DNA from: an uncultured virus (IMG/VR IMGVR_UViG_3300038489_000010) | Taxonomy: Duplodnaviria > Heunggongvirae > Uroviricota > Caudoviricetes | Virus record (IMG/VR): IMGVR_UViG_3300038489_000010 | Reading direction: 5' to 3' (one strand) | Length of the DNA stretch: 64,000 bases | Shown here: positions 1 to 64,000 of the stretch, piece after piece | Position numbering within the stretch: position 1 is the first letter of the stretch | How the letters are laid out: every line of letters begins with the position of its first letter | Translations under genes and position numbers: made by a program | The notes under the pieces: model-generated | What the model saw: the letters and a program-made list of their open reading frames with translations, nothing else | Database searches by the model: none | What the model was told of the DNA's origin: nothing

Positions 1-836
1 AATTGCTTGGAGTATATAGAGATCCATTTGTTGTAAATAAACAATATACATCTGGTGGTGTTTATCCTAGATACGCAAAATATAATGAGTTTCGTGATTA
101 TAGTATTCTTGCTCCTAAAGTAAAAGATGTAAATATATCAAAAGAACTTGAAAAGAATCCCGTAAAACCAGTAACACCAGAATATAGATATAAAAGCAAT
201 AATGATGAATATGGACCATATAAGCTAAATCCATATGATTCATTATATGTTAATGGAGTAGGTGCTTTAGGAGCTATAGGACAAGCTATAGATGCTTCTG
301 GTTAGAGAATAAGTACTCCAAATCTATATGCAGCCAATCCATATGCTAGACAAGCTTTGTCTGGTATGGCTAGCGTTAAATACGATCCATATTGGGTTAG
401 ACAGTATATGCAGTAGAATAGTAGAAATACAGCATATAGACTTAATAATTAGGGTGGTTTAACAGCTGGTTAGAGATATATGGCTAGAGTTGGTGCTCAA
501 CTTGGAATGAATGAGCAGTTTGCTAAGTTAGATCAGAATATTCAAGATATTAATAATAAATATAAACTTAGTTATTACGATGCTCTTAATAGAGCAGGAC
601 AAGCTGAACAGAACGCTAGAATGACAGCAAACCAAGAGAATTATAATGCTTGGGCAGCTAGTCATAACGCTCGCGAGCAATATAAACAGATGGCTTATAA
701 GAATCTTATGAATTATCTTACACAAGCTTATAAAGATTATAGTGATGCTAAGATGTATAATGGAATGCGTAGTCTGTACTGGTAGGATCTTGATGAGAGA
801 AAAAAAGACAGATTAGCTAGATTAAATAATAGATGA
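1..836 (+). CDS. Partial late/virion-associated protein, TAG=Gln recoded (5' end outside window)
   Basis: ORF fragments 3..305 and 480..785 are in one frame, interrupted only by TAG; the first TGA is at 834-836. Confidence 0.8.
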
Positions 837-837
837 T

Positions 838-2850
838 ATGATAGTAGGAGGAGATAGAGCGATAGAGATGCCTGTTAAGGATCTCTATAATACTTAGTTA
901 ATGTTAGCATCTATTAATGCTGCTAAAGATATATACGACTATGGGTAGAAGCGCATGGATGACTTCTAGAAGACGTATGGAGACTTCTATAGTCCAATAG
1001 CTAAAGATGTTGATTATTGGTATAATAATACAACCAAACCTGTTAAAGACGCAATAGATTACCTCTATGCTAATGGTATAGACCCAACAAGATCTGCAGA
1101 AGGTAGATCTATGATATAGAGAGTTATTAGAAATGCTCCAGCAGGAGAGCTTGCAAAAGCAAGATAGAGTGCAGAGGCGGCTAAAACATATTAGAAGAAT
1201 ATGGCTATACTTCAAGCTGCAGGAAAATACAACCCTGCATACGAAGATTTTAGATTAAAAGGACGTAATTTATAGAATTGGGATACATCTGTTGATGGTG
1301 CATGGACAGAACTTAGTCCTGGAGAATATCAAACATTGCATGACTTTATTGATCCTGTACTTGATAACATTCAAGATCATTCTTTAACTCCAGATGAAGC
1401 GAAGGCTATATTTGGAAATGCATATAACCCTAATCATATGTATGAAGGTGTGACAAGAGCAGATGCTGAACGTGCTTTAGCAAACTGGTAGGCCGGTATT
1501 TCTGGTAATTCATTATATGATTTTTATATAGACCAAACAACTAAATAGCTTGATAGACTTGGATTACTTGATGGAAAAACTGATGCTGAAAGAAAAAGAA
1601 TAATAAATAATGCTTTTATAAACAATGCGGTTGATTCAGATATTGAAAGATGGAATAGGCATAAAGATCTCGGAATGACTAAAGAAGCAGAATACGCTCT
1701 TAAAGATAGATATGATCAGGCTGCAGAAACTCGTCAGTATAATAGAGATATTAATAAACTTTATATTAGCGCTGCTCTTGAAAGAGAAAATGAAAAATAT
1801 AAAGCACAGCTTGCTGGAACCGTTGACGCAAACGGTAATGCTGTAGTTTCAACAACAGGTGGAAATATTCCATATGGAGCTGCAGACGAACTTAATCGTA
1901 ACTATACGAATGCAGAAAATGCAGCATATGATAATTATGTAAACGAATACGAAGCTGGAATCAAAACAACTATTAAAGGTTTAAATAATGATTCGTTTAA
2001 GAAACATTATTATCGCATGTTTGAACTTGCAACATCTGGTAGACTTGCACAGGCTAAAAAAGAATAGAGATAGTGGATGAAATCTACAAAAGCTAAAACA
2101 GTATGGCAAAGAGATTTGTTTAACAGAATTGCTAAATTCTCATATGCAAGAACTCCTGGAAATAATTTACTTAAAGATTTCATAAATTCAGGCCCAATGA
2201 GTGTTAACTTTAGAAATCCTGACGGAAGTGTAAGAAACGAATATGACGTATTAAATGATGCTTTAAGTAAATTTAATGCATACAGAAGTGCTGATTTACA
2301 AGATTACGGAAAGGATTTGGCCGGTCTGTCTCCAACAATAGGATCCTCTACAGTATCTGATGATGTTCATTATACTGGACTTGTAGCAGAAGCTACTGGA
2401 AGTACAAATAGAGGACCATCAACAAATGCTATTGCTAGAAGACTTGACAAAGCTTTAAGACACGTATAGATATAGAGAGTAACAAATACAAAATACGGAC
2501 AAGGAGATATAAACGGTCTATATAGAATTAATGGTATGGATAAAGGGTCTGCTTACTTTGGAACAGAAAATGTTGCTATACCTATAACAAATAAAGCAGT
2601 TAATGATGTACTAAAAGATGTTGATGATGACAAATTATATAAAATGGGCATATCAAAACAGCAACTAGGAAAGAATAAAGCTCAATATTATATAATACCA
2701 ATAACAAAAGTTAATTATAACATTGACGCTGTATATAGCAGTGGAAACAGTGCTACAAGAAAGCGTCTTGGTGGAACATCAAACGCATATCCGTCACTTG
2801 GTTATGACCAAAATGCTGGACAAAATACTTTTAATAGTAGAAGACAATAA
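838..2850 (+). CDS. Putative virion cargo/ejection protein, 670 aa, TAG=Gln
   Basis: ATG 838 (MIVGGDRAIEMPVKDLY...); fragments 1675, 2077 and 2536 share its frame; TAA at 2848-2850; lies directly before the RNAP gene as in crAss-like phages. Confidence 0.8.
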
Positions 2851-2862
2851 TAATATATAAAC

Positions 2863-5800
2863 ATGAGAAAGAAAAAGAATACCGTTGCAAGATTTTAGAG
2901 TGAAGATCAAAAAGCCTTATATACAACAAAACCAAAAGGTTTTGCTAGCGATATAAGTCCTGACTAGTCTATAACATTCTCTAGAGCATCTAATATTGCA
3001 GCATCTGCGTATGATAGCTATGTCGCGTAGATGGATAGAGAGGTTAAATAGCTTGAATAGCAAGAGCGCGGTAATAACGTAAGTAAAAATACGCTGATTA
3101 GTGAAGATCCATGGTTCGGTTCTCATCATTATGCAGCATAGTAGCAAATAGGAAATATAGTTGGAAATGTAGCATACGCTATTGGATAGGCTGCAAGTAG
3201 AGCTTTTAAGTATCCAGGAGGAATTACAAAATTAATAAAAGATACTGTAAATTCTTATTTATCTAGATAGGCAAGCTCTGATGCATAGGATGCTCTTGGA
3301 GGTTAGACTAGACTACAATTTCTAGATGAAGATGATCCAAACAGTTTGTCAAATCAATGGGAAAGAGCTATAAAAGTTGACAATGAACTAGATATACTTA
3401 ATTAGCAAAGAGATAATTTAAACTAGGCTCTTGCTTAGGATTTGCCATCTGCTGACTTTTAGGGAATGTATCGTTAGCTACAAGACGTACAGCAAAGAAT
3501 AACTCAACTTAATAGAGAGAAACAAAAGCTTGCGCCTGCTAAACAAAAGTTTGAAAATCTTACAAAACAAAGTTATGATTCATATTTGACATCAGACGTA
3601 TTATAGAAACTTGGTTCTGAAAATTATTTTAACGATGAAACAACTCCATTAAGAGACGTAACATAGGATGCACTAAAGTATTTATGGAATGTATCAAATC
3701 CAAACGCTTCTGCAGAATATAAGTTACAGATGCTACAAAACGCTAGATATGCAGCTAAAAATGTAAATAAAAATTTATCTGCAATAGCAAAACATAATCA
3801 ACAGTAGGAATCTTTCTATGAAAATAGAGTAAGTAATTACTTTAAGAATAAAAGAGATACTCCAGGAATGGACTTTTTTGACCCTGATACTTATTTGTAT
3901 AAATTAAGTGGAGTAATGGGGTCTTCTGCAGGTTCTTGGAGATCGTCATTGGCTAGTGCTGGTTTATCTATTGCTGCTACTGCTGCATCAGGAGTAACTG
4001 GAGGATTATCATTAGTCGCTGCTGCGCCAATTATATATAATATAAATAAAGGTCAGGGTGTATCTGAGAATAATGCAGAAGTAATAGGCGCAGCAAGAGA
4101 TCTGTTTACATCTAAAATAGGAGGAATTGGAAGTCAAAATTATAAAAAGATAATAGACGCTGCTAAATAGCAATTTGGAGACGATGCAAAAACGTTAACA
4201 AACGAACAACTTATAGATCAATATTTAGCAGGAAACATTAGAGTTAGTGACAGTGATATACGAAATGCTAAAATAGATACATTAAAAAATGCAGATTCTT
4301 TATTTTAGCACGATATGGTTGCAACGACTGGAGATGCAATCATTGATACAGCATTGTCTGTAATGCCAATAGGAAAACTTTCTGGTTTGTCAAGATTATA
4401 TCCAATAAAGTATGCAAGAGTAAATGCAAAACTTGCAGCTAGAAATTTAGTAAAAAGTTCTGAGCTTGCTGGAAATATTGCAAAAAGAGCATAGGAATTT
4501 GGTAAATTTGGTGGACTTCTTGGTATTGGAGGATATGGTGCAGGAGCTATATTTGGAACTGCAGAAGGCGCTCTAGAAACTGGAGCTAAAAAAATATCAA
4601 CAGTTATTGGAGGTTCTGAATTAGGAGATCTTGGAAAAGCAGTATTTGATAAAGTCGAAAGAGCTAGGAATTATCTTGGAAAAGCTATAACTTCAAAAAG
4701 ACTTAGAGAAGTAGCAAAGGATGCGTGGAATTCTCCAAAAGGACTAACAACAAGAAAATTTGTTAAAGATTATGGAGGAAGACTTATAACTTCTAGAATT
4801 AGTGAAGGTATTGAAGAAGGTAAATAGCATTAGTATGCATAGGATTTTAAAAATGAAGTATTAGATTAGGATCCTACGTTTGCTTCTATTTTAGCAGATG
4901 ATCTTGTTAACGGACTTGATATTGCATATGATATTGCAAGAATACCATTAGATGGGCATTTCGGAATAACTATAAAAGATCAAGATAGACTAGCTGAAAT
5001 AAAAGGGGGTATGTTAGCATTTCAGCCTGTTAACTTTGTTAATGCTGTATAGGATGTATCTCCGTATATACAAGAAATGAGAGCTGATGATGCAATTATG
5101 AATAATTTAATTGCAGATAAAACAGAAGCTCTTGACCTATTTTCTAAAGATAAAAACTATCTTAGACATGGTTTATTCCAGCCAGGTTATAAAGCCTTTA
5201 ATGATGCATTTGATACAATAAAAAAATACAATCAACAACACAAAGATACAACTGGAAATTGGGGTATTGCTCCAGAACTGATAGATGATGAGCAGAATAG
5301 AATGAGATCTGTTTTGGCTTCTGCAAATGATCCATCGAGTAAATCTGAAGCTATAGCTATGGGTATAAAACCAGATAGGTCAAATCCTGAATACCAGGAT
5401 TTTCTTGCTGTTAAATCAGAAGTCTGGAGGAAATATGACAAAGAAGCAGAAGTATATAATAATGTACTATCAGACGCAAAGAATGAAATAGATAAGGTAA
5501 AGTCTGATTATATACAAAATGCAAGGAATCAGCATGCAAAACCAGAAGATATTGATGAAGAAGATGTAGACCCAACTTAGACAAATGCCGCTGAGAATAT
5601 TAAAAATGAAAATCTATTAAATCAAAAAGTACAATATAGTGACATTCTTGCTAGAATGCAAGCTCTTCTTAATATAAAGAAAAGACTTGATGAGGTAACG
5701 CATATTGCGACAATTGATAATAAAGTAAAGAATGGATTACAAAAGTATTATAAACGTATAAATAAAGAATTAGACGAAATACGATCTAAAGCAACAATTC

Positions 5801-8800
5801 TTGCAAGAACTTATAATTCAGTAGATTATAAAGATCTTGGAAAAATAGATCTTCATTCAGGATAGACTGTAAATACAATTGATGATCTGTCAAAACTTAT
5901 TGTTGATAAAACATTGCATGATAAACTTTCCGATCAATACGAACGTATATATAAGCAAGCTCAGAATGTATATAATGCAAGCGATACACTTGAATATGCA
6001 TTAGGCAAAAAAGATAAAGACGGAAATATAGAAAAAGCAGGTCATGCAAAAACTATACTAAAAAAGATAGAAGATACAGCAAAAGCTGATAATGACTTCT
6101 ATGATGCAATGGATTACCATATAGCCGAAGATGAAGAAATAAATGAATATGGAGATCAACATGTTTATGATGATTATAGAGGCACTAATCAAAATGGATG
6201 GTCAACTGCAAACTTTAATGAACAATTTGGAGAAGATACATTATAGTATGGTTATAGTACAAAACCAGTATTCGGAGAATGGGATGATAACGGAAAAACG
6301 CAAGCCAAAGAGGATTTTGATAGCGCAATAAATGGTATAGGAATACAAGTTAATCCAAAAGGAGTTGTTGAGCGTGGATTAAAAGATACTCTTGATATAA
6401 TTGCAAAATAGTAGAAGCAAGCTGAAATAGATGCAAAATATCCAGATTAGTAGAAAGAAGAATATTAGGAATTCGGAGATGCTGTAAATGGAGAAAACCC
6501 AAATGCAATGCCATTAGACGAATTTATTCCAAAGAGAACAATCGATAATGCAAAAGCTAAAGTTCTGCATAATGTACGGTAGGATTTCGAGGCAACATCT
6601 GAGATGACAGATTTGGTTTACGATGGTACAAAACGCGTGATTAAATCAAATAAAGGAAAAGGAAAAGGGAAATATTATGTACTTGAACTTAAAAATGGTA
6701 AGTTTAAACGTAATTATAATCTTGACCCAAAACTTATTACTAAATATACTAAAGTTCCAGTAACAGGATTTATATTAGTATCAGAAGGTGAGCTGTAGAC
6801 GCAAACTAGACCTAGCAAACAAAAACATACTAATAAAATTGTAAATTTACCAGCAATAATTTATAATCATCAATTTGGAGATCTACAAGGAAATGATCCT
6901 CAACTTGAAACGTTACAGAGATTGTAGAAAAAACTATAGCAAGATAAAAATATTGTTATAAAATAGAAGCCAGGAAGTGATGTAAACGGAAAATATGATA
7001 CAACAAGTAGATCTTACTTTACAATAGAACCTAATGGTAAAGTTGTAAGACGTAGACGTGTACATGCTGTATTGCTTGATCAATATGTACATTCTGATGA
7101 AGAAGAACGAGTAGCTAAATACAATAGTAAACTAGACACGTTTTTAAATGTAAGAGATATAATAGATTATATAGATAATTGGATTAAAAATATTGCTGAC
7201 AATTCTGTTTCTGAAGATTTATGGGCATCGCAAATACATGATCTAGAAGTATATAAGACATATTTAAAAGATAACTAGACATAGTTTAATAATAATATTA
7301 GAGACGATGAGGTGCTAGGTACTCTTGATGATATTTCTCATATTATGGGATCTGGAACTATAGGCATATCTGTTATACCAGGTAATATATGCGACGAAAT
7401 AACTCGATATTTCTTCTCTAGTAAAGACGTATATTATAATTTTAAAAATAATAAAGAATAGGCTGTTGCAGAACTCGCAGAAATGTCTCCATCTTTTTAG
7501 CCAGGAAGACCATATAAAGAATGGTTTAAAGATAGAGATTGTCTTAGTGACTTTGTAGATCAGTTAATAGCAATAAAAGAAAACTTTGATAAATTAGGAT
7601 GGGTTATGTCTTCTGAGCCATATACATGGATGGGAGATTTTGAAGGAGTTGGAAAAATAGCTGGAGAAACAGACTTAATTGGAGTTGATAAAGCTGGATA
7701 TATACATATAATAGATATAAAAACTTCTTATACTGGTTTTAGAAACAAAAATACACTTAATTTTAGCGCAACTATTGATGCAAGAAAAAATCTTACAGTT
7801 GATGATATAGTTCTAAATACTAAAAAAGCTCGTAATTTTAAAAAAGAATTGTCTAATAAGTATCATTGTCGCATTGTATTTAAAGTTAATGATGATAACT
7901 AGATTGATGCAATGTCAAAAACTAGTACATTTTATGATCTAACAAATCAAAATTATGGATAGGTTAGAAGTAAATATAATTATTATACAGATCAATAGAA
8001 TGCTTATGCTGCAATGATAACACAATCTTCGTTTAATGTTAAATCAATAGAATTACTTCCATTTAAAGCAGAATATCAAGCAGCAAATGGATATGGAGTA
8101 AAATATATTAGCGCATTTAAGAATTTTGACGAAGGAGAATAGCCAATGCGGCTTATGTTGTTGATGCATAATTTAAATTGGGAAAATCAAACAACAATAC
8201 CATAGAGTGCTATAGATTATTATAATAAAGTAGATTATAACTTTAAAGAGGCAGATATATTATCAAATAGAGCTGATTAGATAATAAACGAACTTGATGG
8301 AATTGCAGGACTTTTGTCAGGATCAATTTCAAATATTGTTGCAGACTATATAGATAAATTGAGAGATTCTATTTATAATTATCATCAATTTATAGAATAT
8401 GGTCAAGATCCATATACAAATGTTGATGCATACGATAACTTAGACGCTATTGTACAGGATTTAAATAATCTTATAGATTTTAGAGATAATGCTATTAATA
8501 TATTGCAGTCACAATAGGATTATGAGAGAAAAATGGATGCATATATGGCTGATTATGACGCTTATTAGAGATGGCTTAATGATTAGACTGCAGATTCATC
8601 AGAAGAACCGACAACGCCTCAAGAATAGCCTAAAACACAACAAAAACCAATTCAATCAGGGTATCAATATGTTCAATCAAAGACACATACTGGAGCTGTT
8701 GGAAAAACTAATCTTTATTATAGAAACATAAACGACAATCCTGATTTAGCTCAAATAACATCATTACCTGATTTTATAACAAATTCTACTGTTACAGTAT

Positions 8801-11800
8801 ATGATAATAAAGGTTTACTGTTTTGTGATATTAAATACCATGGAAAATCTTATAATAAAATACTAATTACAACAGATATAAAACGTGGTATAAAATCAGA
8901 GGCAGGATTAAAATTGCTTCAACAATATGAAGAACTTAAATCTAGATTACAGCCAGGATAGTATATAATTGCAAATCCAAGTACTATAAGTAGAACAAAG
9001 GGAAGAATAGTAGTACATTACGAAAATGGAAATGTCGTAAAAAGAAGTCTTATGTCTACAGATCTTATTGGATCTGGACAAAATGCTATTTATGATGTAG
9101 AAATGTCTCAAAAATATGGATTAGCTGGATATGTTGATAAAGGTCAGGCTGTAACATGGGGAGAAAGTGATTCTCAGAATATTCCTTTAGATGTATAGAT
9201 GAGACCTGGTGTTGATGCAACACAAGATGGAACATTTATATGGATAAAAGAAATACATCATAACGAAAATAATAAAGACGAAAAAATACCTGTAGCAGTA
9301 TAGAAGAAAAAATTCTCAAAAGCAGATATAGGCTTTATTATCGATCTATTATCAAATCCTGAAAAACGTAATAGTAAATTTATAGATGAAGATGGTAAGG
9401 AAACAAATATAACTTACAGACAATTATTAAATCTATTATTTCCAATTGCAGAATCTACAAAAGATGTTTTGACAGGTAGTGGAAATATGGTAAAAATACA
9501 ACTACTTGGAACAAATAATTCGTCAGATGGTGCTGCATATAGTACTCGTGTTGCTTTAAGAAATAGTACAGATGTTGCTACAAATCAACTTGATCCTAGC
9601 AATGTATTCGATATGTCAAATGAAGATGATAAAAAGCGTTTTGCAAAGCAATTTGAACAATTAACTATACCTGAGTAGCATAGAGTTATGAGCGCAAGAC
9701 TTGGATTAGATGAAGATCCATCGCTTCCATTTAAATCTATAAGAGACTACTTTGTTAAAAAATCAAAAACAGGCGAACCTAAAAAATCGTTGTCGATAAA
9801 ATATAATGGAGATGATACATCTTTACAATTTGATATGTCTGATTTTGCAACTGTTAATGGCGAGTCTGGTATAACTCATCATGGACTTAGCGGATTAGGA
9901 TGGTATGTAAAACATAATATATTTGAGACAGAGTACGATCATATTGGAGCATCAAATGTTACTATTGGAGATCTTGTTATAACAGATGATAAAGATGATA
10001 TTAATAACAATGGAGTTGGTACAGGCACAGTTCCACAAATGCCATCTGATGAAGATATTATAGATGATGGATATGTTGAAGCAGACGTTGATGACATAAA
10101 CGATGATTGGGGTGCACCTAAGATAATACTAATAGAAGACTTAAAGAAAGTAAAGAAACGCGTTACAAAAAGTACTGCTGAAAATCGATTAGAACAATTG
10201 TTTGGTAAATAGTTCTGTAAAGATCATTTGAATGTAGACAATACTATAAAAGAAGTTATTGATGGTATATTTGCTTCAAAAAAAGCTGCACTTGTTGGTA
10301 ATTGTACAGAAGATTGCATTTGGGTTAGTCAGTATGCACCAGATGGAGTTGAATGGCATGAATCTTTACATAGAATACTTGAATTATTAACATCAAAAGA
10401 AGAGCATGACAAGCTATACAAAATAATAGCAAAAAATCATGGTATAACATATGCTGAAGATGATAATACGCAGAAAACTATCGGAGAATTAGCTGCAGAT
10501 GATTATATGGCTTATGCTTCTGGATATTGGGTGCCAAATAACAAACTTCTTAAATATGTTGCTAAAATATTCAACATAGCTAGAGATTATGTTAATGTAT
10601 TTACTAATTGGAATGATAGGGCTATATATAAAATGTACGCAAGAGCTATGCGTGGTAAATACAAAAACACAAAGCCATCTCAAGAAATGCTTGAAAGATT
10701 CCATAGGATATATCCAGACGGTGCTCATTACGAAATACATGGACAAAGTTTTGATAGCATAGTTAATGGAGCAATGTATGACAAACTTAAATAGTCTGTG
10801 TTATATGTTATAACAAGAGGAATGGAAGTTGATCCTACAGGAAGAAACATTAACGAACTTGGTCATAATATAACAAAAGCAACATTTAAAGATGGAATTG
10901 ATAGTTTACTAAATGCTGATCAACCAATTGATATAATAGGTCAAAAAACAGATAGTCCAAGTGCAGGATAGCTTGCTATGCGAGAAATATTTGATAATTT
11001 CGATAGCAACGAAGGTTTAAGAGAAGATATTGCAAATACACTTCAATTAATAGCTACAGACTATAATACTATACAAGAAGAACAAGATAAGGACGATCTT
11101 GACGCAGGAGAAGTTGCAACAGCTGATCCTAGTGATCATACTAGATAGGCATTTGAATTCTCTCCATTTACAAGAACAACATCTAGAGTTAGATTTTTCT
11201 TTGCAACAATACCAGAGCAAACGTGGCAAGAACAAGAGAAGATATACAAAGACAAACGAGATGGAAAGATGCATAGAAAAACAGTTCTCGTTCCTGTTAT
11301 GAAATTAAATGATCTTGGACTACCTTAGTTCGCTCCAGCAGGATATATATTCAATGATATATTATCATTATTGCACGATTGTGATACAGATGCAGAAATA
11401 TTACATGGAGTAGCTGTTGCTGCAAAGTAGAATCCTACATACATGATTCTATATAAGCGTCTTAAAAAGATATATGATGCTGTACAAAATACTGATAATC
11501 CAGATACTGAGGCATTATGGGTTCAACTAAGAACTTAGATACAAAATCATAAATATACATTTGAGCTTGCAAAAGCTACAAACTTAAATTAGCCAGAAAG
11601 TCAGTTTGGAACATATAGTATTCAGATGCAGTCTACTGATACTGATTATAATGCAAAACATTATCCATTACAATGGGGTTCAATGCTGGCAAATGGAGGT
11701 ACTCCACTTATAAAAATAGATGCAACTGGAAAACGTATTATAAATCCAAAAAGTCCTAAATATGCATATCAATTTAAAGCTATACATGATTTGTTTGATA

Positions 11801-14800
11801 GTAGTAAAGATGCTGGAAAATCAGACAACGGTGTAACTATACGTATTGAAGGATTGAAACAATGGCTATAGAATGCAACTAGCGAAAGTAGTATAATATC
11901 ATATTTCCCAATTAAGCAACTAGATAAAGCTAAATTAAGAGAAGGCAAAACTGTTTATAAGACTAAATATCTTACTGATCCTAAAAATCCAGGAATATTA
12001 TAGCTTGTTAAGGATAGAATAGTATAGGCGTTAAACACTGTTGGAATAAATATGAACAGTGCAGAGTTTGAATATATGTTAGTACATAAATACGGTACGT
12101 CTGACTATACTGCTTTGCAAAAGATGGTAAACTCAAAAGATATTAGCGATTCAATGACGTCATTCTTAGACTTCTTAAATTCAGTTGTAACTCAAGAAGG
12201 ATAGCTTAATTTAAGTTCTGATGGTAAGTTCAATATAAATGGAAAACATATAGCAATAGATCAAATATATACTAAGTTTGCATTTACAAAAGAACTAGCT
12301 AATTGGAAATATCAGTATAGGCATGCTCATGATTAGTTAATGGTACTTGCTACTAATAATAATAAATATTATCTAATATCGCAAAATAACTATTTAACAG
12401 ATGTTGCTAGAGATTTAAATAAACGTGGCGAAGAATATCAGAGATTAACATCAGGAAATGATGTATATACATATAAAGAAGATTCTGTTCCAATAGATGA
12501 AAACGGAAATTAGATAGGAATTGCTGATTACGAAGGATCGTACGTTCTTCATGAAATGAGGAAGGATGACCAATCTGGTAAACATAGGCAGATTGGTTTT
12601 ATAAATATAGCAGGATTTAAAACTGATAAGTTTGGAGACGAAGGAGAAGATTACTTCTAGATGCAAAGAGTTGAAGATGTTATCATGAAAATAGCACTTC
12701 TGCAAAATGGTGATATTATATCTCCTACAAGGTCAGATAAAAAATCATGGTCAGTTTTAAGAGGTATAAAATTACCTGGATTTGATTATACGCAAAGCGT
12801 AGATGGGCAAGGTAATATTGTTGCAAATCCTACATTTAATAGTCTTGATGTTAAATTACTACTTCAAGATGTTGCAACATCTAGACCAATGCTTTAGTAG
12901 AATGACGACATTCTTGAAACATTCTTAAGATATGCATATGCAGAATATGATTCTATTAAAACCGCAGATAAACAGCTTGACTATTTTGAAGCAAACGGTA
13001 TTGATAAAAAGTATTCTGTAGACAACTATTTTAAAAAAGAACAAGGTGCTAGATTTGCTTAGCTTTTAGGTATATATGACGATGATGGTAACTTTATAAG
13101 TTTTAATAACAACAAACATAGCAGAAAAGAAGATATAAAAATAGCTGAAGATTACTTCTTTGAGCCAAAAGTATTTGATAAAAATGGTAATGCCATTGCT
13201 ATTAGGTTCGATAATGAAGATGATAAACGCAGGTACCAGAAAACTCTTATAGCAAGAAACCTGATGGCTGTATGCGATAAAGAGTTGAAGAATTTGGAAG
13301 AACTTGGGCTTATAAAGAAGTTAGATACTAATGACATTGATTATTTCTCTTATGAAAACGTAGGTCTTGACGCAAAACAAATACAATCTATATACAAATC
13401 TATTCCAGTACCAGAAAAAGATGATGCAACTAAATCTAGAAGACGTAGATCATTAGCATTGTGCTTATATGTAAATGATATAAGTAATAAATCATTAATG
13501 TCTGGAATTGAATTTGAGAAACTATTTGCAGGTAATCCTTCTTTCTATAAGTGGAAATATGATGATGATGGTAATCTCGTTGATAGAACTGTAGACGAAC
13601 TTAAACGTGCAGGAGGAGAAGGTTCTACAGGCGTAAACAACTATATTGAACTTAAAAACGTTCCTAAAAAATATGTTAAAAATGGAATGTTCACTGGTAA
13701 ATATGTTTGTGCAGAAATAGATAACGAAGAAATAAAATCTCCACAGTATGATATGTTAAAAGAAACTATGGAAACTAGTATGATTCGTCAATCTGTAATT
13801 AATAAATTAACTGATAATGAAATTAATTAGTTTGAAAAATCTGCAGAATATAAATATATGTCAAAAGAATAGGCATACAACGAAGAGCAACAGATTAGAG
13901 ATGATATTTCTAATAATATTGATAATATAAATGATATTAACGAAATATCATTTATATTATCTGATGATGAGCTTAATCTTGCCAAAGAAAGAGCAAAACA
14001 AGCATCAGATTCTTATATAGAAGGTATTGATGTTGCTGATGGAGCTGCATATATTACAGACGATATGTGCGAGATGCTTCTTAGAGAAATCGGAGTATAC
14101 AGTAATGATATACAAGAAGCATTTAGAATACTTAGAAGTAAATCTACGGATAATATTCTAAAGAAAGCGTCTGCTTATCAAAAAGTAGTTACAACTGTTA
14201 TTGGAACTTAGAAATATACAGCATTTGGACGACGAATTGATCCTAATACTGGTTTATTGACTGTTTATTATAATAAATATGCGTTATTCCCATTGTTTGA
14301 ATGTATGGCTACTGGTAAAATGTCTAACATATATCATGCAATGAAAAATCAAGGCGTTGATATGTGTATGATTAAGTCTGCTGTAAAAGTTGGATCTCAA
14401 GGAGCATAGAAGATAGATTGGAATAACTATAAACAAACAGATGATAACTCAGATACAAGACCAGAATTTGCAACGTCGTTTAAGTTCAATACATATGAAC
14501 AAGAGTTTAAGTACTTAAGGAAGCAGTTGAATACAGATCCAACTGAAGAAAAGTATATGAATATGGGTACATAGATGACGAAGGTAGTATTTTCAAATCT
14601 TGTTCCAGGTCGTGTATATAAAATGAGAGACGGATCTGTTAAAACAGGGCGTCTAATACTAGATTAGATAATGGGTGCAATGAATTCTTTATCTAATAAT
14701 GGAGTAAAAAAAATAGACAAGTCGTTCTATAGCATAACAAAAGATAAAGATGGAAACATCATAGCACATACTGCAGATCCTAATAAATTTGTAAGAGAAA

Positions 14801-17800
14801 TTAAGTAGCTTTTAAGTGGAGATGATCCAAATAGAAACTTAATAGAGTCATTACAAACAAGAAAAGTTGGAGACCATTATGAGTTGACATTACAACCTGA
14901 TGCAGTTCAAAGTTCAGCATGGCTTGAAAGTAAACTTATATCTCGTATAAATAAAGCTGTAATTGATACAGAAGCACCTGGTGCAGCATTTATTTAGAGA
15001 TCTATATGGGGAATGGAAGGACAGTCTATGTATGAATCTAAAAATGGAGGTATAATAAGCGATTCTAACATTCCAAATACAATAAATGGAGGACATGCAT
15101 TATAGATGGTTAATGAAGAAGGTTCTATGGATTGTGTTTTATCTATAGATTTCTTTATAAAACTATTTAAAGACCCAAAAACTGGACGTTCGTTCAACGA
15201 ATATGAAGCAAAAGATAAAGATGGTCATATAATATATGATTATACTCTTGATAAAAACGGGAATAAAATACCTGTATATGAAAAAGACGAATCTGGAGTT
15301 TATAAAAAAGATGAGTCTGGAAATAAAATATAGAAGAAAGACAAAAATGGTAATCTAGTGTATCGTAGGCACAAAAGAATACTCAAAATGTCTTTTGATG
15401 ATGCAAGAAGATGGCTTATTAATCAAGGAATAATAGGCGGTCCAAAGTATGACGAAAACGGAAAAGCAATTCCTGGTACTGGAGCTAAAGCAAATATTGT
15501 AGCATATCGTATTCCTACTTAGGCGTAGGCCTCTATACATGCATTAAGATGCGTTGATGTATTACCTGTAGTAAATGATACAATAATGCTTCCTGCAGAA
15601 TTTACAAAGATTACTGGATCTGATTTCGATATAGACAAACTGTTTTTGTCAGCTTTAAACTATGAAATAAAAGACAAGAAGGCAACAACTGATGTATAGG
15701 ATGAAAATCATCGTTTATAGAATGATATTCTAACTGGATATTTAGCTCTATTACTTGATAAAGATTCAGAAACAGGATAGCCACGTAGTATGAATATACT
15801 ACATAGATCTATCGATAATGATACAAAGCTTGCTAAAGATGTATTAAAATATCTAGAAGAAGGTCGTAAAGATAGCGTTGAGGAGCCTTATGATTTCTAT
15901 TCTCTACATAAGCAGACTACCGCAAAAGATGATTATATAACTGGTAAAATAGGTATTGGTCCATTTGCTCTTAATAATAATAATCAAATATTAACAATAT
16001 TATATAATGTAAAGTTTAACAGAAGTAAAAACGGATTAATGTCAATATTAAATCTTGATAGGTTAGATAGAACTATAAGTCTAGATGGAACAAACGTATT
16101 ATCTTGGCTATCTGCTATGATTAACGCACATGTTGATATTGCCAAAGACCCATGGATTTCAAGACTTAATGTTTGTCCATTTACATATAATATAGTAAAC
16201 CTGTTATTTAGAACAGGTTTTGGATCAAACACATTGTATTTTGTTAATCAACCTATAATGAAAGTGTTAGCAAAAGCTTATATGCAAGCTGGTGCTACAT
16301 ATATGTAGGAAGGTGGTTCTAAGTATAAACGTCAATAGGACGCTATCGAGAACGTACAAAAGCAATTATTTGATGATAATCTTGTTATATATTCATATAA
16401 TACTATACCTAACGAAGAAACTGGAGAATAGCATAAAGTTGATATAACATTTAAAGATGCGCTTAAAATTATTAATACTCCAAAAGACGATAGAAAGCTC
16501 ATAATAAATAAAAAGATAAAAGAGCTATTTGATTCTAATGTTGTAAAACAAGATGCAAAAGCTTATAATTAGTTATCTAACGAAGAAAAGGATAAATATT
16601 TTATAGATAAAGATAATGTTGTAAATCAAGCATTAATGTATCTTGCTTATAAATAGTTTGATAAATATGCTGCTGCGTTGTCAAATCTTGTTAAATATTG
16701 TAAGATTGATACAAAAAAATAGGGTAAAAGTATTGCTGAACAATATATATACAAGAAGGGATATGATGATCTGTTTAGTAAAGATGGAGAATCTGGTAAA
16801 TTATTCGATCAATATAGTTTATCAAAACTAAATAATAATTCATATATTGGAGTAAAGACTAAGAATGCACTTAATGCAACTAATTCTATACTTGCTCCAT
16901 ATTTTATATCAGCAACACCTGCATTTAAGAATACACTTGATATATTGTTAAATATGACAGGACATAGTGGTACTTAGATTAGTACAAAAACTGTTAAAGC
17001 AATGTCTTAGGCGTTAAATGCAGCAGTTAAATCAGAATATTTTAATATGTCTGCTGATGCTATTAAATAGGCAGAAGGTAATCCAGATTATCTGCATGAT
17101 CTTGTTAATACTAGTGCAGAAAACGTAGATTATACATATGACGAAAATGCTGGAGAAATAACTATTAATAATCATATACATAATCTTCGTTCATACATCG
17201 GTGGTAGAATATAGCTTAAATACAAAGGATTAGATGGCAAATAGTATTCTGTTGTTGCTATTATAACGTCTGTAACAGGTAAAAATAAAGCAACAATTGA
17301 ATATAATGGTCAAAAACCAATTGGATTACCTAATGGTTCTGCAATATTATATGATGGTGCTAACACTATATATGATAGACTTGCTAGATTACAAGTATAT
17401 GTAAATTCTCATAATGGTTTAGCAAGCTTACAAAGAAATTAGTTGTTACAAATGCTTGTTCCTGGAGCAGAATTTCAGTATAAAAAACCAGCAGATAATT
17501 AGATTGGTGAAGCCGCTGATACTTATGAACATGCAAAATTTGTTAAATTATAGAATTTTGTTGAAGATGGAGGAATAAATTCTAACTATATAATTGATGC
17601 GTGGGATGAATTATTGCATTATACAAACTAGGATGAAGCTTTGTAGAATACTATACGAACATTTGCTAGAGACTTAGTTTATTATGCATTTATAACATCT
17701 GGTGATAGTAATGGATTTACAAAAATGTTTAAGTATGTTCCAGCATCATGGAGAAAAGAATCTCCTATTGACGGTGTAGAAAGCTATTCAGATTTTATAA

Positions 17801-19137
17801 AATCAAAGCTTAATGATTATGTAAAAGCACCAGCACAAGATCCTAATTGGATTAAAAAATCTAATAGCGATGTTATTAAGGCATCTGTAATGAGTGATCT
17901 TGATCTTAATAATGTTATACTTAATAATTGGTATGATAATCAATTTATACCAGTATATAGCGAAACAGAAAAGACTGAGAATGGATCTTTACCTAACTTT
18001 ATAAAATCATATCCAAAAATAAATGGAGAAGAAGCTAATTTCCCATCTATTATTGGTGCTGTTAGATATGTTGACGGAAAATGGAAAGAAACTATAAATC
18101 CGTAGAATGCTCCTAGATTTATAAAGATAAGAAGGCACAGAAAGGCTTATAATACGCAGAGATTATATACAATTTATAAAATACATGATATTGCCAAAAC
18201 TAAAGACGGAGTATCTTATCCGGTTTATGTTAAAGTAAATCCTAAAGGAAATAAATTCTCTGGAGGATTTATGATAACAGAATATGGAAGAGATGATACC
18301 GCTACTGCAAGAGATGGAAATGAAATGTCTGTAGACGAAAGCATTCTTGATTAGTGGTATAAAGTTAATGACTTCATGTAGAAACTTCCTATTTATTATC
18401 AGAATGCAAATCAACAGTATATCAATATTATGGGAGACCTTAATAGACAATATGCAGCTAATAATCCAGGAATGAACGTTGACAAGGAATGGGGATTAAC
18501 ATCTAAGACCGGAAATAAAACAGATACACTTTAGAATACTTATGAAAATATTATACAAGTATATAATGGTAAGTGGTCTAGAGAATCTGTTGCACAAGAT
18601 CAAGATTCATTATATATATTTACAGATAATACTGATAGAACATCTGGTGGTACGGCTACAGAAAAAGAATCATGGTATACTAAAAAATATGGAAAATCAG
18701 AATATGGTAGTTTAAACAATCCAACAACAGCCGTTATTAGAGGACTTGAAAACGCTGCGCCAATAAGTACAATGAAGTATTTTTATAGAAATCATAATGG
18801 CATGAATATTGATGGAGCAAGATGGAACGATTCTGATTTTAATGAATTCAAGAAAGTTATTGACGATGAAATAGAGTAGATTAAGAAGTTATGGAATACT
18901 GGTAAATATTCTAGAATTTATATACCTTCTGGCGATGGATTTTTTAACGCTAAAATATCTAAAATAACAGAATAGAGAACTCCTAAATTATATGAATATT
19001 TAAAGACAAAACTTTCTGAACTTAGAGATCTTAAATAGATTACAGATAGTTCAACTAAAGAAGAAATGAATAAATTAGACGACTCTAAGTTTGATGATGA
19101 TTATATGAACTTTTGTAAAGGAATAAATAAAGATTAA
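2863..19137 (+). CDS. Giant virion-packaged DNA-dependent RNA polymerase polyprotein (~5424 aa), TAG=Gln
   Basis: All long + fragments from 3868 to 17725 share the frame of ATG 2863; TAA at 19135-19137. Motifs: GSDFDIDKLF (DFDID 15622-15636), YRIPT(Q)A(Q)AS with TAG at 15520 and 15526, zincin HESLH 10357-10371, PD-(D/E)xK GETD..DIK 7663-7722. Confidence 0.9.
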
Positions 19138-19142
19138 GCGAT

Positions 19143-22100
19143 ATGAAAATATGTCCAAATTTAAGTAACCCACAAGTAGCTGAATAGTGGGAAGAATTAG
19201 TTGAAAATCTTGATGGAAGTGTCAAGGCGGCATACTAGGTATGGTCGCTTAATAAAGGAAATATGATAGATAAGGCTCCTAATGGGGAGCCTTCTATCCT
19301 ATTTCATACATTATTATCTATATATAATGGAGATAGAAAAAATGCTATATAGGCAAAAGCTAAATTATATACAAAAGAATTTATAAATTGGTTTGGAGAC
19401 TGGACTGGAGAATATGAGGATGAAAAAGGAGAAAATCCTTATACTGAACATTCTGCTGCTGTTGATGAAAATGGAGAACCAAAAATATTATATCATACAG
19501 TAGGAGATAAATATGATGCTAATTTTAGTATATTTAATACTCATATCGAAGGTAAATTAACGTAGATTTATACTTCTGATAATAAATATTTATCTGAATC
19601 ATATTCTGAAAAATAGCAAAGTTATAAAACATATGATGATAATAGAACAAAACCGTTTTATGCAAACATACGTAAACCATTAATTATTAATGGTAATGGT
19701 GCTAGATGGAATCAACTAAGTTTTATAACAACTGATACAAGCAATATAACAGATGAAGATAAAAAATATGCAAAAGACTATTTTGATTATTTTGAAAAAG
19801 TTTTAAAACAATTTCTAAATGAAAATAAAGATGTGTATGATGAAGCAATGCGTAATGCTGATTATGCACTTATGAATGCTGCTGCAAATGGAACAGAAGA
19901 ACCAGATATATTTGATTATCTTGACGATGCTTCATAGGGTTTTATTTTAAAAATAGTTAGTGATAAATATCCAAAACTTCCAAGCAAATATGCAATAAAT
20001 AAACATCTTAATTACAGGTCACTAAAAGAAAAAGATTTGCCTGGCGTAAACAAAATGATAGTAAAAAGCAATCGTCATGCGCTTAGTACTAGAGATATAG
20101 AACATCTTGTTAATAATAACGATTTATATGATGGAATTATATTTAATGATATAATTGATATTGGACCTTATTCATGGAGTGATCAATTATCAAATGTATA
20201 TACAGTAAGACAATCTTCGCAGCTTAAATCTATATATAATAATGGTTAGTTTTCTGACGATTAGAATTTTTATTATAATATATCTCCTCGTTCGTTAATA
20301 CAAAGTATTCAAAAAAAATGGAGAAATAATAATGATAAAAAAGGAATGACTAAATAGTAGGCTGAAAATCTTCAAAGTGCTTTATTCTATTCATTTGGTA
20401 TATTCCCATCTGTTGAAGAAACAAACACAAAAGGAGTATATAATTTAAATTCTTTTAATTATGATTTAGCTACAAATAAAGATTTACATGATCCTAAAAA
20501 TCTAGAAAGAGATCTGTCTAGTTGGAGCGACGAAGCAATAATTTCTTTTGCAAAATCATTAAACGCATCTTTTGGTAATATGTTTACTGTACATATACTA
20601 ACAGAAAATGAATGGAAAAATAAAAAGTTTTCAGACATAAGTAACGGTGTAATAGATGGAACCGATGTCTATCTGCGTAAAAATAGAATGAATGGTCAAA
20701 TAGCAGCAGAAGAGATGCTGCATACATTTGTGTATAATGTTGCTATTAAAAATCCAGAATTGTTTAAATAGTTAGCACAAAGCGCAAGAGAAAACTTTTA
20801 GAAATTAGCATTTGAAATAGACAGCCTTTATACTCAACATAAAGATGAAGAATTAGTTACACAAGCTTTATCTAGATGCTTTACTTTAAAATATATACAA
20901 AATGACGGAAAGAAAAATAAGTTTATATCATGGCTTAAAAAAGTTGGGCAATTGGTATTTAAATTATTTAAGTCAGTACCAGTATTTAATAATATTATAA
21001 ATAAATATAATATTACTGTTGATAATATGACTGATAAAATGTCATTTAATGTATTAACAAAGCTATTAATGTCTGAAGATGTTTAGTTTATTGGTTTAAC
21101 AACAATTCCTTCAACTAGAAATAATATTAGTCCAAAAAATACAAAACCATTTGGAGAAGAAATATATAGTACATTAGCTGATGCTATTTCTAAAAGAGAT
21201 CAGTATATAGATTAGATAAAAGCACAATATAAGAAAGATACTGGTAAAGATATGTAGGCCAGTTAGATAAATAAAGCAAAATCTTCTTATAACAAGAACC
21301 AGCTTTAGCAATCTCTAGACTAGTATCAACAGATTATAGCTTCTGCTCATAAACTATATATGAACGATGGAATGTGGATGTCAACAAGACATGGAAAAGA
21401 TGATACAATATTAGAATTCTTTGTAAATTCTTTAAATCCACAAACATTCGATAGATATAGAACTAGATAGTCTGAAAAATACAAAGCTTTTGCGCCAATA
21501 CAAGACCCTTCTAGTGCAGTTAATATGATTCGACAAGCATTTGAAGATGGAGACGTATAGACTTTAGACAAAATTATGGCTAGAGACTATGTAAGAATGA
21601 TGTGGGATAGCGATCTAATTCAAATTGGACTAGATATGCTTAATTCAGAATAGAAAGGAACTTCTCAAGAACTTGAAACTAGATTAGTTGATACTATTAC
21701 TGATGAAAAACTAGAAAGTCGTATACATAATAAAAAGATAATTGAATATGTTAAAACATTCTGGCAAAAATTAAATAATCTTGTTAAATCTTTATTTGGA
21801 AAGCATGTTTATACAAAAGAATAGCAATCTGAAATATTAACAGCTATTCAATCATCAATGTTATGGAACAGAGAGCTTGAAAAATCAGAAGGTTTGTAGC
21901 CAATATACAAACGTGCTGAAGCTGATTATGCATCTACATTATCACAAACTCCATATGACGAACGGGCTATATCTACAATAATAGAAGGAACAAAAACAAG
22001 ACTAAGAGCAGCTAATGCCAAGAAGAATAAAAACTAGAGTTTAATAAATAAACTTAAGTCTTAGATAGAAAATAATGAGCGTATAAATCCTAAAGATGTA

Positions 22101-25100
22101 AAACAAGAATACAATCTTATTGTTAAAACTATTGAAAATGCAAATAAAGATATAAATAGTACGTTGCTATATCTTAGTAACCTTGATTATAATAATGTTG
22201 GTTCTTGGAACGCAGAACAATTAAACTCTATTCAACGTGATGTTATTGGTTTTTATAGCGGTATAATGGATAATATTTAGGCTTTATTTCCTTAGAATGA
22301 AGAAACAGCATTATCTTTATATAATAAGTATATGCTAGCTAAAGACCCGAATGGAATAGACGTACAAGCCGCTTTAAACGAAGTATAGTCAACTATAAAT
22401 AGAGTAAGAGAATTGTATAGAGATGAGGTTTTACATAGATTTGCAAGATTTTATATAGACTCATATATAGACTCTTAGGATTAGCTTTAGGATAAGGAAA
22501 AATTAAAAGCACGAGCAGATAGATTTTTATCTCAAGATGCTTAGTACGGAAATCTTGCGTCTGGAGAAATAATAGTAGGTATGGCGTCTAGATCAAAAAG
22601 TCCAGTTGTACGTATAATTGATTCGATAATTCAAGATACAGAAGCAGAAAAAGGACGTATTGTTCTAGCAACAGGTAAAAAACTTGTTGATGCTTATAAT
22701 AAAATAAGACCAACAGGCTCATAGATTTCTCCAACAAACTATTAGAAGAAATTTATGGCTTTAGACAGAGATGGAGTGCCAACTGGTTATCTTATAAATG
22801 ATCTTAATAGAGGATAGTTCTATATAGATAGAGATGAGTTTATTTCAAAGTTAAACGATAAGTACTCTAACAAGGATAAATATGGAGACGCAGCTATAGA
22901 TATTGATGATTAGGGTAATATAACATGGAACGACGAAGATGAAACGGCTGACAAATCTGTTTATAATCAATATAATGACGAATTAGACGAATGGCTTGAT
23001 AAGCATTGTATAAGACGTTATAAGCTTGAATATTACAAAAAACGTAGAAGATACTTATCTAGATATGCATTGTAGTTATAGAGGCAAATACAGCGTGATA
23101 TAGCTATTCTTACACAAAAAGCTACTGTTGAAGCTGAAGAAGATGGAAAGAAATTTAACTATATAGATACATCAAAACTTACATATCAAGAATTAAAACG
23201 TTTAAAAAATCTTCGTAAACAAAAAAGAGATCTTGGTTCTCATTATATAATAACAAGTGACAAAACTGGATTGTTACATGTTGAAGAAAAGGTTGGAGAT
23301 GCTTTAAAAGTTGCTGACGAAATATCAAGATGGAATAATTTTTTGCGTGACCACGTTAAATATAAACCAGATTGGAAAACGTTTAATAAAGTTAAAGAAG
23401 ATGTACTTGGTAAAGATGTCGATATGAGATTGATACGGTTACATACAGCCGCATTTATCGATGAAAACAAATAGTACACAGACGAATAGTTGAATGCTGC
23501 AAAACAAGCATAGAAAGAATACAATGAGTTATATGATAAATGGAAGAAGTTTATGGATGATAACTCTTGTTATTAGATAACTCCTCAATTTTGGGATTTA
23601 TTAAAGCGTTCTGTTGGGCACTTTAACGACGAAAAACTTTCTATGTTACAAAAACGTCATACAGAACTTGTTAGAGCTCTTAAAGATAAAGACGATTTAT
23701 GTGCTCCTAATCTATATACTAAAGCTGGTCTTGGAATAAATACTGACAGATCAATGTGGACTGAGCTTAAACGTATAGAATAGGCTATTGCTGATAGAAA
23801 AGCAGAGTTACTAAAAGAAGGTTAGCATATTGATGGTACAAAAGAAGTAAAATTCGGAGATATTGCTAACATGGCTAATGCTATAGTTTCTGATTAGGAC
23901 TAGCAGGCTTTCTTGCCATATTTATATAACTAGTGGGCAAATGCAGCGTCTAATAACACAGATTTATGGGGAACATTCAACGATTTGTTCACATATAATG
24001 GAATTGGTAAGAATGGATAGAGATAGGTTTAGTATCTAAATGTATTTAAATATCTTGAACCAAGAGGTTTTAAAGTATTAGATGGTAATGGTAATTAGAT
24101 ACAAGCTATAGAACGTGTTCCTATAAACGAATATCAATCTCTTGATGAATCATCAGATTTTGTTAATAATGAATTATATTCAAAAACACGTGCTGATTAT
24201 AAAGGTTAGCAATTTGACAATAATGATGGTCATGCAATGTAGCCATTATATAGTTTATATAAAGATAAAAGATTTGACAAACTAAACGATAAAGAAAAAC
24301 AATTCTTAGATTTATTACGTTCAACATTAAATGAAGCTAATTCTAAGATACCGCAAAGAGCGCTTTCTAGAGATGGATTACTTCCGTAGATTACTGGATA
24401 GAAGATGTCTTTGCTTGGAAGAAGTTTCACAAATCATAAATTCTGGAGTACTATAGGATATTGTATACAAGACATAGCTGGAAAAACTTATGCAGAATCT
24501 GATAAAGATGCAACTACAAATATAGATTTGCCAAGAAGACCAGATGGCTCTATAGTTAATAACATACCAATAAGATATGTAAATAGACTTAATAATAGAG
24601 CATTGTTATCAACAGATGTTCTTGGATCTATAATTGAGTATTATAACATGGCAACAAACTTTGAGTAGAAATCTAAGAATATAGACTAGCTGGAACTTGT
24701 TCAACAAGCGTTATAGGCTCAAGCATCTAAGTATAATGTTAAGCCACAATAGGCTGATAAGGTTAAAAATATGTTAACATAGGCTTATTATGGTAAAACA
24801 ACATCATTTAGTTTTAATGATGATGAAACTATAACAACTGGAAAGGCTAGAACTATATAGTTTGCAAAAACGTTTAGAAAGTTAGCAACATGGTCAATGC
24901 TTGCAGCTAATTTTACTACAATACAAGTTGGTTATTTTGACTCGTTAATGTCTGCTATTGCTGACGCGTTTGGAGGAAAATATATTACTGGATCAGATTT
25001 TAGATATGGATTTATTCATTCTATGATACATTTTGTTAAAATGATTTCAAATATAGGAAATCCAATTATTAACGATAAGCTGTCAGCGGCAATGCAATAT

Positions 25101-26489
25101 AACTAGTTATCTAAATCTAATTCTGAAATATTCGGGTAGTTAGATTAGTCTAAAATAAGTCGCATATTAGATTAGTATTTTACTATGGGAGGTTATACGT
25201 TAACTGATTATATGATAAATTCATCAGTTCTTATGTCTTTTTATCATGCGTGTAGACTTATACAACTTCCAAATGGGAAACAAGAGTTTTTAAACAAATC
25301 AGAAGCAATAAATAGATTAACAAAACTTGGTTATACTTATAAAGAAGCTGAAAATACATGGAAGAAATCAAAAACTAATCTATGGGATGCATATGAGTTA
25401 AAAGATGGTTTATTTTAGGTAAAAGATTAGTATAAAAATATAGTAACAAAAAGAGTTGAAAACCAAATGTAGAAAAAACTACATGATAGGACTGCAGTAT
25501 ATAATGGAGTTGTTCCAATGTCTGAAAAGGCAAAGCTTCAATAGAATATATTTGCTTCATATATATCTTTAATGCGTGGTTTCTTTATTAATACTTATTG
25601 GGATAGATTTAATACAGGTGTTGACTATGCAAATATAAATGACGATGAAGATGTTAACTGGAAATCTGAATATAAACGAGACGATATGGGTTTTGAAGAT
25701 TTAAGAACTGGAGAATTTCAAGGAGCTTTATTTAAGGATTTCTGTAGAGGACTTTCAAAAGGATTGCATAACATGAAATTCGCTTTACATCTTGCGCAAT
25801 CTAAAAATAAACTAACACCTAATTAGCTGTATGCTGTAAAAAGATGCGGTGCTGAAATTACAATGATACTTGGTTTAACAGCATCATTACTTGGAGTTGT
25901 ACTTCCATGGTGTTTTTCTGGAGATGAAGATGATGATAAAGACCCTGTATGGACTTTAAATATATTTGATCCAGAAGGAGAAGATAGACCACTTCTTGAT
26001 GTTGATTGGAGTAGAGCAAATAATTCATTAAAGAACTGGATGAGATGGAAGTTAATGCTGTTAAATACACGTCTTATAAACGAACGTTTAACACCTTGGC
26101 TACCGCAAACAGCAATGGATTTAATTAACTCTCCAACTACAGCATTGTCTTATTACGATAATCTATCTATGAGCGCTGATCTTGTAAAAGATATTGTAAC
26201 GGGTGACATCAACACAGAAATAAAATCTGGTGGATATAAAGGAATGTCAAAAGGAACAAAAGATGTCCTTGCAACATTTTCTCATATACCTATTAATAAT
26301 ATTGTTAAAGATTTTCATGTTGGAGGCATTAAATCTACATTTAATTATTATAGAAATCAATCTGTACTTCCGTTCTTTATTCCTTCTATGCGAGAATGGA
26401 AAGATGATTAGGAAGATTCCACAGAAAATAGTAATGATTAGAGCGGATTTGATTCTGATTTAAATCTTGATATAAATTCTGGATTTTAA
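19143..26489 (+). CDS. Large virion cargo/polyvalent protein (~2448 aa) with an N-terminal ADP-ribosyltransferase-like domain, TAG=Gln
   Basis: ATG 19143 (MKICPNLSNPQVAEQW...APNGEPSILF); fragments 20037-25863 are in frame; TAA at 26487-26489; motifs FINWFGDW..VDENGEPKILYH..YDGII..QLKS. Confidence 0.85.
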
Positions 26490-26532
26490 TTCACAGCTAT
26501 CTAACGTGTTGTTATCATCAACATATAACAAT

Positions 26533-26572
26533 AAAGGGGAATATTCAGTATTTACTGAGTACTCCCCTTTTT
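26533..26572. terminator. Bidirectional intrinsic terminator between the convergent late and replication blocks
   Basis: AAAGGGGA-ATATTCAGTA-T-TTACTGAGTAC-TCCCCTTTTT hairpin with A and T tracts on both sides. Confidence 0.8.
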
Positions 26573-27049
26573 CTATGCTGCTAATTCAAGTTCATCAGCA
26601 ACATCGAAATCGCCGTCATCTAAAGGTAAAGCGGAATCGTCTTTAGGTATTATTTTTGTTCCACCAAAAACGTTGTTGACAATCCACGGATCTTTACCTT
26701 TCCAAAAGTTAACTAATCTCAACTTTTGAGCATTATTGCAAATGACAGCGCCTTTTTTTAGTTTGTTTATTACAGGATTAATTGTATAACAATATACATA
26801 GTATGGTTTACCATGTACAGTTATAGTTCTACTATTATAAAAAGAATCTAATCGTTTCATTCTATATATCGCAGAACTTACATATTTACCATTACTTTCT
26901 GGATCATACATTAAAAACATATGATTATCAAGAAATGGACGATCTAAATCGTAAAAATATGCATCAACTAATCCTGATTCCGGCCCTATATCATTAAATG
27001 TTATTTTATCATCCAACAAACACACGGCCGCATTCTTTACATGGCTCAT
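26573..27049 (-). CDS. Hypothetical protein (ends ELAA-TAG)
   Basis: 158-aa ORF with a 4-nt overlap with the upstream nuclease gene. Confidence 0.75.
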   Translation of the reverse strand: MSHVKNAAVCLLDDKITFNDIGPESGLVDAYFYDLDRPFLDNHMFLMYDPESNGKYVSSAIYRMKRLDSFYNSRTITVHGKPYYVYCYTINPVINKLKKGAVICNNAQKLRLVNFWKGKDPWIVNNVFGGTKIIPKDDSALPLDDGDFDVADELELAA

Positions 27050-28038
27050 AGGCTCAATTTTTCGGCTCCATCACCATCATAATAAGACTTATAATAATCC
27101 CATTTACCAGTTTCTTGATGCCATTTAATCTCAGCTAACGCTTTTTGAATTGTTTTACATCGACTATTAACTTGGTTCTCATCAAATTGAAACACTCGAA
27201 TTTCATTTGTGTTTGTATCAATAGCGATTATATACCATTGAAATTTCCACGTTTCATCGAGTTGTTTAAAATGATTATATATATACCATTTAAGAGCCAT
27301 TGTATAATAACACAATTGTCTTAAATAGTCATATTGTTCCATTGATTGTTCAAAACCATATACATGCACTGTTGTTTTTAAATCCATCAATGTACATATA
27401 CGATTCTTAAAATCAAAATGAACAGAATCAAGTAAGCTTTTGCAAGCTATTTCTTTATGATCATATGCATAGGCATTCCAGTTTATATGGAATTCATGAT
27501 GTAGTTCATCTTCTTGACTAACATATTCATTCTTAAGCAACTTACTAGCTAGCTTATGTTTCTGAATATTCTCTGCTATCTGCATAAGTTGATTAGATTG
27601 CCATTGAGTTATCATAATCCTGTTATCAGTCTTCTTAAACTCAATATAATCCTTCAACGTAGAGGCTATTTTAAGGCCTTCTGACAGCATTTTATCATTA
27701 GTCTTTCCAACTATACTATAACACTTCTTATAAGCCTCTATAACGGCTTTATTTGGCTCTATTTCTGTACTATTTATCAACTCTTGAACAAACTTCTCCT
27801 GTTTATCAGAAGATGGCTTTGGTTTATCCCAAACCACATAGTCTTTCGAGAATTGTTCTGGCTGTAAAAGATACTCATGAATCATAGTTCCACGAGCTAA
27901 CTGAGGGCCTTTATCACCCTCAGCTTTTCCAGTCAGCATATCGTGCAGATATTTTGGTCCTTTTTTCAGAAACCACCCTATCTCACTATTAGAGATACGA
28001 GTCATATCTGAATAATAGGAATCTTGTTCGTTATTCAT
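27046..28038 (-). CDS. PD-(D/E)xK exonuclease (RecE/Exo VIII-like)
   Basis: ISNSEI, RGTMIHEYLL, KSLLD..DLKTT and YLRQLCYY motifs. Confidence 0.85.
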   Translation of the reverse strand: MNNEQDSYYSDMTRISNSEIGWFLKKGPKYLHDMLTGKAEGDKGPQLARGTMIHEYLLQPEQFSKDYVVWDKPKPSSDKQEKFVQELINSTEIEPNKAVIEAYKKCYSIVGKTNDKMLSEGLKIASTLKDYIEFKKTDNRIMITQWQSNQLMQIAENIQKHKLASKLLKNEYVSQEDELHHEFHINWNAYAYDHKEIACKSLLDSVHFDFKNRICTLMDLKTTVHVYGFEQSMEQYDYLRQLCYYTMALKWYIYNHFKQLDETWKFQWYIIAIDTNTNEIRVFQFDENQVNSRCKTIQKALAEIKWHQETGKWDYYKSYYDGDGAEKLSL

Positions 28039-28177
28039 TGTTATCGTACATTTCGTGATCTAAACGCTTAGTTACTTGAACAATCTTTAAAGCTTTATGA
28101 TAGTCATCCTCATTAACAGCTTTCTCAAATTCTTCGTGTAACTTACGTATTCTTTTACGAAATTCTTCTTCAGTCAT
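28031..28177 (-). CDS. Small coiled-coil protein (48 aa)
   Basis: MTEEEFRKRIRKLHEEFEKAVNEDDYHKALKIVQ...; fills the gap and overlaps both neighbours. Confidence 0.6.
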   Translation of the reverse strand: MTEEEFRKRIRKLHEEFEKAVNEDDYHKALKIVQVTKRLDHEMYDNNE

Positions 28178-29039
28178 TGTTAAGTTTGTTAGTTCCAATA
28201 TCTATAACAACATCCTTTATATTCTTAATAATCTTGTTTGTATCTACATTATTATTAGAATTAGATTGCATGTTGTTATAATTTCCGTTTATGTTCATTA
28301 TAGACATAACGTCTTCAAATAACATATCTGGAAATATATTAATCTCTTTACAAATAGAGATTATATTATCGTAACTTTTTGTTTTTACGCTATTAAAAAT
28401 CTTATCAGCAAGACCGTTCTTGTTTGATTCGTTTTCAACAACATCATTAACAATTTCTTGAATAGAACTAAGAGAAAGGCCGTCATAATGGATATAATAA
28501 CGTATACGACTACAACGATCCTTTAGATTATCGTCAAGATTATCAATGTTATTACACGTCATTATTGTTAACTTCTTAGGTCCAGGCTGTACGCCATCTA
28601 ATAACTTAAGAAGTTTATCTGTTCTCCAAAAATAAGTGTTTTTCTCAAGTTCGTCAAATAACAAACAAATAGGTTGTTCAATTTTAGCAAAGAATTCAAC
28701 TGCACGTTGAACAGGATACTCTTCATCAACTATAATGATTGGTAATCCTGATTTCTTTGCCAAAACTTTACTGAACAATGTCTTACCAGATCCTTTCAGA
28801 CCTTCAAGCAAGACTCCAACGGATTTATTAGAACTATTAAACGATTTAAGTATTCGTTCTTCAAGTCCTGTTCCTCCGTAAATCTTTTTAGGCAACGTTA
28901 ATTCTCCGTCTCGTAGGAGAAATGATTTATCTTCGTACTTATCGTACTTGAGATAATAGCAACGTCCAGCTTCAAGTTCGTATTCCAAACCTTGCGACTG
29001 AGGTGTAATAATGTTGCCTACTTTAACGAATTCTTTCAT
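28170..29039 (-). CDS. AAA+ ATPase
   Basis: Walker A GLKGSGKT, Walker B LLFDELEK, DRCSRIRY arginine finger. Confidence 0.85.
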   Translation of the reverse strand: MKEFVKVGNIITPQSQGLEYELEAGRCYYLKYDKYEDKSFLLRDGELTLPKKIYGGTGLEERILKSFNSSNKSVGVLLEGLKGSGKTLFSKVLAKKSGLPIIIVDEEYPVQRAVEFFAKIEQPICLLFDELEKNTYFWRTDKLLKLLDGVQPGPKKLTIMTCNNIDNLDDNLKDRCSRIRYYIHYDGLSLSSIQEIVNDVVENESNKNGLADKIFNSVKTKSYDNIISICKEINIFPDMLFEDVMSIMNINGNYNNMQSNSNNNVDTNKIIKNIKDVVIDIGTNKLNND

Positions 29040-29431
29040 GATTTATTGCATTTAATGTCTTTAATCATTTCGTCTACCTCTTTATGATTATGTACGATGT
29101 ACGTTTTACGCTCTAATCCTTCTGATTTAAATTTGTACAGAAACATTTTCCAACGTAACGGAAAATCTCGTTGCAATCTTCCTTTACATTCGCACACAAA
29201 ATCTTCTCCAATAAAATCTGGAGTATATTTTATATTACGGTATTTCTTCCCAAGGTAGTCAAAAGATGGTTGGAGTTCAAAGTGCTCTGGCTCATACTTT
29301 ATGGGTATATGAGCTTGTTTAAAAGCGTTATATGTATAACCCTCTAAAGGACTTTTAAACTCTATTCCATCAATTATAGGGTGCTTCAAATGAGTACCCT
29401 TAGGAAGCTCCTTCTTAATCTTTGCCGACAT
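29036..29431 (-). CDS. PD-(D/E)xK endonuclease (T7 endonuclease I/DUF1064-like)
   Basis: DGIEFKSPLE, YEPEHF, YTPDF..ECKG. Confidence 0.8.
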   Translation of the reverse strand: MSAKIKKELPKGTHLKHPIIDGIEFKSPLEGYTYNAFKQAHIPIKYEPEHFELQPSFDYLGKKYRNIKYTPDFIGEDFVCECKGRLQRDFPLRWKMFLYKFKSEGLERKTYIVHNHKEVDEMIKDIKCNKS

Positions 29432-30419
29432 TTTGTATCAAAGTATCTTCATATCGTTTTAATGTTTTAGTTAACCACTTTTTCACAACCTCAAATCCAT
29501 TGTCTCTAATGGCATCTGATATATCTTTGGCTGCAAAACATTTATGGACAAAGAAAGCATCTAAATTATGCTTTTTACTTAATTCACGAGCCATATGTAC
29601 TCCTGTTTTGTCTCGATCATATAATATAAGTATATGTGTCCATTTCTCTCTAAGACGACTAAGAATATCCTCTGGTATAAATGTCGTTTCACTCGAAGCT
29701 GCTATAGCATTAAATCCCATCTCATGAAGTACCATTACATCTTTCAGAGACTTTGTAATAATAAGAATATTTCCACCTTCCTGTGGTAATTCGGCTAATC
29801 CCTGGACGTTCCGATTTGTCAGATTAGTACGCCATTTAGTAAACTTGGAAGCTAAAGGACGATAAATCTTAAACTTATCGTCAACTTTATATGCATACAT
29901 AGGATTAGAATCTTTGTAGGTTCCTCTGACGACTCTATTACAAAGAAAATATTTAATGCTAAAAACCTTATACAATCTTAATGTTGATATACTTATATGA
30001 AATTGCTTCCAATACTTTTTATCGACTTCTGTAAAAGGCTGCCTCACTATCCCAATATCTACTTGCCCCGAATCCACCGAGGAGCCATACGTATTTCTAC
30101 GCTGGATCTGATTAGGATTCATTTTACGGACGATGCGAAGTAGTTCTTGTTCAAGTTTAGGTCTATCAACTATATGATTATATAGTTTAATAAATGTTAG
30201 AGCGTTACCTGATGTTCCAACTCCAAAGTCTTTAAAAAACAATCGCCCATCCTTCTGAAATATACAGAAAGACGGGTTCTTATCATCAGACCTTAAAGGA
30301 CTGTTCATCAGTTTTCCTATCTTGAAATCTCCAAGATAGTAAGAGAATATTGTATAGTCATCTAACTTATTCAACAAGTCTCTAAGACTCATTGTTATCG
30401 CAGTTCTTGTGCTATACAT
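29415..30419 (-). CDS. DNA primase (TOPRIM)
   Basis: SPLRSDDKNPSF N-terminal motif, ITKSLKDVM, YDRD, KDISD. Confidence 0.85.
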   Translation of the reverse strand: MYSTRTAITMSLRDLLNKLDDYTIFSYYLGDFKIGKLMNSPLRSDDKNPSFCIFQKDGRLFFKDFGVGTSGNALTFIKLYNHIVDRPKLEQELLRIVRKMNPNQIQRRNTYGSSVDSGQVDIGIVRQPFTEVDKKYWKQFHISISTLRLYKVFSIKYFLCNRVVRGTYKDSNPMYAYKVDDKFKIYRPLASKFTKWRTNLTNRNVQGLAELPQEGGNILIITKSLKDVMVLHEMGFNAIAASSETTFIPEDILSRLREKWTHILILYDRDKTGVHMARELSKKHNLDAFFVHKCFAAKDISDAIRDNGFEVVKKWLTKTLKRYEDTLIQNVGKD

Positions 30420-30436
30420 AATCTTAAGATTAATTG

Positions 30437-30517
30437 TACCGTATGCAGGACTCGAACCTACTCCACATTATAAGTGTGGTGCTCCTTGACGCAATAAGCG
30501 TGATTTAGCAATACGAT
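30437..30517 (-). tRNA. Atypical tRNA-Ile(UAU)-like RNA with expanded D-loop
   Basis: Acceptor ATCGTAT/ATACGGT, anticodon arm CCACA-CTTATAA-TGTGG, T arm GTAGG-TTCGAGT-CCTGC. Confidence 0.6.
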
Positions 30518-30635
30518 TTATTGGTTCGTTTAACCGGCACGAACCATTGAGCCTCGATAGACTGGATTATCCAGTTCCACCACTGACCATTTATTCTTAT
30601 CCTTCTCTTACAGGTATTCCCAATGATCTCTGGAA

Positions 30636-31235
30636 TTAGAATGGCAGGTCGTCAGCACCTGTTTTCGCAGTTTCCTGAGTACTATTTTCAGTAAGAGGGT
30701 CTGCAGTCTTCTCGTTATCAGCAACGATTGTACGCTCGAAGTTATCACGAGCAAACTGCTTAATCTGCGAATCTTTCTTTTCAACAGTCATCGGTTCAAC
30801 AAAGATGCCGTTATTTGAGACTTTAGTATAATTATTCTTATCAAAGATAACCTTAAGGCGAAGAGGTTTCTTAATAGCTATCATTGGGTCTAACTTTGCC
30901 TTAACCCAATCAATCATAGCTTTAAACGTTGGAAGTTCTACATCTTCGCGCTCTGTATAAAAACAATCAAGAATCTGAAGTATACGACCAAACTGTCGAT
31001 TATCTGCCTTTTGAAGATCGTCGTCAGTCTTAATGAACTGGCCTTTGTTATTTTTCCACTCTGTCGTAGAAGCAACCTGTCCTTCAGCATTCTCAAATAC
31101 TATTTCTAAGAAATCCAATCCTGTTGGAGACTTCTTAACATTTACTTCTTTAAGGTAAACGTTCTCATTTATACCAGCTGGCATATAAGTGCCACCTTCG
31201 TTGTTACTAATAACTGCAGTCTTAGTATTAAACAT
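30636..31235 (-). CDS. Putative single-stranded DNA-binding protein
   Basis: Acidic C-terminal DDLPF tail; lies next to the Sak4-like ATPase and primase. Confidence 0.65.
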   Translation of the reverse strand: MFNTKTAVISNNEGGTYMPAGINENVYLKEVNVKKSPTGLDFLEIVFENAEGQVASTTEWKNNKGQFIKTDDDLQKADNRQFGRILQILDCFYTEREDVELPTFKAMIDWVKAKLDPMIAIKKPLRLKVIFDKNNYTKVSNNGIFVEPMTVEKKDSQIKQFARDNFERTIVADNEKTADPLTENSTQETAKTGADDLPF

Positions 31236-31246
31236 AATCTCTACTT

Positions 31247-32288
31247 TTATTCGTTCTTATAAATCTTATTCCAATACGTGGTTATCGTACCGTCTTCATT
31301 ACCGGTTGCAATAATAATATCTTGACCACGCAGATGAGGTGCTCTTGCCTCTTTTATCGTTCCATCACCACCTTTGAAGCTAATATGTGTCTCGTTACCT
31401 TTGCGATAAACGTATCCAACAGCATCAGCTTCTCCGCAGATAATAGAAGATAGTTTTCCAACTAAATCAAGAGCCATTTCACTGAGTTCTTCTCCATTCT
31501 GTTCTATCTGTACATCCTTAACGTGACCAACGAGTATAAACTCATCACACAAGTCTTTGAACATATCGATAATTTTACGAACAGCTTGGCGAATATACAT
31601 ATATCCACTTCCATTTGGAAGCAAACGAACATCTGTACCCTTCCAGTTTTTGCCCATAGGCGTTTTGCGATACAAAATCGCTGCGTATGGGAGACAGATT
31701 TCTTCCAAACGAGTAGCATTATCAATAGTGATATGCTTGTAGAAATTATGCCCTACTTCAGTGTTCTTAGCTCTAATGGCTTGAGCAATCTCTCCTAATT
31801 CATTAACACTACGTGCTTGTACAGCCATAGCATCAATAAATGTTGATCCTCCTTCTAGATCTACTATTAGATTATTATCTAATTGTGCTAATGCACTAGT
31901 CTTCAGTTTGTTATCGTTAGGCTTTTTATCCTAACTTCTGCATCTTCTCCATTGATGCAGCTCCGCGTACATATTCATCTTTCTATAATAGTTAAGATGT
32001 CGGACACTCTTGGAGGTATTATATTTATTCAACCTCTACGCTGTACAGTGATTCAGAACCTTTCGCAATTTCTGAATTTACCACGGTGTTGGTATTTACT
32101 CTTTCACCGTTTTTGCCCGATTGTAATCTACATCATTTCTGATATAGACGGCAATATTCTAGGTATCTTTTGGTTGCCCAAAAATATAAAATTCTACCTT
32201 AATTACCTGCTTTAGGACGACCATATAGAATCATAAAATGAGGATTAGTTGAGGTTGCTGGAACCTTACTTGTAGGTAATGTTACCAT
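31247..32288 (-). CDS. Sak4-like/AAA_24 ATPase, spliced (exon 1 32205-32288, exon 2 31247-31903; 246 aa)
   Basis: Joining the exons restores Walker A YGRPKAG|KTS, followed by DLEGG, ITIDNATRLE and LVGH. Confidence 0.85.
31904..32204 (-). mobile_element. ORF-less group I intron (301 nt)
   Basis: The exon ends in U (GGU) and the intron ends in G (CAAACUG); P3 UCGGGCA/UGUCCGA; 3' hairpins; removal restores the reading frame. Confidence 0.85.
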
Positions 32289-32321
32289 GCTTTATAAGTC
32301 TTTTAATGGTTTATATATAGA

Positions 32322-32813
32322 TTAGGCAGCAAGCTTAATTGCAAAATCAATGATGATCTTCTGCTTCTTAGGAGTAATATAATTCATAAGAGCAGCAGAG
32401 TCTTCAAGACTGAGAAGATGATCATTAATCATAATCTCATCACCATAGATATACAGCTTAGTGCCATCTGGAAGCTCAATCTTAATATAGTCATCACTAT
32501 AGCTATCGTCAGCCTCGTAATACTTACTAAGATAATTAATCGCGTCAATCAAAGTGTTAATCTTTGACTCCTTCTTCGCGGTCTTCTTACCAGTTAAGAA
32601 TGCAATAAACTTATTGGTCTTCTTCGGAGTGATAATCTCGGCGATGCCAGGATTCTTGTCAGCTATAGAAGAAAGTATAAGGTCATCAAGGTCCTTAGAA
32701 TAATCGTGAGTGTTTGTGTCATCGATAGTACCAAAAGTTGTTGCAAAAATATCGTTAAAGAAAGTGTTCTCGTTAATATTATTCTTCTTAATGGTATATG
32801 TATTGTGTGTCAT
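32322..32813 (-). CDS. Hypothetical protein (ends IKLAA)
   Basis: 163-aa ORF in the operon. Confidence 0.75.
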   Translation of the reverse strand: MTHNTYTIKKNNINENTFFNDIFATTFGTIDDTNTHDYSKDLDDLILSSIADKNPGIAEIITPKKTNKFIAFLTGKKTAKKESKINTLIDAINYLSKYYEADDSYSDDYIKIELPDGTKLYIYGDEIMINDHLLSLEDSAALMNYITPKKQKIIIDFAIKLAA

Positions 32814-32849
32814 AAAAATCAGCCTTAAATTGTTTAACGTTGTCCAACG

Positions 32850-33782
32850 TCAAATTTCGATCAAATTGTTGTATCGTAGGTCATTCTCAAATTCGATTAT
32901 ACAAGGTTCTCCTGCATCTCGATTCTTTAAAATATGCATGAAAACCTTATGAGAAGTAGGTAGTTTATTTGGACCATACTCTTGAATTCCCAACAACTCT
33001 GGTCGATGTAATGCCAGAACATAATCTGAGCCCTGGAATATGGCGTCAGACGATGATAAATCGCTTCTCATTGGATAATGTGCCAATGGGTTATTAATCC
33101 TTTCTGGCTGTTCTATATTTCTATTCATCTGAGTTAATACAATAACACTTGTTAGTGGTAATTTCTTAACTTGTATAAAGACTTGAAGTAGGTTGCTTAT
33201 TGTCTCTATTACAGTACCTTCACGTTTGGTCAATAATGCATGATCATACATGATGATAAAATGTTTATTAGTACCTTTTACGTACTTATTATAGAATGCC
33301 ATAATTGTTTCCTCAACTTGCTTGGAAGTACCAGGATTGTCTACAAAGTAGATTGGATACTTCTTTAGCTGATTAGCTACTGTGACGACCTTATCGAAGG
33401 TTTTGTCGTCCAGGTTCTTTTCAGAACTATACAATTCAGAAGTCGTTTTCTTGAGCTTATTTGAAAGCGTCCTTCCAACTTGCCTAAAGCCAACCATCTC
33501 TAATGAGAAGTTAAGAATAATAATGTTTTCACTCGGATTAAGGTCTATGATGTCAGTTGCTATCTCATTACCAAAGCTTGATTTTCCTGCTCCAGAAATA
33601 CCAGCTATAGTATAGACAGTATTCGGTTCAATTCCTCCCATACACTGCTTATTAAACTTAGACCATCGTGTTTTAAGACTGACTATTGAGTGATCTCTTC
33701 GTCCAGCAATATAAGTTATAGCTTCTTGCGAAACTTCGCTCATACTGCGTATCTTTAACGTATTATACGATGTTTGTTCCAT
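32850..33782 (-). CDS. dnaB: DnaB-like replicative helicase
   Basis: GISGAGKS, FSLEM, YDHALL, LTQMNR, SDLSSSDAIFQ, KNRD; likely start MEQTS at 33782. Confidence 0.85.
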   Translation of the reverse strand: MEQTSYNTLKIRSMSEVSQEAITYIAGRRDHSIVSLKTRWSKFNKQCMGGIEPNTVYTIAGISGAGKSSFGNEIATDIIDLNPSENIIILNFSLEMVGFRQVGRTLSNKLKKTTSELYSSEKNLDDKTFDKVVTVANQLKKYPIYFVDNPGTSKQVEETIMAFYNKYVKGTNKHFIIMYDHALLTKREGTVIETISNLLQVFIQVKKLPLTSVIVLTQMNRNIEQPERINNPLAHYPMRSDLSSSDAIFQGSDYVLALHRPELLGIQEYGPNKLPTSHKVFMHILKNRDAGEPCIIEFENDLRYNNLIEI

Positions 33783-34329
33783 AAGTGTTATTAGCAGTTT
33801 CTGTTTGATCTTGCATTTCTTCCTCAGATTCTTCCCACTGATGGTCAACTAACCATCTCCACATAGTCTTCATATACGATATTTTGCCTGACTTCATTTT
33901 TTTATCAACTTCGAATCTAAGACAATCATTGATATGTTCGGCCATAGCTTTGCTTTTACCAACGTATGTATTATAAAGATGTCTGCATTTATTTACATTA
34001 GCCCTAAGATAGGATTTTACCCCATCTGGTCTAAGTACATAAACTGGGTACATATCATAGAAAAGATCAAAATAATCTTTAGGTGGCTCCATAAACTTAA
34101 GCAGTTTAGGAGTTGGTTGATATGTAATTGAATTTCCTCTCGCTATCGAGGTAATAAGTCCCTGAGAAACTAAGTATGATATTTCATTGTCCGTGATTAG
34201 GCTGACAATCTTTTGGACATCTTGATTTGGTTTGTGATTCTTGTCTAATACCATACTTAGGAATACCAACTGATTCATATTTAACGCCGGCTCTATATCA
34301 GCCAGCTTAGTATCTAATTCAATAATCAT
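33763..34329 (-). CDS. Putative replication initiator/helicase loader
   Basis: 188 aa; FDLFYDMYP motif; lies between PolB and DnaB. Confidence 0.55.
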   Translation of the reverse strand: MIIELDTKLADIEPALNMNQLVFLSMVLDKNHKPNQDVQKIVSLITDNEISYLVSQGLITSIARGNSITYQPTPKLLKFMEPPKDYFDLFYDMYPVYVLRPDGVKSYLRANVNKCRHLYNTYVGKSKAMAEHINDCLRFEVDKKMKSGKISYMKTMWRWLVDHQWEESEEEMQDQTETANNTYGTNIV

Positions 34330-34360
34330 CTCTTATACTCGAAGGTTAACGATTTGGTTA

Positions 34361-36268
34361 TCAAAAGAGTTCTAATTGTCTACATACTAAATTTTCTATT
34401 ATTTTTCTCGCTTGACTAGAATAGTAGCGATAGTTAATCTTTCTGCTTTCAATTGGTTCTTTGTCGAATTTATTCAAGATTTTAACGCCTGTTGTTGCCA
34501 ACAGATTAGAAACTTGTCCAGTTTCTTTGTTTTTCTTGTAAAGGTATCGACCACCTTCTGATGCGTAATATCGATTCATTCGCACTACAGGTTCATCACC
34601 ATATAATACTTTGAATTTTCTATCAACGCGTTGTGTCATTAAAAAATCTCTAATATCTCTATCAGATTTAATAAACTCAGACACGTCTTGTTTTGTTAAA
34701 AAGTAGTTTATCACAGCTTTCGGAATGACCAATGGCGCAAGACCCTTTCCGAGTTTTGCTTCTGTGATAAACATACCTTTCTTTTCTATCAGTTTTGGAT
34801 CCTTGGATTGAGAATATCCTTCTTTGACACCGAAATAGTCATTGACAGCGTACTGATAAAACGCTTCATAGTTATCAGTTTCGAAACCTAGTTTTGTAAG
34901 CTGCTCGACTTCATGAATAGCTTCCTGAATTCTACTCTCGTCGACTCTCTTTGCAACATACATAACGCCATCTGTATTGACTTGTACAATCCTACAATTC
35001 AATGCGAGTAATCGATCCACGAGCATTAGAAGTACTAATTGCCCATTTATACGTATCTTAAAGACCGTAAACGGATCGTACATCCAACTAGCTTCTTGCT
35101 GCATTTTCCCTGTTACAGAGTTTAACACAAGTTTTAGAGCTGTAGACTTGGTTTTTGCTCCACTATGTTTGGCCTCTATGCGCTCATAATAAACATGAGT
35201 GTAGATGGTCCAAAATTCTTTACCTAACTGGCGAGGTACCCATCCATATTGTACTATGAATGAGGGATACATTGACGTAACATCAGCGTGACCAATGTAT
35301 TCATCTTCCTTAGGAACGAAGATTTCTGGGGTATTAATAGAATGAATTCCACCAACACCAACAGAATAGCGTGTTTTCGAGATATAAAAACGCTTCTCGT
35401 ACGCTTTTTGACCTTTTGGAATAAGCTCTTTTTTCGTTGGGACCACCTGTTGTCTCATCTCTTCCAAAACGTCTTGTAATATCGGATTTTTATATTTTAT
35501 GAACGGAAGAATTACATCTTTCAATTGAACGTAATCCATTGGAGAACGTAGCGTTTTGACATATTGCTTATCCAATCCTGTTTTCTTGCAGTATTGATCA
35601 AGCAACATCTCTTCTCCGAACTTCACACTATCCATTGATAGCGCATTAATTCCGTATTCGTTTTCCATGAATAATCGTACATCAATCTCTCCTTTATCTT
35701 TTAATCGATAGAGAAGTTCTTCTGTACTATTAACATCATTCATGTTATATTCTATCATATGATCAATTTCTGAATCAGGTATCGGTGAATCAAAATCACC
35801 GTCATACTCTTGAACATTAGGATAAAACATTGTTATCTGCATTTCCTTTAAGCCTACTCTAAGCTTACTTGAAAACATCATTCTCAACAAGTCCATAGAC
35901 TCAAAGTAATTCAGATATTGATAATGTATGAATCTATCTTTGTCTTCTTTTGTTTTAGCTGATACTATAATATCAGACATGTGTTTAACAGAACTGCATA
36001 TAGCATTATAAGGGCTTGTAGCGAAAACTCTATAATATTCTATAAGATAGTTCATTATTAAATCATCATATCCTTTATTATTATAACCACAAAATAGCTT
36101 TTTGCCACTATCTATAAAAAGATTAAACAATTGATCATATTGGTTCTTACGACTCGAAATCTCAAATGTTTTTATCTCTTTAGTTTCAGTGTTTTTACAA
36201 GTACAACTAAAACAATTAGGAAAACTTTCTATATCATAGATCCATACGGTTTTGTTGTGAATTAACAT
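34361..36268 (-). CDS. Family B DNA polymerase
   Basis: Exo YDIES and GYNNKGYD; Pol ADVTSMYPS, KLVLNSVTGK and NTDG. Confidence 0.92.
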   Translation of the reverse strand: MLIHNKTVWIYDIESFPNCFSCTCKNTETKEIKTFEISSRKNQYDQLFNLFIDSGKKLFCGYNNKGYDDLIMNYLIEYYRVFATSPYNAICSSVKHMSDIIVSAKTKEDKDRFIHYQYLNYFESMDLLRMMFSSKLRVGLKEMQITMFYPNVQEYDGDFDSPIPDSEIDHMIEYNMNDVNSTEELLYRLKDKGEIDVRLFMENEYGINALSMDSVKFGEEMLLDQYCKKTGLDKQYVKTLRSPMDYVQLKDVILPFIKYKNPILQDVLEEMRQQVVPTKKELIPKGQKAYEKRFYISKTRYSVGVGGIHSINTPEIFVPKEDEYIGHADVTSMYPSFIVQYGWVPRQLGKEFWTIYTHVYYERIEAKHSGAKTKSTALKLVLNSVTGKMQQEASWMYDPFTVFKIRINGQLVLLMLVDRLLALNCRIVQVNTDGVMYVAKRVDESRIQEAIHEVEQLTKLGFETDNYEAFYQYAVNDYFGVKEGYSQSKDPKLIEKKGMFITEAKLGKGLAPLVIPKAVINYFLTKQDVSEFIKSDRDIRDFLMTQRVDRKFKVLYGDEPVVRMNRYYASEGGRYLYKKNKETGQVSNLLATTGVKILNKFDKEPIESRKINYRYYSSQARKIIENLVCRQLELF

Positions 36269-36295
36269 GGTTCTATGACTCTTTGGTTAAATTCG

Positions 36296-36433
36296 TGGAA
36301 GATAGGGGAGTCGAACCCCTGGTCTGCGAACATCTATTATAGTTTAGGCTGTCTACTCTTATTCGACATTTTATGTCCTGCACGCCATGCTATAAAATCG
36401 TGTCGCATGTAGCTACCGTTGCTCCATTCTTCC
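36296..36433 (-). ncRNA. tRNA-like RNA with a ~75-nt insert replacing the anticodon loop
   Basis: GGAAGA/TCTTCC acceptor, D arm AGC-AACGGTA-GCT, TGCGA/TCGCA stem enclosing the insert, T arm AGGGG-TTCGACT-CCCCT. Confidence 0.65.
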
Positions 36434-36570
36434 AAATCCCGTTTACTCAGTGAAACGGGTAAAGTCTCCAGCTTACGATCTGGTGCATCGATTTGTTTCG
36501 ATCCGTGTACTGCAGTAGTCATCTAACAGGGATCATGCCTTTACGTTCTACGCGTCCGTAGCAATTATCT

Positions 36571-37764
36571 TTATGCAGCAGAACTATATGTTTGTGTCAT
36601 ATTAAGAACTGTTCCTCCTCCCAATGTAAGTTGAAGGCAGTTTTTGTGACTTGGTAGAAGTACTCTACCTATAGTCTTTTCTGCATTCTGAATATAGCCA
36701 TTAGACATATTTGGATGATGCTCATAATAAGCATCAAATATATCATAGGCTTTCTTCAGTATAGGGTTCATCTCGTTACCATAATAATCGTCATTAATAT
36801 GGTCAGCAAGATGTGTATAGTCTCGGACATGTCCGATAACTCGTTCCTCCAACTTGTTATCTCCGGTTTCAAACCGTCCTATAACAGGAAGGTTAGTCTT
36901 GTCATACTTCGCACGTATTTTGTTACGTATGAACTCACGAGCATTATGCTCACGAGTATTCCACTCAGTATCCATTAACTTAGGGAATAAGTCTTGCTTC
37001 TTCTGAGCGTCTGTAGGTTTAGGATGTTTCCTTACCCACTTTTCCATTTTATGATTCTCTAGTCGAATCATATACTGTTCAGCATCCATATGATTGACAT
37101 GCTGTATCTTAAGAGCGATTTGTCCCTGCTCACTTGGTATACGATACTTCTTCTTAGACAGAAGAACTACCCAAGTTCCAAATCCGCGTATAGCATTAAA
37201 CTCTCCGCTTTTTTCTAACTCTGGTAATCTTGGATCCGATTCCCACGATAGTATTTTTTCGTGATCGTATACTTTACCTTTTGTAAGCAATTTTGGCTGA
37301 GTGTTACGCGGATTGTCTATCCACTTTGGCTTTTTTGCAGACTTATAAGACTTAAGCCATTTTTCGTACCCCATTATTTCAGGAACGCCAATTCTTGCTC
37401 TTATAAGGACTTCTTTGATACAATCAAGGTTTCTGTTGCGGCTCTTGAATGGAAGCTCGAATGGTACCATATAGTCTAAAGCGTTTCCGCGATAATGAAA
37501 CTTGTCTATACCTTTAGGTCGTGTATAGAACATGCTTTCTACGCTACGATAAGGTAGTAGCCTAACGAACGTTTTACCTCGTTCAGTTGCTAAAAAGTTC
37601 AATAACTTCGCCTTAAACTTATCGGCCTGAATGTTGCGATTGCAAGCATACTGATACATTTTGTCTTTAGCTACCTGCTCTTTATGAGTAAGTTTAGCCA
37701 TGCCAAAAACCTTGTTAATACCATTCTTAATCTTTATATCGATGTTTGTTATATTCTTTTTCAT
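36571..37764 (-). CDS. Hypothetical protein (ends SSAA)
   Basis: 397-aa ORF. Confidence 0.8.
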   Translation of the reverse strand: MKKNITNIDIKIKNGINKVFGMAKLTHKEQVAKDKMYQYACNRNIQADKFKAKLLNFLATERGKTFVRLLPYRSVESMFYTRPKGIDKFHYRGNALDYMVPFELPFKSRNRNLDCIKEVLIRARIGVPEIMGYEKWLKSYKSAKKPKWIDNPRNTQPKLLTKGKVYDHEKILSWESDPRLPELEKSGEFNAIRGFGTWVVLLSKKKYRIPSEQGQIALKIQHVNHMDAEQYMIRLENHKMEKWVRKHPKPTDAQKKQDLFPKLMDTEWNTREHNAREFIRNKIRAKYDKTNLPVIGRFETGDNKLEERVIGHVRDYTHLADHINDDYYGNEMNPILKKAYDIFDAYYEHHPNMSNGYIQNAEKTIGRVLLPSHKNCLQLTLGGGTVLNMTQTYSSAA

Positions 37765-37944
37765 TTTGATAATGAATTATAGGGTTATACATTAGTTTTA
37801 AGGCCATTTTCAGGCCGTTCACGGCATTTTCTTCTGGGTTGTGGTAGATTAATCCAGAAACAAATTTAAAGCCGTTAGAAGTGAGCTTTCTCAGCATCGA
37901 TCTGAGTCCCCTAAGGGTAGCCCTAGCGCTAAGCTCTACTGCAT

Positions 37945-38493
37945 TTATGCAGCCAGAATATCGTTAATACTGTCATCAGTAATCTCGATCTCTGTTGTAT
38001 TGTTATAATTCTCAATCTTTGTAAGAAGAGTATTAACGTCTGTTGTAAGATGATTAATCATTGTTGTAAGCTTCTCATATGAGAAAACCTCATCAAATCC
38101 AAGACGCTTCTTGCCCTTCTGAGCCTTAATCTGCGGCTTCAAAGCCTTCTCTCGAAGCTCATTGAGCTTTGTAATCTGCTCACGTGTCTCCTGAAGGCGG
38201 AAAATCGTGTAATAATGACTCTTCTTAAACTCCTCGGTATTGAAAGTCAAAATACCGTTATTAATATTATTGAGGATACCCTTAACGATAATTCGCTTCT
38301 CAATATTCTGAAGAATCTGATTGTGAATAGTTGCTAGATTGTGTAATCGGCAGGTCTTAACTGCACTCTTACGAAGCGTATTCTCTGACTTCATAATAGA
38401 CCATTTACGCTTCAGCTCGTTATCAAGTTTCTTACGAGCATTAATAATATTATTTGCGTTCAACTTCTTTGATTTTGTATTCATATTGTACAT
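37945..38493 (-). CDS. Hypothetical protein (ends DILAA)
   Basis: 182-aa ORF. Confidence 0.8.
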   Translation of the reverse strand: MYNMNTKSKKLNANNIINARKKLDNELKRKWSIMKSENTLRKSAVKTCRLHNLATIHNQILQNIEKRIIVKGILNNINNGILTFNTEEFKKSHYYTIFRLQETREQITKLNELREKALKPQIKAQKGKKRLGFDEVFSYEKLTTMINHLTTDVNTLLTKIENYNNTTEIEITDDSINDILAA

Positions 38494-38544
38494 TTTGATT
38501 TAGGTGAAACATAAAGAAATCGAACTTGAGAATAAACTACCTAG

Positions 38545-38641
38545 TGGTAGGGGAGGGAGTCAAACCCTCCTCGTACGATCAGTCAAAACAGAAATGTTCC
38601 CTAATTTGTTAAACATCTGTTAGTACGCTCAACGTCCTACC
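38545..38641 (-). ncRNA. D-armless tRNA-like RNA with a long hairpin in place of the anticodon loop
   Basis: GGTAGG/CCTACC acceptor, CGTAC/GTACG stem, T arm GAGGG-TTTGACT-CCCTC. Confidence 0.55.
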
Positions 38642-38978
38642 GTATTATACAAGATCCATCCCAGCAGATGACAGAGCATCTTGCTGGGTAGATAACAAAG
38701 TATCTTAACGGATCTGTATATGTTGTATTTAAGGAATGTTCTTGCTTATTTGAAGTCAGTAATACTTATACTTAAAACGATTTTGTTAATGAATGACATA
38801 GCATCACAAAAACCTACATTACATAGAATGTAGAATATCTATATGTTCTTACCTTGTTCGTGTAACCAAGTACACTTTTGATATTTATACTCTCGTCTTT
38901 AATCAATCTTTTATGTGTATGCTGTACAAAGACATAGCTTCATATAGCTAAGAATTCAAAGAATCCTGTTAGCACAGA

Positions 38979-39530
38979 TTAATCGCGAACAATTGTATAA
39001 CTATCGGGTTTCAGGTTTATTTTGAGCAAAATTCGCCCAAGAGAATCACGAACGGGGATTCCTGCACCCCCTTCGAATTTAAAGTCTATTTGCTTCTGAG
39101 AAGACATTGGAGTGCCTTTAGAAGCCATAGGAGAGGTCTTTAATGCGAATCGAAGAGTATCGAATAGACGATCAACTACCACATTGATGTCTTTAGTTGC
39201 TATTAGAGAAACCAAGATTTCCTGGCTAAGTCCATTAACAACAATCTTCTTTACGTCTTTTGCTTCTGCTCCAGCCATTTGAGCTATTGCAGCGAACACT
39301 CGCATTACAAATGATTCAAATGAGATTTCTTTGTCCAGTCGGAACAAAGTATTAATCCATTTGTAGGATGTTTCACCGAGATAGATGTTTCCGTCATCCT
39401 GGATCTCTGTGCACTTATAGGTTTTACCCTTCTGTACGTCCGCGTAAACAGACTCAGAAATCTGAGGTGTTAACAACATCTCGCGGATATGGAGCTTACT
39501 ATTCGGCGTTAAAGAGCCGAGCTTGCTCAT
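38979..39530 (-). CDS. Hypothetical protein
   Basis: 183-aa ORF. Confidence 0.75.
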   Translation of the reverse strand: MSKLGSLTPNSKLHIREMLLTPQISESVYADVQKGKTYKCTEIQDDGNIYLGETSYKWINTLFRLDKEISFESFVMRVFAAIAQMAGAEAKDVKKIVVNGLSQEILVSLIATKDINVVVDRLFDTLRFALKTSPMASKGTPMSSQKQIDFKFEGGAGIPVRDSLGRILLKINLKPDSYTIVRD

Positions 39531-39532
39531 AA

Positions 39533-40150
39533 TTAAGCCTCCGTCTCAATGTGGCCAGCTACGATAACAGTGTCACTTGCTGGATCCTTAGCCATTTCAT
39601 CCTTGTACTGGCGAGCGCGATCGTTATTATTATTGATCGTCTGAATGAGATTGTTCTTCTCATTCTTCAGCTTCTCTACAAGTGCATCGATACGGGCGAT
39701 CTCGTCTCGATTGAACTGATTAGCGAGGTTAACGATGTCATCAGGATCCTTGAAGATGAGGTTCTTGTTGTCCGGAGATGCGATAGCCTTAGCTATATTC
39801 TCTTCGGTTGACTTCAAGAATACATCACCATTGCTGCTGAGAGCCTCAAGAGTGATGCGAGCCTCGTTATTAGCGCCCTTATTAAGTATGACAACATTAT
39901 TACCAATAGCGTCGCGTACGAACTCTACGCTAAAAATGTCGTTCGGAGTTACCTTAACTCGTGCGATTGGACGAGTTATGTACAACTCCTTGTCACCATC
40001 CTGGTGAATCTTCAAACACTTCTGGACATCGTCAGGATTTCCAGCAAACTTGTTAATACGATAAAACTGGCCGCCAAGACTGCTGCCTGTGCGACGAAGT
40101 GGATTACGATTAGCCTTAAGAGCGGCTGAATCAAACTTAATTTCTTTCAT
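39533..40150 (-). CDS. Hypothetical protein with C-terminal coiled coil
   Basis: 205-aa ORF. Confidence 0.8.
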   Translation of the reverse strand: MKEIKFDSAALKANRNPLRRTGSSLGGQFYRINKFAGNPDDVQKCLKIHQDGDKELYITRPIARVKVTPNDIFSVEFVRDAIGNNVVILNKGANNEARITLEALSSNGDVFLKSTEENIAKAIASPDNKNLIFKDPDDIVNLANQFNRDEIARIDALVEKLKNEKNNLIQTINNNNDRARQYKDEMAKDPASDTVIVAGHIETEA

Positions 40151-40199
40151 AAGATTATCCTTCTTGATTTCGTCAGTGATTGACCAACGATAATCTATT

Positions 40200-42400
40200 A
40201 ATACTATGTACTTTCTATAATGGCATATGTACGTTCTCCAATAAAAATAAAAGTTTTTGTTTGTTTCGAGTGCCTAACTATATCAATTGGCGATGAATCC
40301 AACGCCACGCTTTAATTAACTATACAACAGGCTAAAATTATATTCCTTTATATGAAGCTCAGTTTAGCACATGGGAATCCAACGGTAGGATTAGCTATGC
40401 CCTTAATTTGTATAGCAGTGGACTTACACAAAGCTATGAAATAGAAGATATGCGAATCAACGCAAATGTTAGGTAACTCACGAAGGTACTTACTGATTCA
40501 GGATTCCGAAGTATACTCCGTTTATTACTGTATTTATGATTTTACTACCTTACTGTATCTTTGTAACTGATGTTCATAGGATTTCTCCGTTGGCAAGATT
40601 TTACTCAGATACAATATACCAACAAAAATAAGATTGTGAAAGATGATTTTCTGTGTTTTCTTCCACTGTCGCTGTTGAATATAAGACCTAAAACAGCTGA
40701 AAGGTCGATAGTTTCCTTCGCCCGCTATGCAGTACTGGTACGACATCATACTACATCATTACTCGCATCAGATGTAATTAAATCTTTACAGACTTAACCG
40801 TTTATCATCGTTCTAGCTACTATGCTCTATTTCAGGATAGAGTACGTGAGGATCGCGTTTCTTTATCGGACACCCTATGCGGATCTACGGCTCATATTCT
40901 GTCTACAGGAATGAACATTTCCCACTTTTCTTTATAGTGATCATTTACAACGCTGGAATTTAACCAAGTCTATAGTTACTTGTCACCCACATTATCTTGC
41001 TTTTCACACATTCCGAGACAGGGAATAGTGAACGTAGGATTCAATACCTACACCTGCATACGATTACCACTGCGTCTAATGGCTACGATAATGCTGCCCA
41101 TCATAACATTTCTTTACTTTTGCTCTATATGTCTTTATACCATCTAAGATTGCGTTCTTAGATTTCTATAAATCATATTCTGCTTTACGTTTGTTCCACT
41201 CGCAACTTTCCGGGAGAGATCAGGTCAGTGTCTACTTTACAACAGTAGCTTGTACCATTCCGACAGCTTCATATATACAACATACAATTCGTCGGCATCT
41301 AACTTCGCATCCGGAGGACATGCAATTTTTGTTAAACAATGTTAATAATTCTCTAATGTTCTATGAATTTTTACTCGTTCGATATAGATATGCTAAAGCA
41401 CAATTAATGTATCATTCAATCTATGACCGTGGTCCTCTACGCCGCTGTATTACTCCTTGCACAGGATTCATAGATGTATAGTGTTTACAAGACTGCACCA
41501 TACTAATCTCTACTTGATTATTTTATTCACTTCGAACTACTACGTGGAGGTCTGCGCAGCTGGGTTGCTGTGTTCGAATCAACGTAATATTGACAATTTG
41601 TTTTGGAGGTTGTCCTACTCCTGTGGTTGACTGTCAAGTTGTCACCTTAAGGGCTTTCGCCGTCGCAGAATTTCAACTTGCTAAAGGTTTAGTTCTGTGC
41701 TACCATCAGACTTATGTACGCGGTCTCGTGGCGCGTGGGACTTATACTTCCCTACATCTTGCATCGATGTCTGTATCATTCAACTTTTATATACCGCATG
41801 AACGATCAAGGCCTGGCGGTCTGCTTCAACCCCAAGGGTAACCTCATCCCTGGATCCCATTCAACTGAGAATGACTGAATCGAACAGTCAGGATTCCATA
41901 TAAGGTCGCTTCCTAATGGTTACGCACGTGAGTATTTCCTCACGGTCTTTGCATATTTTCACCCCTCAATGCAGGCTTTGGAAACCTGTGACACTAGGCT
42001 AAGCTAACAATAAATACATATATGTAAGCTGGATCATACATATATTTTCAACTCGTGTAACGTTAGTGTATATAGATGTATTAGTCTATATACTTATCGA
42101 TACGGTTCGTTTTGCTCTTCTTGAGACTTACGCGTCTTCTCTGTAATCGTCGCCAGACGGTTCTCAGTCATACAGAATAGGGTTGAATACAACGCTCTCC
42201 CTACTTACAACAAGTTTTTCACGCTTATTGCATTTCGCTTTATCTTTTGCAAGCTCTAATTTTCAAGCTGTTCATCCTTTGGGGACTAGCATATTTTCAA
42301 GCCAAGTAAAATTTGGTTGTTACTTTACCACAGATTATCCTCTGATGTTGAGTAGTGCCACGGCTAATGAGACCGTATGTTTTTACTCTAAGACTTCGTG
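40200..42400. ncRNA. Long non-coding, hairpin-rich region (candidate large ncRNA or ncRNA cluster)
   Basis: No credible ORF over ~2.2 kb; looks less AT-rich than the late genes; many hairpins; recurrent GGATTC/GAATCC. Confidence 0.5.
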
Positions 42401-42408
42401 ATCGACGC

Positions 42409-42933
42409 TCAATCACGAACGAAGTGTCTAAGGTTTTTAGGCGTACTAAGACAAGTTGCTGAGTGAACTTGCCAATTAGCTGTATCGTTAAGGATACTGT
42501 CAAGGGTGACCTTCTTACCATCCCTAGGAATTGCTACATATACACAAGACTTAGTACGTGTCTTTGTCTTATATATTACCCGTACAGGATGCTTCTTTGA
42601 AGCGTTCCTAACCTTCGGGGTTTGTTGGTTAATTACTTGTTTCTTAACACTGCTACTATCAACATAAATAGTATCACGTACAGTTGTTGTAGAAACGTTA
42701 CTATTTTGTACTGGCTGTCCCATATACTGTAGGACAGGGAGTTTGTTCACAGGTTCTGCTGCTACCTGTTGGGTAGGCAAAACGTCTGGAAAACTACTCT
42801 TCATTCCCATTATTCCTGCAAAGAGGAATAGAGAACAACAGAATAATTTGAAGAATGTTTTCATAACTTTGATAGTTTTATTCGGGCCAGAAGAACCTGT
42901 CTGTTTTACGAATAATACGCGTGAAAAAGCCAT
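42409..42933 (-). CDS. Hypothetical membrane/secreted protein (likely start MKTFF)
   Basis: Hydrophobic N-terminal segment. Confidence 0.65.
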   Translation of the reverse strand: MAFSRVLFVKQTGSSGPNKTIKVMKTFFKLFCCSLFLFAGIMGMKSSFPDVLPTQQVAAEPVNKLPVLQYMGQPVQNSNVSTTTVRDTIYVDSSSVKKQVINQQTPKVRNASKKHPVRVIYKTKTRTKSCVYVAIPRDGKKVTLDSILNDTANWQVHSATCLSTPKNLRHFVRD

Positions 42934-42966
42934 GAACTTTTTGGAATACGGTACTAATGGCCCTTA

Positions 42967-44394
42967 TTATTTTTTTGGGCTATCCTCCTTCTTCTCTTCA
43001 GGCTTCTTTTCCTCTGCGCTGTCATCAACCTCTATAAGGTCGGTCAGGTTGCCAACATTATAGTTACCAAGTGGCACGGTTGGATCACGGAACAGATTAG
43101 CGATGATACCTGCGCGCTGCTGTACATTCTCGTCAATGTTAGTGTACTTCTTTCCATTGCCGCGATCAGTTTCAGGATAATAAGCGCGACGAATGTTAGT
43201 ATAAGCACGACGAGCTGATGCAGACACAGTCTTGTCATCACTCTTGCGATTCGTTAACAGATTATCAGCAAAGTCTGCTGTTGGCTCTGTTAGGAGCGTA
43301 CGATAATTCTCAAGATCGGCAATCTCTTGTGTCTTTTGAACAATCGCATCCTTGTTGGCCTTCTTGTCTTTGTTGAGAGCTGCAAGAGACTTGTTCTTTG
43401 TTGCAATCTCTTTATCAATCTTCCAGTTGATAAGAGCGCGGCAAATGCCAGCTACTTCCTCTTCTGTCATAGTAGAATCACCTATTGTAGGACTCTTAGA
43501 GTTTAGATACAGAGATGAGAACGGAAGGATTACACTGCCGCTCTTCTTAAGCTCTTCAAAGAGATGGTTTCCATAACCACCAACAATGAACGGACAATCA
43601 AGGATAAGATCCTCAATTTCCTTAATAAGCTTATCGAACGGCATGTTCTTATACGCTTCTGCCTTTACCTTATCGTCTTTGTTCTGAATCTGACGAACAG
43701 AGCGATAGAAGTTCAGAGTCTTCTTGAAGTCCTTAGAGAAGGTGTTAGCGGCGAGCATATGCTGAAGGGATTCCTTTAGCTGGTCATCGTTCTCGATCTT
43801 TGTAGGATCGGTTATAACCTTCTTGTTACGAGCTTCCACAGTCTTCTTGACTGCTTCCTTAGCTTCCTTGGACGCCTTTACGTCTTCAGAATGAACAACT
43901 ACATTGCCATCCTTGTCTGCTGGTAACTCAAGAACTTTACCACTCATAGTGAAGCCAAGCTCTTTAAAAGCATCGGCCATATCGCCAAGAACTGCTTTCT
44001 TAACAGTAAGAGCAAATGGAGTCTTACTATACTGCATCTCAATAGCCATCTCTGCGGTGGCTGAGATCATAGTTACGCGGTCCATCTTTTCGATGACTTC
44101 GTCGCTAATTCCCATCTTTCTTGCTGCAGATCCATTGTCGACATGGTAATAGTCGAACAACATCTTAGTGACGTCTGCTCGACGATTAGGGTCCATGCCT
44201 CCATACTCTGCTTGAAGGATGTTCTTAGCTACTTCCTGCTCTGAAGGTACAGCGGTTGTTGCTGGAACCTTTGACTCAGGCTTTTTCTGCTCCTCTTTCT
44301 TAGGAGTTGGCTTTTTCTCTGCCGGCTTCTCTACAGCGGGTGCAGCTGGTACTGGTTTCTGTGCTGCCTTCGCAGCATTCTTTTTCTTAGACAT
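42967..44394 (-). CDS. Hypothetical protein with low-complexity termini
   Basis: 475-aa ORF. Confidence 0.85.
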   Translation of the reverse strand: MSKKKNAAKAAQKPVPAAPAVEKPAEKKPTPKKEEQKKPESKVPATTAVPSEQEVAKNILQAEYGGMDPNRRADVTKMLFDYYHVDNGSAARKMGISDEVIEKMDRVTMISATAEMAIEMQYSKTPFALTVKKAVLGDMADAFKELGFTMSGKVLELPADKDGNVVVHSEDVKASKEAKEAVKKTVEARNKKVITDPTKIENDDQLKESLQHMLAANTFSKDFKKTLNFYRSVRQIQNKDDKVKAEAYKNMPFDKLIKEIEDLILDCPFIVGGYGNHLFEELKKSGSVILPFSSLYLNSKSPTIGDSTMTEEEVAGICRALINWKIDKEIATKNKSLAALNKDKKANKDAIVQKTQEIADLENYRTLLTEPTADFADNLLTNRKSDDKTVSASARRAYTNIRRAYYPETDRGNGKKYTNIDENVQQRAGIIANLFRDPTVPLGNYNVGNLTDLIEVDDSAEEKKPEEKKEDSPKK

Positions 44395-44465
44395 TTTGAT
44401 AATGTTTTAAATTAAACAATGTTAACTAATAATGGAACTGAACATGATTGTCATAACTTATGCCG

Positions 44466-44867
44466 TCATGAAGTATCATATGTTCCCATTGCTACCCAAG
44501 GTTGTCCTCGTATTCCCCCAGGTCCACTTGCAGCAACGAGGTTGTCACAAGACATGTTGTTGTCACGAACAGTATCCCGACTCACCTGAGCTGCTATAAA
44601 AGTAGCTGTAGGTGCATTCAACGCGTTCAGTTCAGTCATTTCTGACATGAAAGGAATTGTTGCTGGTACACCTGTCTCAGGTGTAAGGACTGTTACAACA
44701 TTAGTCTTCTCCTCGTCAGAAGTTGTACACTTCTGTACGATTGCTGCGCCAATTGCTCCAATACCGAAAGCAATAAGAAGCTGCCAAAACAACGTAATGC
44801 TCCGGTTTGCGCGACCCAATACAAATGCAGTAAGGGTTGCAATTAAACAATAAGCGAATAGACTCAT
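44466..44867 (-). CDS. Hypothetical membrane protein (possible anti-sigma)
   Basis: Two N-terminal hydrophobic segments; 4-nt overlap with the sigma gene. Confidence 0.7.
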   Translation of the reverse strand: MSLFAYCLIATLTAFVLGRANRSITLFWQLLIAFGIGAIGAAIVQKCTTSDEEKTNVVTVLTPETGVPATIPFMSEMTELNALNAPTATFIAAQVSRDTVRDNNMSCDNLVAASGPGGIRGQPWVAMGTYDTS

Positions 44868-45421
44868 TTTTTAAATTGTTGTTTTAATTTGTTACGTGTC
44901 CTAAATAGGACTGATTTTACAGTTCCTACTGGAACATGCAATATTTCACTAATTTGAACTACCGTTAAATTATTTACATAGAAGAGTTCATTAATCTTCC
45001 TTTTCTGTTCAGGTAACTTCTTAATCTCACTCATAATCTTTTCATAAGTCATATGATTGATCAGGTCATTTTCGTTATTTCCAGATTCTTCGTGAATATT
45101 AAGATGTGAATCTTGATCTTCTAAGGTTAATTTATGAAGTGCTCTAGAACGTAGATAATCTATTGCGGTTCTATTAGTGATGATTCTCAGCCATCCGCCA
45201 AAAGACGAATAATCTGTGAATGTCGAGAGTTTGTCATAAGCTTTTAAAAATACTATATTAGCAATATCTTTAGATTCGTCATCATCATGAATATAACTAA
45301 ATAATATCTTTTCAACAAATGTTTTGTACTTATTGAATAGCTTATTAAAAGCAGACATATCGCCTGCTTGGGCCTTTTTGATAATGCCTATCTCCTCTTG
45401 GGTAATTTTAGGTATTTTCAT
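44864..45421 (-). CDS. ECF-type RNA polymerase sigma factor
   Basis: GDMSAFNKLF, DIANIVFLKAY, FGGWLRIITNRTAIDYLR (region 2); ISEILHVPVGTVKSVLFR (region 4). Confidence 0.92.
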   Translation of the reverse strand: MKIPKITQEEIGIIKKAQAGDMSAFNKLFNKYKTFVEKILFSYIHDDDESKDIANIVFLKAYDKLSTFTDYSSFGGWLRIITNRTAIDYLRSRALHKLTLEDQDSHLNIHEESGNNENDLINHMTYEKIMSEIKKLPEQKRKINELFYVNNLTVVQISEILHVPVGTVKSVLFRTRNKLKQQFKK

Positions 45422-45508
45422 ATCAAAACATAATTAAATAACCGCCTCTGTCTGAGTACGGGAATTTTGTAATCGGAGAGGTCTTAATAAAGCCTCCTCC
45501 TCTCCGAC

Positions 45509-45880
45509 TTAGAATGGTAGTGTTTCCATAATAATGTTGTCAAGTTCTTTGTGAATGTTGCGTGTCATATTATCGTGCATTATTAACTTTACGTTATTAG
45601 GCAGATCAAGTTTATTTAACATCCCTGTTGCTATACGCAATAGAACGTTATAAGTTTTACTTGATTCATACTCATGTCGTCCTAATTTAAGAACAATTTT
45701 GAGATTAACCCAATGTACGAACTTACGAACGTCTTTTGACATACATCTGAGTTCTACTCCAAAAACAGATGTATCGTCGAGCATAAATTGATCTTGCGAA
45801 TAAACACGTAAAAGCCAATTATACTGCTCGGCGATAGACATCCCTTCGGCATACTGTAGCAATGGACTATGTATTAGCAT
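45509..45880 (-). CDS. Hypothetical protein
   Basis: ORF 45509..45949; likely start MLIHSPLL at 45880. Confidence 0.6.
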   Translation of the reverse strand: MLIHSPLLQYAEGMSIAEQYNWLLRVYSQDQFMLDDTSVFGVELRCMSKDVRKFVHWVNLKIVLKLGRHEYESSKTYNVLLRIATGMLNKLDLPNNVKLIMHDNMTRNIHKELDNIIMETLPF

Positions 45881-46322
45881 ATTTGTCAAAATCATTAACA
45901 ACGTCAATAATAGTATCCATCGATACTTTAAACTCTTGTACCATAGCACGTAAAACTTTTGTTACTGGTATACCTTGCTGACACAAGTAAAAATACTTGT
46001 TTCTAATATCAGATTCTTGGTCTGGTGCCAGTTCAAGCTTTCCCGTAGAATGGTACTCGTTTTTTGAAAACACAGAATAGTCGATGAAATCCATAGACGT
46101 GAATTTCCACATTTCTGGAAATATCTCGATATTATCAAGAACTTCCTTAGATGCTTTTTCTAACTTTCGAGTCTTTAAGAAAAGACCTAAGTTAAATCCA
46201 CTATCTAACTTCAACGTAGGAAACAGCCCTTTTATCGTTATGATAAATAGGTCGTTATCCCTCTGCACAAAATACATTCCTGCACTTTGCGGAAACAGAT
46301 GATTAGTAACTGGTTGTTTCAT
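45867..46322 (-). CDS. Hypothetical protein (TAG stop)
   Basis: 151-aa ORF. Confidence 0.7.
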   Translation of the reverse strand: MKQPVTNHLFPQSAGMYFVQRDNDLFIITIKGLFPTLKLDSGFNLGLFLKTRKLEKASKEVLDNIEIFPEMWKFTSMDFIDYSVFSKNEYHSTGKLELAPDQESDIRNKYFYLCQQGIPVTKVLRAMVQEFKVSMDTIIDVVNDFDKYANT

Positions 46323-46851
46323 GTAAATATTTTATTATGAATTTAATAGTTCCATCATCTAATTTATACAGTTTTTTAAACTCAGCCTGTACCTGAGCAT
46401 CAGTGTAATGGTCAATCCTTTTGAGATTTTTCCATGAGTTCGTAACATATGGTAGATATATTTTAAACCATTTAATCCAACCATTAGCTAACTTGAATCG
46501 ATTATAAGTCTCGTAATCGTTGTTTCTTAAATATGTCCAGTCGATTGTGTCTTCAAAATTAAAGAACCGCAGTTCGTTAGGCACAGATTGAATTTGTTTT
46601 CGGGTTATCTGTTTACCATGCCTCCATGCCCATAGTTGAATCTCATCAAACGAAACTGCGGCCTTTAATCCTAAGACTTGTTTAACTGCTAAACTTCTGT
46701 ATTCAACAGGTTTGCAGACAACATATCGTCTATAGACATAATCAATATAACGATCTTTACACTTACATCTTTTCAAAGCTAAGTTCATATATGGTTGCAT
46801 ACGGTCTCTTAACATACCTTTAAAACCAGAATATTTACTATACTTATACAT
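46303..46851 (-). CDS. Hypothetical protein
   Basis: 182-aa ORF. Confidence 0.7.
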   Translation of the reverse strand: MYKYSKYSGFKGMLRDRMQPYMNLALKRCKCKDRYIDYVYRRYVVCKPVEYRSLAVKQVLGLKAAVSFDEIQLWAWRHGKQITRKQIQSVPNELRFFNFEDTIDWTYLRNNDYETYNRFKLANGWIKWFKIYLPYVTNSWKNLKRIDHYTDAQVQAEFKKLYKLDDGTIKFIIKYLHETTSY

Positions 46852-46869
46852 ACTTTGAAAGTTTTGTTG

Positions 46870-46941
46870 TAGTCGATAGCGGAATCGAACCGCTCTTTAG
46901 AGAATGAAAATCTCTTGTCCTAACCGATAGACGAATCGACC
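46870..46941 (-). tRNA. tRNA-Glu(UUC)
   Basis: Canonical cloverleaf GGTCGAT..AGAGA-TTTTCAT-TCTCT..TTCGATT..ATCGACT-A. Confidence 0.92.
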
Positions 46942-46945
46942 ATAG

Positions 46946-47013
46946 TAGAGAGTGCAGGAGTCGAACCTGCTACGAAGATTTCTCAACGATGAATCCGCGT
47001 TCTTATACTCTCA
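46946..47013 (-). ncRNA. D-armless tRNA-like element
   Basis: GAGAGT/ACTCTC acceptor and GCAGG-TTCGACT-CCTGC T arm; no D stem; irregular anticodon arm. Confidence 0.55.
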
Positions 47014-47019
47014 ACCAGC

Positions 47020-47154
47020 ACTTTGGTAGCTTACACCTGAACTTCACTTACGCTACGTGAGTGTAGTCCACGATATTATTAGTATCGCCGTTTAATTTAT
47101 GTTAAAGCGTTGTGTGTATTTATATCCTTCAATGGTCAAAACCGGTAATCGCCC
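47020..47154 (-). ncRNA. ssrA: Permuted (two-piece) tmRNA, coding piece; tag GDTNNIVDYTHVA* at 47048-47089
   Basis: 5' GGGCGATTACCGGTTTTGAC; resume context TTAAAC-GGC; tag start resembles Bacteroidota G(E/D)xN tags; 3' end approximate. Confidence 0.85.
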
Positions 47155-47295
47155 ATATTAAAAAGAGCAGCTACTTTCACAAGCAACTACTCTAAAACTC
47201 AATAGGTCAGTTTTCGTGAACAAACTATTGATAAAATTGATTATAAACAAAATAATAATCTAATTAAAACTATAAACTACAATACCATTAGCTAG

Positions 47296-47347
47296 TGGAC
47301 GATATGGGAGTCGAACCCATGTCCCACTGAATTATTTCATACGCGCT
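47296..47347 (-). ncRNA. ssrA: Permuted (two-piece) tmRNA, acceptor piece
   Basis: TTCAGTG-GGAC-ATGGG-TTCGACT-CCCAT-ATCGTCC-A; pairs with GGGCGAT giving G3.U70, and with CATTGAA (P2); 5' end approximate. Confidence 0.85.
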
Positions 47348-47829
47348 AAAACTCGTGAGTATTTCCACAGGCCACGTGGAAACATTCGATTTAAGACCAT
47401 TTTCTTGCTTTCTAAGACACTTTCTCGTCTCTTGTGGGTAGCTAATCCACTTAAGATTTAAAAGCGCTTAGAAAACAATTCTATGATTACTTAAATTTAG
47501 ATTGATTAGAGGCTTCAACACTGGCTCAAGGCTCTCGTTTAAGTATAATCTCGTTTTTTGATAAGTTGTCGGATATATTTTTTCCCGCTCTGGGAACATA
47601 TTTCACCGGCTTATAGCTCTTAACAACTAATTGGCTTTGAAACGAACGGATATTAGAACCCTCCGTACGGGTTTTTACTACCACTCACTGCCTCAAGGGT
47701 CTTGGAGTCCTGTTAATTCAGGATTTATTCGATCAGCCAAGCTTTGCCACCCTATAGGTACCTGGTACCGTGATCTACTTAATTCGCTATACTGCTTCTA
47801 GAGTCTGATAGCTAGGTAATTAGTTCGCA

Positions 47830-48453
47830 TTACGCACTCAGGTTGTGGTTGCGATAGCGCCAATCAGAATGCCAGTTGTCTCCGAAGAATGCATCAAGTG
47901 CTTTCTTCTCATTAGCATACTGCTCGTCGCTTTCAGTCTGCTTCTTACGCAGACGGGCAGAGATGTCGTCATAGGCCTCATCGTAGGTCATGTAATCAAT
48001 AGAAGGAACCTTATCGCCAGCCTTGACGTGGACCTTAGCAAAAGTGAGCTTCTGCTTCTTGTCCTTGCCGTAGAACTCGACATCGAATTCCTTCTTGGCT
48101 GAATCGAGCTTGTTATGCGCGATAAACGTCTCGTCAACTACTGCTCCGCAGAGCTGGCGGCGAAGGTTGCCACGTTCTGTAAGCTCTTCGAGTTTGATCT
48201 CCTCGTCACGGCGTGACTTACGCATCTTAAGTAACGACAGGGCCTCGTTGTACTTGGAGTCAATCATTCTAACACGAATGTGCTCCTTGAGGTTGTTGTC
48301 CTGCTGCTCCTTGAGCTTAGCGTCGATCTCATCCATCATTCCGTCCTGGACAATATTGCCTTTGGTGATGATGTCCATGATGTTTTCTGCAGTTGCAGAT
48401 TCCAACTTAGCTACCTGACTTGTAGCTTTCTTCTCTTCTTCTTTCTTTGCCAT
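47830..48453 (-). CDS. Hypothetical protein
   Basis: 207-aa ORF. Confidence 0.8.
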   Translation of the reverse strand: MAKKEEEKKATSQVAKLESATAENIMDIITKGNIVQDGMMDEIDAKLKEQQDNNLKEHIRVRMIDSKYNEALSLLKMRKSRRDEEIKLEELTERGNLRRQLCGAVVDETFIAHNKLDSAKKEFDVEFYGKDKKQKLTFAKVHVKAGDKVPSIDYMTYDEAYDDISARLRKKQTESDEQYANEKKALDAFFGDNWHSDWRYRNHNLSA

Positions 48454-48480
48454 TGTGATAATGTTTTAATAAGTTAAACT

Positions 48481-48618
48481 TTAGTTATAATAGTCATTTA
48501 AGTATGACTTCTGTTTAGAACGTTTATAGGGGTCCATATGTTTATGGTTGCCCCTTTTAACGCTTTCTTCCCAAGCCTTACGTCGTGCTTCAGGCTTATC
48601 GCGCCAACTTTTACTCAT
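48481..48618 (-). CDS. Small basic protein (45 aa)
   Basis: MSKSWRDKPEARRKAW...MDPYKRSK; fills the gap between genes. Confidence 0.55.
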   Translation of the reverse strand: MSKSWRDKPEARRKAWEESVKRGNHKHMDPYKRSKQKSYLNDYYN

Positions 48619-49111
48619 ACGGTATGTCGTTGACTTTAAGTACACGACGAATTATTTCAAGAGCCCGAGAAGTTAGATGGTACTTCTCAAGGATTTCGCT
48701 TCCTACTGAAAAGCTGAAACCTGGTTTAGCCGCAATCTTTAACGCTCTAATAAGAGCTATAGAGCCGTCACTTCCATCGTTCTTTGCAGCGTTAATAGCT
48801 GAAGATATTCTCATTACAAGAAGTATCGGATCTTCATCTTTAAGCTGCTTCTCGAATGTAATTCCGATAAGGTCTGCTGCTTTAACCTCAGGAGTATCGG
48901 ATTTTACATTGAAGTAAATAAGCTTACTTCTCTGAGCTTGTCCAGCTGCTGCTAATGCCAGATTGTTTGCGTTAAGCTGAAATACATCAGCTTTTCCTTC
49001 ATTTCCGTACGTGAATGGAGCTATGATTTTCAAGATAGCTTCTTCTACGTCTTTGGTCAGTGATTGACCTTGGTAGAGGATTACAATTCCTCTGTTTGTT
49101 GCTTTAGCCAT
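48611..49111 (-). CDS. Hypothetical protein
   Basis: 166-aa ORF. Confidence 0.75.
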   Translation of the reverse strand: MAKATNRGIVILYQGQSLTKDVEEAILKIIAPFTYGNEGKADVFQLNANNLALAAAGQAQRSKLIYFNVKSDTPEVKAADLIGITFEKQLKDEDPILLVMRISSAINAAKNDGSDGSIALIRALKIAAKPGFSFSVGSEILEKYHLTSRALEIIRRVLKVNDIPYE

Positions 49112-49113
49112 TA

Positions 49114-49584
49114 CTACTCAATTTTAGTGTATTCTGTAATGTGAACTTTATGGTCTCCAATGATCGTATCATACGATAATGTATCGCTTGTTTCATCGTC
49201 TGAACGTATCTTTGGCTGAGCTTTTGCACTCTCGTCATAAATTTCCTTGTGTGTTAAATACTCTGTTACAACATCTTTGGCTGTGAACTTAGCGTGGTTT
49301 CGTTTTACTACATTACATACAGCACACAGTGTTGTCTCAGGCATTGAGTAAATGACTTGCTGAATACTATCGTTTTCTGCCCAAGCTTTATAAGCTTTGA
49401 CAAAAGCGTTAGGATCAGCCCATTCCTGTGGCTCTTGAGCCGTTTCAGCAGTTGCAGAATCATATTCTGCCTGCTTTTCAGGAGTTGGATCGCTACGACG
49501 TGCGCAACTATCCGTTGTTAGGCCAATAACTGCGCACATGAGTAGGCCTAAGATACTCATGATTGCTTCTTGAACATGTTTCAT
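49114..49584 (-). CDS. Putative lipoprotein/secreted protein
   Basis: Hydrophobic N-terminus followed by Cys. Confidence 0.7.
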   Translation of the reverse strand: MKHVQEAIMSILGLLMCAVIGLTTDSCARRSDPTPEKQAEYDSATAETAQEPQEWADPNAFVKAYKAWAENDSIQQVIYSMPETTLCAVCNVVKRNHAKFTAKDVVTEYLTHKEIYDESAKAQPKIRSDDETSDTLSYDTIIGDHKVHITEYTKIE

Positions 49585-49607
49585 TTGATATGAATTAATT
49601 GTTAAAC

Positions 49608-49730
49608 TTATGCTGTTTTTATAGCTTTACTAACTACCGTACATGTGCTTGCTCCTCTATTGGCCCACTTCTTGAAGTGTTGCACAAACCGTTTACTCTT
49701 GAGCAGTTTACGATGCTTAATTTTCTGCAT
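49608..49730 (-). CDS. Small basic protein (40 aa)
   Basis: MQKIKHRKLLKSKRF...; overlaps the upstream ORF. Confidence 0.4.
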   Translation of the reverse strand: MQKIKHRKLLKSKRFVQHFKKWANRGASTCTVVSKAIKTA

Positions 49731-49938
49731 AGTAATCCTCCCAAGCTTTAACGATGTCTTCGTAGTCCTGGTCGACTTCGATTACATCTCCTCCAAGAAG
49801 AGAAATCTCGCTTCCTATTTTGTCACGATGCATACAAACGAGACGTTGCACACGAACGAGAGCTTTCATGTCAACTGTTAGTAGCCGATCGCCTTCTGAT
49901 AGCTCAATCAAGCTGCCTGTTACTTTGATTTTTTCCAT
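49717..49938 (-). CDS. Small protein, FlbD-like fold
   Basis: LLTVDMKALVRVQ..SEISLLGGDVIEVDQDYEDIV pattern. Confidence 0.55.
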   Translation of the reverse strand: MEKIKVTGSLIELSEGDRLLTVDMKALVRVQRLVCMHRDKIGSEISLLGGDVIEVDQDYEDIVKAWEDYYAEN

Positions 49939-50078
49939 TTTTGATAAATGTTAGATAGTTAATAATTAATTATGTTCAGTTCCATCTGTATTTTTCATCA
50001 CGGCTTTGGACGTGCAATGGCTACATTAAACTGACGCACAGCCGACTATTTTGATATAGCCAGTTGTGCATAAAGGGA

Positions 50079-50354
50079 TTAATTTCTAATAACATCTCCA
50101 ATCAAGATACTACCAAGTACTAAACAATCAAGATCAAAAATAAGTATAATAACAACATATACTGTATTCAGATGACTGTTAAGTAAAATCAATAATATCA
50201 ATACTGAGATGAACACCAATACGACACCGATGCATAGCTCTTGAAGCCTTTTCTTTAGCTCCTCTAGCTTTCTTAATCTTCTGGTATTCTGCTTCGATTC
50301 GTTTTTTGTCTTTGAGGGAGACATATAAGTCTCTTTTTCCGTAATGTCGTTCAT
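50079..50354 (-). CDS. Putative small membrane protein (start uncertain)
   Basis: Two hydrophobic segments in the C-terminal half. Confidence 0.45.
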   Translation of the reverse strand: MNDITEKETYMSPSKTKNESKQNTRRLRKLEELKKRLQELCIGVVLVFISVLILLILLNSHLNTVYVVIILIFDLDCLVLGSILIGDVIRN

Positions 50355-50487
50355 TGTTAGTTAATCTATTACCGATAGCTCTTGAATATTCAGACCATAC
50401 ACACCAGTCTCCTAGATGTGCAGCATGAACAGGAAAAGCCTTAATACCTAGATATACTAATAAACGAATGGTTTCCTTTCTTGTCAT
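50179..50487 (-). CDS. Hypothetical protein
   Basis: 102-aa ORF coupled to the upstream gene. Confidence 0.55.
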   Translation of the reverse strand: MTRKETIRLLVYLGIKAFPVHAAHLGDWCVWSEYSRAIGNRLTNNERHYGKRDLYVSLKDKKRIEAEYQKIKKARGAKEKASRAMHRCRIGVHLSIDIIDFT

Positions 50488-50930
50488 AGTACATCGTATG
50501 TAATTACCATCCCATCACCAAGCAACCATAATGTTTTTACATTGATAAATATACGATGTTTATTGTTGTATAGCATTACGTATGGTGGTGGTGTTTCGAA
50601 TGATTTATAAAATAAATCTCTGAAATGCCACATAGACTTAGAATAGTTTAATTTGATTCTTTTGTGTTTGTCGTTCATATTGTTTATAACGACTTTCATC
50701 TGCGCATTGGTAATTCGTATTGTTACATACGGAACGTTACACAGACGACTTTCAACACACGTAAATTGTCCATATGTTTGGCGATTACTGACGTAACCAT
50801 CATTAACGACCTTGCATTCAACCGTATTTTTAGAACTACGTTTTAACACTTCGAGCAATGGGTTAAATGCTTTCTCCTCGTTGTTGATTACCTCTATATT
50901 GGCTCTTTTAACAAGTCTATGAATACTCAT
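50484..50930 (-). CDS. Hypothetical protein
   Basis: 148-aa ORF with 4-nt overlaps. Confidence 0.7.
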   Translation of the reverse strand: MSIHRLVKRANIEVINNEEKAFNPLLEVLKRSSKNTVECKVVNDGYVSNRQTYGQFTCVESRLCNVPYVTIRITNAQMKVVINNMNDKHKRIKLNYSKSMWHFRDLFYKSFETPPPYVMLYNNKHRIFINVKTLWLLGDGMVITYDVL

Positions 50931-51328
50931 TTTCGTCTAACGTATTTAGGTTTATAACGCATAAGACCTGTAATAATACCATTACGTAAACGTATGGCTA
51001 ATGAGGGCGTGATTCCGTTCTGTTTACACACTTTGATATATGTATAAACAGATTGAGGAACTGGAATAATGTCAGATACATCCTGTTGTTTAGAGTTATA
51101 AACAGCAAATATCTTAATCTTTCCAGATTCGGCAGTTGTTGTTATATATTTCTCTATACAAGCAGGATTGCAATACATGGTATCTATTCTTGCTTTAGCA
51201 GTCTGTGCACACGCACGAGTGCAAATAAGAAAGAGGATAACCAATAAAGCAATAAGACCAAGCCAATGGCCTGGATCAAGATTGGAATCTTGTTTTGCTT
51301 TTTTACGGATGTGATATTCGTCATACAT
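50927..51328 (-). CDS. Hypothetical membrane-anchored protein
   Basis: 133 aa with one hydrophobic segment. Confidence 0.7.
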   Translation of the reverse strand: MYDEYHIRKKAKQDSNLDPGHWLGLIALLVILFLICTRACAQTAKARIDTMYCNPACIEKYITTTAESGKIKIFAVYNSKQQDVSDIIPVPQSVYTYIKVCKQNGITPSLAIRLRNGIITGLMRYKPKYVRRK

Positions 51329-51365
51329 TATTTATCTCCTTTTTATGATACTAATTATGAGAGTG

Positions 51366-51638
51366 TTAAAAATTTCCAGTAATATTCATCCATATTGTTC
51401 CGCTGAGCAATTTGATGCATGAAACCCTAAACTTTCTAGATGTTCCTTTACCCATAGTTGGACAATATAAATAGATAAAATGAGGGTTATTAGCATAAAT
51501 TTTATCAATCTGCTTATTTTTACCCCGTTTTTCTGTTACATATATCCAAGTATTTGCATTTCGTTTACAGTACTCATAATTGTCTTTGCTTACAATAAGC
51601 ATATACTTACGAGTACCAGATTTCTGGTGGTGTTTCAT
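51366..51638 (-). CDS. Hypothetical protein
   Basis: 90-aa ORF. Confidence 0.6.
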   Translation of the reverse strand: MKHHQKSGTRKYMLIVSKDNYEYCKRNANTWIYVTEKRGKNKQIDKIYANNPHFIYLYCPTMGKGTSRKFRVSCIKLLSGTIWMNITGNF

Positions 51639-51889
51639 CGTACAACATAAAAATTGCCATTTAATTTACCTCTTAAATCGTTAATTCTACGAGTTGTCTC
51701 CATAATCACAGCTTTTGCTGCAATATATGTTAAGTCCTTTGCAATCAGAATAGACGAACCACTTGTTTTAAAGAACAAGCGATAACGATCATTCAACTCG
51801 TCCTTGACCGCTTTACGCGGTCTTGGATTTGTTGATTGATTTTTTGGCTTAGTTTTCAACGTCATGTTCGAGTGGCTTGAGATCTGCAA
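51635..51889 (-). CDS. Hypothetical protein
   Basis: 84-aa ORF; start uncertain. Confidence 0.6.
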   Translation of the reverse strand: MQISSHSNMTLKTKPKNQSTNPRPRKAVKDELNDRYRLFFKTSGSSILIAKDLTYIAAKAVIMETTRRINDLRGKLNGNFYVVR

Positions 51890-52241
51890 GTATGCGTGTT
51901 GTCGCAGTTAGCAGTAATGCTGCTGTGATAAGATTTCGATGAAGATTAGTTAATACGTTAGCTTCAGCTGCTAACACATCAACTTCGAGAGCATTCTGAG
52001 AATCTGCACTAAGGCGTGAAATAAACACGTTTTCGTTATTCTCATCACGAGCAAGGGAGTAATTATTGCATTTACAGATAACTTCGTGATTCAGAGGGAT
52101 TTTAGTCTTTTTCTGAATCTTAGCCATCTTATCCTTGACGTGTGCAGCAAGATCTTCTGCTACGCTTGTTGGGATTTCGATGTAACTTACGAGTGCATAA
52201 GACTTATCGTCTTTAGCACAAACTACTACTTTGTTGTTCAT
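51849..52241 (-). CDS. Hypothetical protein
   Basis: 130-aa ORF with a CATTATCAAA-ATG leader. Confidence 0.75.
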   Translation of the reverse strand: MNNKVVVCAKDDKSYALVSYIEIPTSVAEDLAAHVKDKMAKIQKKTKIPLNHEVICKCNNYSLARDENNENVFISRLSADSQNALEVDVLAAEANVLTNLHRNLITAALLLTATTRILADLKPLEHDVEN

Positions 52242-52443
52242 TTTGATAATGATTAAAGTGTTTTGTTAAACTTGTTCGGCATTAATATGTCGATACGCCA
52301 CATCCAGAACATTGCTCATCCTTGCACGGATGTGTGCATACTTTACAAGGATTTGCTTTCACTTCCTTATGGAAATGATTGTTGTAGAACTTAATTCTTT
52401 CTCTTACATCCATATTGATTATGTTTTAATTGTTAAACAATAG

Positions 52444-52493
52444 TGTACCAGATAGGATTCGAACCTATAGTTATAATAATATATGAACTGTAC
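52444..52493 (-). pseudogene. Truncated tRNA-like minihelix (acceptor plus T arm only)
   Basis: GTACAG..ATAGG-TTCGAAT-CCTAT-CTGGTAC-A. Confidence 0.45.
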
Positions 52494-52650
52494 AAATGTA
52501 AATCACGTCAGAATTGCAATGTTAGAATTTGTTCATATTATTACTTTTTCCAAAATAAAGCTCGCTTGCAAATTATCCTGGTACGTTTTATACAGCTATT
52601 CTCACGAACCACTGTATAGTTGGCTTATTGAAAGTGATTTGCTTAATTTG

Positions 52651-52721
52651 TTGTCTCATAAGGATTCGAACCTTAACTGACAGAACCAAAAACTGTAGTG
52701 CTACCATTACACCATAAGACA
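52651..52721 (-). tRNA. tRNA-Gln(UUG)
   Basis: TGTCTTA-TGGTGTAATGGTAGCAC..TTTTGGT..TTCGAAT..TGAGACA-A cloverleaf. Confidence 0.92.
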
Positions 52722-52978
52722 ATTTGGCGGGAATAGTTTATCACCCGCCTATGAGCCTTAACACGTTCGCTCTTTGTACAGCTTCTCATATTTATACTGA
52801 TTTGAGCTGTCTCGTCACAGTCGTCTTAATAAAGACATTTTGAGAGGACTAGGTTATCTTCACCTCTCTGTGCTACAGTCGCCTAATACTTATCTACTCA
52901 TTTAGTTAACTATTTGAGTCATTCTAAGCACAATATAGCTTTGAAGAGTCTATCGATCGTGCTCTCCCTTTACGCGTT

Positions 52979-53046
52979 TGTTCAGATACTTTCGTATTTC
53001 GTTCTGGCCTCATCAGTGAACATTTTTATAGTCTTCCAGAATGACT
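52979..53046 (-). ncRNA. Type I hammerhead ribozyme with loop-loop pseudoknot
   Basis: TGTTCA-CTGATGA-G(GCCAGAA)C-GAAA-TAC(GAAA)GTA-TC^TGAACA; the upstream hairpin loop TTCTGG is complementary to CCAGAA. Confidence 0.85.
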
Positions 53047-53278
53047 TTAATGAGTCCAGATGTAGTCTTTGATAGGCTAACACCTGGGCTCTTTTAAAAT
53101 TTAATAGAGAAAATTAATAAAGAACTTATTTAATACACGCCAGTCCTTTATGAGCGCTAAGTTAATAACATACTGTATATATACTCTTGCAAGAAATAAA
53201 TCTTATTAAAACTACACTATTCTCACGAACCGTGTAGAAATTATAAACAATGAAAACAATTAATCAGTAACCAATAAC

Positions 53279-53665
53279 CTACTTATCAATTGGTTGTAAG
53301 AACTTGTTTTCCTTCTCCAAGGAATCAACTAACCATTTTCGGTCAAGATAAATTGCACCTGCATCCGATTCAAGGATAGGCGAATCAACATCAACTCCAA
53401 CAGCATCAAGAAGATGTTCAACAGCGAAATAATAGTCGCGATAAGCATCAAGTTGATGTATTGCTGCATTGAGCTGGTCATTGAGTTTTTCGTTGTCTTC
53501 AAAGAGCGTGTCAACATCTGATTGAGTCATATTATGTATGTCTCTTGATGTTGTGGTCTGTGCAGAACAAGATCGTGGAACAGCTATACATATAGTTGCT
53601 GCTCCAACAACTGCCAAAACAAATATTAATGTTGGCAGAACGATTTCTTTTAGAAAATGTTTCAT
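53279..53665 (-). CDS. Hypothetical membrane/secreted protein (TAG stop)
   Basis: 128 aa with a signal-like N-terminus. Confidence 0.75.
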   Translation of the reverse strand: MKHFLKEIVLPTLIFVLAVVGAATICIAVPRSCSAQTTTSRDIHNMTQSDVDTLFEDNEKLNDQLNAAIHQLDAYRDYYFAVEHLLDAVGVDVDSPILESDAGAIYLDRKWLVDSLEKENKFLQPIDK

Positions 53666-53740
53666 ATTGATTATGTTTTTGAATTGTTCTATTTAAATAT
53701 ATTCTTAGCTATCTAACGTGTTATGTAGGAACACACGAAC

Positions 53741-53781
53741 AAAAAAGAGCCAATCCCTCCCGAATGGGAAGGAAAGGCTCT
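53741..53781 (-). terminator. Intrinsic terminator
   Basis: GAGCC..GGCTC-TTTTTT downstream of 53803..54495. Confidence 0.65.
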
Positions 53782-53802
53782 AAACGCTATATATTAATAG
53801 CG

Positions 53803-54495
53803 TTACTGCATTGGCGGAACGGTTTGAGGCGCAGGATTACCTTGTGGTGGAATAGTTCCCTGTCCCTGTCCTTGACTCTGGCTCTGCGCTTGTGCTTGTG
53901 CTCCTGGAACTGATTGTGCTCCTGGAACAACACCACTCTGACTGACAATACCGCCTGGTTGGTTAGGCAGTTTTACCTGACTGATAGGTGCAACAATACG
54001 CCCAATCATAGCCTGCATACGTGCTTGTGGCGTCCAACCGTGTCGGTATGTACCGTCACTCTTCTTGCGGCAGAATACGTCGACAGAACGTACTGGCTTG
54101 TACGCTCCATAACGGTTAACGACGACTTCAAGCTGGTTTGTAGACTGATTGCCACGTACGAATACATAAGGCTCGGTTCCGGGAAGCTCTACCGTTTCCC
54201 AATCGCCTGTCTTGCGAGATAGGTTTTCAGGTAACGGTTTGTTAGCGTCTTTAAGCTGAGCGTCGTTGTAGATGTCCATACCGAAGCTGTCTTTCTGACC
54301 TGATGGAATAGACGGTTCAAGATATTCAGTATATCTTGCGACTTCTGCTTCGTCGTTAGACGTGTAGATGCCGTCATCTTCTCCTTCATCATCAATCAAG
54401 GTTGCTTGGATATACAGACCGCCTTTAATGGTATTGCCATTATAGAAGCCGTCTCTTGCCTTTAACAGTTTGATGTGTTCTAATGTGTACTTCAT
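53803..54495 (-). CDS. Hypothetical protein with Q/P/G-rich tail
   Basis: 230-aa ORF. Confidence 0.8.
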   Translation of the reverse strand: MKYTLEHIKLLKARDGFYNGNTIKGGLYIQATLIDDEGEDDGIYTSNDEAEVARYTEYLEPSIPSGQKDSFGMDIYNDAQLKDANKPLPENLSRKTGDWETVELPGTEPYVFVRGNQSTNQLEVVVNRYGAYKPVRSVDVFCRKKSDGTYRHGWTPQARMQAMIGRIVAPISQVKLPNQPGGIVSQSGVVPGAQSVPGAQAQAQSQSQGQGQGTIPPQGNPAPQTVPPMQ

Positions 54496-54802
54496 AATTA
54501 AACGTTTTAATAGTGGAACATATTAGTGCTCTGGTTTTCACCTTCGCAATCATTATCAATAGGCTTATTTGATTTTTCATTCACATACCCAAATGAGTAC
54601 AATTAAGTACTCAAATGGGTTGCAGTGATTATAAAAGTGTCGTCTTTCCGACTGCCATTCCGTTAACCAAGCTCTCTATAGCAACGTGATGGAATTCACG
54701 ATTAAAGCGCGTATTTCTACCCGCCAATTGATAGTAGCAGGCTTATTTGATTTTTCATTTGAATAAAACGAAAAGAGTAAAGGCGCCGAAGCGCCAATAC
54801 TC

Positions 54803-54967
54803 TTAGATAGACTTATTGCCATATATCTTGTACTGTCTTGGGTGAGACGCAATGTACTCACCGTATTTAGCGACAAGGTCGCACAACGAACCGAATGATT
54901 CACTTGTGTGCCAACCGTCATTAGCACGAATGACCAAAATCCAACTCATTTTAATCTCTGTATCCAT
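54803..54967 (-). CDS. Small hypothetical protein (54 aa)
   Basis: MDTEIKMSWILVIRANDGWHTSESF...; followed by a GGCGC hairpin and T run. Confidence 0.5.
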   Translation of the reverse strand: MDTEIKMSWILVIRANDGWHTSESFGSLCDLVAKYGEYIASHPRQYKIYGNKSI

Positions 54968-55138
54968 AATAATATAGGTTTAAAAATCTTGCAATATTGC
55001 AATACGAAGCAATAGGTTAATTTGATTTTACATCAATTTTGATGGCGGGGGTATTTAGATGCGACGATGGTGTCCGGGTCACAAATATAGAGTATTTCTC
55101 GTTTTCACACACATACAACATTTTTACAGACAGAAAAT

Positions 55139-55170
55139 AAAAAAGCCCAGACACCGAAATGCCTGAGCTT
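55139..55170 (-). terminator. Intrinsic terminator
   Basis: AAGCTCAGGCA-TTTCGG-TGTCTGGGCTTTTTT. Confidence 0.65.
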
Positions 55171-55195
55171 ATAAAAAAATAAAAATAAAAAATTT

Positions 55196-55450
55196 TTATT
55201 CAAAAATACCTAATGGATCCGTGGTATTATCATCATCTGTATCTAGTTGTTCCATCAATTCAACTAGTTTATCTGATTTACTCTTATCTTTAATAGCTTC
55301 AAAGATATAAGTCCATTCTTTAGGATGTTTAGAATGTCTCTTTATAACTTCTTGTTTCTCTTCTTCTGATATATCATTATTATCAGCTGATATAACAGAT
55401 GCTATTATGAGATTTATAAGTTGAGTATTGTTCATATTTGGATCAATCAT
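55196..55450 (-). CDS. Hypothetical protein
   Basis: 84-aa ORF. Confidence 0.65.
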   Translation of the reverse strand: MIDPNMNNTQLINLIIASVISADNNDISEEEKQEVIKRHSKHPKEWTYIFEAIKDKSKSDKLVELMEQLDTDDDNTTDPLGIFE

Positions 55451-56102
55451 ACTCGTTTGTGCAATAGTCTATAAAGTATAATGTATCTTTAGTTTGAAGA
55501 TCTATTTCATCTTTTACTGACCTTAAAGCACCGATTGGAACATTCTTAAATACTCCATTTTGGTTCTTAGATTTAGCTTCGTCTTTTATATTGAAAGAGA
55601 ATAAGTTCTTTATAGTTAATGTTCCATGCTCTTCATGGCAAGGTGGTTCCCATGTGTTAACTAAAGCAAATTTATAGCCTCTATCATAGAGATTTTGGTT
55701 ATTATTATCAACTCCTCCAAGCCAATATTTAGTTGATTTTATGTCAATTCTCCATAAATTAGGATATTTTTTACATAGATTTTTAGCTTCTTTTTCGAAT
55801 TTCTTCTGAACAAGTTTTCCACCCTTTTCTAACACAATTCTGTAGATTGCTTCAGGATAATTCATAGAAAACACCTTGCAAATATCCTCTAATTTATCCC
55901 AATGTTTATGGAAATTAACAGCTCCATGGCATGCTACCCACTTTCCGTTTATTGTTCTAGCTACACGTACGTCAAACATTCGTACTCCATAGTTATATTG
56001 TTCGTCGATTGTTTTACATTGTGTCTTCCAAAGACGTTTAGATGCGTTCCATATACCTAAAATAGGCTTTTCGAACGTATATGTATCATGACTTCCTATC
56101 AT
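55443..56102 (-). CDS. PI-PLC X-domain-like phosphodiesterase
   Basis: GSHDTYT, WKTQ..IDEQYNYGVRMFDVRV, CHG. Confidence 0.8.
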   Translation of the reverse strand: MIGSHDTYTFEKPILGIWNASKRLWKTQCKTIDEQYNYGVRMFDVRVARTINGKWVACHGAVNFHKHWDKLEDICKVFSMNYPEAIYRIVLEKGGKLVQKKFEKEAKNLCKKYPNLWRIDIKSTKYWLGGVDNNNQNLYDRGYKFALVNTWEPPCHEEHGTLTIKNLFSFNIKDEAKSKNQNGVFKNVPIGALRSVKDEIDLQTKDTLYFIDYCTNEYD

Positions 56103-56491
56103 TACTCATTTCCTCCTTTATTTGTTCCTTCAACATCAGAAGGAACTGATTCTGATATGATTTCAGCATCCTCGATGTCTTTGTCTAATTGTTCTAATGA
56201 GGTCTTTCCAGCTTCCTCTCTCTGTTTCTTTTTATTTTCTTCATCTTGTAACTTTTTGATAAGGTCATCTTGAAGCTGCTTAACGTACTCTTTATCCTCT
56301 TCTGTTTTAGGATTTTGGTACATATTCATAAGCCAGCTCATGCAATTATTATACTCTAAAGATCCTTTATCCAATTTGTCTAAGTAGTCTTCTAACTCCT
56401 TGATACTGAATGGTTTAAGTATTGGATTTGCTTTTCTAATAAGATTTCCATCTTTATCGTATAAATTAGCATATTTATTGATCTTTCCCAT
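56102..56491 (-). CDS. Hypothetical protein
   Basis: 129-aa ORF. Confidence 0.75.
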   Translation of the reverse strand: MGKINKYANLYDKDGNLIRKANPILKPFSIKELEDYLDKLDKGSLEYNNCMSWLMNMYQNPKTEEDKEYVKQLQDDLIKKLQDEENKKKQREEAGKTSLEQLDKDIEDAEIISESVPSDVEGTNKGGNE

Positions 56492-56651
56492 GTCTTTTTT
56501 CTATTTTAAAATCGTCCTCCCATTTATACGAGCGATTATCTAATTCTATCATGAGTTTTGCAGCTTGTAGCCATTGCTAATTATTTACCAAGCCTTTTAC
56601 TCTACTCTGTGTGTGCTACGTATTTTGTACATTCTGTTTCTTCTGGTCCAT
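56475..56651 (-). CDS. Small hypothetical protein (58 aa), TAG=Gln
   Basis: MDQKKQNVQNT(Q)H..WLQAAKLMIELD..; bridges the gap between neighbours. Confidence 0.4.
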
Positions 56652-57054
56652 CTATTCCGTATGTGATATGTTTGTAAGTTTGATTCTTTATGAACTTTCT
56701 ATATTTCTCAAATGCTTTATTGCGCTTCTTTTTTGTGTCAAAACGATATATATATTTAAGCATCTACTCTGCGTTAACGGATCCTGTTATTCTAAGGTTG
56801 CAAAGATCTCCGAGAAACGAATATATACCATCAATTCCGAATTTATCTTCTATAATCATAAATTCTTTATATGCCTACTAAAAGTAGTAGTTATTTATAT
56901 CATATTTTGGCTAAACACCAGCTATTATACATGCATTAACTGGAACTCCGTATATCCAATAGTATTTGCAAGTATCCGTTACAGTCTAATTAGAATGTTC
57001 TAAACTTAAAAAATCAGCATAAAACAATACGGCACTTAATTCTATTTCGTTCAT
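56581..57054 (-). CDS. Hypothetical protein (157 aa), TAG=Gln
   Basis: MNEIELSAVLFYADFLSL...; several in-frame TAG; TAA stop. Confidence 0.75.
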
Positions 57055-57464
57055 TTCTTAAGCCATTTTTTATAAGAATTAATAACACATTCAGTTATCC
57101 ATCCGATAGTATAGGCGTATACTTCTTCTGTATCTCTAGTATGTTGTATATCACTAAAATTTAGTATACCTGTTGCAGCGTGTAAAGCTTCATGAGATGC
57201 TACGTTTTCTATTGAATCAGTTATAATACTAGGATGTATATAAATACATACACAAAGCTTTCCTTTATATTTATATCCATACGAATATGTTAGTCCAGCA
57301 TAATCTTCACAGTTGCTAATATCTATTTTAGAATTATCTATAGTTTGTATAGTCTTAGTTATATCACTAGGATTGTTACTTATTATAACAACTATCTAAT
57401 GTATACTGAATATAGGTTGTGTATATATATCAACTACTTTAGTTTTCTTATTTTTCTTACTCAT
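57051..57464 (-). CDS. Small zincin-like metallopeptidase (137 aa), one TAG=Gln
   Basis: SHEALHAA..EEVYAY motif; TGA stop overlaps the next ATG. Confidence 0.75.
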
Positions 57465-57564
57465 ATATCTTATAGTCTTATAATATAACAGAGTCTTAGA
57501 CTCCTCACCTAACCCCTATAGTCCCCTTCCCTAGGTTCTAAATAGGATTAAATTTTACATACAT

Positions 57565-57642
57565 GACGTATTTTAAGACCTATATGGTTGCATTTTAAAT
57601 ATTTTTGCATATTTTTGCAACCAAAATGAAAACAATGGCGTT
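57565..57642. promoter_or_regulatory. Divergent ECF-type promoter pair
   Basis: + strand GCAACC(57617)-N16-CGTT(57639); - strand GCAACC(57591)-N17-CGTC(57568). Confidence 0.6.
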
Positions 57643-57684
57643 AAAGGGCCTGAAAACGTTAAATTAACGAAAGGATTTAAACAT

Positions 57685-58110
57685 ATGACAAAAAGTTTAA
57701 AAGTTATTGAGCCGTTCTTTGGGATGGAAGCAGGAGACGAGATGAAGCTCTCCAAAGACGGAAAGATGTATGTGTCAGAGTATAGCTCTGAGTATCATGC
57801 TGATGATGAAGATGATACAGCCTCAGCTGTTTATAATTCAACATGTTCTGTTTCTAAAGATTATGCAGAACAGCTTGTTAAGGAAGGTTATCTTGAAGAG
57901 ATCGTTCCAAAGCAGCAACAGAAGATAGCAGATACTCCGTTTGTTAATGTGTTTGACGAGATTGATTCTATGATCACAACGTATCAGACAGATCTGGCAA
58001 ATATTGATATTGATGAGCGTAATACTCCAGAGGCATTGAAGGTTGAGAAGAAGACTGTTCTTCAGAATCTTATAAAGGCACTTAATCATCTTAAGAATCT
58101 CAGAAAGTAA
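57685..58110 (+). CDS. Hypothetical protein
   Basis: 141-aa ORF. Confidence 0.8.
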   Translation: MTKSLKVIEPFFGMEAGDEMKLSKDGKMYVSEYSSEYHADDEDDTASAVYNSTCSVSKDYAEQLVKEGYLEEIVPKQQQKIADTPFVNVFDEIDSMITTYQTDLANIDIDERNTPEALKVEKKTVLQNLIKALNHLKNLRK

Positions 58111-58111
58111 T

Positions 58112-58534
58112 ATGGAAGAGGAAAAGAAAGTTGATCAATCTCTACTTGCCAAGGATATATCATCCAAGATTCCTATCGAGTTTCTTGAATATTTCCTTGT
58201 CAAGCCGATGGATAAGATCAAAGTAAAGAAGGAGTTTAGTAAACCGGTTCCTACAACAGGCAAGGCCAAAAAGGATAAAGATGGCGTAAAAGCTATTGAT
58301 TATGATAAAGTAGAAACCGAGGTAAAAGAAGTTGATTCTGATTATCGTGAAGGTATAGTTCTCAAAGTTCCTTATAACTATCAGCAATGGATGAAGGAAG
58401 AGAACCAAAGAACAATGCCAATCGAAGTAGGTGATTATATCATTTATAGAGACGCTGCAGCTAAGTTCTTTGATTTAATTAAAGATACACAATTAATTAA
58501 GCATTTTGATATAACTGGTAAAAAGACTGCATAA
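58112..58534 (+). CDS. GroES-like co-chaperonin
   Basis: FLVKPM..GIVLKVP..IEVGDYIIY..LIKHFDI pattern. Confidence 0.65.
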   Translation: MEEEKKVDQSLLAKDISSKIPIEFLEYFLVKPMDKIKVKKEFSKPVPTTGKAKKDKDGVKAIDYDKVETEVKEVDSDYREGIVLKVPYNYQQWMKEENQRTMPIEVGDYIIYRDAAAKFFDLIKDTQLIKHFDITGKKTA

Positions 58535-58752
58535 TGGATATAGATGACTTATGTAAACAAGTAACTAAAATAACTGGTAAAGATCCAGAATTAGTTAAAC
58601 AAATTGTTTCGTGGGTTTTTAAATATACAGCAGATGTCATGAAAGACCAAAATGATCAACGTGACATACTTTTTAATAAGTTATTCAAGTTTAAACTTAA
58701 AAATAGATTTAAGAATGAAAAAGCTGATAATAAAGAACGGCTACATGTTTGA
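58534..58752 (+). CDS. HU/IHF-like DNA-binding protein
   Basis: Two helices followed by DILFNKLFKFKLK. Confidence 0.55.
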   Translation: MDIDDLCKQVTKITGKDPELVKQIVSWVFKYTADVMKDQNDQRDILFNKLFKFKLKNRFKNEKADNKERLHV

Positions 58753-59068
58753 CATCGATACAGATGCAAACAAGTTACAAAAGATCTAGTGTGATGGAGG
58801 AGGAATTGATAGTGTTTATCTGATAGATGAAGAGCGTGATTTGTTCATTCAAGATAACGAAGATAATGTTACAGAGACACATGTTGTTCCAGGTGATATA
58901 ATCGTATCGTTCTATACAAATGATTTTCCAAATAAAGTCATTGTAGTGAAGTCAGATAAGTGGGTAGAGAATATTAAAACATTGAGAGCAAACGAGCAAA
59001 AGAAGAAGGAAGAGTGGGCATCTAAACAATTTGAAAACATACAGAAATGTCCTATAAATGAAGACTGA
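58715..59068 (+). CDS. Hypothetical protein (117 aa), one TAG=Gln
   Basis: ATG 58715 is in frame with 58841..59068 through one TAG. Confidence 0.7.
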
Positions 59069-59373
59069 TGCTCAGATTGCGAACAAGCATAATAAAAGAT
59101 ATGAAGAAGAAATATATTACAGTTGATTTAACAAATACTGTTACACCTTGGCAAGTAGTTGGTGCATTTGTTGATGCAAAAGTAGATAATGGTATTGCAA
59201 TCGAACCTTGGGAGCTTGAGGTATATAGCCATTGGAATTATCTCGCTGGAGTAAGAGACGGAAAGTCAATTGATGTAACATTACATATAATTGATAAAAA
59301 CGAGAATAAACCAACAAAGAAACAAAACATTTTTAAGAAATTTTGGAATTGGTTAACAGGTAAGAATAAGTAA
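59068..59373 (+). CDS. Hypothetical protein (start may be 59101)
   Basis: ORF ending KKFWNWLTGKNK. Confidence 0.65.
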   Translation: MLRLRTSIIKDMKKKYITVDLTNTVTPWQVVGAFVDAKVDNGIAIEPWELEVYSHWNYLAGVRDGKSIDVTLHIIDKNENKPTKKQNIFKKFWNWLTGKNK

Positions 59374-59449
59374 ACAGTATACGTGCTACTGTAAACGCAC
59401 GCACTATAAATACATAATTTGAATAATTATTATTATAAGTTAATATGGC

Positions 59450-59524
59450 AGAAGGTACTAGGCGGATCCTAGCGGCGTAAACTTCATGAATACAATGAAA
59501 GTGGTTTGACTCCACTACCTTCTA
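59450..59524 (+). ncRNA. Aberrant tRNA-like RNA
   Basis: AGAAGGT/ACCTTCT acceptor, CTAGG/CCTAG, TTCAT-GAATACA-ATGAA, AGTGG-TTTGACT-CCACT. Confidence 0.55.
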
Positions 59525-59634
59525 CGTTTGCCTTGATCAAGCACGTCCGTGTACGAAAACCACGTGGTCATAGGTTATCACTCCTACGAAAAGTGAATTT
59601 CGCCCCATGGTGTAATGGTAGCACAGGAGGCTCT

Positions 59635-60629
59635 TAAAGTAGTTCGATGATAAATAGAATGAATAATATGACAAATAAAATATATGAATGTTCAGATGAA
59701 CAATTTGAACAGTTAATTAAAGGTTCGACAAATATATCTGAAGTTTTATTCAAACTAGGATATTCGGTAAAAGGAAATTCTTGGGGTTTTTCACAAGTCA
59801 GAAGACGAATGGACGACCTTGGATTAACAATGAAAGATTTTAAAGGCAAGTCTGCAATATCTGAAGGAAATAATATAAAAAAAGTTACTGCAGAAGATTT
59901 ATTTAAACAAAACTGCAAACATACTAGAAACGTGTTGCGTAGATTTATAATAAATCACCATTTATTGCCATATAAATGCGCAATATGCGGATGCTCTGAG
60001 TGGAATGGAAAAACTCTAAGCCTAGAGTTGGATCATATAAATGGAATAAATAACGACAATCGTCTTGAAAATCTTAGATTTCTTTGTCCTAATTGTCATA
60101 GCCAGACAACAACATATGGTAGTAGAAATCAGCAGCTTAACGAATCGAAATATGAAATATCAGAAGATTTAAGAAAACTGGTTGAATCTACATATGAGAA
60201 AGAAAAAAGCGTTAAACGAACATCAGCTATACTTGGTATACGAAGATGTGTTGTGACGAAAATAGTTAACGAGTCTGGACAAAAACATTCTAATCGGCGA
60301 TATGTTATACGATACAATACTGATGGTACTGAAGCAGAAAGATATGGATGTTTAGCTGATGCTGCAAGGTGGCTTATAAATAATAATCTTGTCAAAACAT
60401 CTAAAATAGAAACTGCTAAAAGAACAATTAGATATAATGTAAATCGTAATAACACCTTTGCTGGGTTCAAATGGACTATATTGGATGGTTCTGGGATAAT
60501 AAATAATCCAGAATTAGAATCTTCTCTAATTGACTCGGAAAACAATGTTGACGAGGCGCAAGCGAAAGCAGCGTGACAGACTAAACGAGAAGACCGGTCT
60601 TAGGACTGGATGCAATAGTCGATCAAATG
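59635..60629 (+). mobile_element. Group I intron (995 nt) inside the suppressor tRNA anticodon
   Basis: Follows U and ends in G; P7 GACUA/UAGUC, P3 UUCUC/GAGAA, P8 CCGGUC/GACUGG. Confidence 0.88.
59647..60576 (+). CDS. Intron-encoded HNH homing endonuclease with NUMOD1-like C-terminal domain
   Basis: CAICG..LELDHINGINNDNRLENLRFLCPNCH; VIRYNTDG..YGCLADAARWL; no TAG. Confidence 0.92.
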   Translation: MINRMNNMTNKIYECSDEQFEQLIKGSTNISEVLFKLGYSVKGNSWGFSQVRRRMDDLGLTMKDFKGKSAISEGNNIKKVTAEDLFKQNCKHTRNVLRRFIINHHLLPYKCAICGCSEWNGKTLSLELDHINGINNDNRLENLRFLCPNCHSQTTTYGSRNQQLNESKYEISEDLRKLVESTYEKEKSVKRTSAILGIRRCVVTKIVNESGQKHSNRRYVIRYNTDGTEAERYGCLADAARWLINNNLVKTSKIETAKRTIRYNVNRNNTFAGFKWTILDGSGIINNPELESSLIDSENNVDEAQAKAA

Positions 60630-60688
60630 AACCCTCTTAGTGTGGGTTCGAATCCTACTGGGGAGACCAATACAAATCTAAAATAAAT

Positions 60689-61228
60689 ATGGAAGTTAAA
60701 TATAAAAGATTATCAGAAAAAGCTGTTGCTCCTACTAGAGCACACGTACAGGATGCAGGTTTTGATTTAACCTGTTCTCATATAACAACAGAGCTCAATG
60801 AATGTGGGCAATTGCTACTTGTGTATCATACAGATTTAGCTTTCGAAATACCAGATGGTTATTTCGGTTTACTTGTTCCAAGATCTTCTATTGCTAAGAA
60901 GAGTTTGAGAGCAACAAGCGCTGGAGTAATTGATTCAAACTACAGAGGAGAGGTTATACTAAAGATGGTTAGTACCACAGATGTTGTACCTGCTGTATTT
61001 AAGGAAGGAGAAAGATTTGCTCAGCTCCTCATCTTACCAGTCCCTCAAGTTGAATTTACTGAGTCACAGGAACTTAGTAAAACAGATCGAGGCGATGAGG
61101 GCTTTGGTTCGACTGGAAATAATGTTTTGGATAGCGCAGCTCAAGATAAACCTGTTACTATAGAAGCTTCAGAACAGGTTAATCAACAGCCAGCGGCTGG
61201 GCAAGAAGACCCTGAGGAAGCTAAGTAA
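60689..61228 (+). CDS. dut: Trimeric dUTPase
   Basis: AGFDL, PRSS, GVIDSNYRGE, AQL, RGDEGFGSTG. Confidence 0.95.
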   Translation: MEVKYKRLSEKAVAPTRAHVQDAGFDLTCSHITTELNECGQLLLVYHTDLAFEIPDGYFGLLVPRSSIAKKSLRATSAGVIDSNYRGEVILKMVSTTDVVPAVFKEGERFAQLLILPVPQVEFTESQELSKTDRGDEGFGSTGNNVLDSAAQDKPVTIEASEQVNQQPAAGQEDPEEAK

Positions 61229-61250
61229 TGCATGACTTAGGTTCATGTTT

Positions 61251-61280
61251 AAGAGGACACTCACAAGGTGTCCTCTTTTT
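61251..61280 (+). terminator. Intrinsic terminator
   Basis: AAGAGGACAC-TCACAAG-GTGTCCTCTT-TTT. Confidence 0.8.
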
Positions 61281-61307
61281 CTATTTATACTAATTAAAAT
61301 AATAAAT

Positions 61308-62051
61308 ATGTTAAAGAAAAAGATACTCGGTGCCAAGGTGTTAGATACAAATGGATATGTATAGGCAACGAGGCTTATAACACCAACAAATTTGGAAAGT
61401 GAAGCTGCTGAAATAAAACGTTTGTTTAACCAAGGTTCGTCTAAACCGTCACACTAGCTAGGTGATATATACAACGCAAATATGGTTGATATAGTAGCCA
61501 AAGCTGTATCTCAGGGCGATGCACAGCTTAATGATCAGGTTAATGCAGAGACAGCAGCTAGAAAAGAAGAGGATAATAAACTTAGCGAACGTATTAATTA
61601 GGAAATTAAGGATCGTAAATAGGCAATTGTTGATCTTGTTAATGGCGCACCAGAAGCTTTTGATACGTTAAAAGAAATAAGCGATTATATAGCCGAAGAT
61701 AAAGACTTTGCTGCAGCAATTGTTAATAGTTTAACAAAAGAAACAAATAGGGCAAAAAGTGCAGAAGAAGCTATTAGATCTCTAATAGAATCAACAGAAT
61801 TATCTATATTGCAAAAGGCAATAATTGGAATGCAGTCATCTTCTTATGATAAGAATACAAATACGTTAACTTAGACATTTGTTAGAGGTGATGGAACCAC
61901 TCTTGAATATACAATAAATTTAGGAGACGTTGTAGACTCCAATGATATTGAAAATTCAGATTCAACAACTATGCAATATAATAATGGAAAGATTTCTACA
62001 TCTGTAAATACTATAGGAGTAGATGATGTTGATACACTGTTTAATAATTAA
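61308..62051 (+). CDS. Fibre-like structural protein (247 aa), TAG=Gln
   Basis: LVNGAPEAFDTLKEISDYI fibre motif; frame open except for TAG. Confidence 0.75.
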
Positions 62052-62060
62052 TGATGTATT

Positions 62061-62339
62061 ATGGCATATTTAGATTACAAAGGTTTAACAGAACTTGTTT
62101 CAAAGATTAAAAGTATTAACTCTAATTTCGCAGCTTCTCTTAACAAAGAAATATCTGATAGGACATCTGCTATTAGTAATATTAATACAACTTTAGGAAA
62201 ACAGACTGTTGTAACGACTGACGCAACTGATACTGAAAGTGCAAAAGTTGCTTTTACTTATGCAACTGGAAACACAACGACTAAGACAGTCACTATAAAT
62301 GCTATCTCTAATTCTGAGATAGACTCTTTGTTTAACTAA
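62061..62339 (+). CDS. Small structural/fibre-associated protein
   Basis: MAYLDYKGL..ISNSEIDSLF pattern. Confidence 0.7.
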   Translation: MAYLDYKGLTELVSKIKSINSNFAASLNKEISDRTSAISNINTTLGKQTVVTTDATDTESAKVAFTYATGNTTTKTVTINAISNSEIDSLFN

Positions 62340-62364
62340 TTTATTAACTTTTTAAATTTAATAA

Positions 62365-63096
62365 ATGGACGAAAAAATTTATACAAGCGATTCTGCTTCA
62401 AATTTTAGTAATGGCGCTATGATGGGTGCTATGCTTGGTAAAGATAATGATAATGCGTTGGCTCTTGCTAATGGTGGTTTAAACAACTGGATGAACAATC
62501 CATTCGCTTACCTTATGTTTATGATGATTCCTGCTATTTGGGGCGGAAATGGATTTAATGGCAACAACAATGCTGTTAATGCTCAACTGCAGAGTTTGCA
62601 AACTTAGATCTCTGATAATCACAACAATGACCTGACAATGCAGGCTATTAATGGTAGTCATGCTGCTATTACTCAGCTTGCACAGACTTTGAATGTTGGT
62701 TTCGATCAGGTTCAGGGTGCAGTTAACCAGCTTGGTCAGCTGATGTAGGGTGGTATGAATAATGTTAATACATCTATTCTATCACAAGGTTATCAAAACC
62801 AACTTAATAATTGTAATCAGACTAATACAATCTTGATGCAGTCTCAGGCTCTTCAGAACACAATTCAGAATGAAGTCACTGCGCTTGGTTATCAGTCTGA
62901 GCGAAATAGTAGTGCTATACAGTAGGCCTCTACTGCTAACACTCAGAGAATTATTGACACGCTTAACAATCATTGGAATCTGGAGTAGCAAACAACTATT
63001 CAACAGCTCAGGGATGAGATCGGTCGTCTTAACCAGACAAACACTCTTATTTCTAGTCTGAAAGGTACTGCTACAGCAACTTCAACGGCTGCTTAA
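62365..63096 (+). CDS. Hypothetical N/Q/G-rich coiled-coil protein (243 aa), TAG=Gln
   Basis: Frame continues through TAGs to TAA at 63094-63096. Confidence 0.75.
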
Positions 63097-63172
63097 GCAT
63101 TATTAATTCATAATATAACCTCCTCTCGTTTATTTGACGAGAGGTTGTGTTATATTATCTAATATATATAAT

Positions 63173-64000
63173 ATGGATATTTTAGATAATACAGGAGTTG
63201 CTAGAGTTGCTAATATAGCTAATACAAGGGCTGATGCATTAACTTCTGGCATGGCTAATATTGTTACAGCGTTAGATAATATAACATCAACTTCTGCTGA
63301 TTTATAGAAAGAGATTTCTGACAGAAAAGCTGCTGATACAACAATATAGAACAGTATAAACGAAACTCTTACTAATACAAACAAACTTATTGAAAGCGCA
63401 AATTCTGCTATTGTTGATGCAAACGGCGCTATCGCATAGGCAAAAAATGTTAATGCAGTACTCGACAATGACATATTAACTGTTACAGACAGAGATAACA
63501 ATTCTAAGAGTATTTAGCTTCTTAGTAATTATGAGAATGTAACTGTAAATTTGTTTACAACAAAATCTAATATTGATATTGTTGGAACACAACTTAATGT
63601 TTATATTAATAATGATACTACTACTCCTATATAGTATAATGCTGATTCAAATGGTGTTGTAACATTTAGAATTGCTAAAGGCAATTATTATAAGATTGTA
63701 TTCCCAGATAAGGCAGGATGTGCACATATAGCACCAATTGGATATACCGCAAGTATTGATAAAAGGACAATTACAGTTGAATATAAAGATACTGATTCTG
63801 GAATAGAAGAAATCCACGTTCTTACAAGGCTGTTTTCAACAGCAAGTACAAATGTCGCTATAGCAGCAGGATATTAGTGTACATTAACAATGGATGGCGC
63901 TACAACAACATTTAAGACTAATGAAAATGGAGAGTATGTATTCAAAGCCGAATATGGAAAAGAACTAACTATTACTGCTAGTGATTAGAATGATAAGAAA
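63173..64000 (+). CDS. Partial putative tail/structural protein, TAG=Gln
   Basis: ATG 63173 MDILDNTGVARVAN...; frame open to the window end except for TAG. Confidence 0.7.

What the first reader, a model, noticed from the sequence alone, without database searches (positions are those of the whole stretch)
47020..47347. Circularly permuted two-piece tmRNA in a crAss-like phage, with an altered tag
Seen on the - strand: the tmRNA 3' module (P2 strand TTCAGTG, T arm, ATCGTCC-A) is encoded upstream of the 5' module (GGGCGATTACCGGTTTTGAC-CATTGAA), with a ~140-nt spacer between them. The two modules form a full 7-bp acceptor stem with the G3.U70 Ala determinant. A resume context precedes the tag GDTNNIVDYTHVA*. 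Known: two-piece tmRNAs occur in alphaproteobacteria and some cyanobacteria and betaproteobacteria, and Bacteroidota tags typically end in LAA. I do not know of one in Crassvirales. Inference: the phage may redirect ribosome rescue, for example at stalled UAG codons, using a tag ending HVA that has a different degradation fate.
Basis: partly seen in the sequence, partly recalled or inferred. Interest (0 to 1): 0.9.

Follow-up and report, generated by a model that had tools for sequence, protein, structure and literature searches.

The report
Two-piece tmRNA gene, crAss-like phage
This cattle-gut crAss-like phage carries a real, back-to-front (two-piece) gene for tmRNA, the RNA that frees stalled ribosomes; sister phages already have it labelled in public records, so it is a sound find rather than a new one, though its build and role are unstudied.

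Summary
ARAGORN calls a permuted tmRNA at 46957..47385 (-) with tag GDTNNIVDYTHVA*. Rfam's tmRNA_permuted model matches 47048..47354 at 35.6 bits, below its cut-off of 47.

Comparison with relatives settles it. With the partner strand chosen blind to pairing, 13 of 14 distinct acceptor stems pair 7/7. G1-C72, G2-C71 and G3.U70 never change. Swapped partners pair 7/7 in only 8 of 182 cases.

It is not new. RefSeq annotates the homologous tmRNA in cr124_1 and cr7_1. A 2022 supplement lists 13 crAss genomes as 'Permuted'. This scan has noted it 30 times before, in at least 24 genomes.

- Family tags end in VA or AA.
- One tmRNA-bearing relative, cr10_1, does not recode TAG.

- A covarying pseudoknot after the tag.
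- A covarying structured domain of about 120 nt just upstream of the acceptor half, so the RNA is probably full-sized.
- A tRNA-like element that closes the coding piece.
- Relatives with a group I intron or an odd T loop that standard finders miss.

No SmpB was found in 5 related genomes, so the host's must serve.

The parts
47359..47476 (-). Structured domain directly upstream of the acceptor half. Long-range helix A is 47476..47465 with 47419..47408. Hairpin B is 47450..47447 with 47437..47434. Hairpin C is 47387..47377 with 47369..47359. It is probably the 5' part of the acceptor piece, standing where PK3 and PK4 lie in one-piece tmRNA (inferred).
   Evidence: Alignment A1 of 19 relatives. 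RNAalifold: 27 of 30 predicted pairs have a compensatory change. The count of structure pairs on these 25 pairs: 90.1% of cells paired against 76.2% in shuffles; 22 pairs with changes on both sides; 0 of 500 shuffles reach this; slid controls give 35-49%. Coordinates.
47325..47347 (-). Acceptor-piece strands of the extended P2 helix: P2c' AGCG 47347..47344, P2b' GTAT 47342..47339, P2a' TTCAGTG 47331..47325.
   Evidence: P2a: 18 of 37 distinct variants pair 7/7 and 8 pair 6/7 in a fixed register. Beyond P2a, in 15 diverged representatives the own-partner duplex averages -10.93 kcal/mol against -7.39 for permuted partners, with 0 of 10000 permutations as low. The P2b and P2c registers were read by eye.
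47296..47324 (-). 3' half of the tRNA-like domain: GGAC, T arm ATGGG-TTCGACT-CCCAT, acceptor 3' strand ATCGTCC, discriminator A. CCA is not encoded.
   Evidence: The T stem covaries: 17 distinct stems, with 2-4 pair types at each position.
47155..47295 (-). Intervening sequence of 141 nt, which must be cut out. It holds a terminator-like hairpin (47193..47164, 13 pairs) followed by TTTTT, just 5' of the coding piece.
   Evidence: In relatives the length ranges from 16 to 460 nt. A hairpin just before G1 recurs in relatives (by eye).
47128..47154 (-). 5' half of the tRNA-like domain: acceptor 5' strand GGGCGAT, D-loop analogue TACCGGTTTTGAC, P2a strand CATTGAA.
   Evidence: 13 of 14 distinct acceptor stems pair 7/7 with the partner chosen blind. 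Positions 4-7 each show 2-4 pair types. G3.U70 is invariant.
47090..47127 (-). Coding-piece strands of P2b (ATAC 47119..47116) and P2c (CGCT 47109..47106), then the A/U-rich resume context ATAAATTAAAC. There is no room for a PK1 pseudoknot.
   Evidence: (by eye). The MFE cofold of the window's two pieces recovers the acceptor stem, P2a and P2b. For the AGCGC strand it prefers the coding piece's 3' tail. Relatives favour the pre-resume strand (by eye).
47048..47089 (-). Tag reading frame GGC...GCG TAA, giving GDTNNIVDYTHVA*. The added peptide would be Ala plus this tag.
   Evidence: There is peptide-level conservation across 53 distinct tag DNAs. The Thr of DYT uses ACT, ACG, ACA and ACC, and the final Ala uses GCG, GCA, GCC and GCT.
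47016..47069 (-). Helix 5 (GGACT 47069..47065 with AGTTC 47043..39, stop codon inside), then an H-type pseudoknot. S1 is GGTG 47037..47034 with TACC 47028..47025. S2 is AGC 47031..47029 with GCT 47019..47017.
   Evidence: Fold. Pseudoknot: 69 of 137 loci fit the anchors. Of 9 distinct S2 4-mers, 7 pair 4/4 and 2 pair 3/4, the window among the latter. Swapped partners pair 4/4 in 5 of 72 cases.
46946..47012 (-). tRNA-like element (acceptor stem GAGAGT/ACTCTC, T arm GCAGG-TTCGACT-CCTGC, one central arm, no D arm) that abuts the end of the coding piece. It is the likely RNase P signal that makes the coding piece's 3' end (inferred).
   Evidence: Rfam gives only a weak tRNA-Sec match, 17.3 bits. 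Fold, (z -1.76). An acceptor-plus-T-arm element follows the tag in 116 of 137 loci, 35-102 nt long and with a variable middle. For the window that strict search picked the tRNA-Glu instead. The window's own element pairs 6 of 7 in the acceptor stem.
46869..46941 (-). tRNA-Glu (UUC), next in the same array.
   Evidence: 55.9 bits.

Best explanation
This is a working, circularly permuted ssrA (tmRNA) gene of a Suoliviridae-type crAss-like phage.

The minus strand encodes, in this order:
- a structured domain and the 3' half of the tRNA-like domain;
- a 141-nt spacer;
- the 5' half of the tRNA-like domain;
- the tag frame, helix 5 and a pseudoknot;
- a tRNA-like element.

Shown here: the two halves pair through a 7-bp acceptor stem with G3.U70 and discriminator A. 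They also pair through an extended P2 helix, and these pairs covary across the phage family. The tag is conserved as a peptide.

From established knowledge: alanine can only be attached to a free 3' end. The transcript must therefore be cut after A47296, so the mature RNA has two pieces held together by base pairing.

Inferred:
- RNase P cuts 5' of G47154 and 5' of the downstream tRNA-like element.
- The 3' trailer is trimmed and the host adds CCA.
- Host AlaRS charges the RNA.
- Host SmpB and EF-Tu deliver it to ribosomes stalled at mRNA ends. None of 5 related phage genomes encodes SmpB.
- Translation resumes at GGC and ends at TAA, adding A-GDTNNIVDYTHVA.

The likely benefit is extra ribosome-rescue capacity during infection. 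Whether the phage tag marks proteins for degradation is open.
For: - ARAGORN makes a permuted call with this tag.
- RF04321 matches end to end, E 2.4e-5.
- The homologous genes in RefSeq phages are annotated as tmRNA.
- ARAGORN makes permuted calls in 7 of 8 related phage records.
- RF04321 matches 5 of 5 related genomes, at 70.6 and 49.6 bits in two of them.
- Acceptor stem: 13 of 14 distinct stems pair 7/7 with the partner chosen blind. Swapped partners pair 7/7 in 8 of 182 cases. G1-C72, G2-C71 and G3.U70 are invariant.
- T stem and P2a covary. The extended P2 also covaries, with 0 of 10000 permutations as low.
- Post-tag pseudoknot: 7 of 9 distinct S2 variants are fully paired, against 5 of 72 when swapped.
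- The tag is conserved at peptide level with synonymous codon changes.
- The stop is TAA or TGA in all 104 distinct coding pieces.
- SmpB (PF01668) is found in 0 of 5 related genomes, while the control rings in 10 bacteria.
- Spacers of only 16-21 nt in some relatives leave no room for a second promoter. This argues for one precursor.
Against: - The window's own Rfam score is below the family's cut-off: 35.6 against 47 bits.
- There is no RNA-level proof. The four RNA-library runs laid are contigs. Long contigs run through the spacer, and no ends or joints could be read.
- No PK1 pseudoknot can be placed between P2 and the resume codon.
- A terminator-like hairpin plus T5 sits between the two halves in this window. 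It could limit read-through into the coding piece.
- Aminoacylation, SmpB binding and tagging are untested.
Confidence: 0.82

Rival explanations
1. The RNA mainly serves the phage's TAG reassignment. It would rescue ribosomes that pile up when UAG stops being a stop, or replace a host tmRNA whose own tag frame ends in UAG.
For: - The window recodes TAG in its late genes. One ORF of 5424 aa holds 114 in-frame TAGs.
- 8 of 9 tmRNA-bearing genomes examined recode TAG.
- None of 104 distinct phage tag frames ends in TAG.
- In two Segatella copri MAGs that also hold ~100-kb relatives of the phage, the host tmRNA tag frame ends in TAG. It would run on for 33 codons if TAG were read through.
Against: - cr10_1 has the tmRNA but uses the standard code.
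- Only 2 of 30 tmRNAs from that bacterial family end in TAG; 24 end in TAA and 4 in TGA.
- The zero count of TAG rests on related sequences and on a base-poor sample.
- tmRNA enters ribosomes at mRNA 3' ends, not at in-frame stop codons (established knowledge).
Confidence: 0.15
2. It is chiefly a decoy. Its tRNA-like domain would soak up host SmpB and shut down host trans-translation, as proposed for the TLD-only RNA of mycobacteriophage DS6A. Tagging would be secondary.
For: - The phage relies on host SmpB: 0 of 5 related genomes encode it.
- The DS6A precedent was read in passages of PMC4131195 and PMC11915505.
Against: - The tag frame, resume context, helix 5 and stop codon are all kept.
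- The tag is conserved as a peptide through synonymous changes. A pure decoy would not need this.
Confidence: 0.08
3. It is a chance ARAGORN hit or a decaying relic with no function.
For: - The window's Rfam score is below the cut-off.
- ARAGORN does make spurious permuted calls. One in a bacterial locus (L220) gave tag ATPPPPPSSSAR.
Against: - Compensatory changes occur in every helix tested.
- The gene is conserved across three Suoliviridae subfamilies.
Confidence: 0.02

Closest known systems
tmRNA (SsrA) features annotated in RefSeq crAss-like phages of Suoliviridae (cr124_1 NC_055899, cr7_1 NC_055895). The 13 crAssphage genomes listed as 'Permuted' in Table S1 of Buchholz et al. 2022 (PMC9004378) belong here too.
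   Same: - Same gene at the same place. Two hypothetical genes and a sigma-factor gene lie downstream.
- Same permuted order.
- Same tag core, NNIVDYT(H/N)VA.
   Different: - This copy differs in its acceptor stem (GGGCGAT/ATCGTCC against GGGCGTG/CACGTCC) and its P2 helix.
- Its spacer is 141 nt rather than 70 nt.
- It comes from a cattle-gut phage whose polymerase is only about 50% identical to theirs.
- Those records only label the gene. I found no paper that analyses it.
Two-piece (circularly permuted) tmRNAs of Alphaproteobacteria, a betaproteobacterial lineage and cyanobacteria. Rfam RF04321 merges RF01849-51. Keiler 2000 and Sharkady & Williams 2004 are cited in passages of PMC9004378 and PMC11915505.
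   Same: - The gene order is reversed.
- Acceptor stem and P2 form between two RNA pieces.
- One precursor is cut by tRNA-processing enzymes (passage of PMC11915505).
   Different: - It is carried by a phage of Bacteroidota.
- The tRNA-like domain resembles the one-piece tmRNA of Segatella. A relative's T arm plus acceptor strand differs at 1 of 29 bases (by eye).
- The tag starts G-N/D like host G-E/N tags.
- There is no PK1.
- The break seems to lie after the post-tag pseudoknot.
- A tRNA-like element ends the coding piece.
Two-piece tmRNA of marine phage Melnitz and the pelagimyophages (Buchholz et al. 2022, PMC9004378; abstract and passages read).
   Same: It is a phage-borne permuted ssrA with no phage smpB reported.
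   Different: Theirs is of alphaproteobacterial type and sits behind a glutamine riboswitch. Table S1 marks 'none' for a riboswitch in the crAss rows.
One-piece tmRNA of Bacteroidaceae hosts, with tags GENNYALAA or GETNYALAA.
   Same: - Ala-type acceptor stem with G3.U70.
- The GG.UUUGAC elbow.
- An A/U-rich resume context before GGC.
- No CCA encoded.
   Different: - The host gene is colinear, about 397 nt, with its pseudoknots in one piece.
- The host tag has 9 residues and ends in LAA.
- The phage tag has 13 residues with a DYT core and ends in HVA.

Membership tests
tmRNA (SsrA) | 7-bp acceptor stem with G3.U70 and discriminator A (alanine identity) | tested here: met
   GGGCGAT/ATCGTCC plus A. 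G3.U70 is invariant in 14 of 14 distinct stems in relatives, and positions 4-7 show compensatory changes. In one search, where no A was required, 42 of 43 distinct rows have the discriminator A. The exception was a mis-registered row.
tmRNA (SsrA) | T arm with a T-loop of tRNA type, and the D-loop analogue (GG...UUCGAC-like elbow) | tested here: met
   ATGGG-TTCGACT-CCCAT and TACCGGTTTTGAC. 110 of 137 loci have a canonical T arm. The others have an odd T loop, an insertion in the loop, or are cut short.
tmRNA (SsrA) | P2 helix joining the tRNA-like domain to the rest | tested here: met
   CATTGAA/TTCAGTG. 26 of 37 distinct variants pair at least 6/7 in a fixed register. The extension covaries.
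tmRNA (SsrA) | Internal tag reading frame with a resume codon, conserved as a peptide, ending at a stop inside helix 5 | tested here: met
   There are 37 distinct tags with a DYT core, and synonymous codons at conserved residues.
tmRNA (SsrA) | Pseudoknot PK1 between P2 and the resume codon | tested here: not met
   Only about 16 nt lie between the P2c strand and GGC in the window and in most relatives. No fold or covariation for a PK1 was seen. Reduced tmRNAs without the full set of pseudoknots exist (recalled), so this does not exclude membership.
tmRNA (SsrA) | Pseudoknot(s) after the tag | tested here: met
   An H-type pseudoknot at 47037..47017 with covarying S2, plus three covarying helices upstream of the acceptor half. 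Whether the latter form pseudoknots is not shown.
tmRNA_permuted (Rfam RF04321) | Score at or above the curated gathering cut-off (47 bits) | tested here: not met
   The window scores 35.6 bits. Relatives score 70.6, 49.6, 41.3, 40 and 35.3 bits. The model was built from three bacterial lineages only (passage of PMC11915505).
Two-piece tmRNA | Gene order 3' half, spacer, 5' half | tested here: met
Two-piece tmRNA | Two mature RNA pieces in the cell | not testable with these tools
   Only assembled contigs of RNA libraries were available. They cannot show ends.
tmRNA (SsrA) | Alanylation, SmpB binding, trans-translation | not testable with these tools
   SmpB is not encoded in 5 of 5 related phage genomes, so a host partner is needed.

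The most novel reading that the evidence does not exclude
The crAss-like phage tmRNAs may be a separate, Bacteroidota-derived origin of the split gene form with its own architecture.

The RNA would be full-sized, about 245 nt plus about 140 nt. The break would lie between the post-tag pseudoknot and a structured 5' domain of the acceptor piece. There would be no PK1. The pieces would mature by tRNA-style punctuation, with a tRNA-like minihelix closing the coding piece.

The family also seems to have produced forms outside the classes tabulated in the 2025 tmRNA database paper: permuted genes with a group I intron in the T loop, and genes with a rewired T loop. The phage may keep the RNA because its own tag frame never ends in TAG, so rescue goes on while TAG is being reassigned.
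Probability: 0.3. Interest if true: 0.6.

Novelty: new member of a known kind. Interest (0 to 1): 0.38.

Why it matters
crAss-like phages are among the most abundant viruses of mammalian guts, and trans-translation is a central quality-control pathway of their hosts. A conserved phage tmRNA that must use host SmpB, AlaRS and RNase P is a handle on how these phages manage the host's translation apparatus. That includes the period when many of them reassign TAG.

For RNA biology, the family offers a natural series of permuted, intron-bearing and T-loop-altered tmRNAs. Current finders miss some of these: ARAGORN and Rfam failed on 3 genomes that carry the coding piece. For this window alone the gain is small, because the gene is already labelled in sister genomes.

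Tried and rejected
- **RNA evidence.** Four RNA-library runs were laid. Only contigs were available. In three of the runs (X16, X17, X20) a long contig covers most or all of the locus, spacer included. No joints or ends were found. This says nothing about processing and may reflect DNA in the libraries.
- **Whole genome of the window.** None is held. SmpB and a suppressor tRNA could therefore not be sought in the rest of this phage.
- **The window's own tRNAs.** The window holds only tRNA-Glu(UUC) and tRNA-Gln(UUG), and no CUA suppressor.
- **Host tmRNA ending in TAG as a general reason for the phage gene.** This holds for 2 Segatella copri MAGs but only 2 of 30 tmRNAs of that family.
- **Downstream tRNA-like element as a suppressor or real tRNA.** Rfam gives only 17.3 bits to tRNA-Sec. 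ARAGORN does not call it. Its middle part varies from nothing to a full tRNA in relatives.
- **Rank test of own against all partners for the extended P2 on 60 near-redundant sequences.** It was weak: the own partner was best in 5 of 60. After thinning to 15 diverged representatives it was clear.
- **MFE cofold of the window's two pieces.** It pairs the coding piece's 3' tail with AGCGC of the acceptor piece. I rejected this as the conserved pairing because the tails of relatives are not complementary there (by eye).
- **Supplement of the 2025 tmRNA database paper.** It had no hit for crAss names or accessions in the one file held. Whether that database contains these genes remains open.
- **PHROGs on the neighbouring genes.** The four nearest downstream genes and the three nearest upstream gave no family. 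The fifth downstream matched a sigma factor.

Full report
**1. Observation**

On the minus strand the quoted elements are all present. ARAGORN reports a permuted tmRNA at 46957..47385 with tag GDTNNIVDYTHVA*. It also finds tRNA-Glu at 46869..46941 and tRNA-Gln at 52650..52721. Rfam at gathering thresholds finds only the two tRNAs. In an E-value search of 1 kb, the tmRNA_permuted family RF04321 aligns end to end to 47048..47354 at 35.6 bits (cut-off 47, E 2.4e-5).

Exact coordinates:
- P2a 3' strand: 47331..47325.
- GGAC: 47324..47321.
- T arm: 47320..47304.
- Acceptor 3' strand: 47303..47297, discriminator A at 47296. ACTA follows, so no CCA is encoded.
- Spacer: 47295..47155 (141 nt).
- Acceptor 5' strand: 47154..47148.
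- D-loop analogue: 47147..47135.
- P2a 5' strand: 47134..47128.
- Tag frame: 47089..47048.

**2. What the window is**

The family A DNA polymerase at 34361..36268 (-) is 64.5% identical to those of cr131_1 and cr130_1. It is 50% identical to those of cr124_1 and cr7_1. All of these are Crassvirales, Suoliviridae.

Under the standard code only 2 ORFs reach 400 aa. With TAG read as sense, a 5424-aa ORF (2863..19137, 114 TAGs) and a 2448-aa ORF (19143..26489, 72 TAGs) open on the plus strand. The minus-strand block that holds the tmRNA reads well under the standard code. Runs that hold near-identical DNA are mostly labelled bovine gut. No whole genome is held for the window.

**3. The gene is already labelled**

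blastn against phage records hit cr124_1 and cr7_1 over the coding piece (77% and 76% identity). There a 357-nt 'transfer-messenger RNA, SsrA' feature is annotated. ARAGORN gives permuted calls with these tags:
- GNVNNIVDYTNVA and DNVNNIVDYTNVA in the two RefSeq phages, and GNDNNIVDYTHVA in Dulem virus 42.
- Four more in cr10_1, cr52_1, cr272_1 and cr131_1, but none in the Bohxovirus record.

RF04321 matches 5 of 5 of those last five genomes: 70.6, 49.6, 41.3, 40 and 35.3 bits.

Table S1 of Buchholz et al. 2022 (PMC9004378; supplement searched) lists 14 crAssphage genomes with tmRNA, 13 'Permuted' and 1 'linear'. Its main text does not discuss them in the passages I read.

Three literature searches found no paper that analyses a crAss-like tmRNA:
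- tmRNA with crAss-like.
- Permuted or two-piece tmRNA with phage.
- tmRNA, ssrA or transfer-messenger RNA with crAssphage, Crassvirales or Suoliviridae.

The hits I opened only mention ARAGORN or Pharokka. This scan has noted the same thing 30 times in at least 24 genomes.

**4. Covariation of the tRNA-like domain**

Three scans of IMG/VR, together with the phage records and the window, gave 137 loci with a 5' module followed by a DYT-type tag. These hold 104 distinct coding pieces, because some contigs were fetched twice. A further 35 or so stretches from the two looser scans are chance matches inside protein genes. I dropped them by eye from the printout.

I defined the T arm upstream without looking at acceptor pairing. 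On that basis 110 of the 137 loci have a canonical T arm, giving 41 distinct tRNA-like-domain variants and 14 distinct acceptor stems.
- 13 stems pair 7/7 and one pairs 6/7.
- Positions 1-3 are always G-C, G-C, G.U.
- Positions 4-7 show 2-4 pair types each.
- Stems swapped between lineages pair 7/7 in 8 of 182 cases.
- T stems (17 distinct) and P2a (37 distinct: 18 at 7/7, 8 at 6/7, 11 shifted by a bulge) also covary.

The 27 loci without a canonical T arm fall into three kinds:
- an odd T loop (GGGGC-TATCGTAT-GCCCC);
- an insertion in the T loop;
- a locus cut short.

**5. The rest of the RNA**

*Extended P2.* By eye, P2b is GTAT/ATAC (GACT/AGTC in one lineage). P2c is AGCG/CGCT in the window, TATCC/GGATA in L040 and L102, TAGCA/TGCTA in L044, and CAGTG/CACT in L001. 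In 15 diverged representatives the duplex beyond P2a averages -10.93 kcal/mol with the own partner. With permuted partners it averages -7.39 (sd 0.71), and 0 of 10000 permutations are as low.

*No PK1.* P2c ends about 16 nt before the resume codon, so no PK1 fits.

*Helix 5.* It encloses the stop codon.

*Post-tag pseudoknot.* S1 is GGTG/TACC. S2 joins the bases 5' of TACC with those after AAAGT. 69 of 137 loci fit the anchors. Of 9 distinct S2 variants, 7 are fully paired. Swapped partners are fully paired in 5 of 72 cases.

*Upstream domain.* Upstream of the acceptor half, 19 relatives align over about 260 nt. They share three helices. 27 of 30 RNAalifold pairs have compensatory changes. For the 25 pairs outside the T arm, 90.1% of cells pair against 76.2% in shuffles. 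22 pairs change on both sides, 0 of 500 shuffles reach this, and slid controls give 35-49%. This domain ends 11 nt before the P2c strand. I therefore infer that it belongs to the acceptor piece and that the RNA is full-sized. Earlier notes of this scan called it half-sized or pseudoknot-free.

**6. Ends and processing**

The 3' end after A47296 must be freed for CCA addition and alanylation, so two pieces follow from the gene order (established knowledge).

Spacers range from 16 to 460 nt. Those of 16-21 nt leave no room for a second promoter. In the window, a 13-pair hairpin plus T5 lies just before G47154. Hairpins at this place recur in relatives (by eye). Their role is unexplained.

Directly after the pseudoknot comes a tRNA-like element at 47012..46946 (fold). 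An acceptor-plus-T-arm element follows the tag in 116 of 137 loci. It is 35-102 nt long, usually starts 26-57 nt after the stop, and has a middle part ranging from none to a full tRNA. I read it as an RNase P signal that sets the coding piece's 3' end. This is inferred.

**7. Tag**

There are 37 distinct tags of 12-15 residues; one 6-residue entry is probably a misplaced start. They have a [V/T/A/I/M/N]DYT core and end in HVA, NVA, CVA, LVA, AVA, IAA, LAA, EAA, VAA and others.

Conserved residues use synonymous codons. Thr uses ACT 35, ACG 8, ACA 7 and ACC 3. The final Ala uses GCG 48, GCA 3, GCC 1 and GCT 1. Stops over 104 distinct coding pieces are TAA 76, TGA 28 and TAG 0.

Host-type tags in the bacterial family of the Segatella copri MAGs are GENNYALAA and close variants. 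Their stops are TAA 24, TGA 4 and TAG 2 of 30. The Bacteroides tag GETNYALAA causes strong loss of a reporter (passage of bioRxiv 10.1101/2025.03.18.644028).

**8. Partners and the TAG question**

SmpB (PF01668) is absent from 5 of 5 related phage genomes, while the control rings in 10 bacteria.

A late protein of the window has homologues with in-frame TAGs in six records:

| Record | In-frame TAGs |
|---|---|
| cr131_1 | 2 |
| cr272_1 | 4 |
| Bohxovirus | 5 |
| cr124_1 | 7 |
| cr7_1 | 7 |
| Dulem virus 42 | 2 |

cr52_1 also needs TAG recoding: ORFs of at least 300 aa sum to 8847 aa under the standard code and 21962 aa with TAG as sense. cr10_1 does not: 19973 against 20718 aa. So the tmRNA is not confined to recoding phages.

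The two S. copri MAGs that contain ~100-kb relatives of the phage have a host tmRNA whose tag frame ends in TAG. It would run 33 codons further if read through. This is suggestive for that host but not general.

**9. Distribution**

Of five Suoliviridae genomes not listed in the 2022 table, none gave a convincing RF04321 match (best 15.7 bits). Yet three of them (cr4_1, cr56_1, cr113_1) carry the coding piece by pattern. cr6_1 and cr1_1 gave nothing by either search. Thus 11 of 13 related records examined carry the gene, and standard finders undercount it.

**10. Verdict**

This is a genuine member of an already-annotated but undescribed phage tmRNA family. Its novelty claim is wrong, and its functional inference is untested and partly contradicted.

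Noticed in passing
window 1..26489 (+) and 61245..64000 (+): The late genes need TAG read as sense. A 5424-aa ORF at 2863..19137 holds 114 TAGs, and a 2448-aa ORF at 19143..26489 holds 72. The minus-strand block at 26.5-57.5 kb has almost none. No CUA suppressor tRNA lies in the window.
   Followed up: partly
L026 187..467 (IMG/VR contig); similar insertions in L033, L069, L132, L154: A permuted tmRNA gene has its T loop split after TTC by a group I intron (RF00028, 87.2 bits, E 1.1e-21). Only 1 of 7 loci tested gave the Rfam hit. The others may be cut short by the locus edge. The 2025 tmRNA database paper tabulates standard, permuted and intron forms, but no form that is both permuted and intron-bearing.
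   Followed up: partly
L046, L049, L051, L054, L074, L104, L107, L108, L114, L115; also cr4_1, cr56_1, cr113_1 (L203-L205): A lineage has a non-canonical T arm (GGGGC-TATCGTAT-GCCCC) but a normal acceptor stem and tag. ARAGORN makes no call there. RF04321 gives at most 15.7 bits on the three RefSeq genomes.
   Followed up: partly
window 46946..47012 (-) and the homologous place in relatives: A tRNA-like element with acceptor stem and T arm but a variable or missing middle lies directly after the coding piece. In L028 it is a bare 35-nt minihelix. In L154 it is a real tRNA-Leu.
   Followed up: partly
window 47164..47193 (-); relatives' spacers: A hairpin lies just 5' of the coding piece, followed in the window by T5. 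In many relatives its loop reads CATGTTGTAAAAC. The hairpin is duplicated in the longer spacers of L014, L022, L030, L031 and L050. Its role is unknown.
   Followed up: no
L211 1501..1897 and L212 (Segatella copri MAGs): The host one-piece tmRNA has tag GENNYALAA ending in TAG. Read-through would add 33 codons. The same MAGs hold ~100-kb contigs carrying the phage-type tmRNA (L207, L209), which gives a weak host hint.
   Followed up: partly
L058 spacer (460 nt); L041 spacer: Some spacers contain an extra tRNA-like stretch or a lone T-arm-like hairpin between the two tmRNA halves.
   Followed up: no
window 59647..60576 (+) and 44864..45421 (-): An HNH endonuclease gene (PHROG 10822, E 3.3e-42) sits among the late genes. 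A sigma-factor-like gene (PHROG 1740, E 1.2e-25) lies about 1.4 kb downstream of the tmRNA array, separated from it by four genes, in a position like that in cr124_1.
   Followed up: no
L220 (bacterial locus): ARAGORN gave a second, spurious permuted tmRNA call (tag ATPPPPPSSSAR) beside the real one. Permuted calls therefore need checking.
   Followed up: no

Follow-up and report, generated by a model that had tools for sequence, protein, structure and literature searches.

How does a phage that reads TAG as a sense codon obtain its suppressor tRNA when standard searches of its DNA return no gene for one? The question is raised by a 64,000 nt stretch of DNA (the window) from an uncultured virus (IMG/VR IMGVR_UViG_3300038489_000010), the host of the locus being a TAG-recoded, Suoliviridae-like crAss-like gut phage. 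Its late genes contain 220 in-frame TAG in 9637 codons, as against 0 in 6123 early codons. The late-gene block at 826..26489 (+ strand) is readable only with TAG as sense, its frames of 674, 5427 and 2452 codons holding 13, 114 and 72 in-frame TAG, respectively. TAG-recoded crAss-like genomes with no detectable suppressor have been described, and non-canonical suppressors that escape detection proposed to explain them (PMC7886860; bioRxiv 10.64898/2026.08.21.746148); the latter names a Suoliviridae case of the missing suppressor. Our preferred reading, to which we assign a probability of roughly 0.85, is that the window carries a working amber-suppressor tRNA(CUA) gene that is split by a mobile group I intron, and that the resulting dependence on splicing is an incidental consequence of a selfish element.

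tRNA exons and the interrupted anticodon

One 74-nt tRNA is encoded in two halves, at 59601-59634 and 60630-60669, with a 995-nt insert (59635..60629, + strand) that separates anticodon positions 35 and 36. Exon 1 (59601..59634, +) comprises the acceptor 5' strand, the D arm, the anticodon stem 5' strand and C32 U33 C34 U35; exon 2 (+) begins at 60630 with A36 A37 C38, the anticodon stem 3' strand and the variable region, and continues through the T arm, acceptor 3' strand, discriminator A and a gene-encoded CCA to 60669. Exons joined in a script are called by ARAGORN as a 74-nt tRNA with anticodon cta and the loop CUCUAAC, the cloverleaf having a 7-nt anticodon loop, U33, anticodon CUA, a purine at 37 and an acceptor stem with one G.A mismatch (pair 2-71). 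Positions 7-24 of this tRNA are 18 consecutive bases identical to the window's tRNA-Gln(UUG) (52650..52721, - strand), its probable paralogue. The first-pass annotation had described the two halves, the CUCUAAC loop left by removal of the insert and a match of the D region to tRNA-Gln(UUG), and all of these are borne out, coordinates included. It had also expected standard finders to overlook the gene; in the window it goes undetected by ARAGORN at default settings and by the Rfam tRNA model, and the split tRNA gene of a GenBank relative, PV686213, is without annotation. The gene sits just upstream of TAG-containing genes, the first of which, downstream of the tRNA and a dUTPase gene, occupy 61236..64000 (+) and hold 16 in-frame TAG. 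A terminator-like hairpin lies between the suppressor gene and the recoded block.

The same arrangement recurs in 15 related loci. Their joined exons give a loop of CUCU/AA followed by C or A in every case and are called as tRNA(cta) in 12 of the 15; ARAGORN does not call the remaining three as tRNA, and four more have a weak T stem, an oddity of the T arm that is also frequent among uninterrupted alleles. Anticodon stems vary from locus to locus and still pair across the intron.

Uninterrupted alleles also fix the splice junction. Such tRNA(cta) genes made up 100 of 104 pattern matches, and in close relatives they stand at the same locus with flanks 93-97% identical: locus L029 minus its intron aligns with the intron-less L237 over 323 nt that span the junction, with 93% identity, and L050 minus its intron matches L186/L164 at 97% over 225 nt. 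RefSeq cr272_1 likewise has an intact tRNA(cta), annotated as tRNA-Gln, directly upstream of the dUTPase gene, as in the window. The presence of these alleles at the same locus places the junction at U35/A36 and marks the intron as mobile. When run with its -i option, ARAGORN reports tRNA-Lys (ctt) i(38,995) in the window and other types in relatives, a reading in which the insert would occupy the canonical 37/38 position and its removal would produce tRNA-Lys(CUU). We give this almost no credence, since 37/38 is the sole intron position that the program attempts, such borders would put an A before the insert and a C at its end, a misfit for group I, and the uninterrupted alleles read CTCTAAC, never CTCTTAA. 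The claim that a CUA anticodon comes into being only through exon ligation is supported.

The intron and its ribozyme core

With borders taken from the intron-less alleles, the insert begins with U and, as the annotation had noted, follows a U (U59634) and ends in G (G60629, the omega G). The terminal base is G in 13 of 15 loci and, read by eye, in 25 of 29 distinct 3' tails; in one lineage, made up of L001, L029 and three more tails, it is A. A model of helices P1-P8 was read from the sequence and tested by covariation on 14 related loci (all coordinates on the + strand). The intron's 5' leader (59635..59667) includes GUAGU (59639-59643), the 5' strand of a P1 extension, and the P1 3' strand (60475..60485) consists of ACUAU, which completes the extension, followed by the internal guide sequence UUGGA. 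In the guide, GGA (60483-85) pairs with UCU (59632-34), forming the splice-site wobble G60483.U59634, and UU (60481-82) is able to pair with exon-2 AA (60630-31) as P10. P2 (60491..60511; 60491-97 with 60506-11, G60493 bulged) has 6 pairs, 100% paired across loci and 2 with two-sided changes. P3 (60520..60526 with 60587..60593) has 7 pairs, again 100% paired, 5 with two-sided changes. P4 (60534-37 with 60552-55) encloses a minimal P5 (60541-43 with 60547-49) within 60534..60555, and P6 (60556..60574), a hairpin interrupted by an internal loop and capped by a GAAA loop, has 6 pairs that are 100% paired, 1 with two-sided changes. P7 (60577..60583 with 60616..60621), also identified by covariation and carrying a bulged A60578, forms a pseudoknot with P3, and P8 (60594..60609) is a hairpin of 6 pairs with a UUAG loop, 2 of the pairs showing two-sided changes. 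The second P7 pair, G60579-C60620, is invariant in 14/14 with the adjacent bulged A present, and is presumably the guanosine-binding pair, by analogy with the Tetrahymena ribozyme.

Taken over all 41 pairs (8 helices, including the P3/P7 pseudoknot) and 14 loci, 99.0% of 574 cells are paired, compared with 33.7-45.5% when partners are slid out of register, and two-sided changes occur in 16 of the 41 pairs, compared with 0-5 in the slid controls. None of 500 shuffles came up to these observed values, and the window has a single occurrence of the core motif, which is absent from 100 shuffles. The splice-site U.G is found in 13 of 14 aligned rows, the remaining row (L034) being misaligned there. 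P1 must be judged differently, since its three core pairs are invariant and therefore provide no covariation evidence; support for it comes from conservation and from the P1 extension. The extension duplex, between the leader and the stretch preceding the guide, is more stable than its shuffles in every one of the 13 loci compared (z -1.3 to -4.2), that of the window being the weakest (z -1.28), with a best-energy form that omits UCU/GGA. P10, formed by UU and AA, is 2 bp long in 12 of the 13 loci. In the window copy P5 is only 3 bp long and the P9 hairpin is absent, a hairpin that is present in loci of the L002/L034 type.

Two other pairings were considered for this model. The sequence UUAGA in J2/3 (60513-17) could serve as an alternative guide, in which case A would face the splice-site U; we prefer UUGGA, which gives U.G, precedes P2 and continues into the P1 extension. 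A hairpin seen by eye, AAUUAGA/UCUAAUU, was discarded because its 3' strand is the covarying strand of P3.

The Infernal search that the first-pass annotation had suggested as a check does not detect the intron. The Rfam model Intron_gpI (RF00028) has no match in the window, either in a gathering search or at E<=10. At E<=0.01 among 12 related loci it matches only L038 and L055, with none in the tRNA-type loci L002, L034, L006 and L051, and the best L038 match lies, after coordinate conversion, upstream of the shared core. A model that misses most loci is insensitive to this intron family, so we relied on covariation instead, and by that route the group I core that the annotation had recognised is upheld. 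Judged by its sequence and that of its relatives, the insert is genuinely a group I intron despite its non-detection by Rfam. The same core is widespread in phage contigs: the P7 context is kept in 68 of 119 pattern matches in IMG/VR, and the IMG/VR loci sharing the core include 55 non-tRNA loci.

The loop of P1 contains a 302-aa HNH homing-endonuclease frame (59668..60576, +), which is open from an upstream ATG at 59647. The final ~90 nt of the frame run through the guide sequence and P2-P6, with the stop TGA at the P6/P7 border. The frame matches PHROG 10822 'HNH endonuclease' (E 3.4e-42) and passes the Pfam HNH model PF01844 with 21.9 bits (cut-off 21.4), in agreement with the initial assignment; a PDB sequence search with the protein found no solved relative. 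It is intact in 15 of 15 loci, with no in-frame stops, TAG included. The overlap with the core extends up to P7 in 13 of the 15 loci, and in the other 2 the frame ends at the guide sequence, clear of the core.

Mobility, splicing and the code switch

An endonuclease frame kept intact in every locus, together with presence or absence of the intron at orthologous sites, makes the intron look like a selfish homing element or passenger; the intron-less relatives for which the annotation had advised a search are thus found, and found at the same locus. The intron would presumably spread by homing, its predicted endonuclease cutting the uninterrupted suppressor-tRNA alleles carried by co-infecting relatives. 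In the transcript, the 5' leader would pair with the stretch preceding the guide, ~840 nt downstream, and the resulting long P1 would close a loop holding the HNH gene; a compact core of ~140 nt would follow, in which P2-P8 fold around the P3/P7 pseudoknot. The intron would then presumably excise itself. In the first step guanosine would attack after U59634, paired with G60483, and in the second the freed 3' OH of exon 1 would attack after G60629. Two elements would keep the exons in place, the 2-bp P10 and the anticodon stem, whose distances to the two splice sites are 4 and 3 nt. Ligation would form the loop CUCUAAC, and the spliced tRNA would read the window's 220 in-frame late-gene TAG codons. 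Late translation would in this way depend on the split suppressor gene, a dependence best understood as the by-product of a selfish element in an indispensable, conserved target and not as a designed timer.

The first-pass annotation had gone further and proposed that splicing gates the switch in genetic code, such that delayed or regulated splicing would supply the suppressor late and thereby time the translation of TAG-containing genes. The tRNA does lack an anticodon before ligation, its gene sits just upstream of the recoded block with the terminator-like hairpin in between, and the trigger of the code switch is called poorly understood in PMC10879173. A possible mechanism is that ribosomes traversing P2-P6 on the HNH frame would hold the ribozyme unfolded; with the frame overlapping the core up to P7 in most loci, translation and folding should compete. 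Such overlap between endonuclease frame and core is, however, described as a general feature in a review (PMC3984707), and it is lacking in the two loci where the frame stops at the guide. More directly, the code switch works without the intron, since phages that are nearly identical have this tRNA in uninterrupted form at the same locus, and such sister alleles speak against a built-in gate. Regulatory elements were not found, and a promoter scan gave no enrichment over shuffles. This part of the earlier proposal is not supported, and we regard a splicing-gated switch as unlikely. We think it quite unlikely, too, that suppressor maturation is coupled to HNH translation, with ribosomes on the TAG-free frame blocking the fold as they cross the guide sequence and P2-P6, so that the precursor serves first as mRNA and folds, splices and yields the CUA tRNA only once its translation declines. 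Were such coupling true, it would impose a ribozyme-based delay on the phage's switch to a TAG-sense code, and the A-ending lineage would represent a naturally occurring group I intron able to ligate its exons with no terminal G.

Splicing of the intron could require assistance. The missing P9 hairpin and 3-bp P5 of the window copy mean that unaided splicing is not assured, and help might be needed from the body of the tRNA, from a host factor or from the HNH protein in the role of a maturase; the 2-bp P10 and the closeness of the anticodon stem to both splice sites point the same way. The Anabaena pre-tRNA intron reportedly requires exon pairing in the anticodon stem. Against this, every helix of the core is conserved, as is the presumed guanosine-binding pair, and the small tRNA introns of bacteria are self-splicing. 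We consider splicing only with help a possible but not a favoured alternative to an intron that suffices by itself.

Four public RNA runs (X15, X16, X18, X19) contain no contig joining 59634 to 60630. A joint in X15 between 59626 and 60637, with 15 other letters between them, belongs to a different tRNA with a CCA anticodon and was rejected as a splice product. One X16 contig stops at 60629, with exon 2 uncovered in that run; contigs do not report RNA ends.

A second CUA tRNA, which would make the split gene dispensable, was sought with ARAGORN and Rfam in the window and not found, the window representing 64 kb of a genome that measures about 95-101 kb in relatives. Nor was one present among 23 Rfam tRNA matches in five (near-)complete relatives or in ARAGORN runs on two whole relatives. 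Given 220 in-frame TAG and no other CUA tRNA found, the altered code of this phage probably depends on splicing of the suppressor. It might be supposed instead that insertion of the endonuclease ruined the tRNA, suppression then coming from the host, from the rest of the genome or by another mechanism. Sequence lying beyond the window, the intron ending in A in one lineage and the odd T arms of some family members lend this some plausibility; yet compensatory changes on the two sides of the intron keep the exon stems paired, structural selection acts on the ribozyme core, no substitute CUA tRNA was found in the five relatives, and the odd T arm is shared by many uninterrupted alleles. A dead gene is accordingly very improbable, and we retain the reading of a working suppressor.

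Known systems and the amino acid at TAG

Within the literature searched, no paper was found on an intron-split suppressor tRNA in phage, and this is the first phage tRNA intron in that literature, widening the range of group I introns to the tRNA genes of phages. A 2014 review (PMC3984707) states that every phage intron known at the time lay in a protein-coding gene, even though tRNA genes are numerous in phages; it also covers the anticodon-loop group I introns of bacteria and plastids, in tRNA-Leu(UAA), tRNA-fMet and Azoarcus tRNA-Ile(CAU). With these the phage intron has in common an anticodon-loop ribozyme that follows U and ends in G, a compact core, and an anticodon stem adjoining both splice sites. 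It differs in its phage host, in a tRNA that is a stop-codon suppressor underlying an alternative code, in its insertion at 35/36, in the 302-aa HNH gene in the P1 loop and, in the window's copy, in the lack of P9. Phage protein-gene introns and the core-sharing IMG/VR loci resemble it in the P3-P8 core family, the phage host and a mobile endonuclease overlapping the core, whereas the former differ in interrupting protein genes and in having P9 extensions. In 2001 Bonocora and Shub reportedly described an endonuclease-carrying intron in a cyanobacterial tRNA-fMet gene. That element, too, is a group I intron of a tRNA gene with its own homing endonuclease for the anticodon region, but it has a cellular host, another tRNA and an endonuclease of another family.

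Among recoded phages, the uninterrupted crAss-like tRNA(CUA) genes of cr272_1 and cr131_1 (annotated tRNA-Gln) share with the split gene the tRNA itself, the place before dUTPase and a presumed role at TAG; they have no intron and are found by standard finders. Theta (HDV-like) ribozymes adjoin phage suppressor tRNAs (PMC10879173), and in these recoded gut phages, too, a ribozyme is physically linked to suppressor-tRNA maturation. The theta ribozyme, however, is small, self-cleaving and located at the 3' trailer, whereas the phage intron would splice inside the anticodon. The word intron is not used in PMC10879173.

An intron-split suppressor offers a concrete answer to the missing suppressors in at least 37 IMG/VR contigs, as well as in GenBank PV686213 and probably in the unannotated MT835539. 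If the intron splices as proposed, an alternative genetic code would rest on RNA-catalysed splicing, and if it homes as proposed, a suppressor tRNA would be the target of a natural homing system. Annotation pipelines could recover further cases by seeking tRNA halves that flank HNH genes in recoded phages.

The suppressor is probably of glutamine type and would be charged with Gln, as suggested by its 18-nt identity with tRNA-Gln(UUG) and by the annotation of its orthologues as tRNA-Gln. Alignments and codon composition do not by themselves single out one amino acid. In tblastn searches of the late proteins, with TAG translated as X, against five Suoliviridae loci, Q was the top residue opposite TAG (7 of 35). 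Against two whole relatives the residues opposite TAG were Q 13, K 13 and E 11 of 118, all at <40% identity. In codon composition, every NNG codon class drops in late genes.

An amber suppressor tRNA gene interrupted in its anticodon

The halves of a tRNA gene, located at 59601-59634 (5') and 60630-60669 (3', with an encoded CCA end) on the plus strand, flank a 995 nt insert (59635-60629) that is preceded by a U and ends in G. Joined by script and submitted to ARAGORN, these exons yield a 74 nt tRNA with anticodon cta and loop CUCUAAC, in full agreement with the halves, insert and loop that the first-pass annotation had described from sequence alone. Its suspicion that standard tRNA finders would miss the gene was also correct: the gene is absent both from default ARAGORN output on the window (tRNA-Glu, tRNA-Gln(UUG) and one tmRNA-like call) and from the Rfam matches, which comprise two tRNAs only. 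Given raw sequence and its intron option, ARAGORN detects the same gene, forces the intron to 37/38 and reports Lys(ctt). Uninterrupted genes in related phages rule out this Lys(CUU) reading and confirm the proposed CUA anticodon: they read CTCTAAC, so that insertion is unambiguously between U35 and A36.

The loop reads CUCU-AA[C/A] (hyphen marking the intron) in all 15 loci examined. Anticodon stems vary from locus to locus yet remain paired on either side of the insert, a count partly built in by the script used to locate exon 2, which demanded five pairs. Some members of the intron family have unusual T arms (L004, L005, L006 and L050 in exon 2; L037, L083, L003; L-numbers denote loci of related phages), which are also seen in uninterrupted alleles; they include T loops lacking the usual TTCGA and the type CCGGGTTCGA[C/T]TCGATGG, common in the uninterrupted alleles as well. 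Just upstream of the split gene, 59450-59523 (+) can be drawn as a cloverleaf-like fold with a 7 bp acceptor-like stem, a 10 nt spacer and two arms, one T-like and one anticodon-like, the latter with loop GAAUACA; it has no Rfam match at E<=1 and a fold z-score of only -1.6.

The predicted ribozyme core and its endonuclease frame

The insert's single long frame (59668-60576, 302 aa; open from an ATG at 59647) matches PHROG 10822 'HNH endonuclease' (E 3.4e-42) and, just over the cut-off, Pfam HNH, as had been claimed for it. Only 33 nt of the insert remain outside the frame on the 5' side and 53 nt on the 3' side, and any ribozyme core must therefore overlap it. The last ~90 nt of the frame traverse the guide sequence and P2-P6 to stop at P7 in 13 of the 15 loci, and in the other two the frame stops at the guide sequence; overlaps of this kind between an endonuclease frame and an intron core have been noted before (PMC3984707, figure 2 legend). 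In-frame TAG is absent from the HNH frame in all 15 loci, where the late-gene rate predicts ~7.

The group I core proposed in the first-pass annotation is borne out by a covariation model but not by Rfam, whose Intron_gpI model has no match to the insert even at E<=10. This silence says little, because the model matched just 2 of 12 family loci tested (L038, L055). Relatives comprised GenBank PV686213 (Bohxovirus, Suoliviridae) and MT835539, four IMG/VR loci obtained via the HNH protein and further loci obtained via the core pattern. The position of the ribozyme was marked by MT835539, where an early frame stop is followed by a ~190 nt non-coding core. In the window, P1 is modelled as UCU 59632-34 with GGA 60483-85 (U.G at the splice site), extended by 59639-43 with 60475-79, followed by P2 (60491-97 with 60506-11), P3 (60520-26 with 60587-93), P4 (60534-37 with 60552-55), P5 (60541-43 with 60547-49), P6 (60556-63 with 60568-74), P7 (60577-83 with 60616-21, bulged A60578), P8 (60594-99 with 60604-09), the terminal G (60629) and P10 (AA 60630-31 with UU 60481-82). 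A P9 hairpin is present in MT835539-type copies and absent from that of the window.

Across an alignment of 14 loci the 41 modelled pairs are 99.0% paired, versus 33.7-45.5% after a shift of the 3' partners by 1-3 columns; changes on both sides occur at 16 pairs (0-5 in the shifted versions), and neither the pairing nor the covariation score was matched by any of 500 shuffles. For the invariant core pairs of P1, three in number, the support is conservation and not covariation. The leader pairs with the segment preceding the guide sequence in an extended duplex of up to 15 bp whose sequence differs between loci, which places the endonuclease gene in the P1 loop. This duplex is more stable than its shuffled-leader counterparts in all 13 loci compared (z -1.3 to -4.2), the window being the weakest case (z -1.28, with a best-energy duplex that lacks UCU/GGA).

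The core sequence belongs to a family that many phage contigs share: of 119 core pattern matches, 68 keep the P7 context, 13 of them tRNA-type introns as judged by eye, and a motif specific to the tRNA-type intron is found 38 times, on 37 IMG/VR contigs that are in many cases 95-105 kb long. In one lineage (L001, L029, L285, L294, L301) the intron ends in A, not G. Such endings account for 4 of 29 distinct tails (L029 and three more), plus L001, with the tail GGTTTAA[C/T]A (2491-2500 in L001); exons are intact and covarying, and P7 is unchanged. If these copies splice, they would be atypical members of group I.

Intron-less alleles and mobility

The D arm and ligated loop pattern occurs at 104 places in IMG/VR, 100 of which are uninterrupted tRNA(cta) genes; the intron-less alleles sought in related phages thus exist. 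Following in-silico intron removal, intron-bearing and intron-less loci, aligned through the junction, are 93% identical over 323 nt (L029 versus L237), 97% over 225 nt (L050 versus L186/L164), 86% over 243 nt (L001 versus L253), 82% over 306 nt (L004 versus L199) and 80% over 178 nt (window versus L199). In RefSeq cr272_1 the tRNA(cta) gene, listed as tRNA-Gln, is intact and lies directly 5' of dUTPase, which is the gene order of the window. Presence and absence at one orthologous site, together with an endonuclease frame intact in 15 of 15 copies, is on sequence grounds the signature of a homing intron, and the suggested mobility is upheld.

In cr131_1 (NC_055902.1, L268 5-882) an intact tRNA(cta) immediately precedes a free-standing homing-endonuclease gene, whose product may be a related enzyme that is not intron-borne. 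Five further loci (L169, L177, L183, L211, L242) have uninterrupted tRNA(cta) genes with the same D arm and a long variable arm, a hint of suppressors of another tRNA class.

In a full-text literature search that took in few subscription journals, no account of a phage suppressor tRNA split by an intron came to light; passages from the Borges preprint, from the Zeta crAss paper and from work on theta ribozymes (PMC10879173) do not mention a tRNA intron. A 2014 review (PMC3984707) places every phage intron known at that time in a protein-coding gene, although phage tRNA genes are numerous. For recoded crAss-like phages, PMC7886860 and bioRxiv 10.64898/2026.08.21.746148 describe suppressors as missing and speculate that undetectable ones exist.

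Recoding, dependence on splicing and the amino acid at TAG

Reading through TAG gives plus-strand frames of 674, 5427 and 2452 codons in 826-26489 and also opens 61236-64000. In-frame TAG numbers 220 in the 9637 codons of the late frames and 0 in the 6123 codons of the minus-strand early block. The split tRNA is followed by dUTPase, a terminator-like hairpin and the first TAG-containing genes; the hairpin (61251-61277, +) is strong, with 11 pairs then a T run, directly 3' of dUTPase.

An intact CUA tRNA elsewhere could make the split gene dispensable. ARAGORN and Rfam find no second one in the window, ARAGORN finds none in two whole relatives, and none of 23 Rfam tRNA matches in five relatives with complete or near-complete genomes has a CUA anticodon (15 typed by ARAGORN, 8 by eye). 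The altered code therefore probably depends on splicing, a sound inference from a search covering the 64-kb window, which is part of this phage's genome, and five relatives. The stronger proposal, that splicing gates late-gene translation as a code switch, is not supported: sister phages lack the intron and manage, and all features are consistent with a selfish element in a conserved, indispensable target.

From position 7 to position 24 the suppressor does not differ from the tRNA-Gln(UUG) of the window, as the first reading of the D region had it; overall identity is 46/71, level with the best comparators. Orthologous tRNA(cta) genes are annotated tRNA-Gln, and proteomics in two crAss-like phages showed TAG read as Gln (PMC9523058). 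Relatives of the late proteins are <40% identical and their alignments opposite TAG do not single out an amino acid, nor does late versus early codon composition discriminate one. All NNG codons of two-codon boxes (AAG, GAG, CAG) are 2- to 3-fold rarer in the late genes, which contain TAG, than in early genes.

Beside tRNA-Glu, ARAGORN calls a permuted (two-piece) tmRNA at 46957-47385 (-) with tag GDTNNIVDYTHVA, and a similar one in the relative G002 with tag GDYNIVDYTCVA. Rfam tmRNA_permuted scores the window locus below threshold (35.6 bits versus gathering 47, E 1.5e-5 on 651 nt), and it may be a phage-encoded tmRNA-like RNA. Relatives' genomes G001, G002, G004 and W01 carry tRNA-like genes with an Rfam tRNA score (L129, L132, L135, L139, L141, L145 (31-102) and L146), whose anticodon loops are of 4, 6, 8, 10 or 17 nt.
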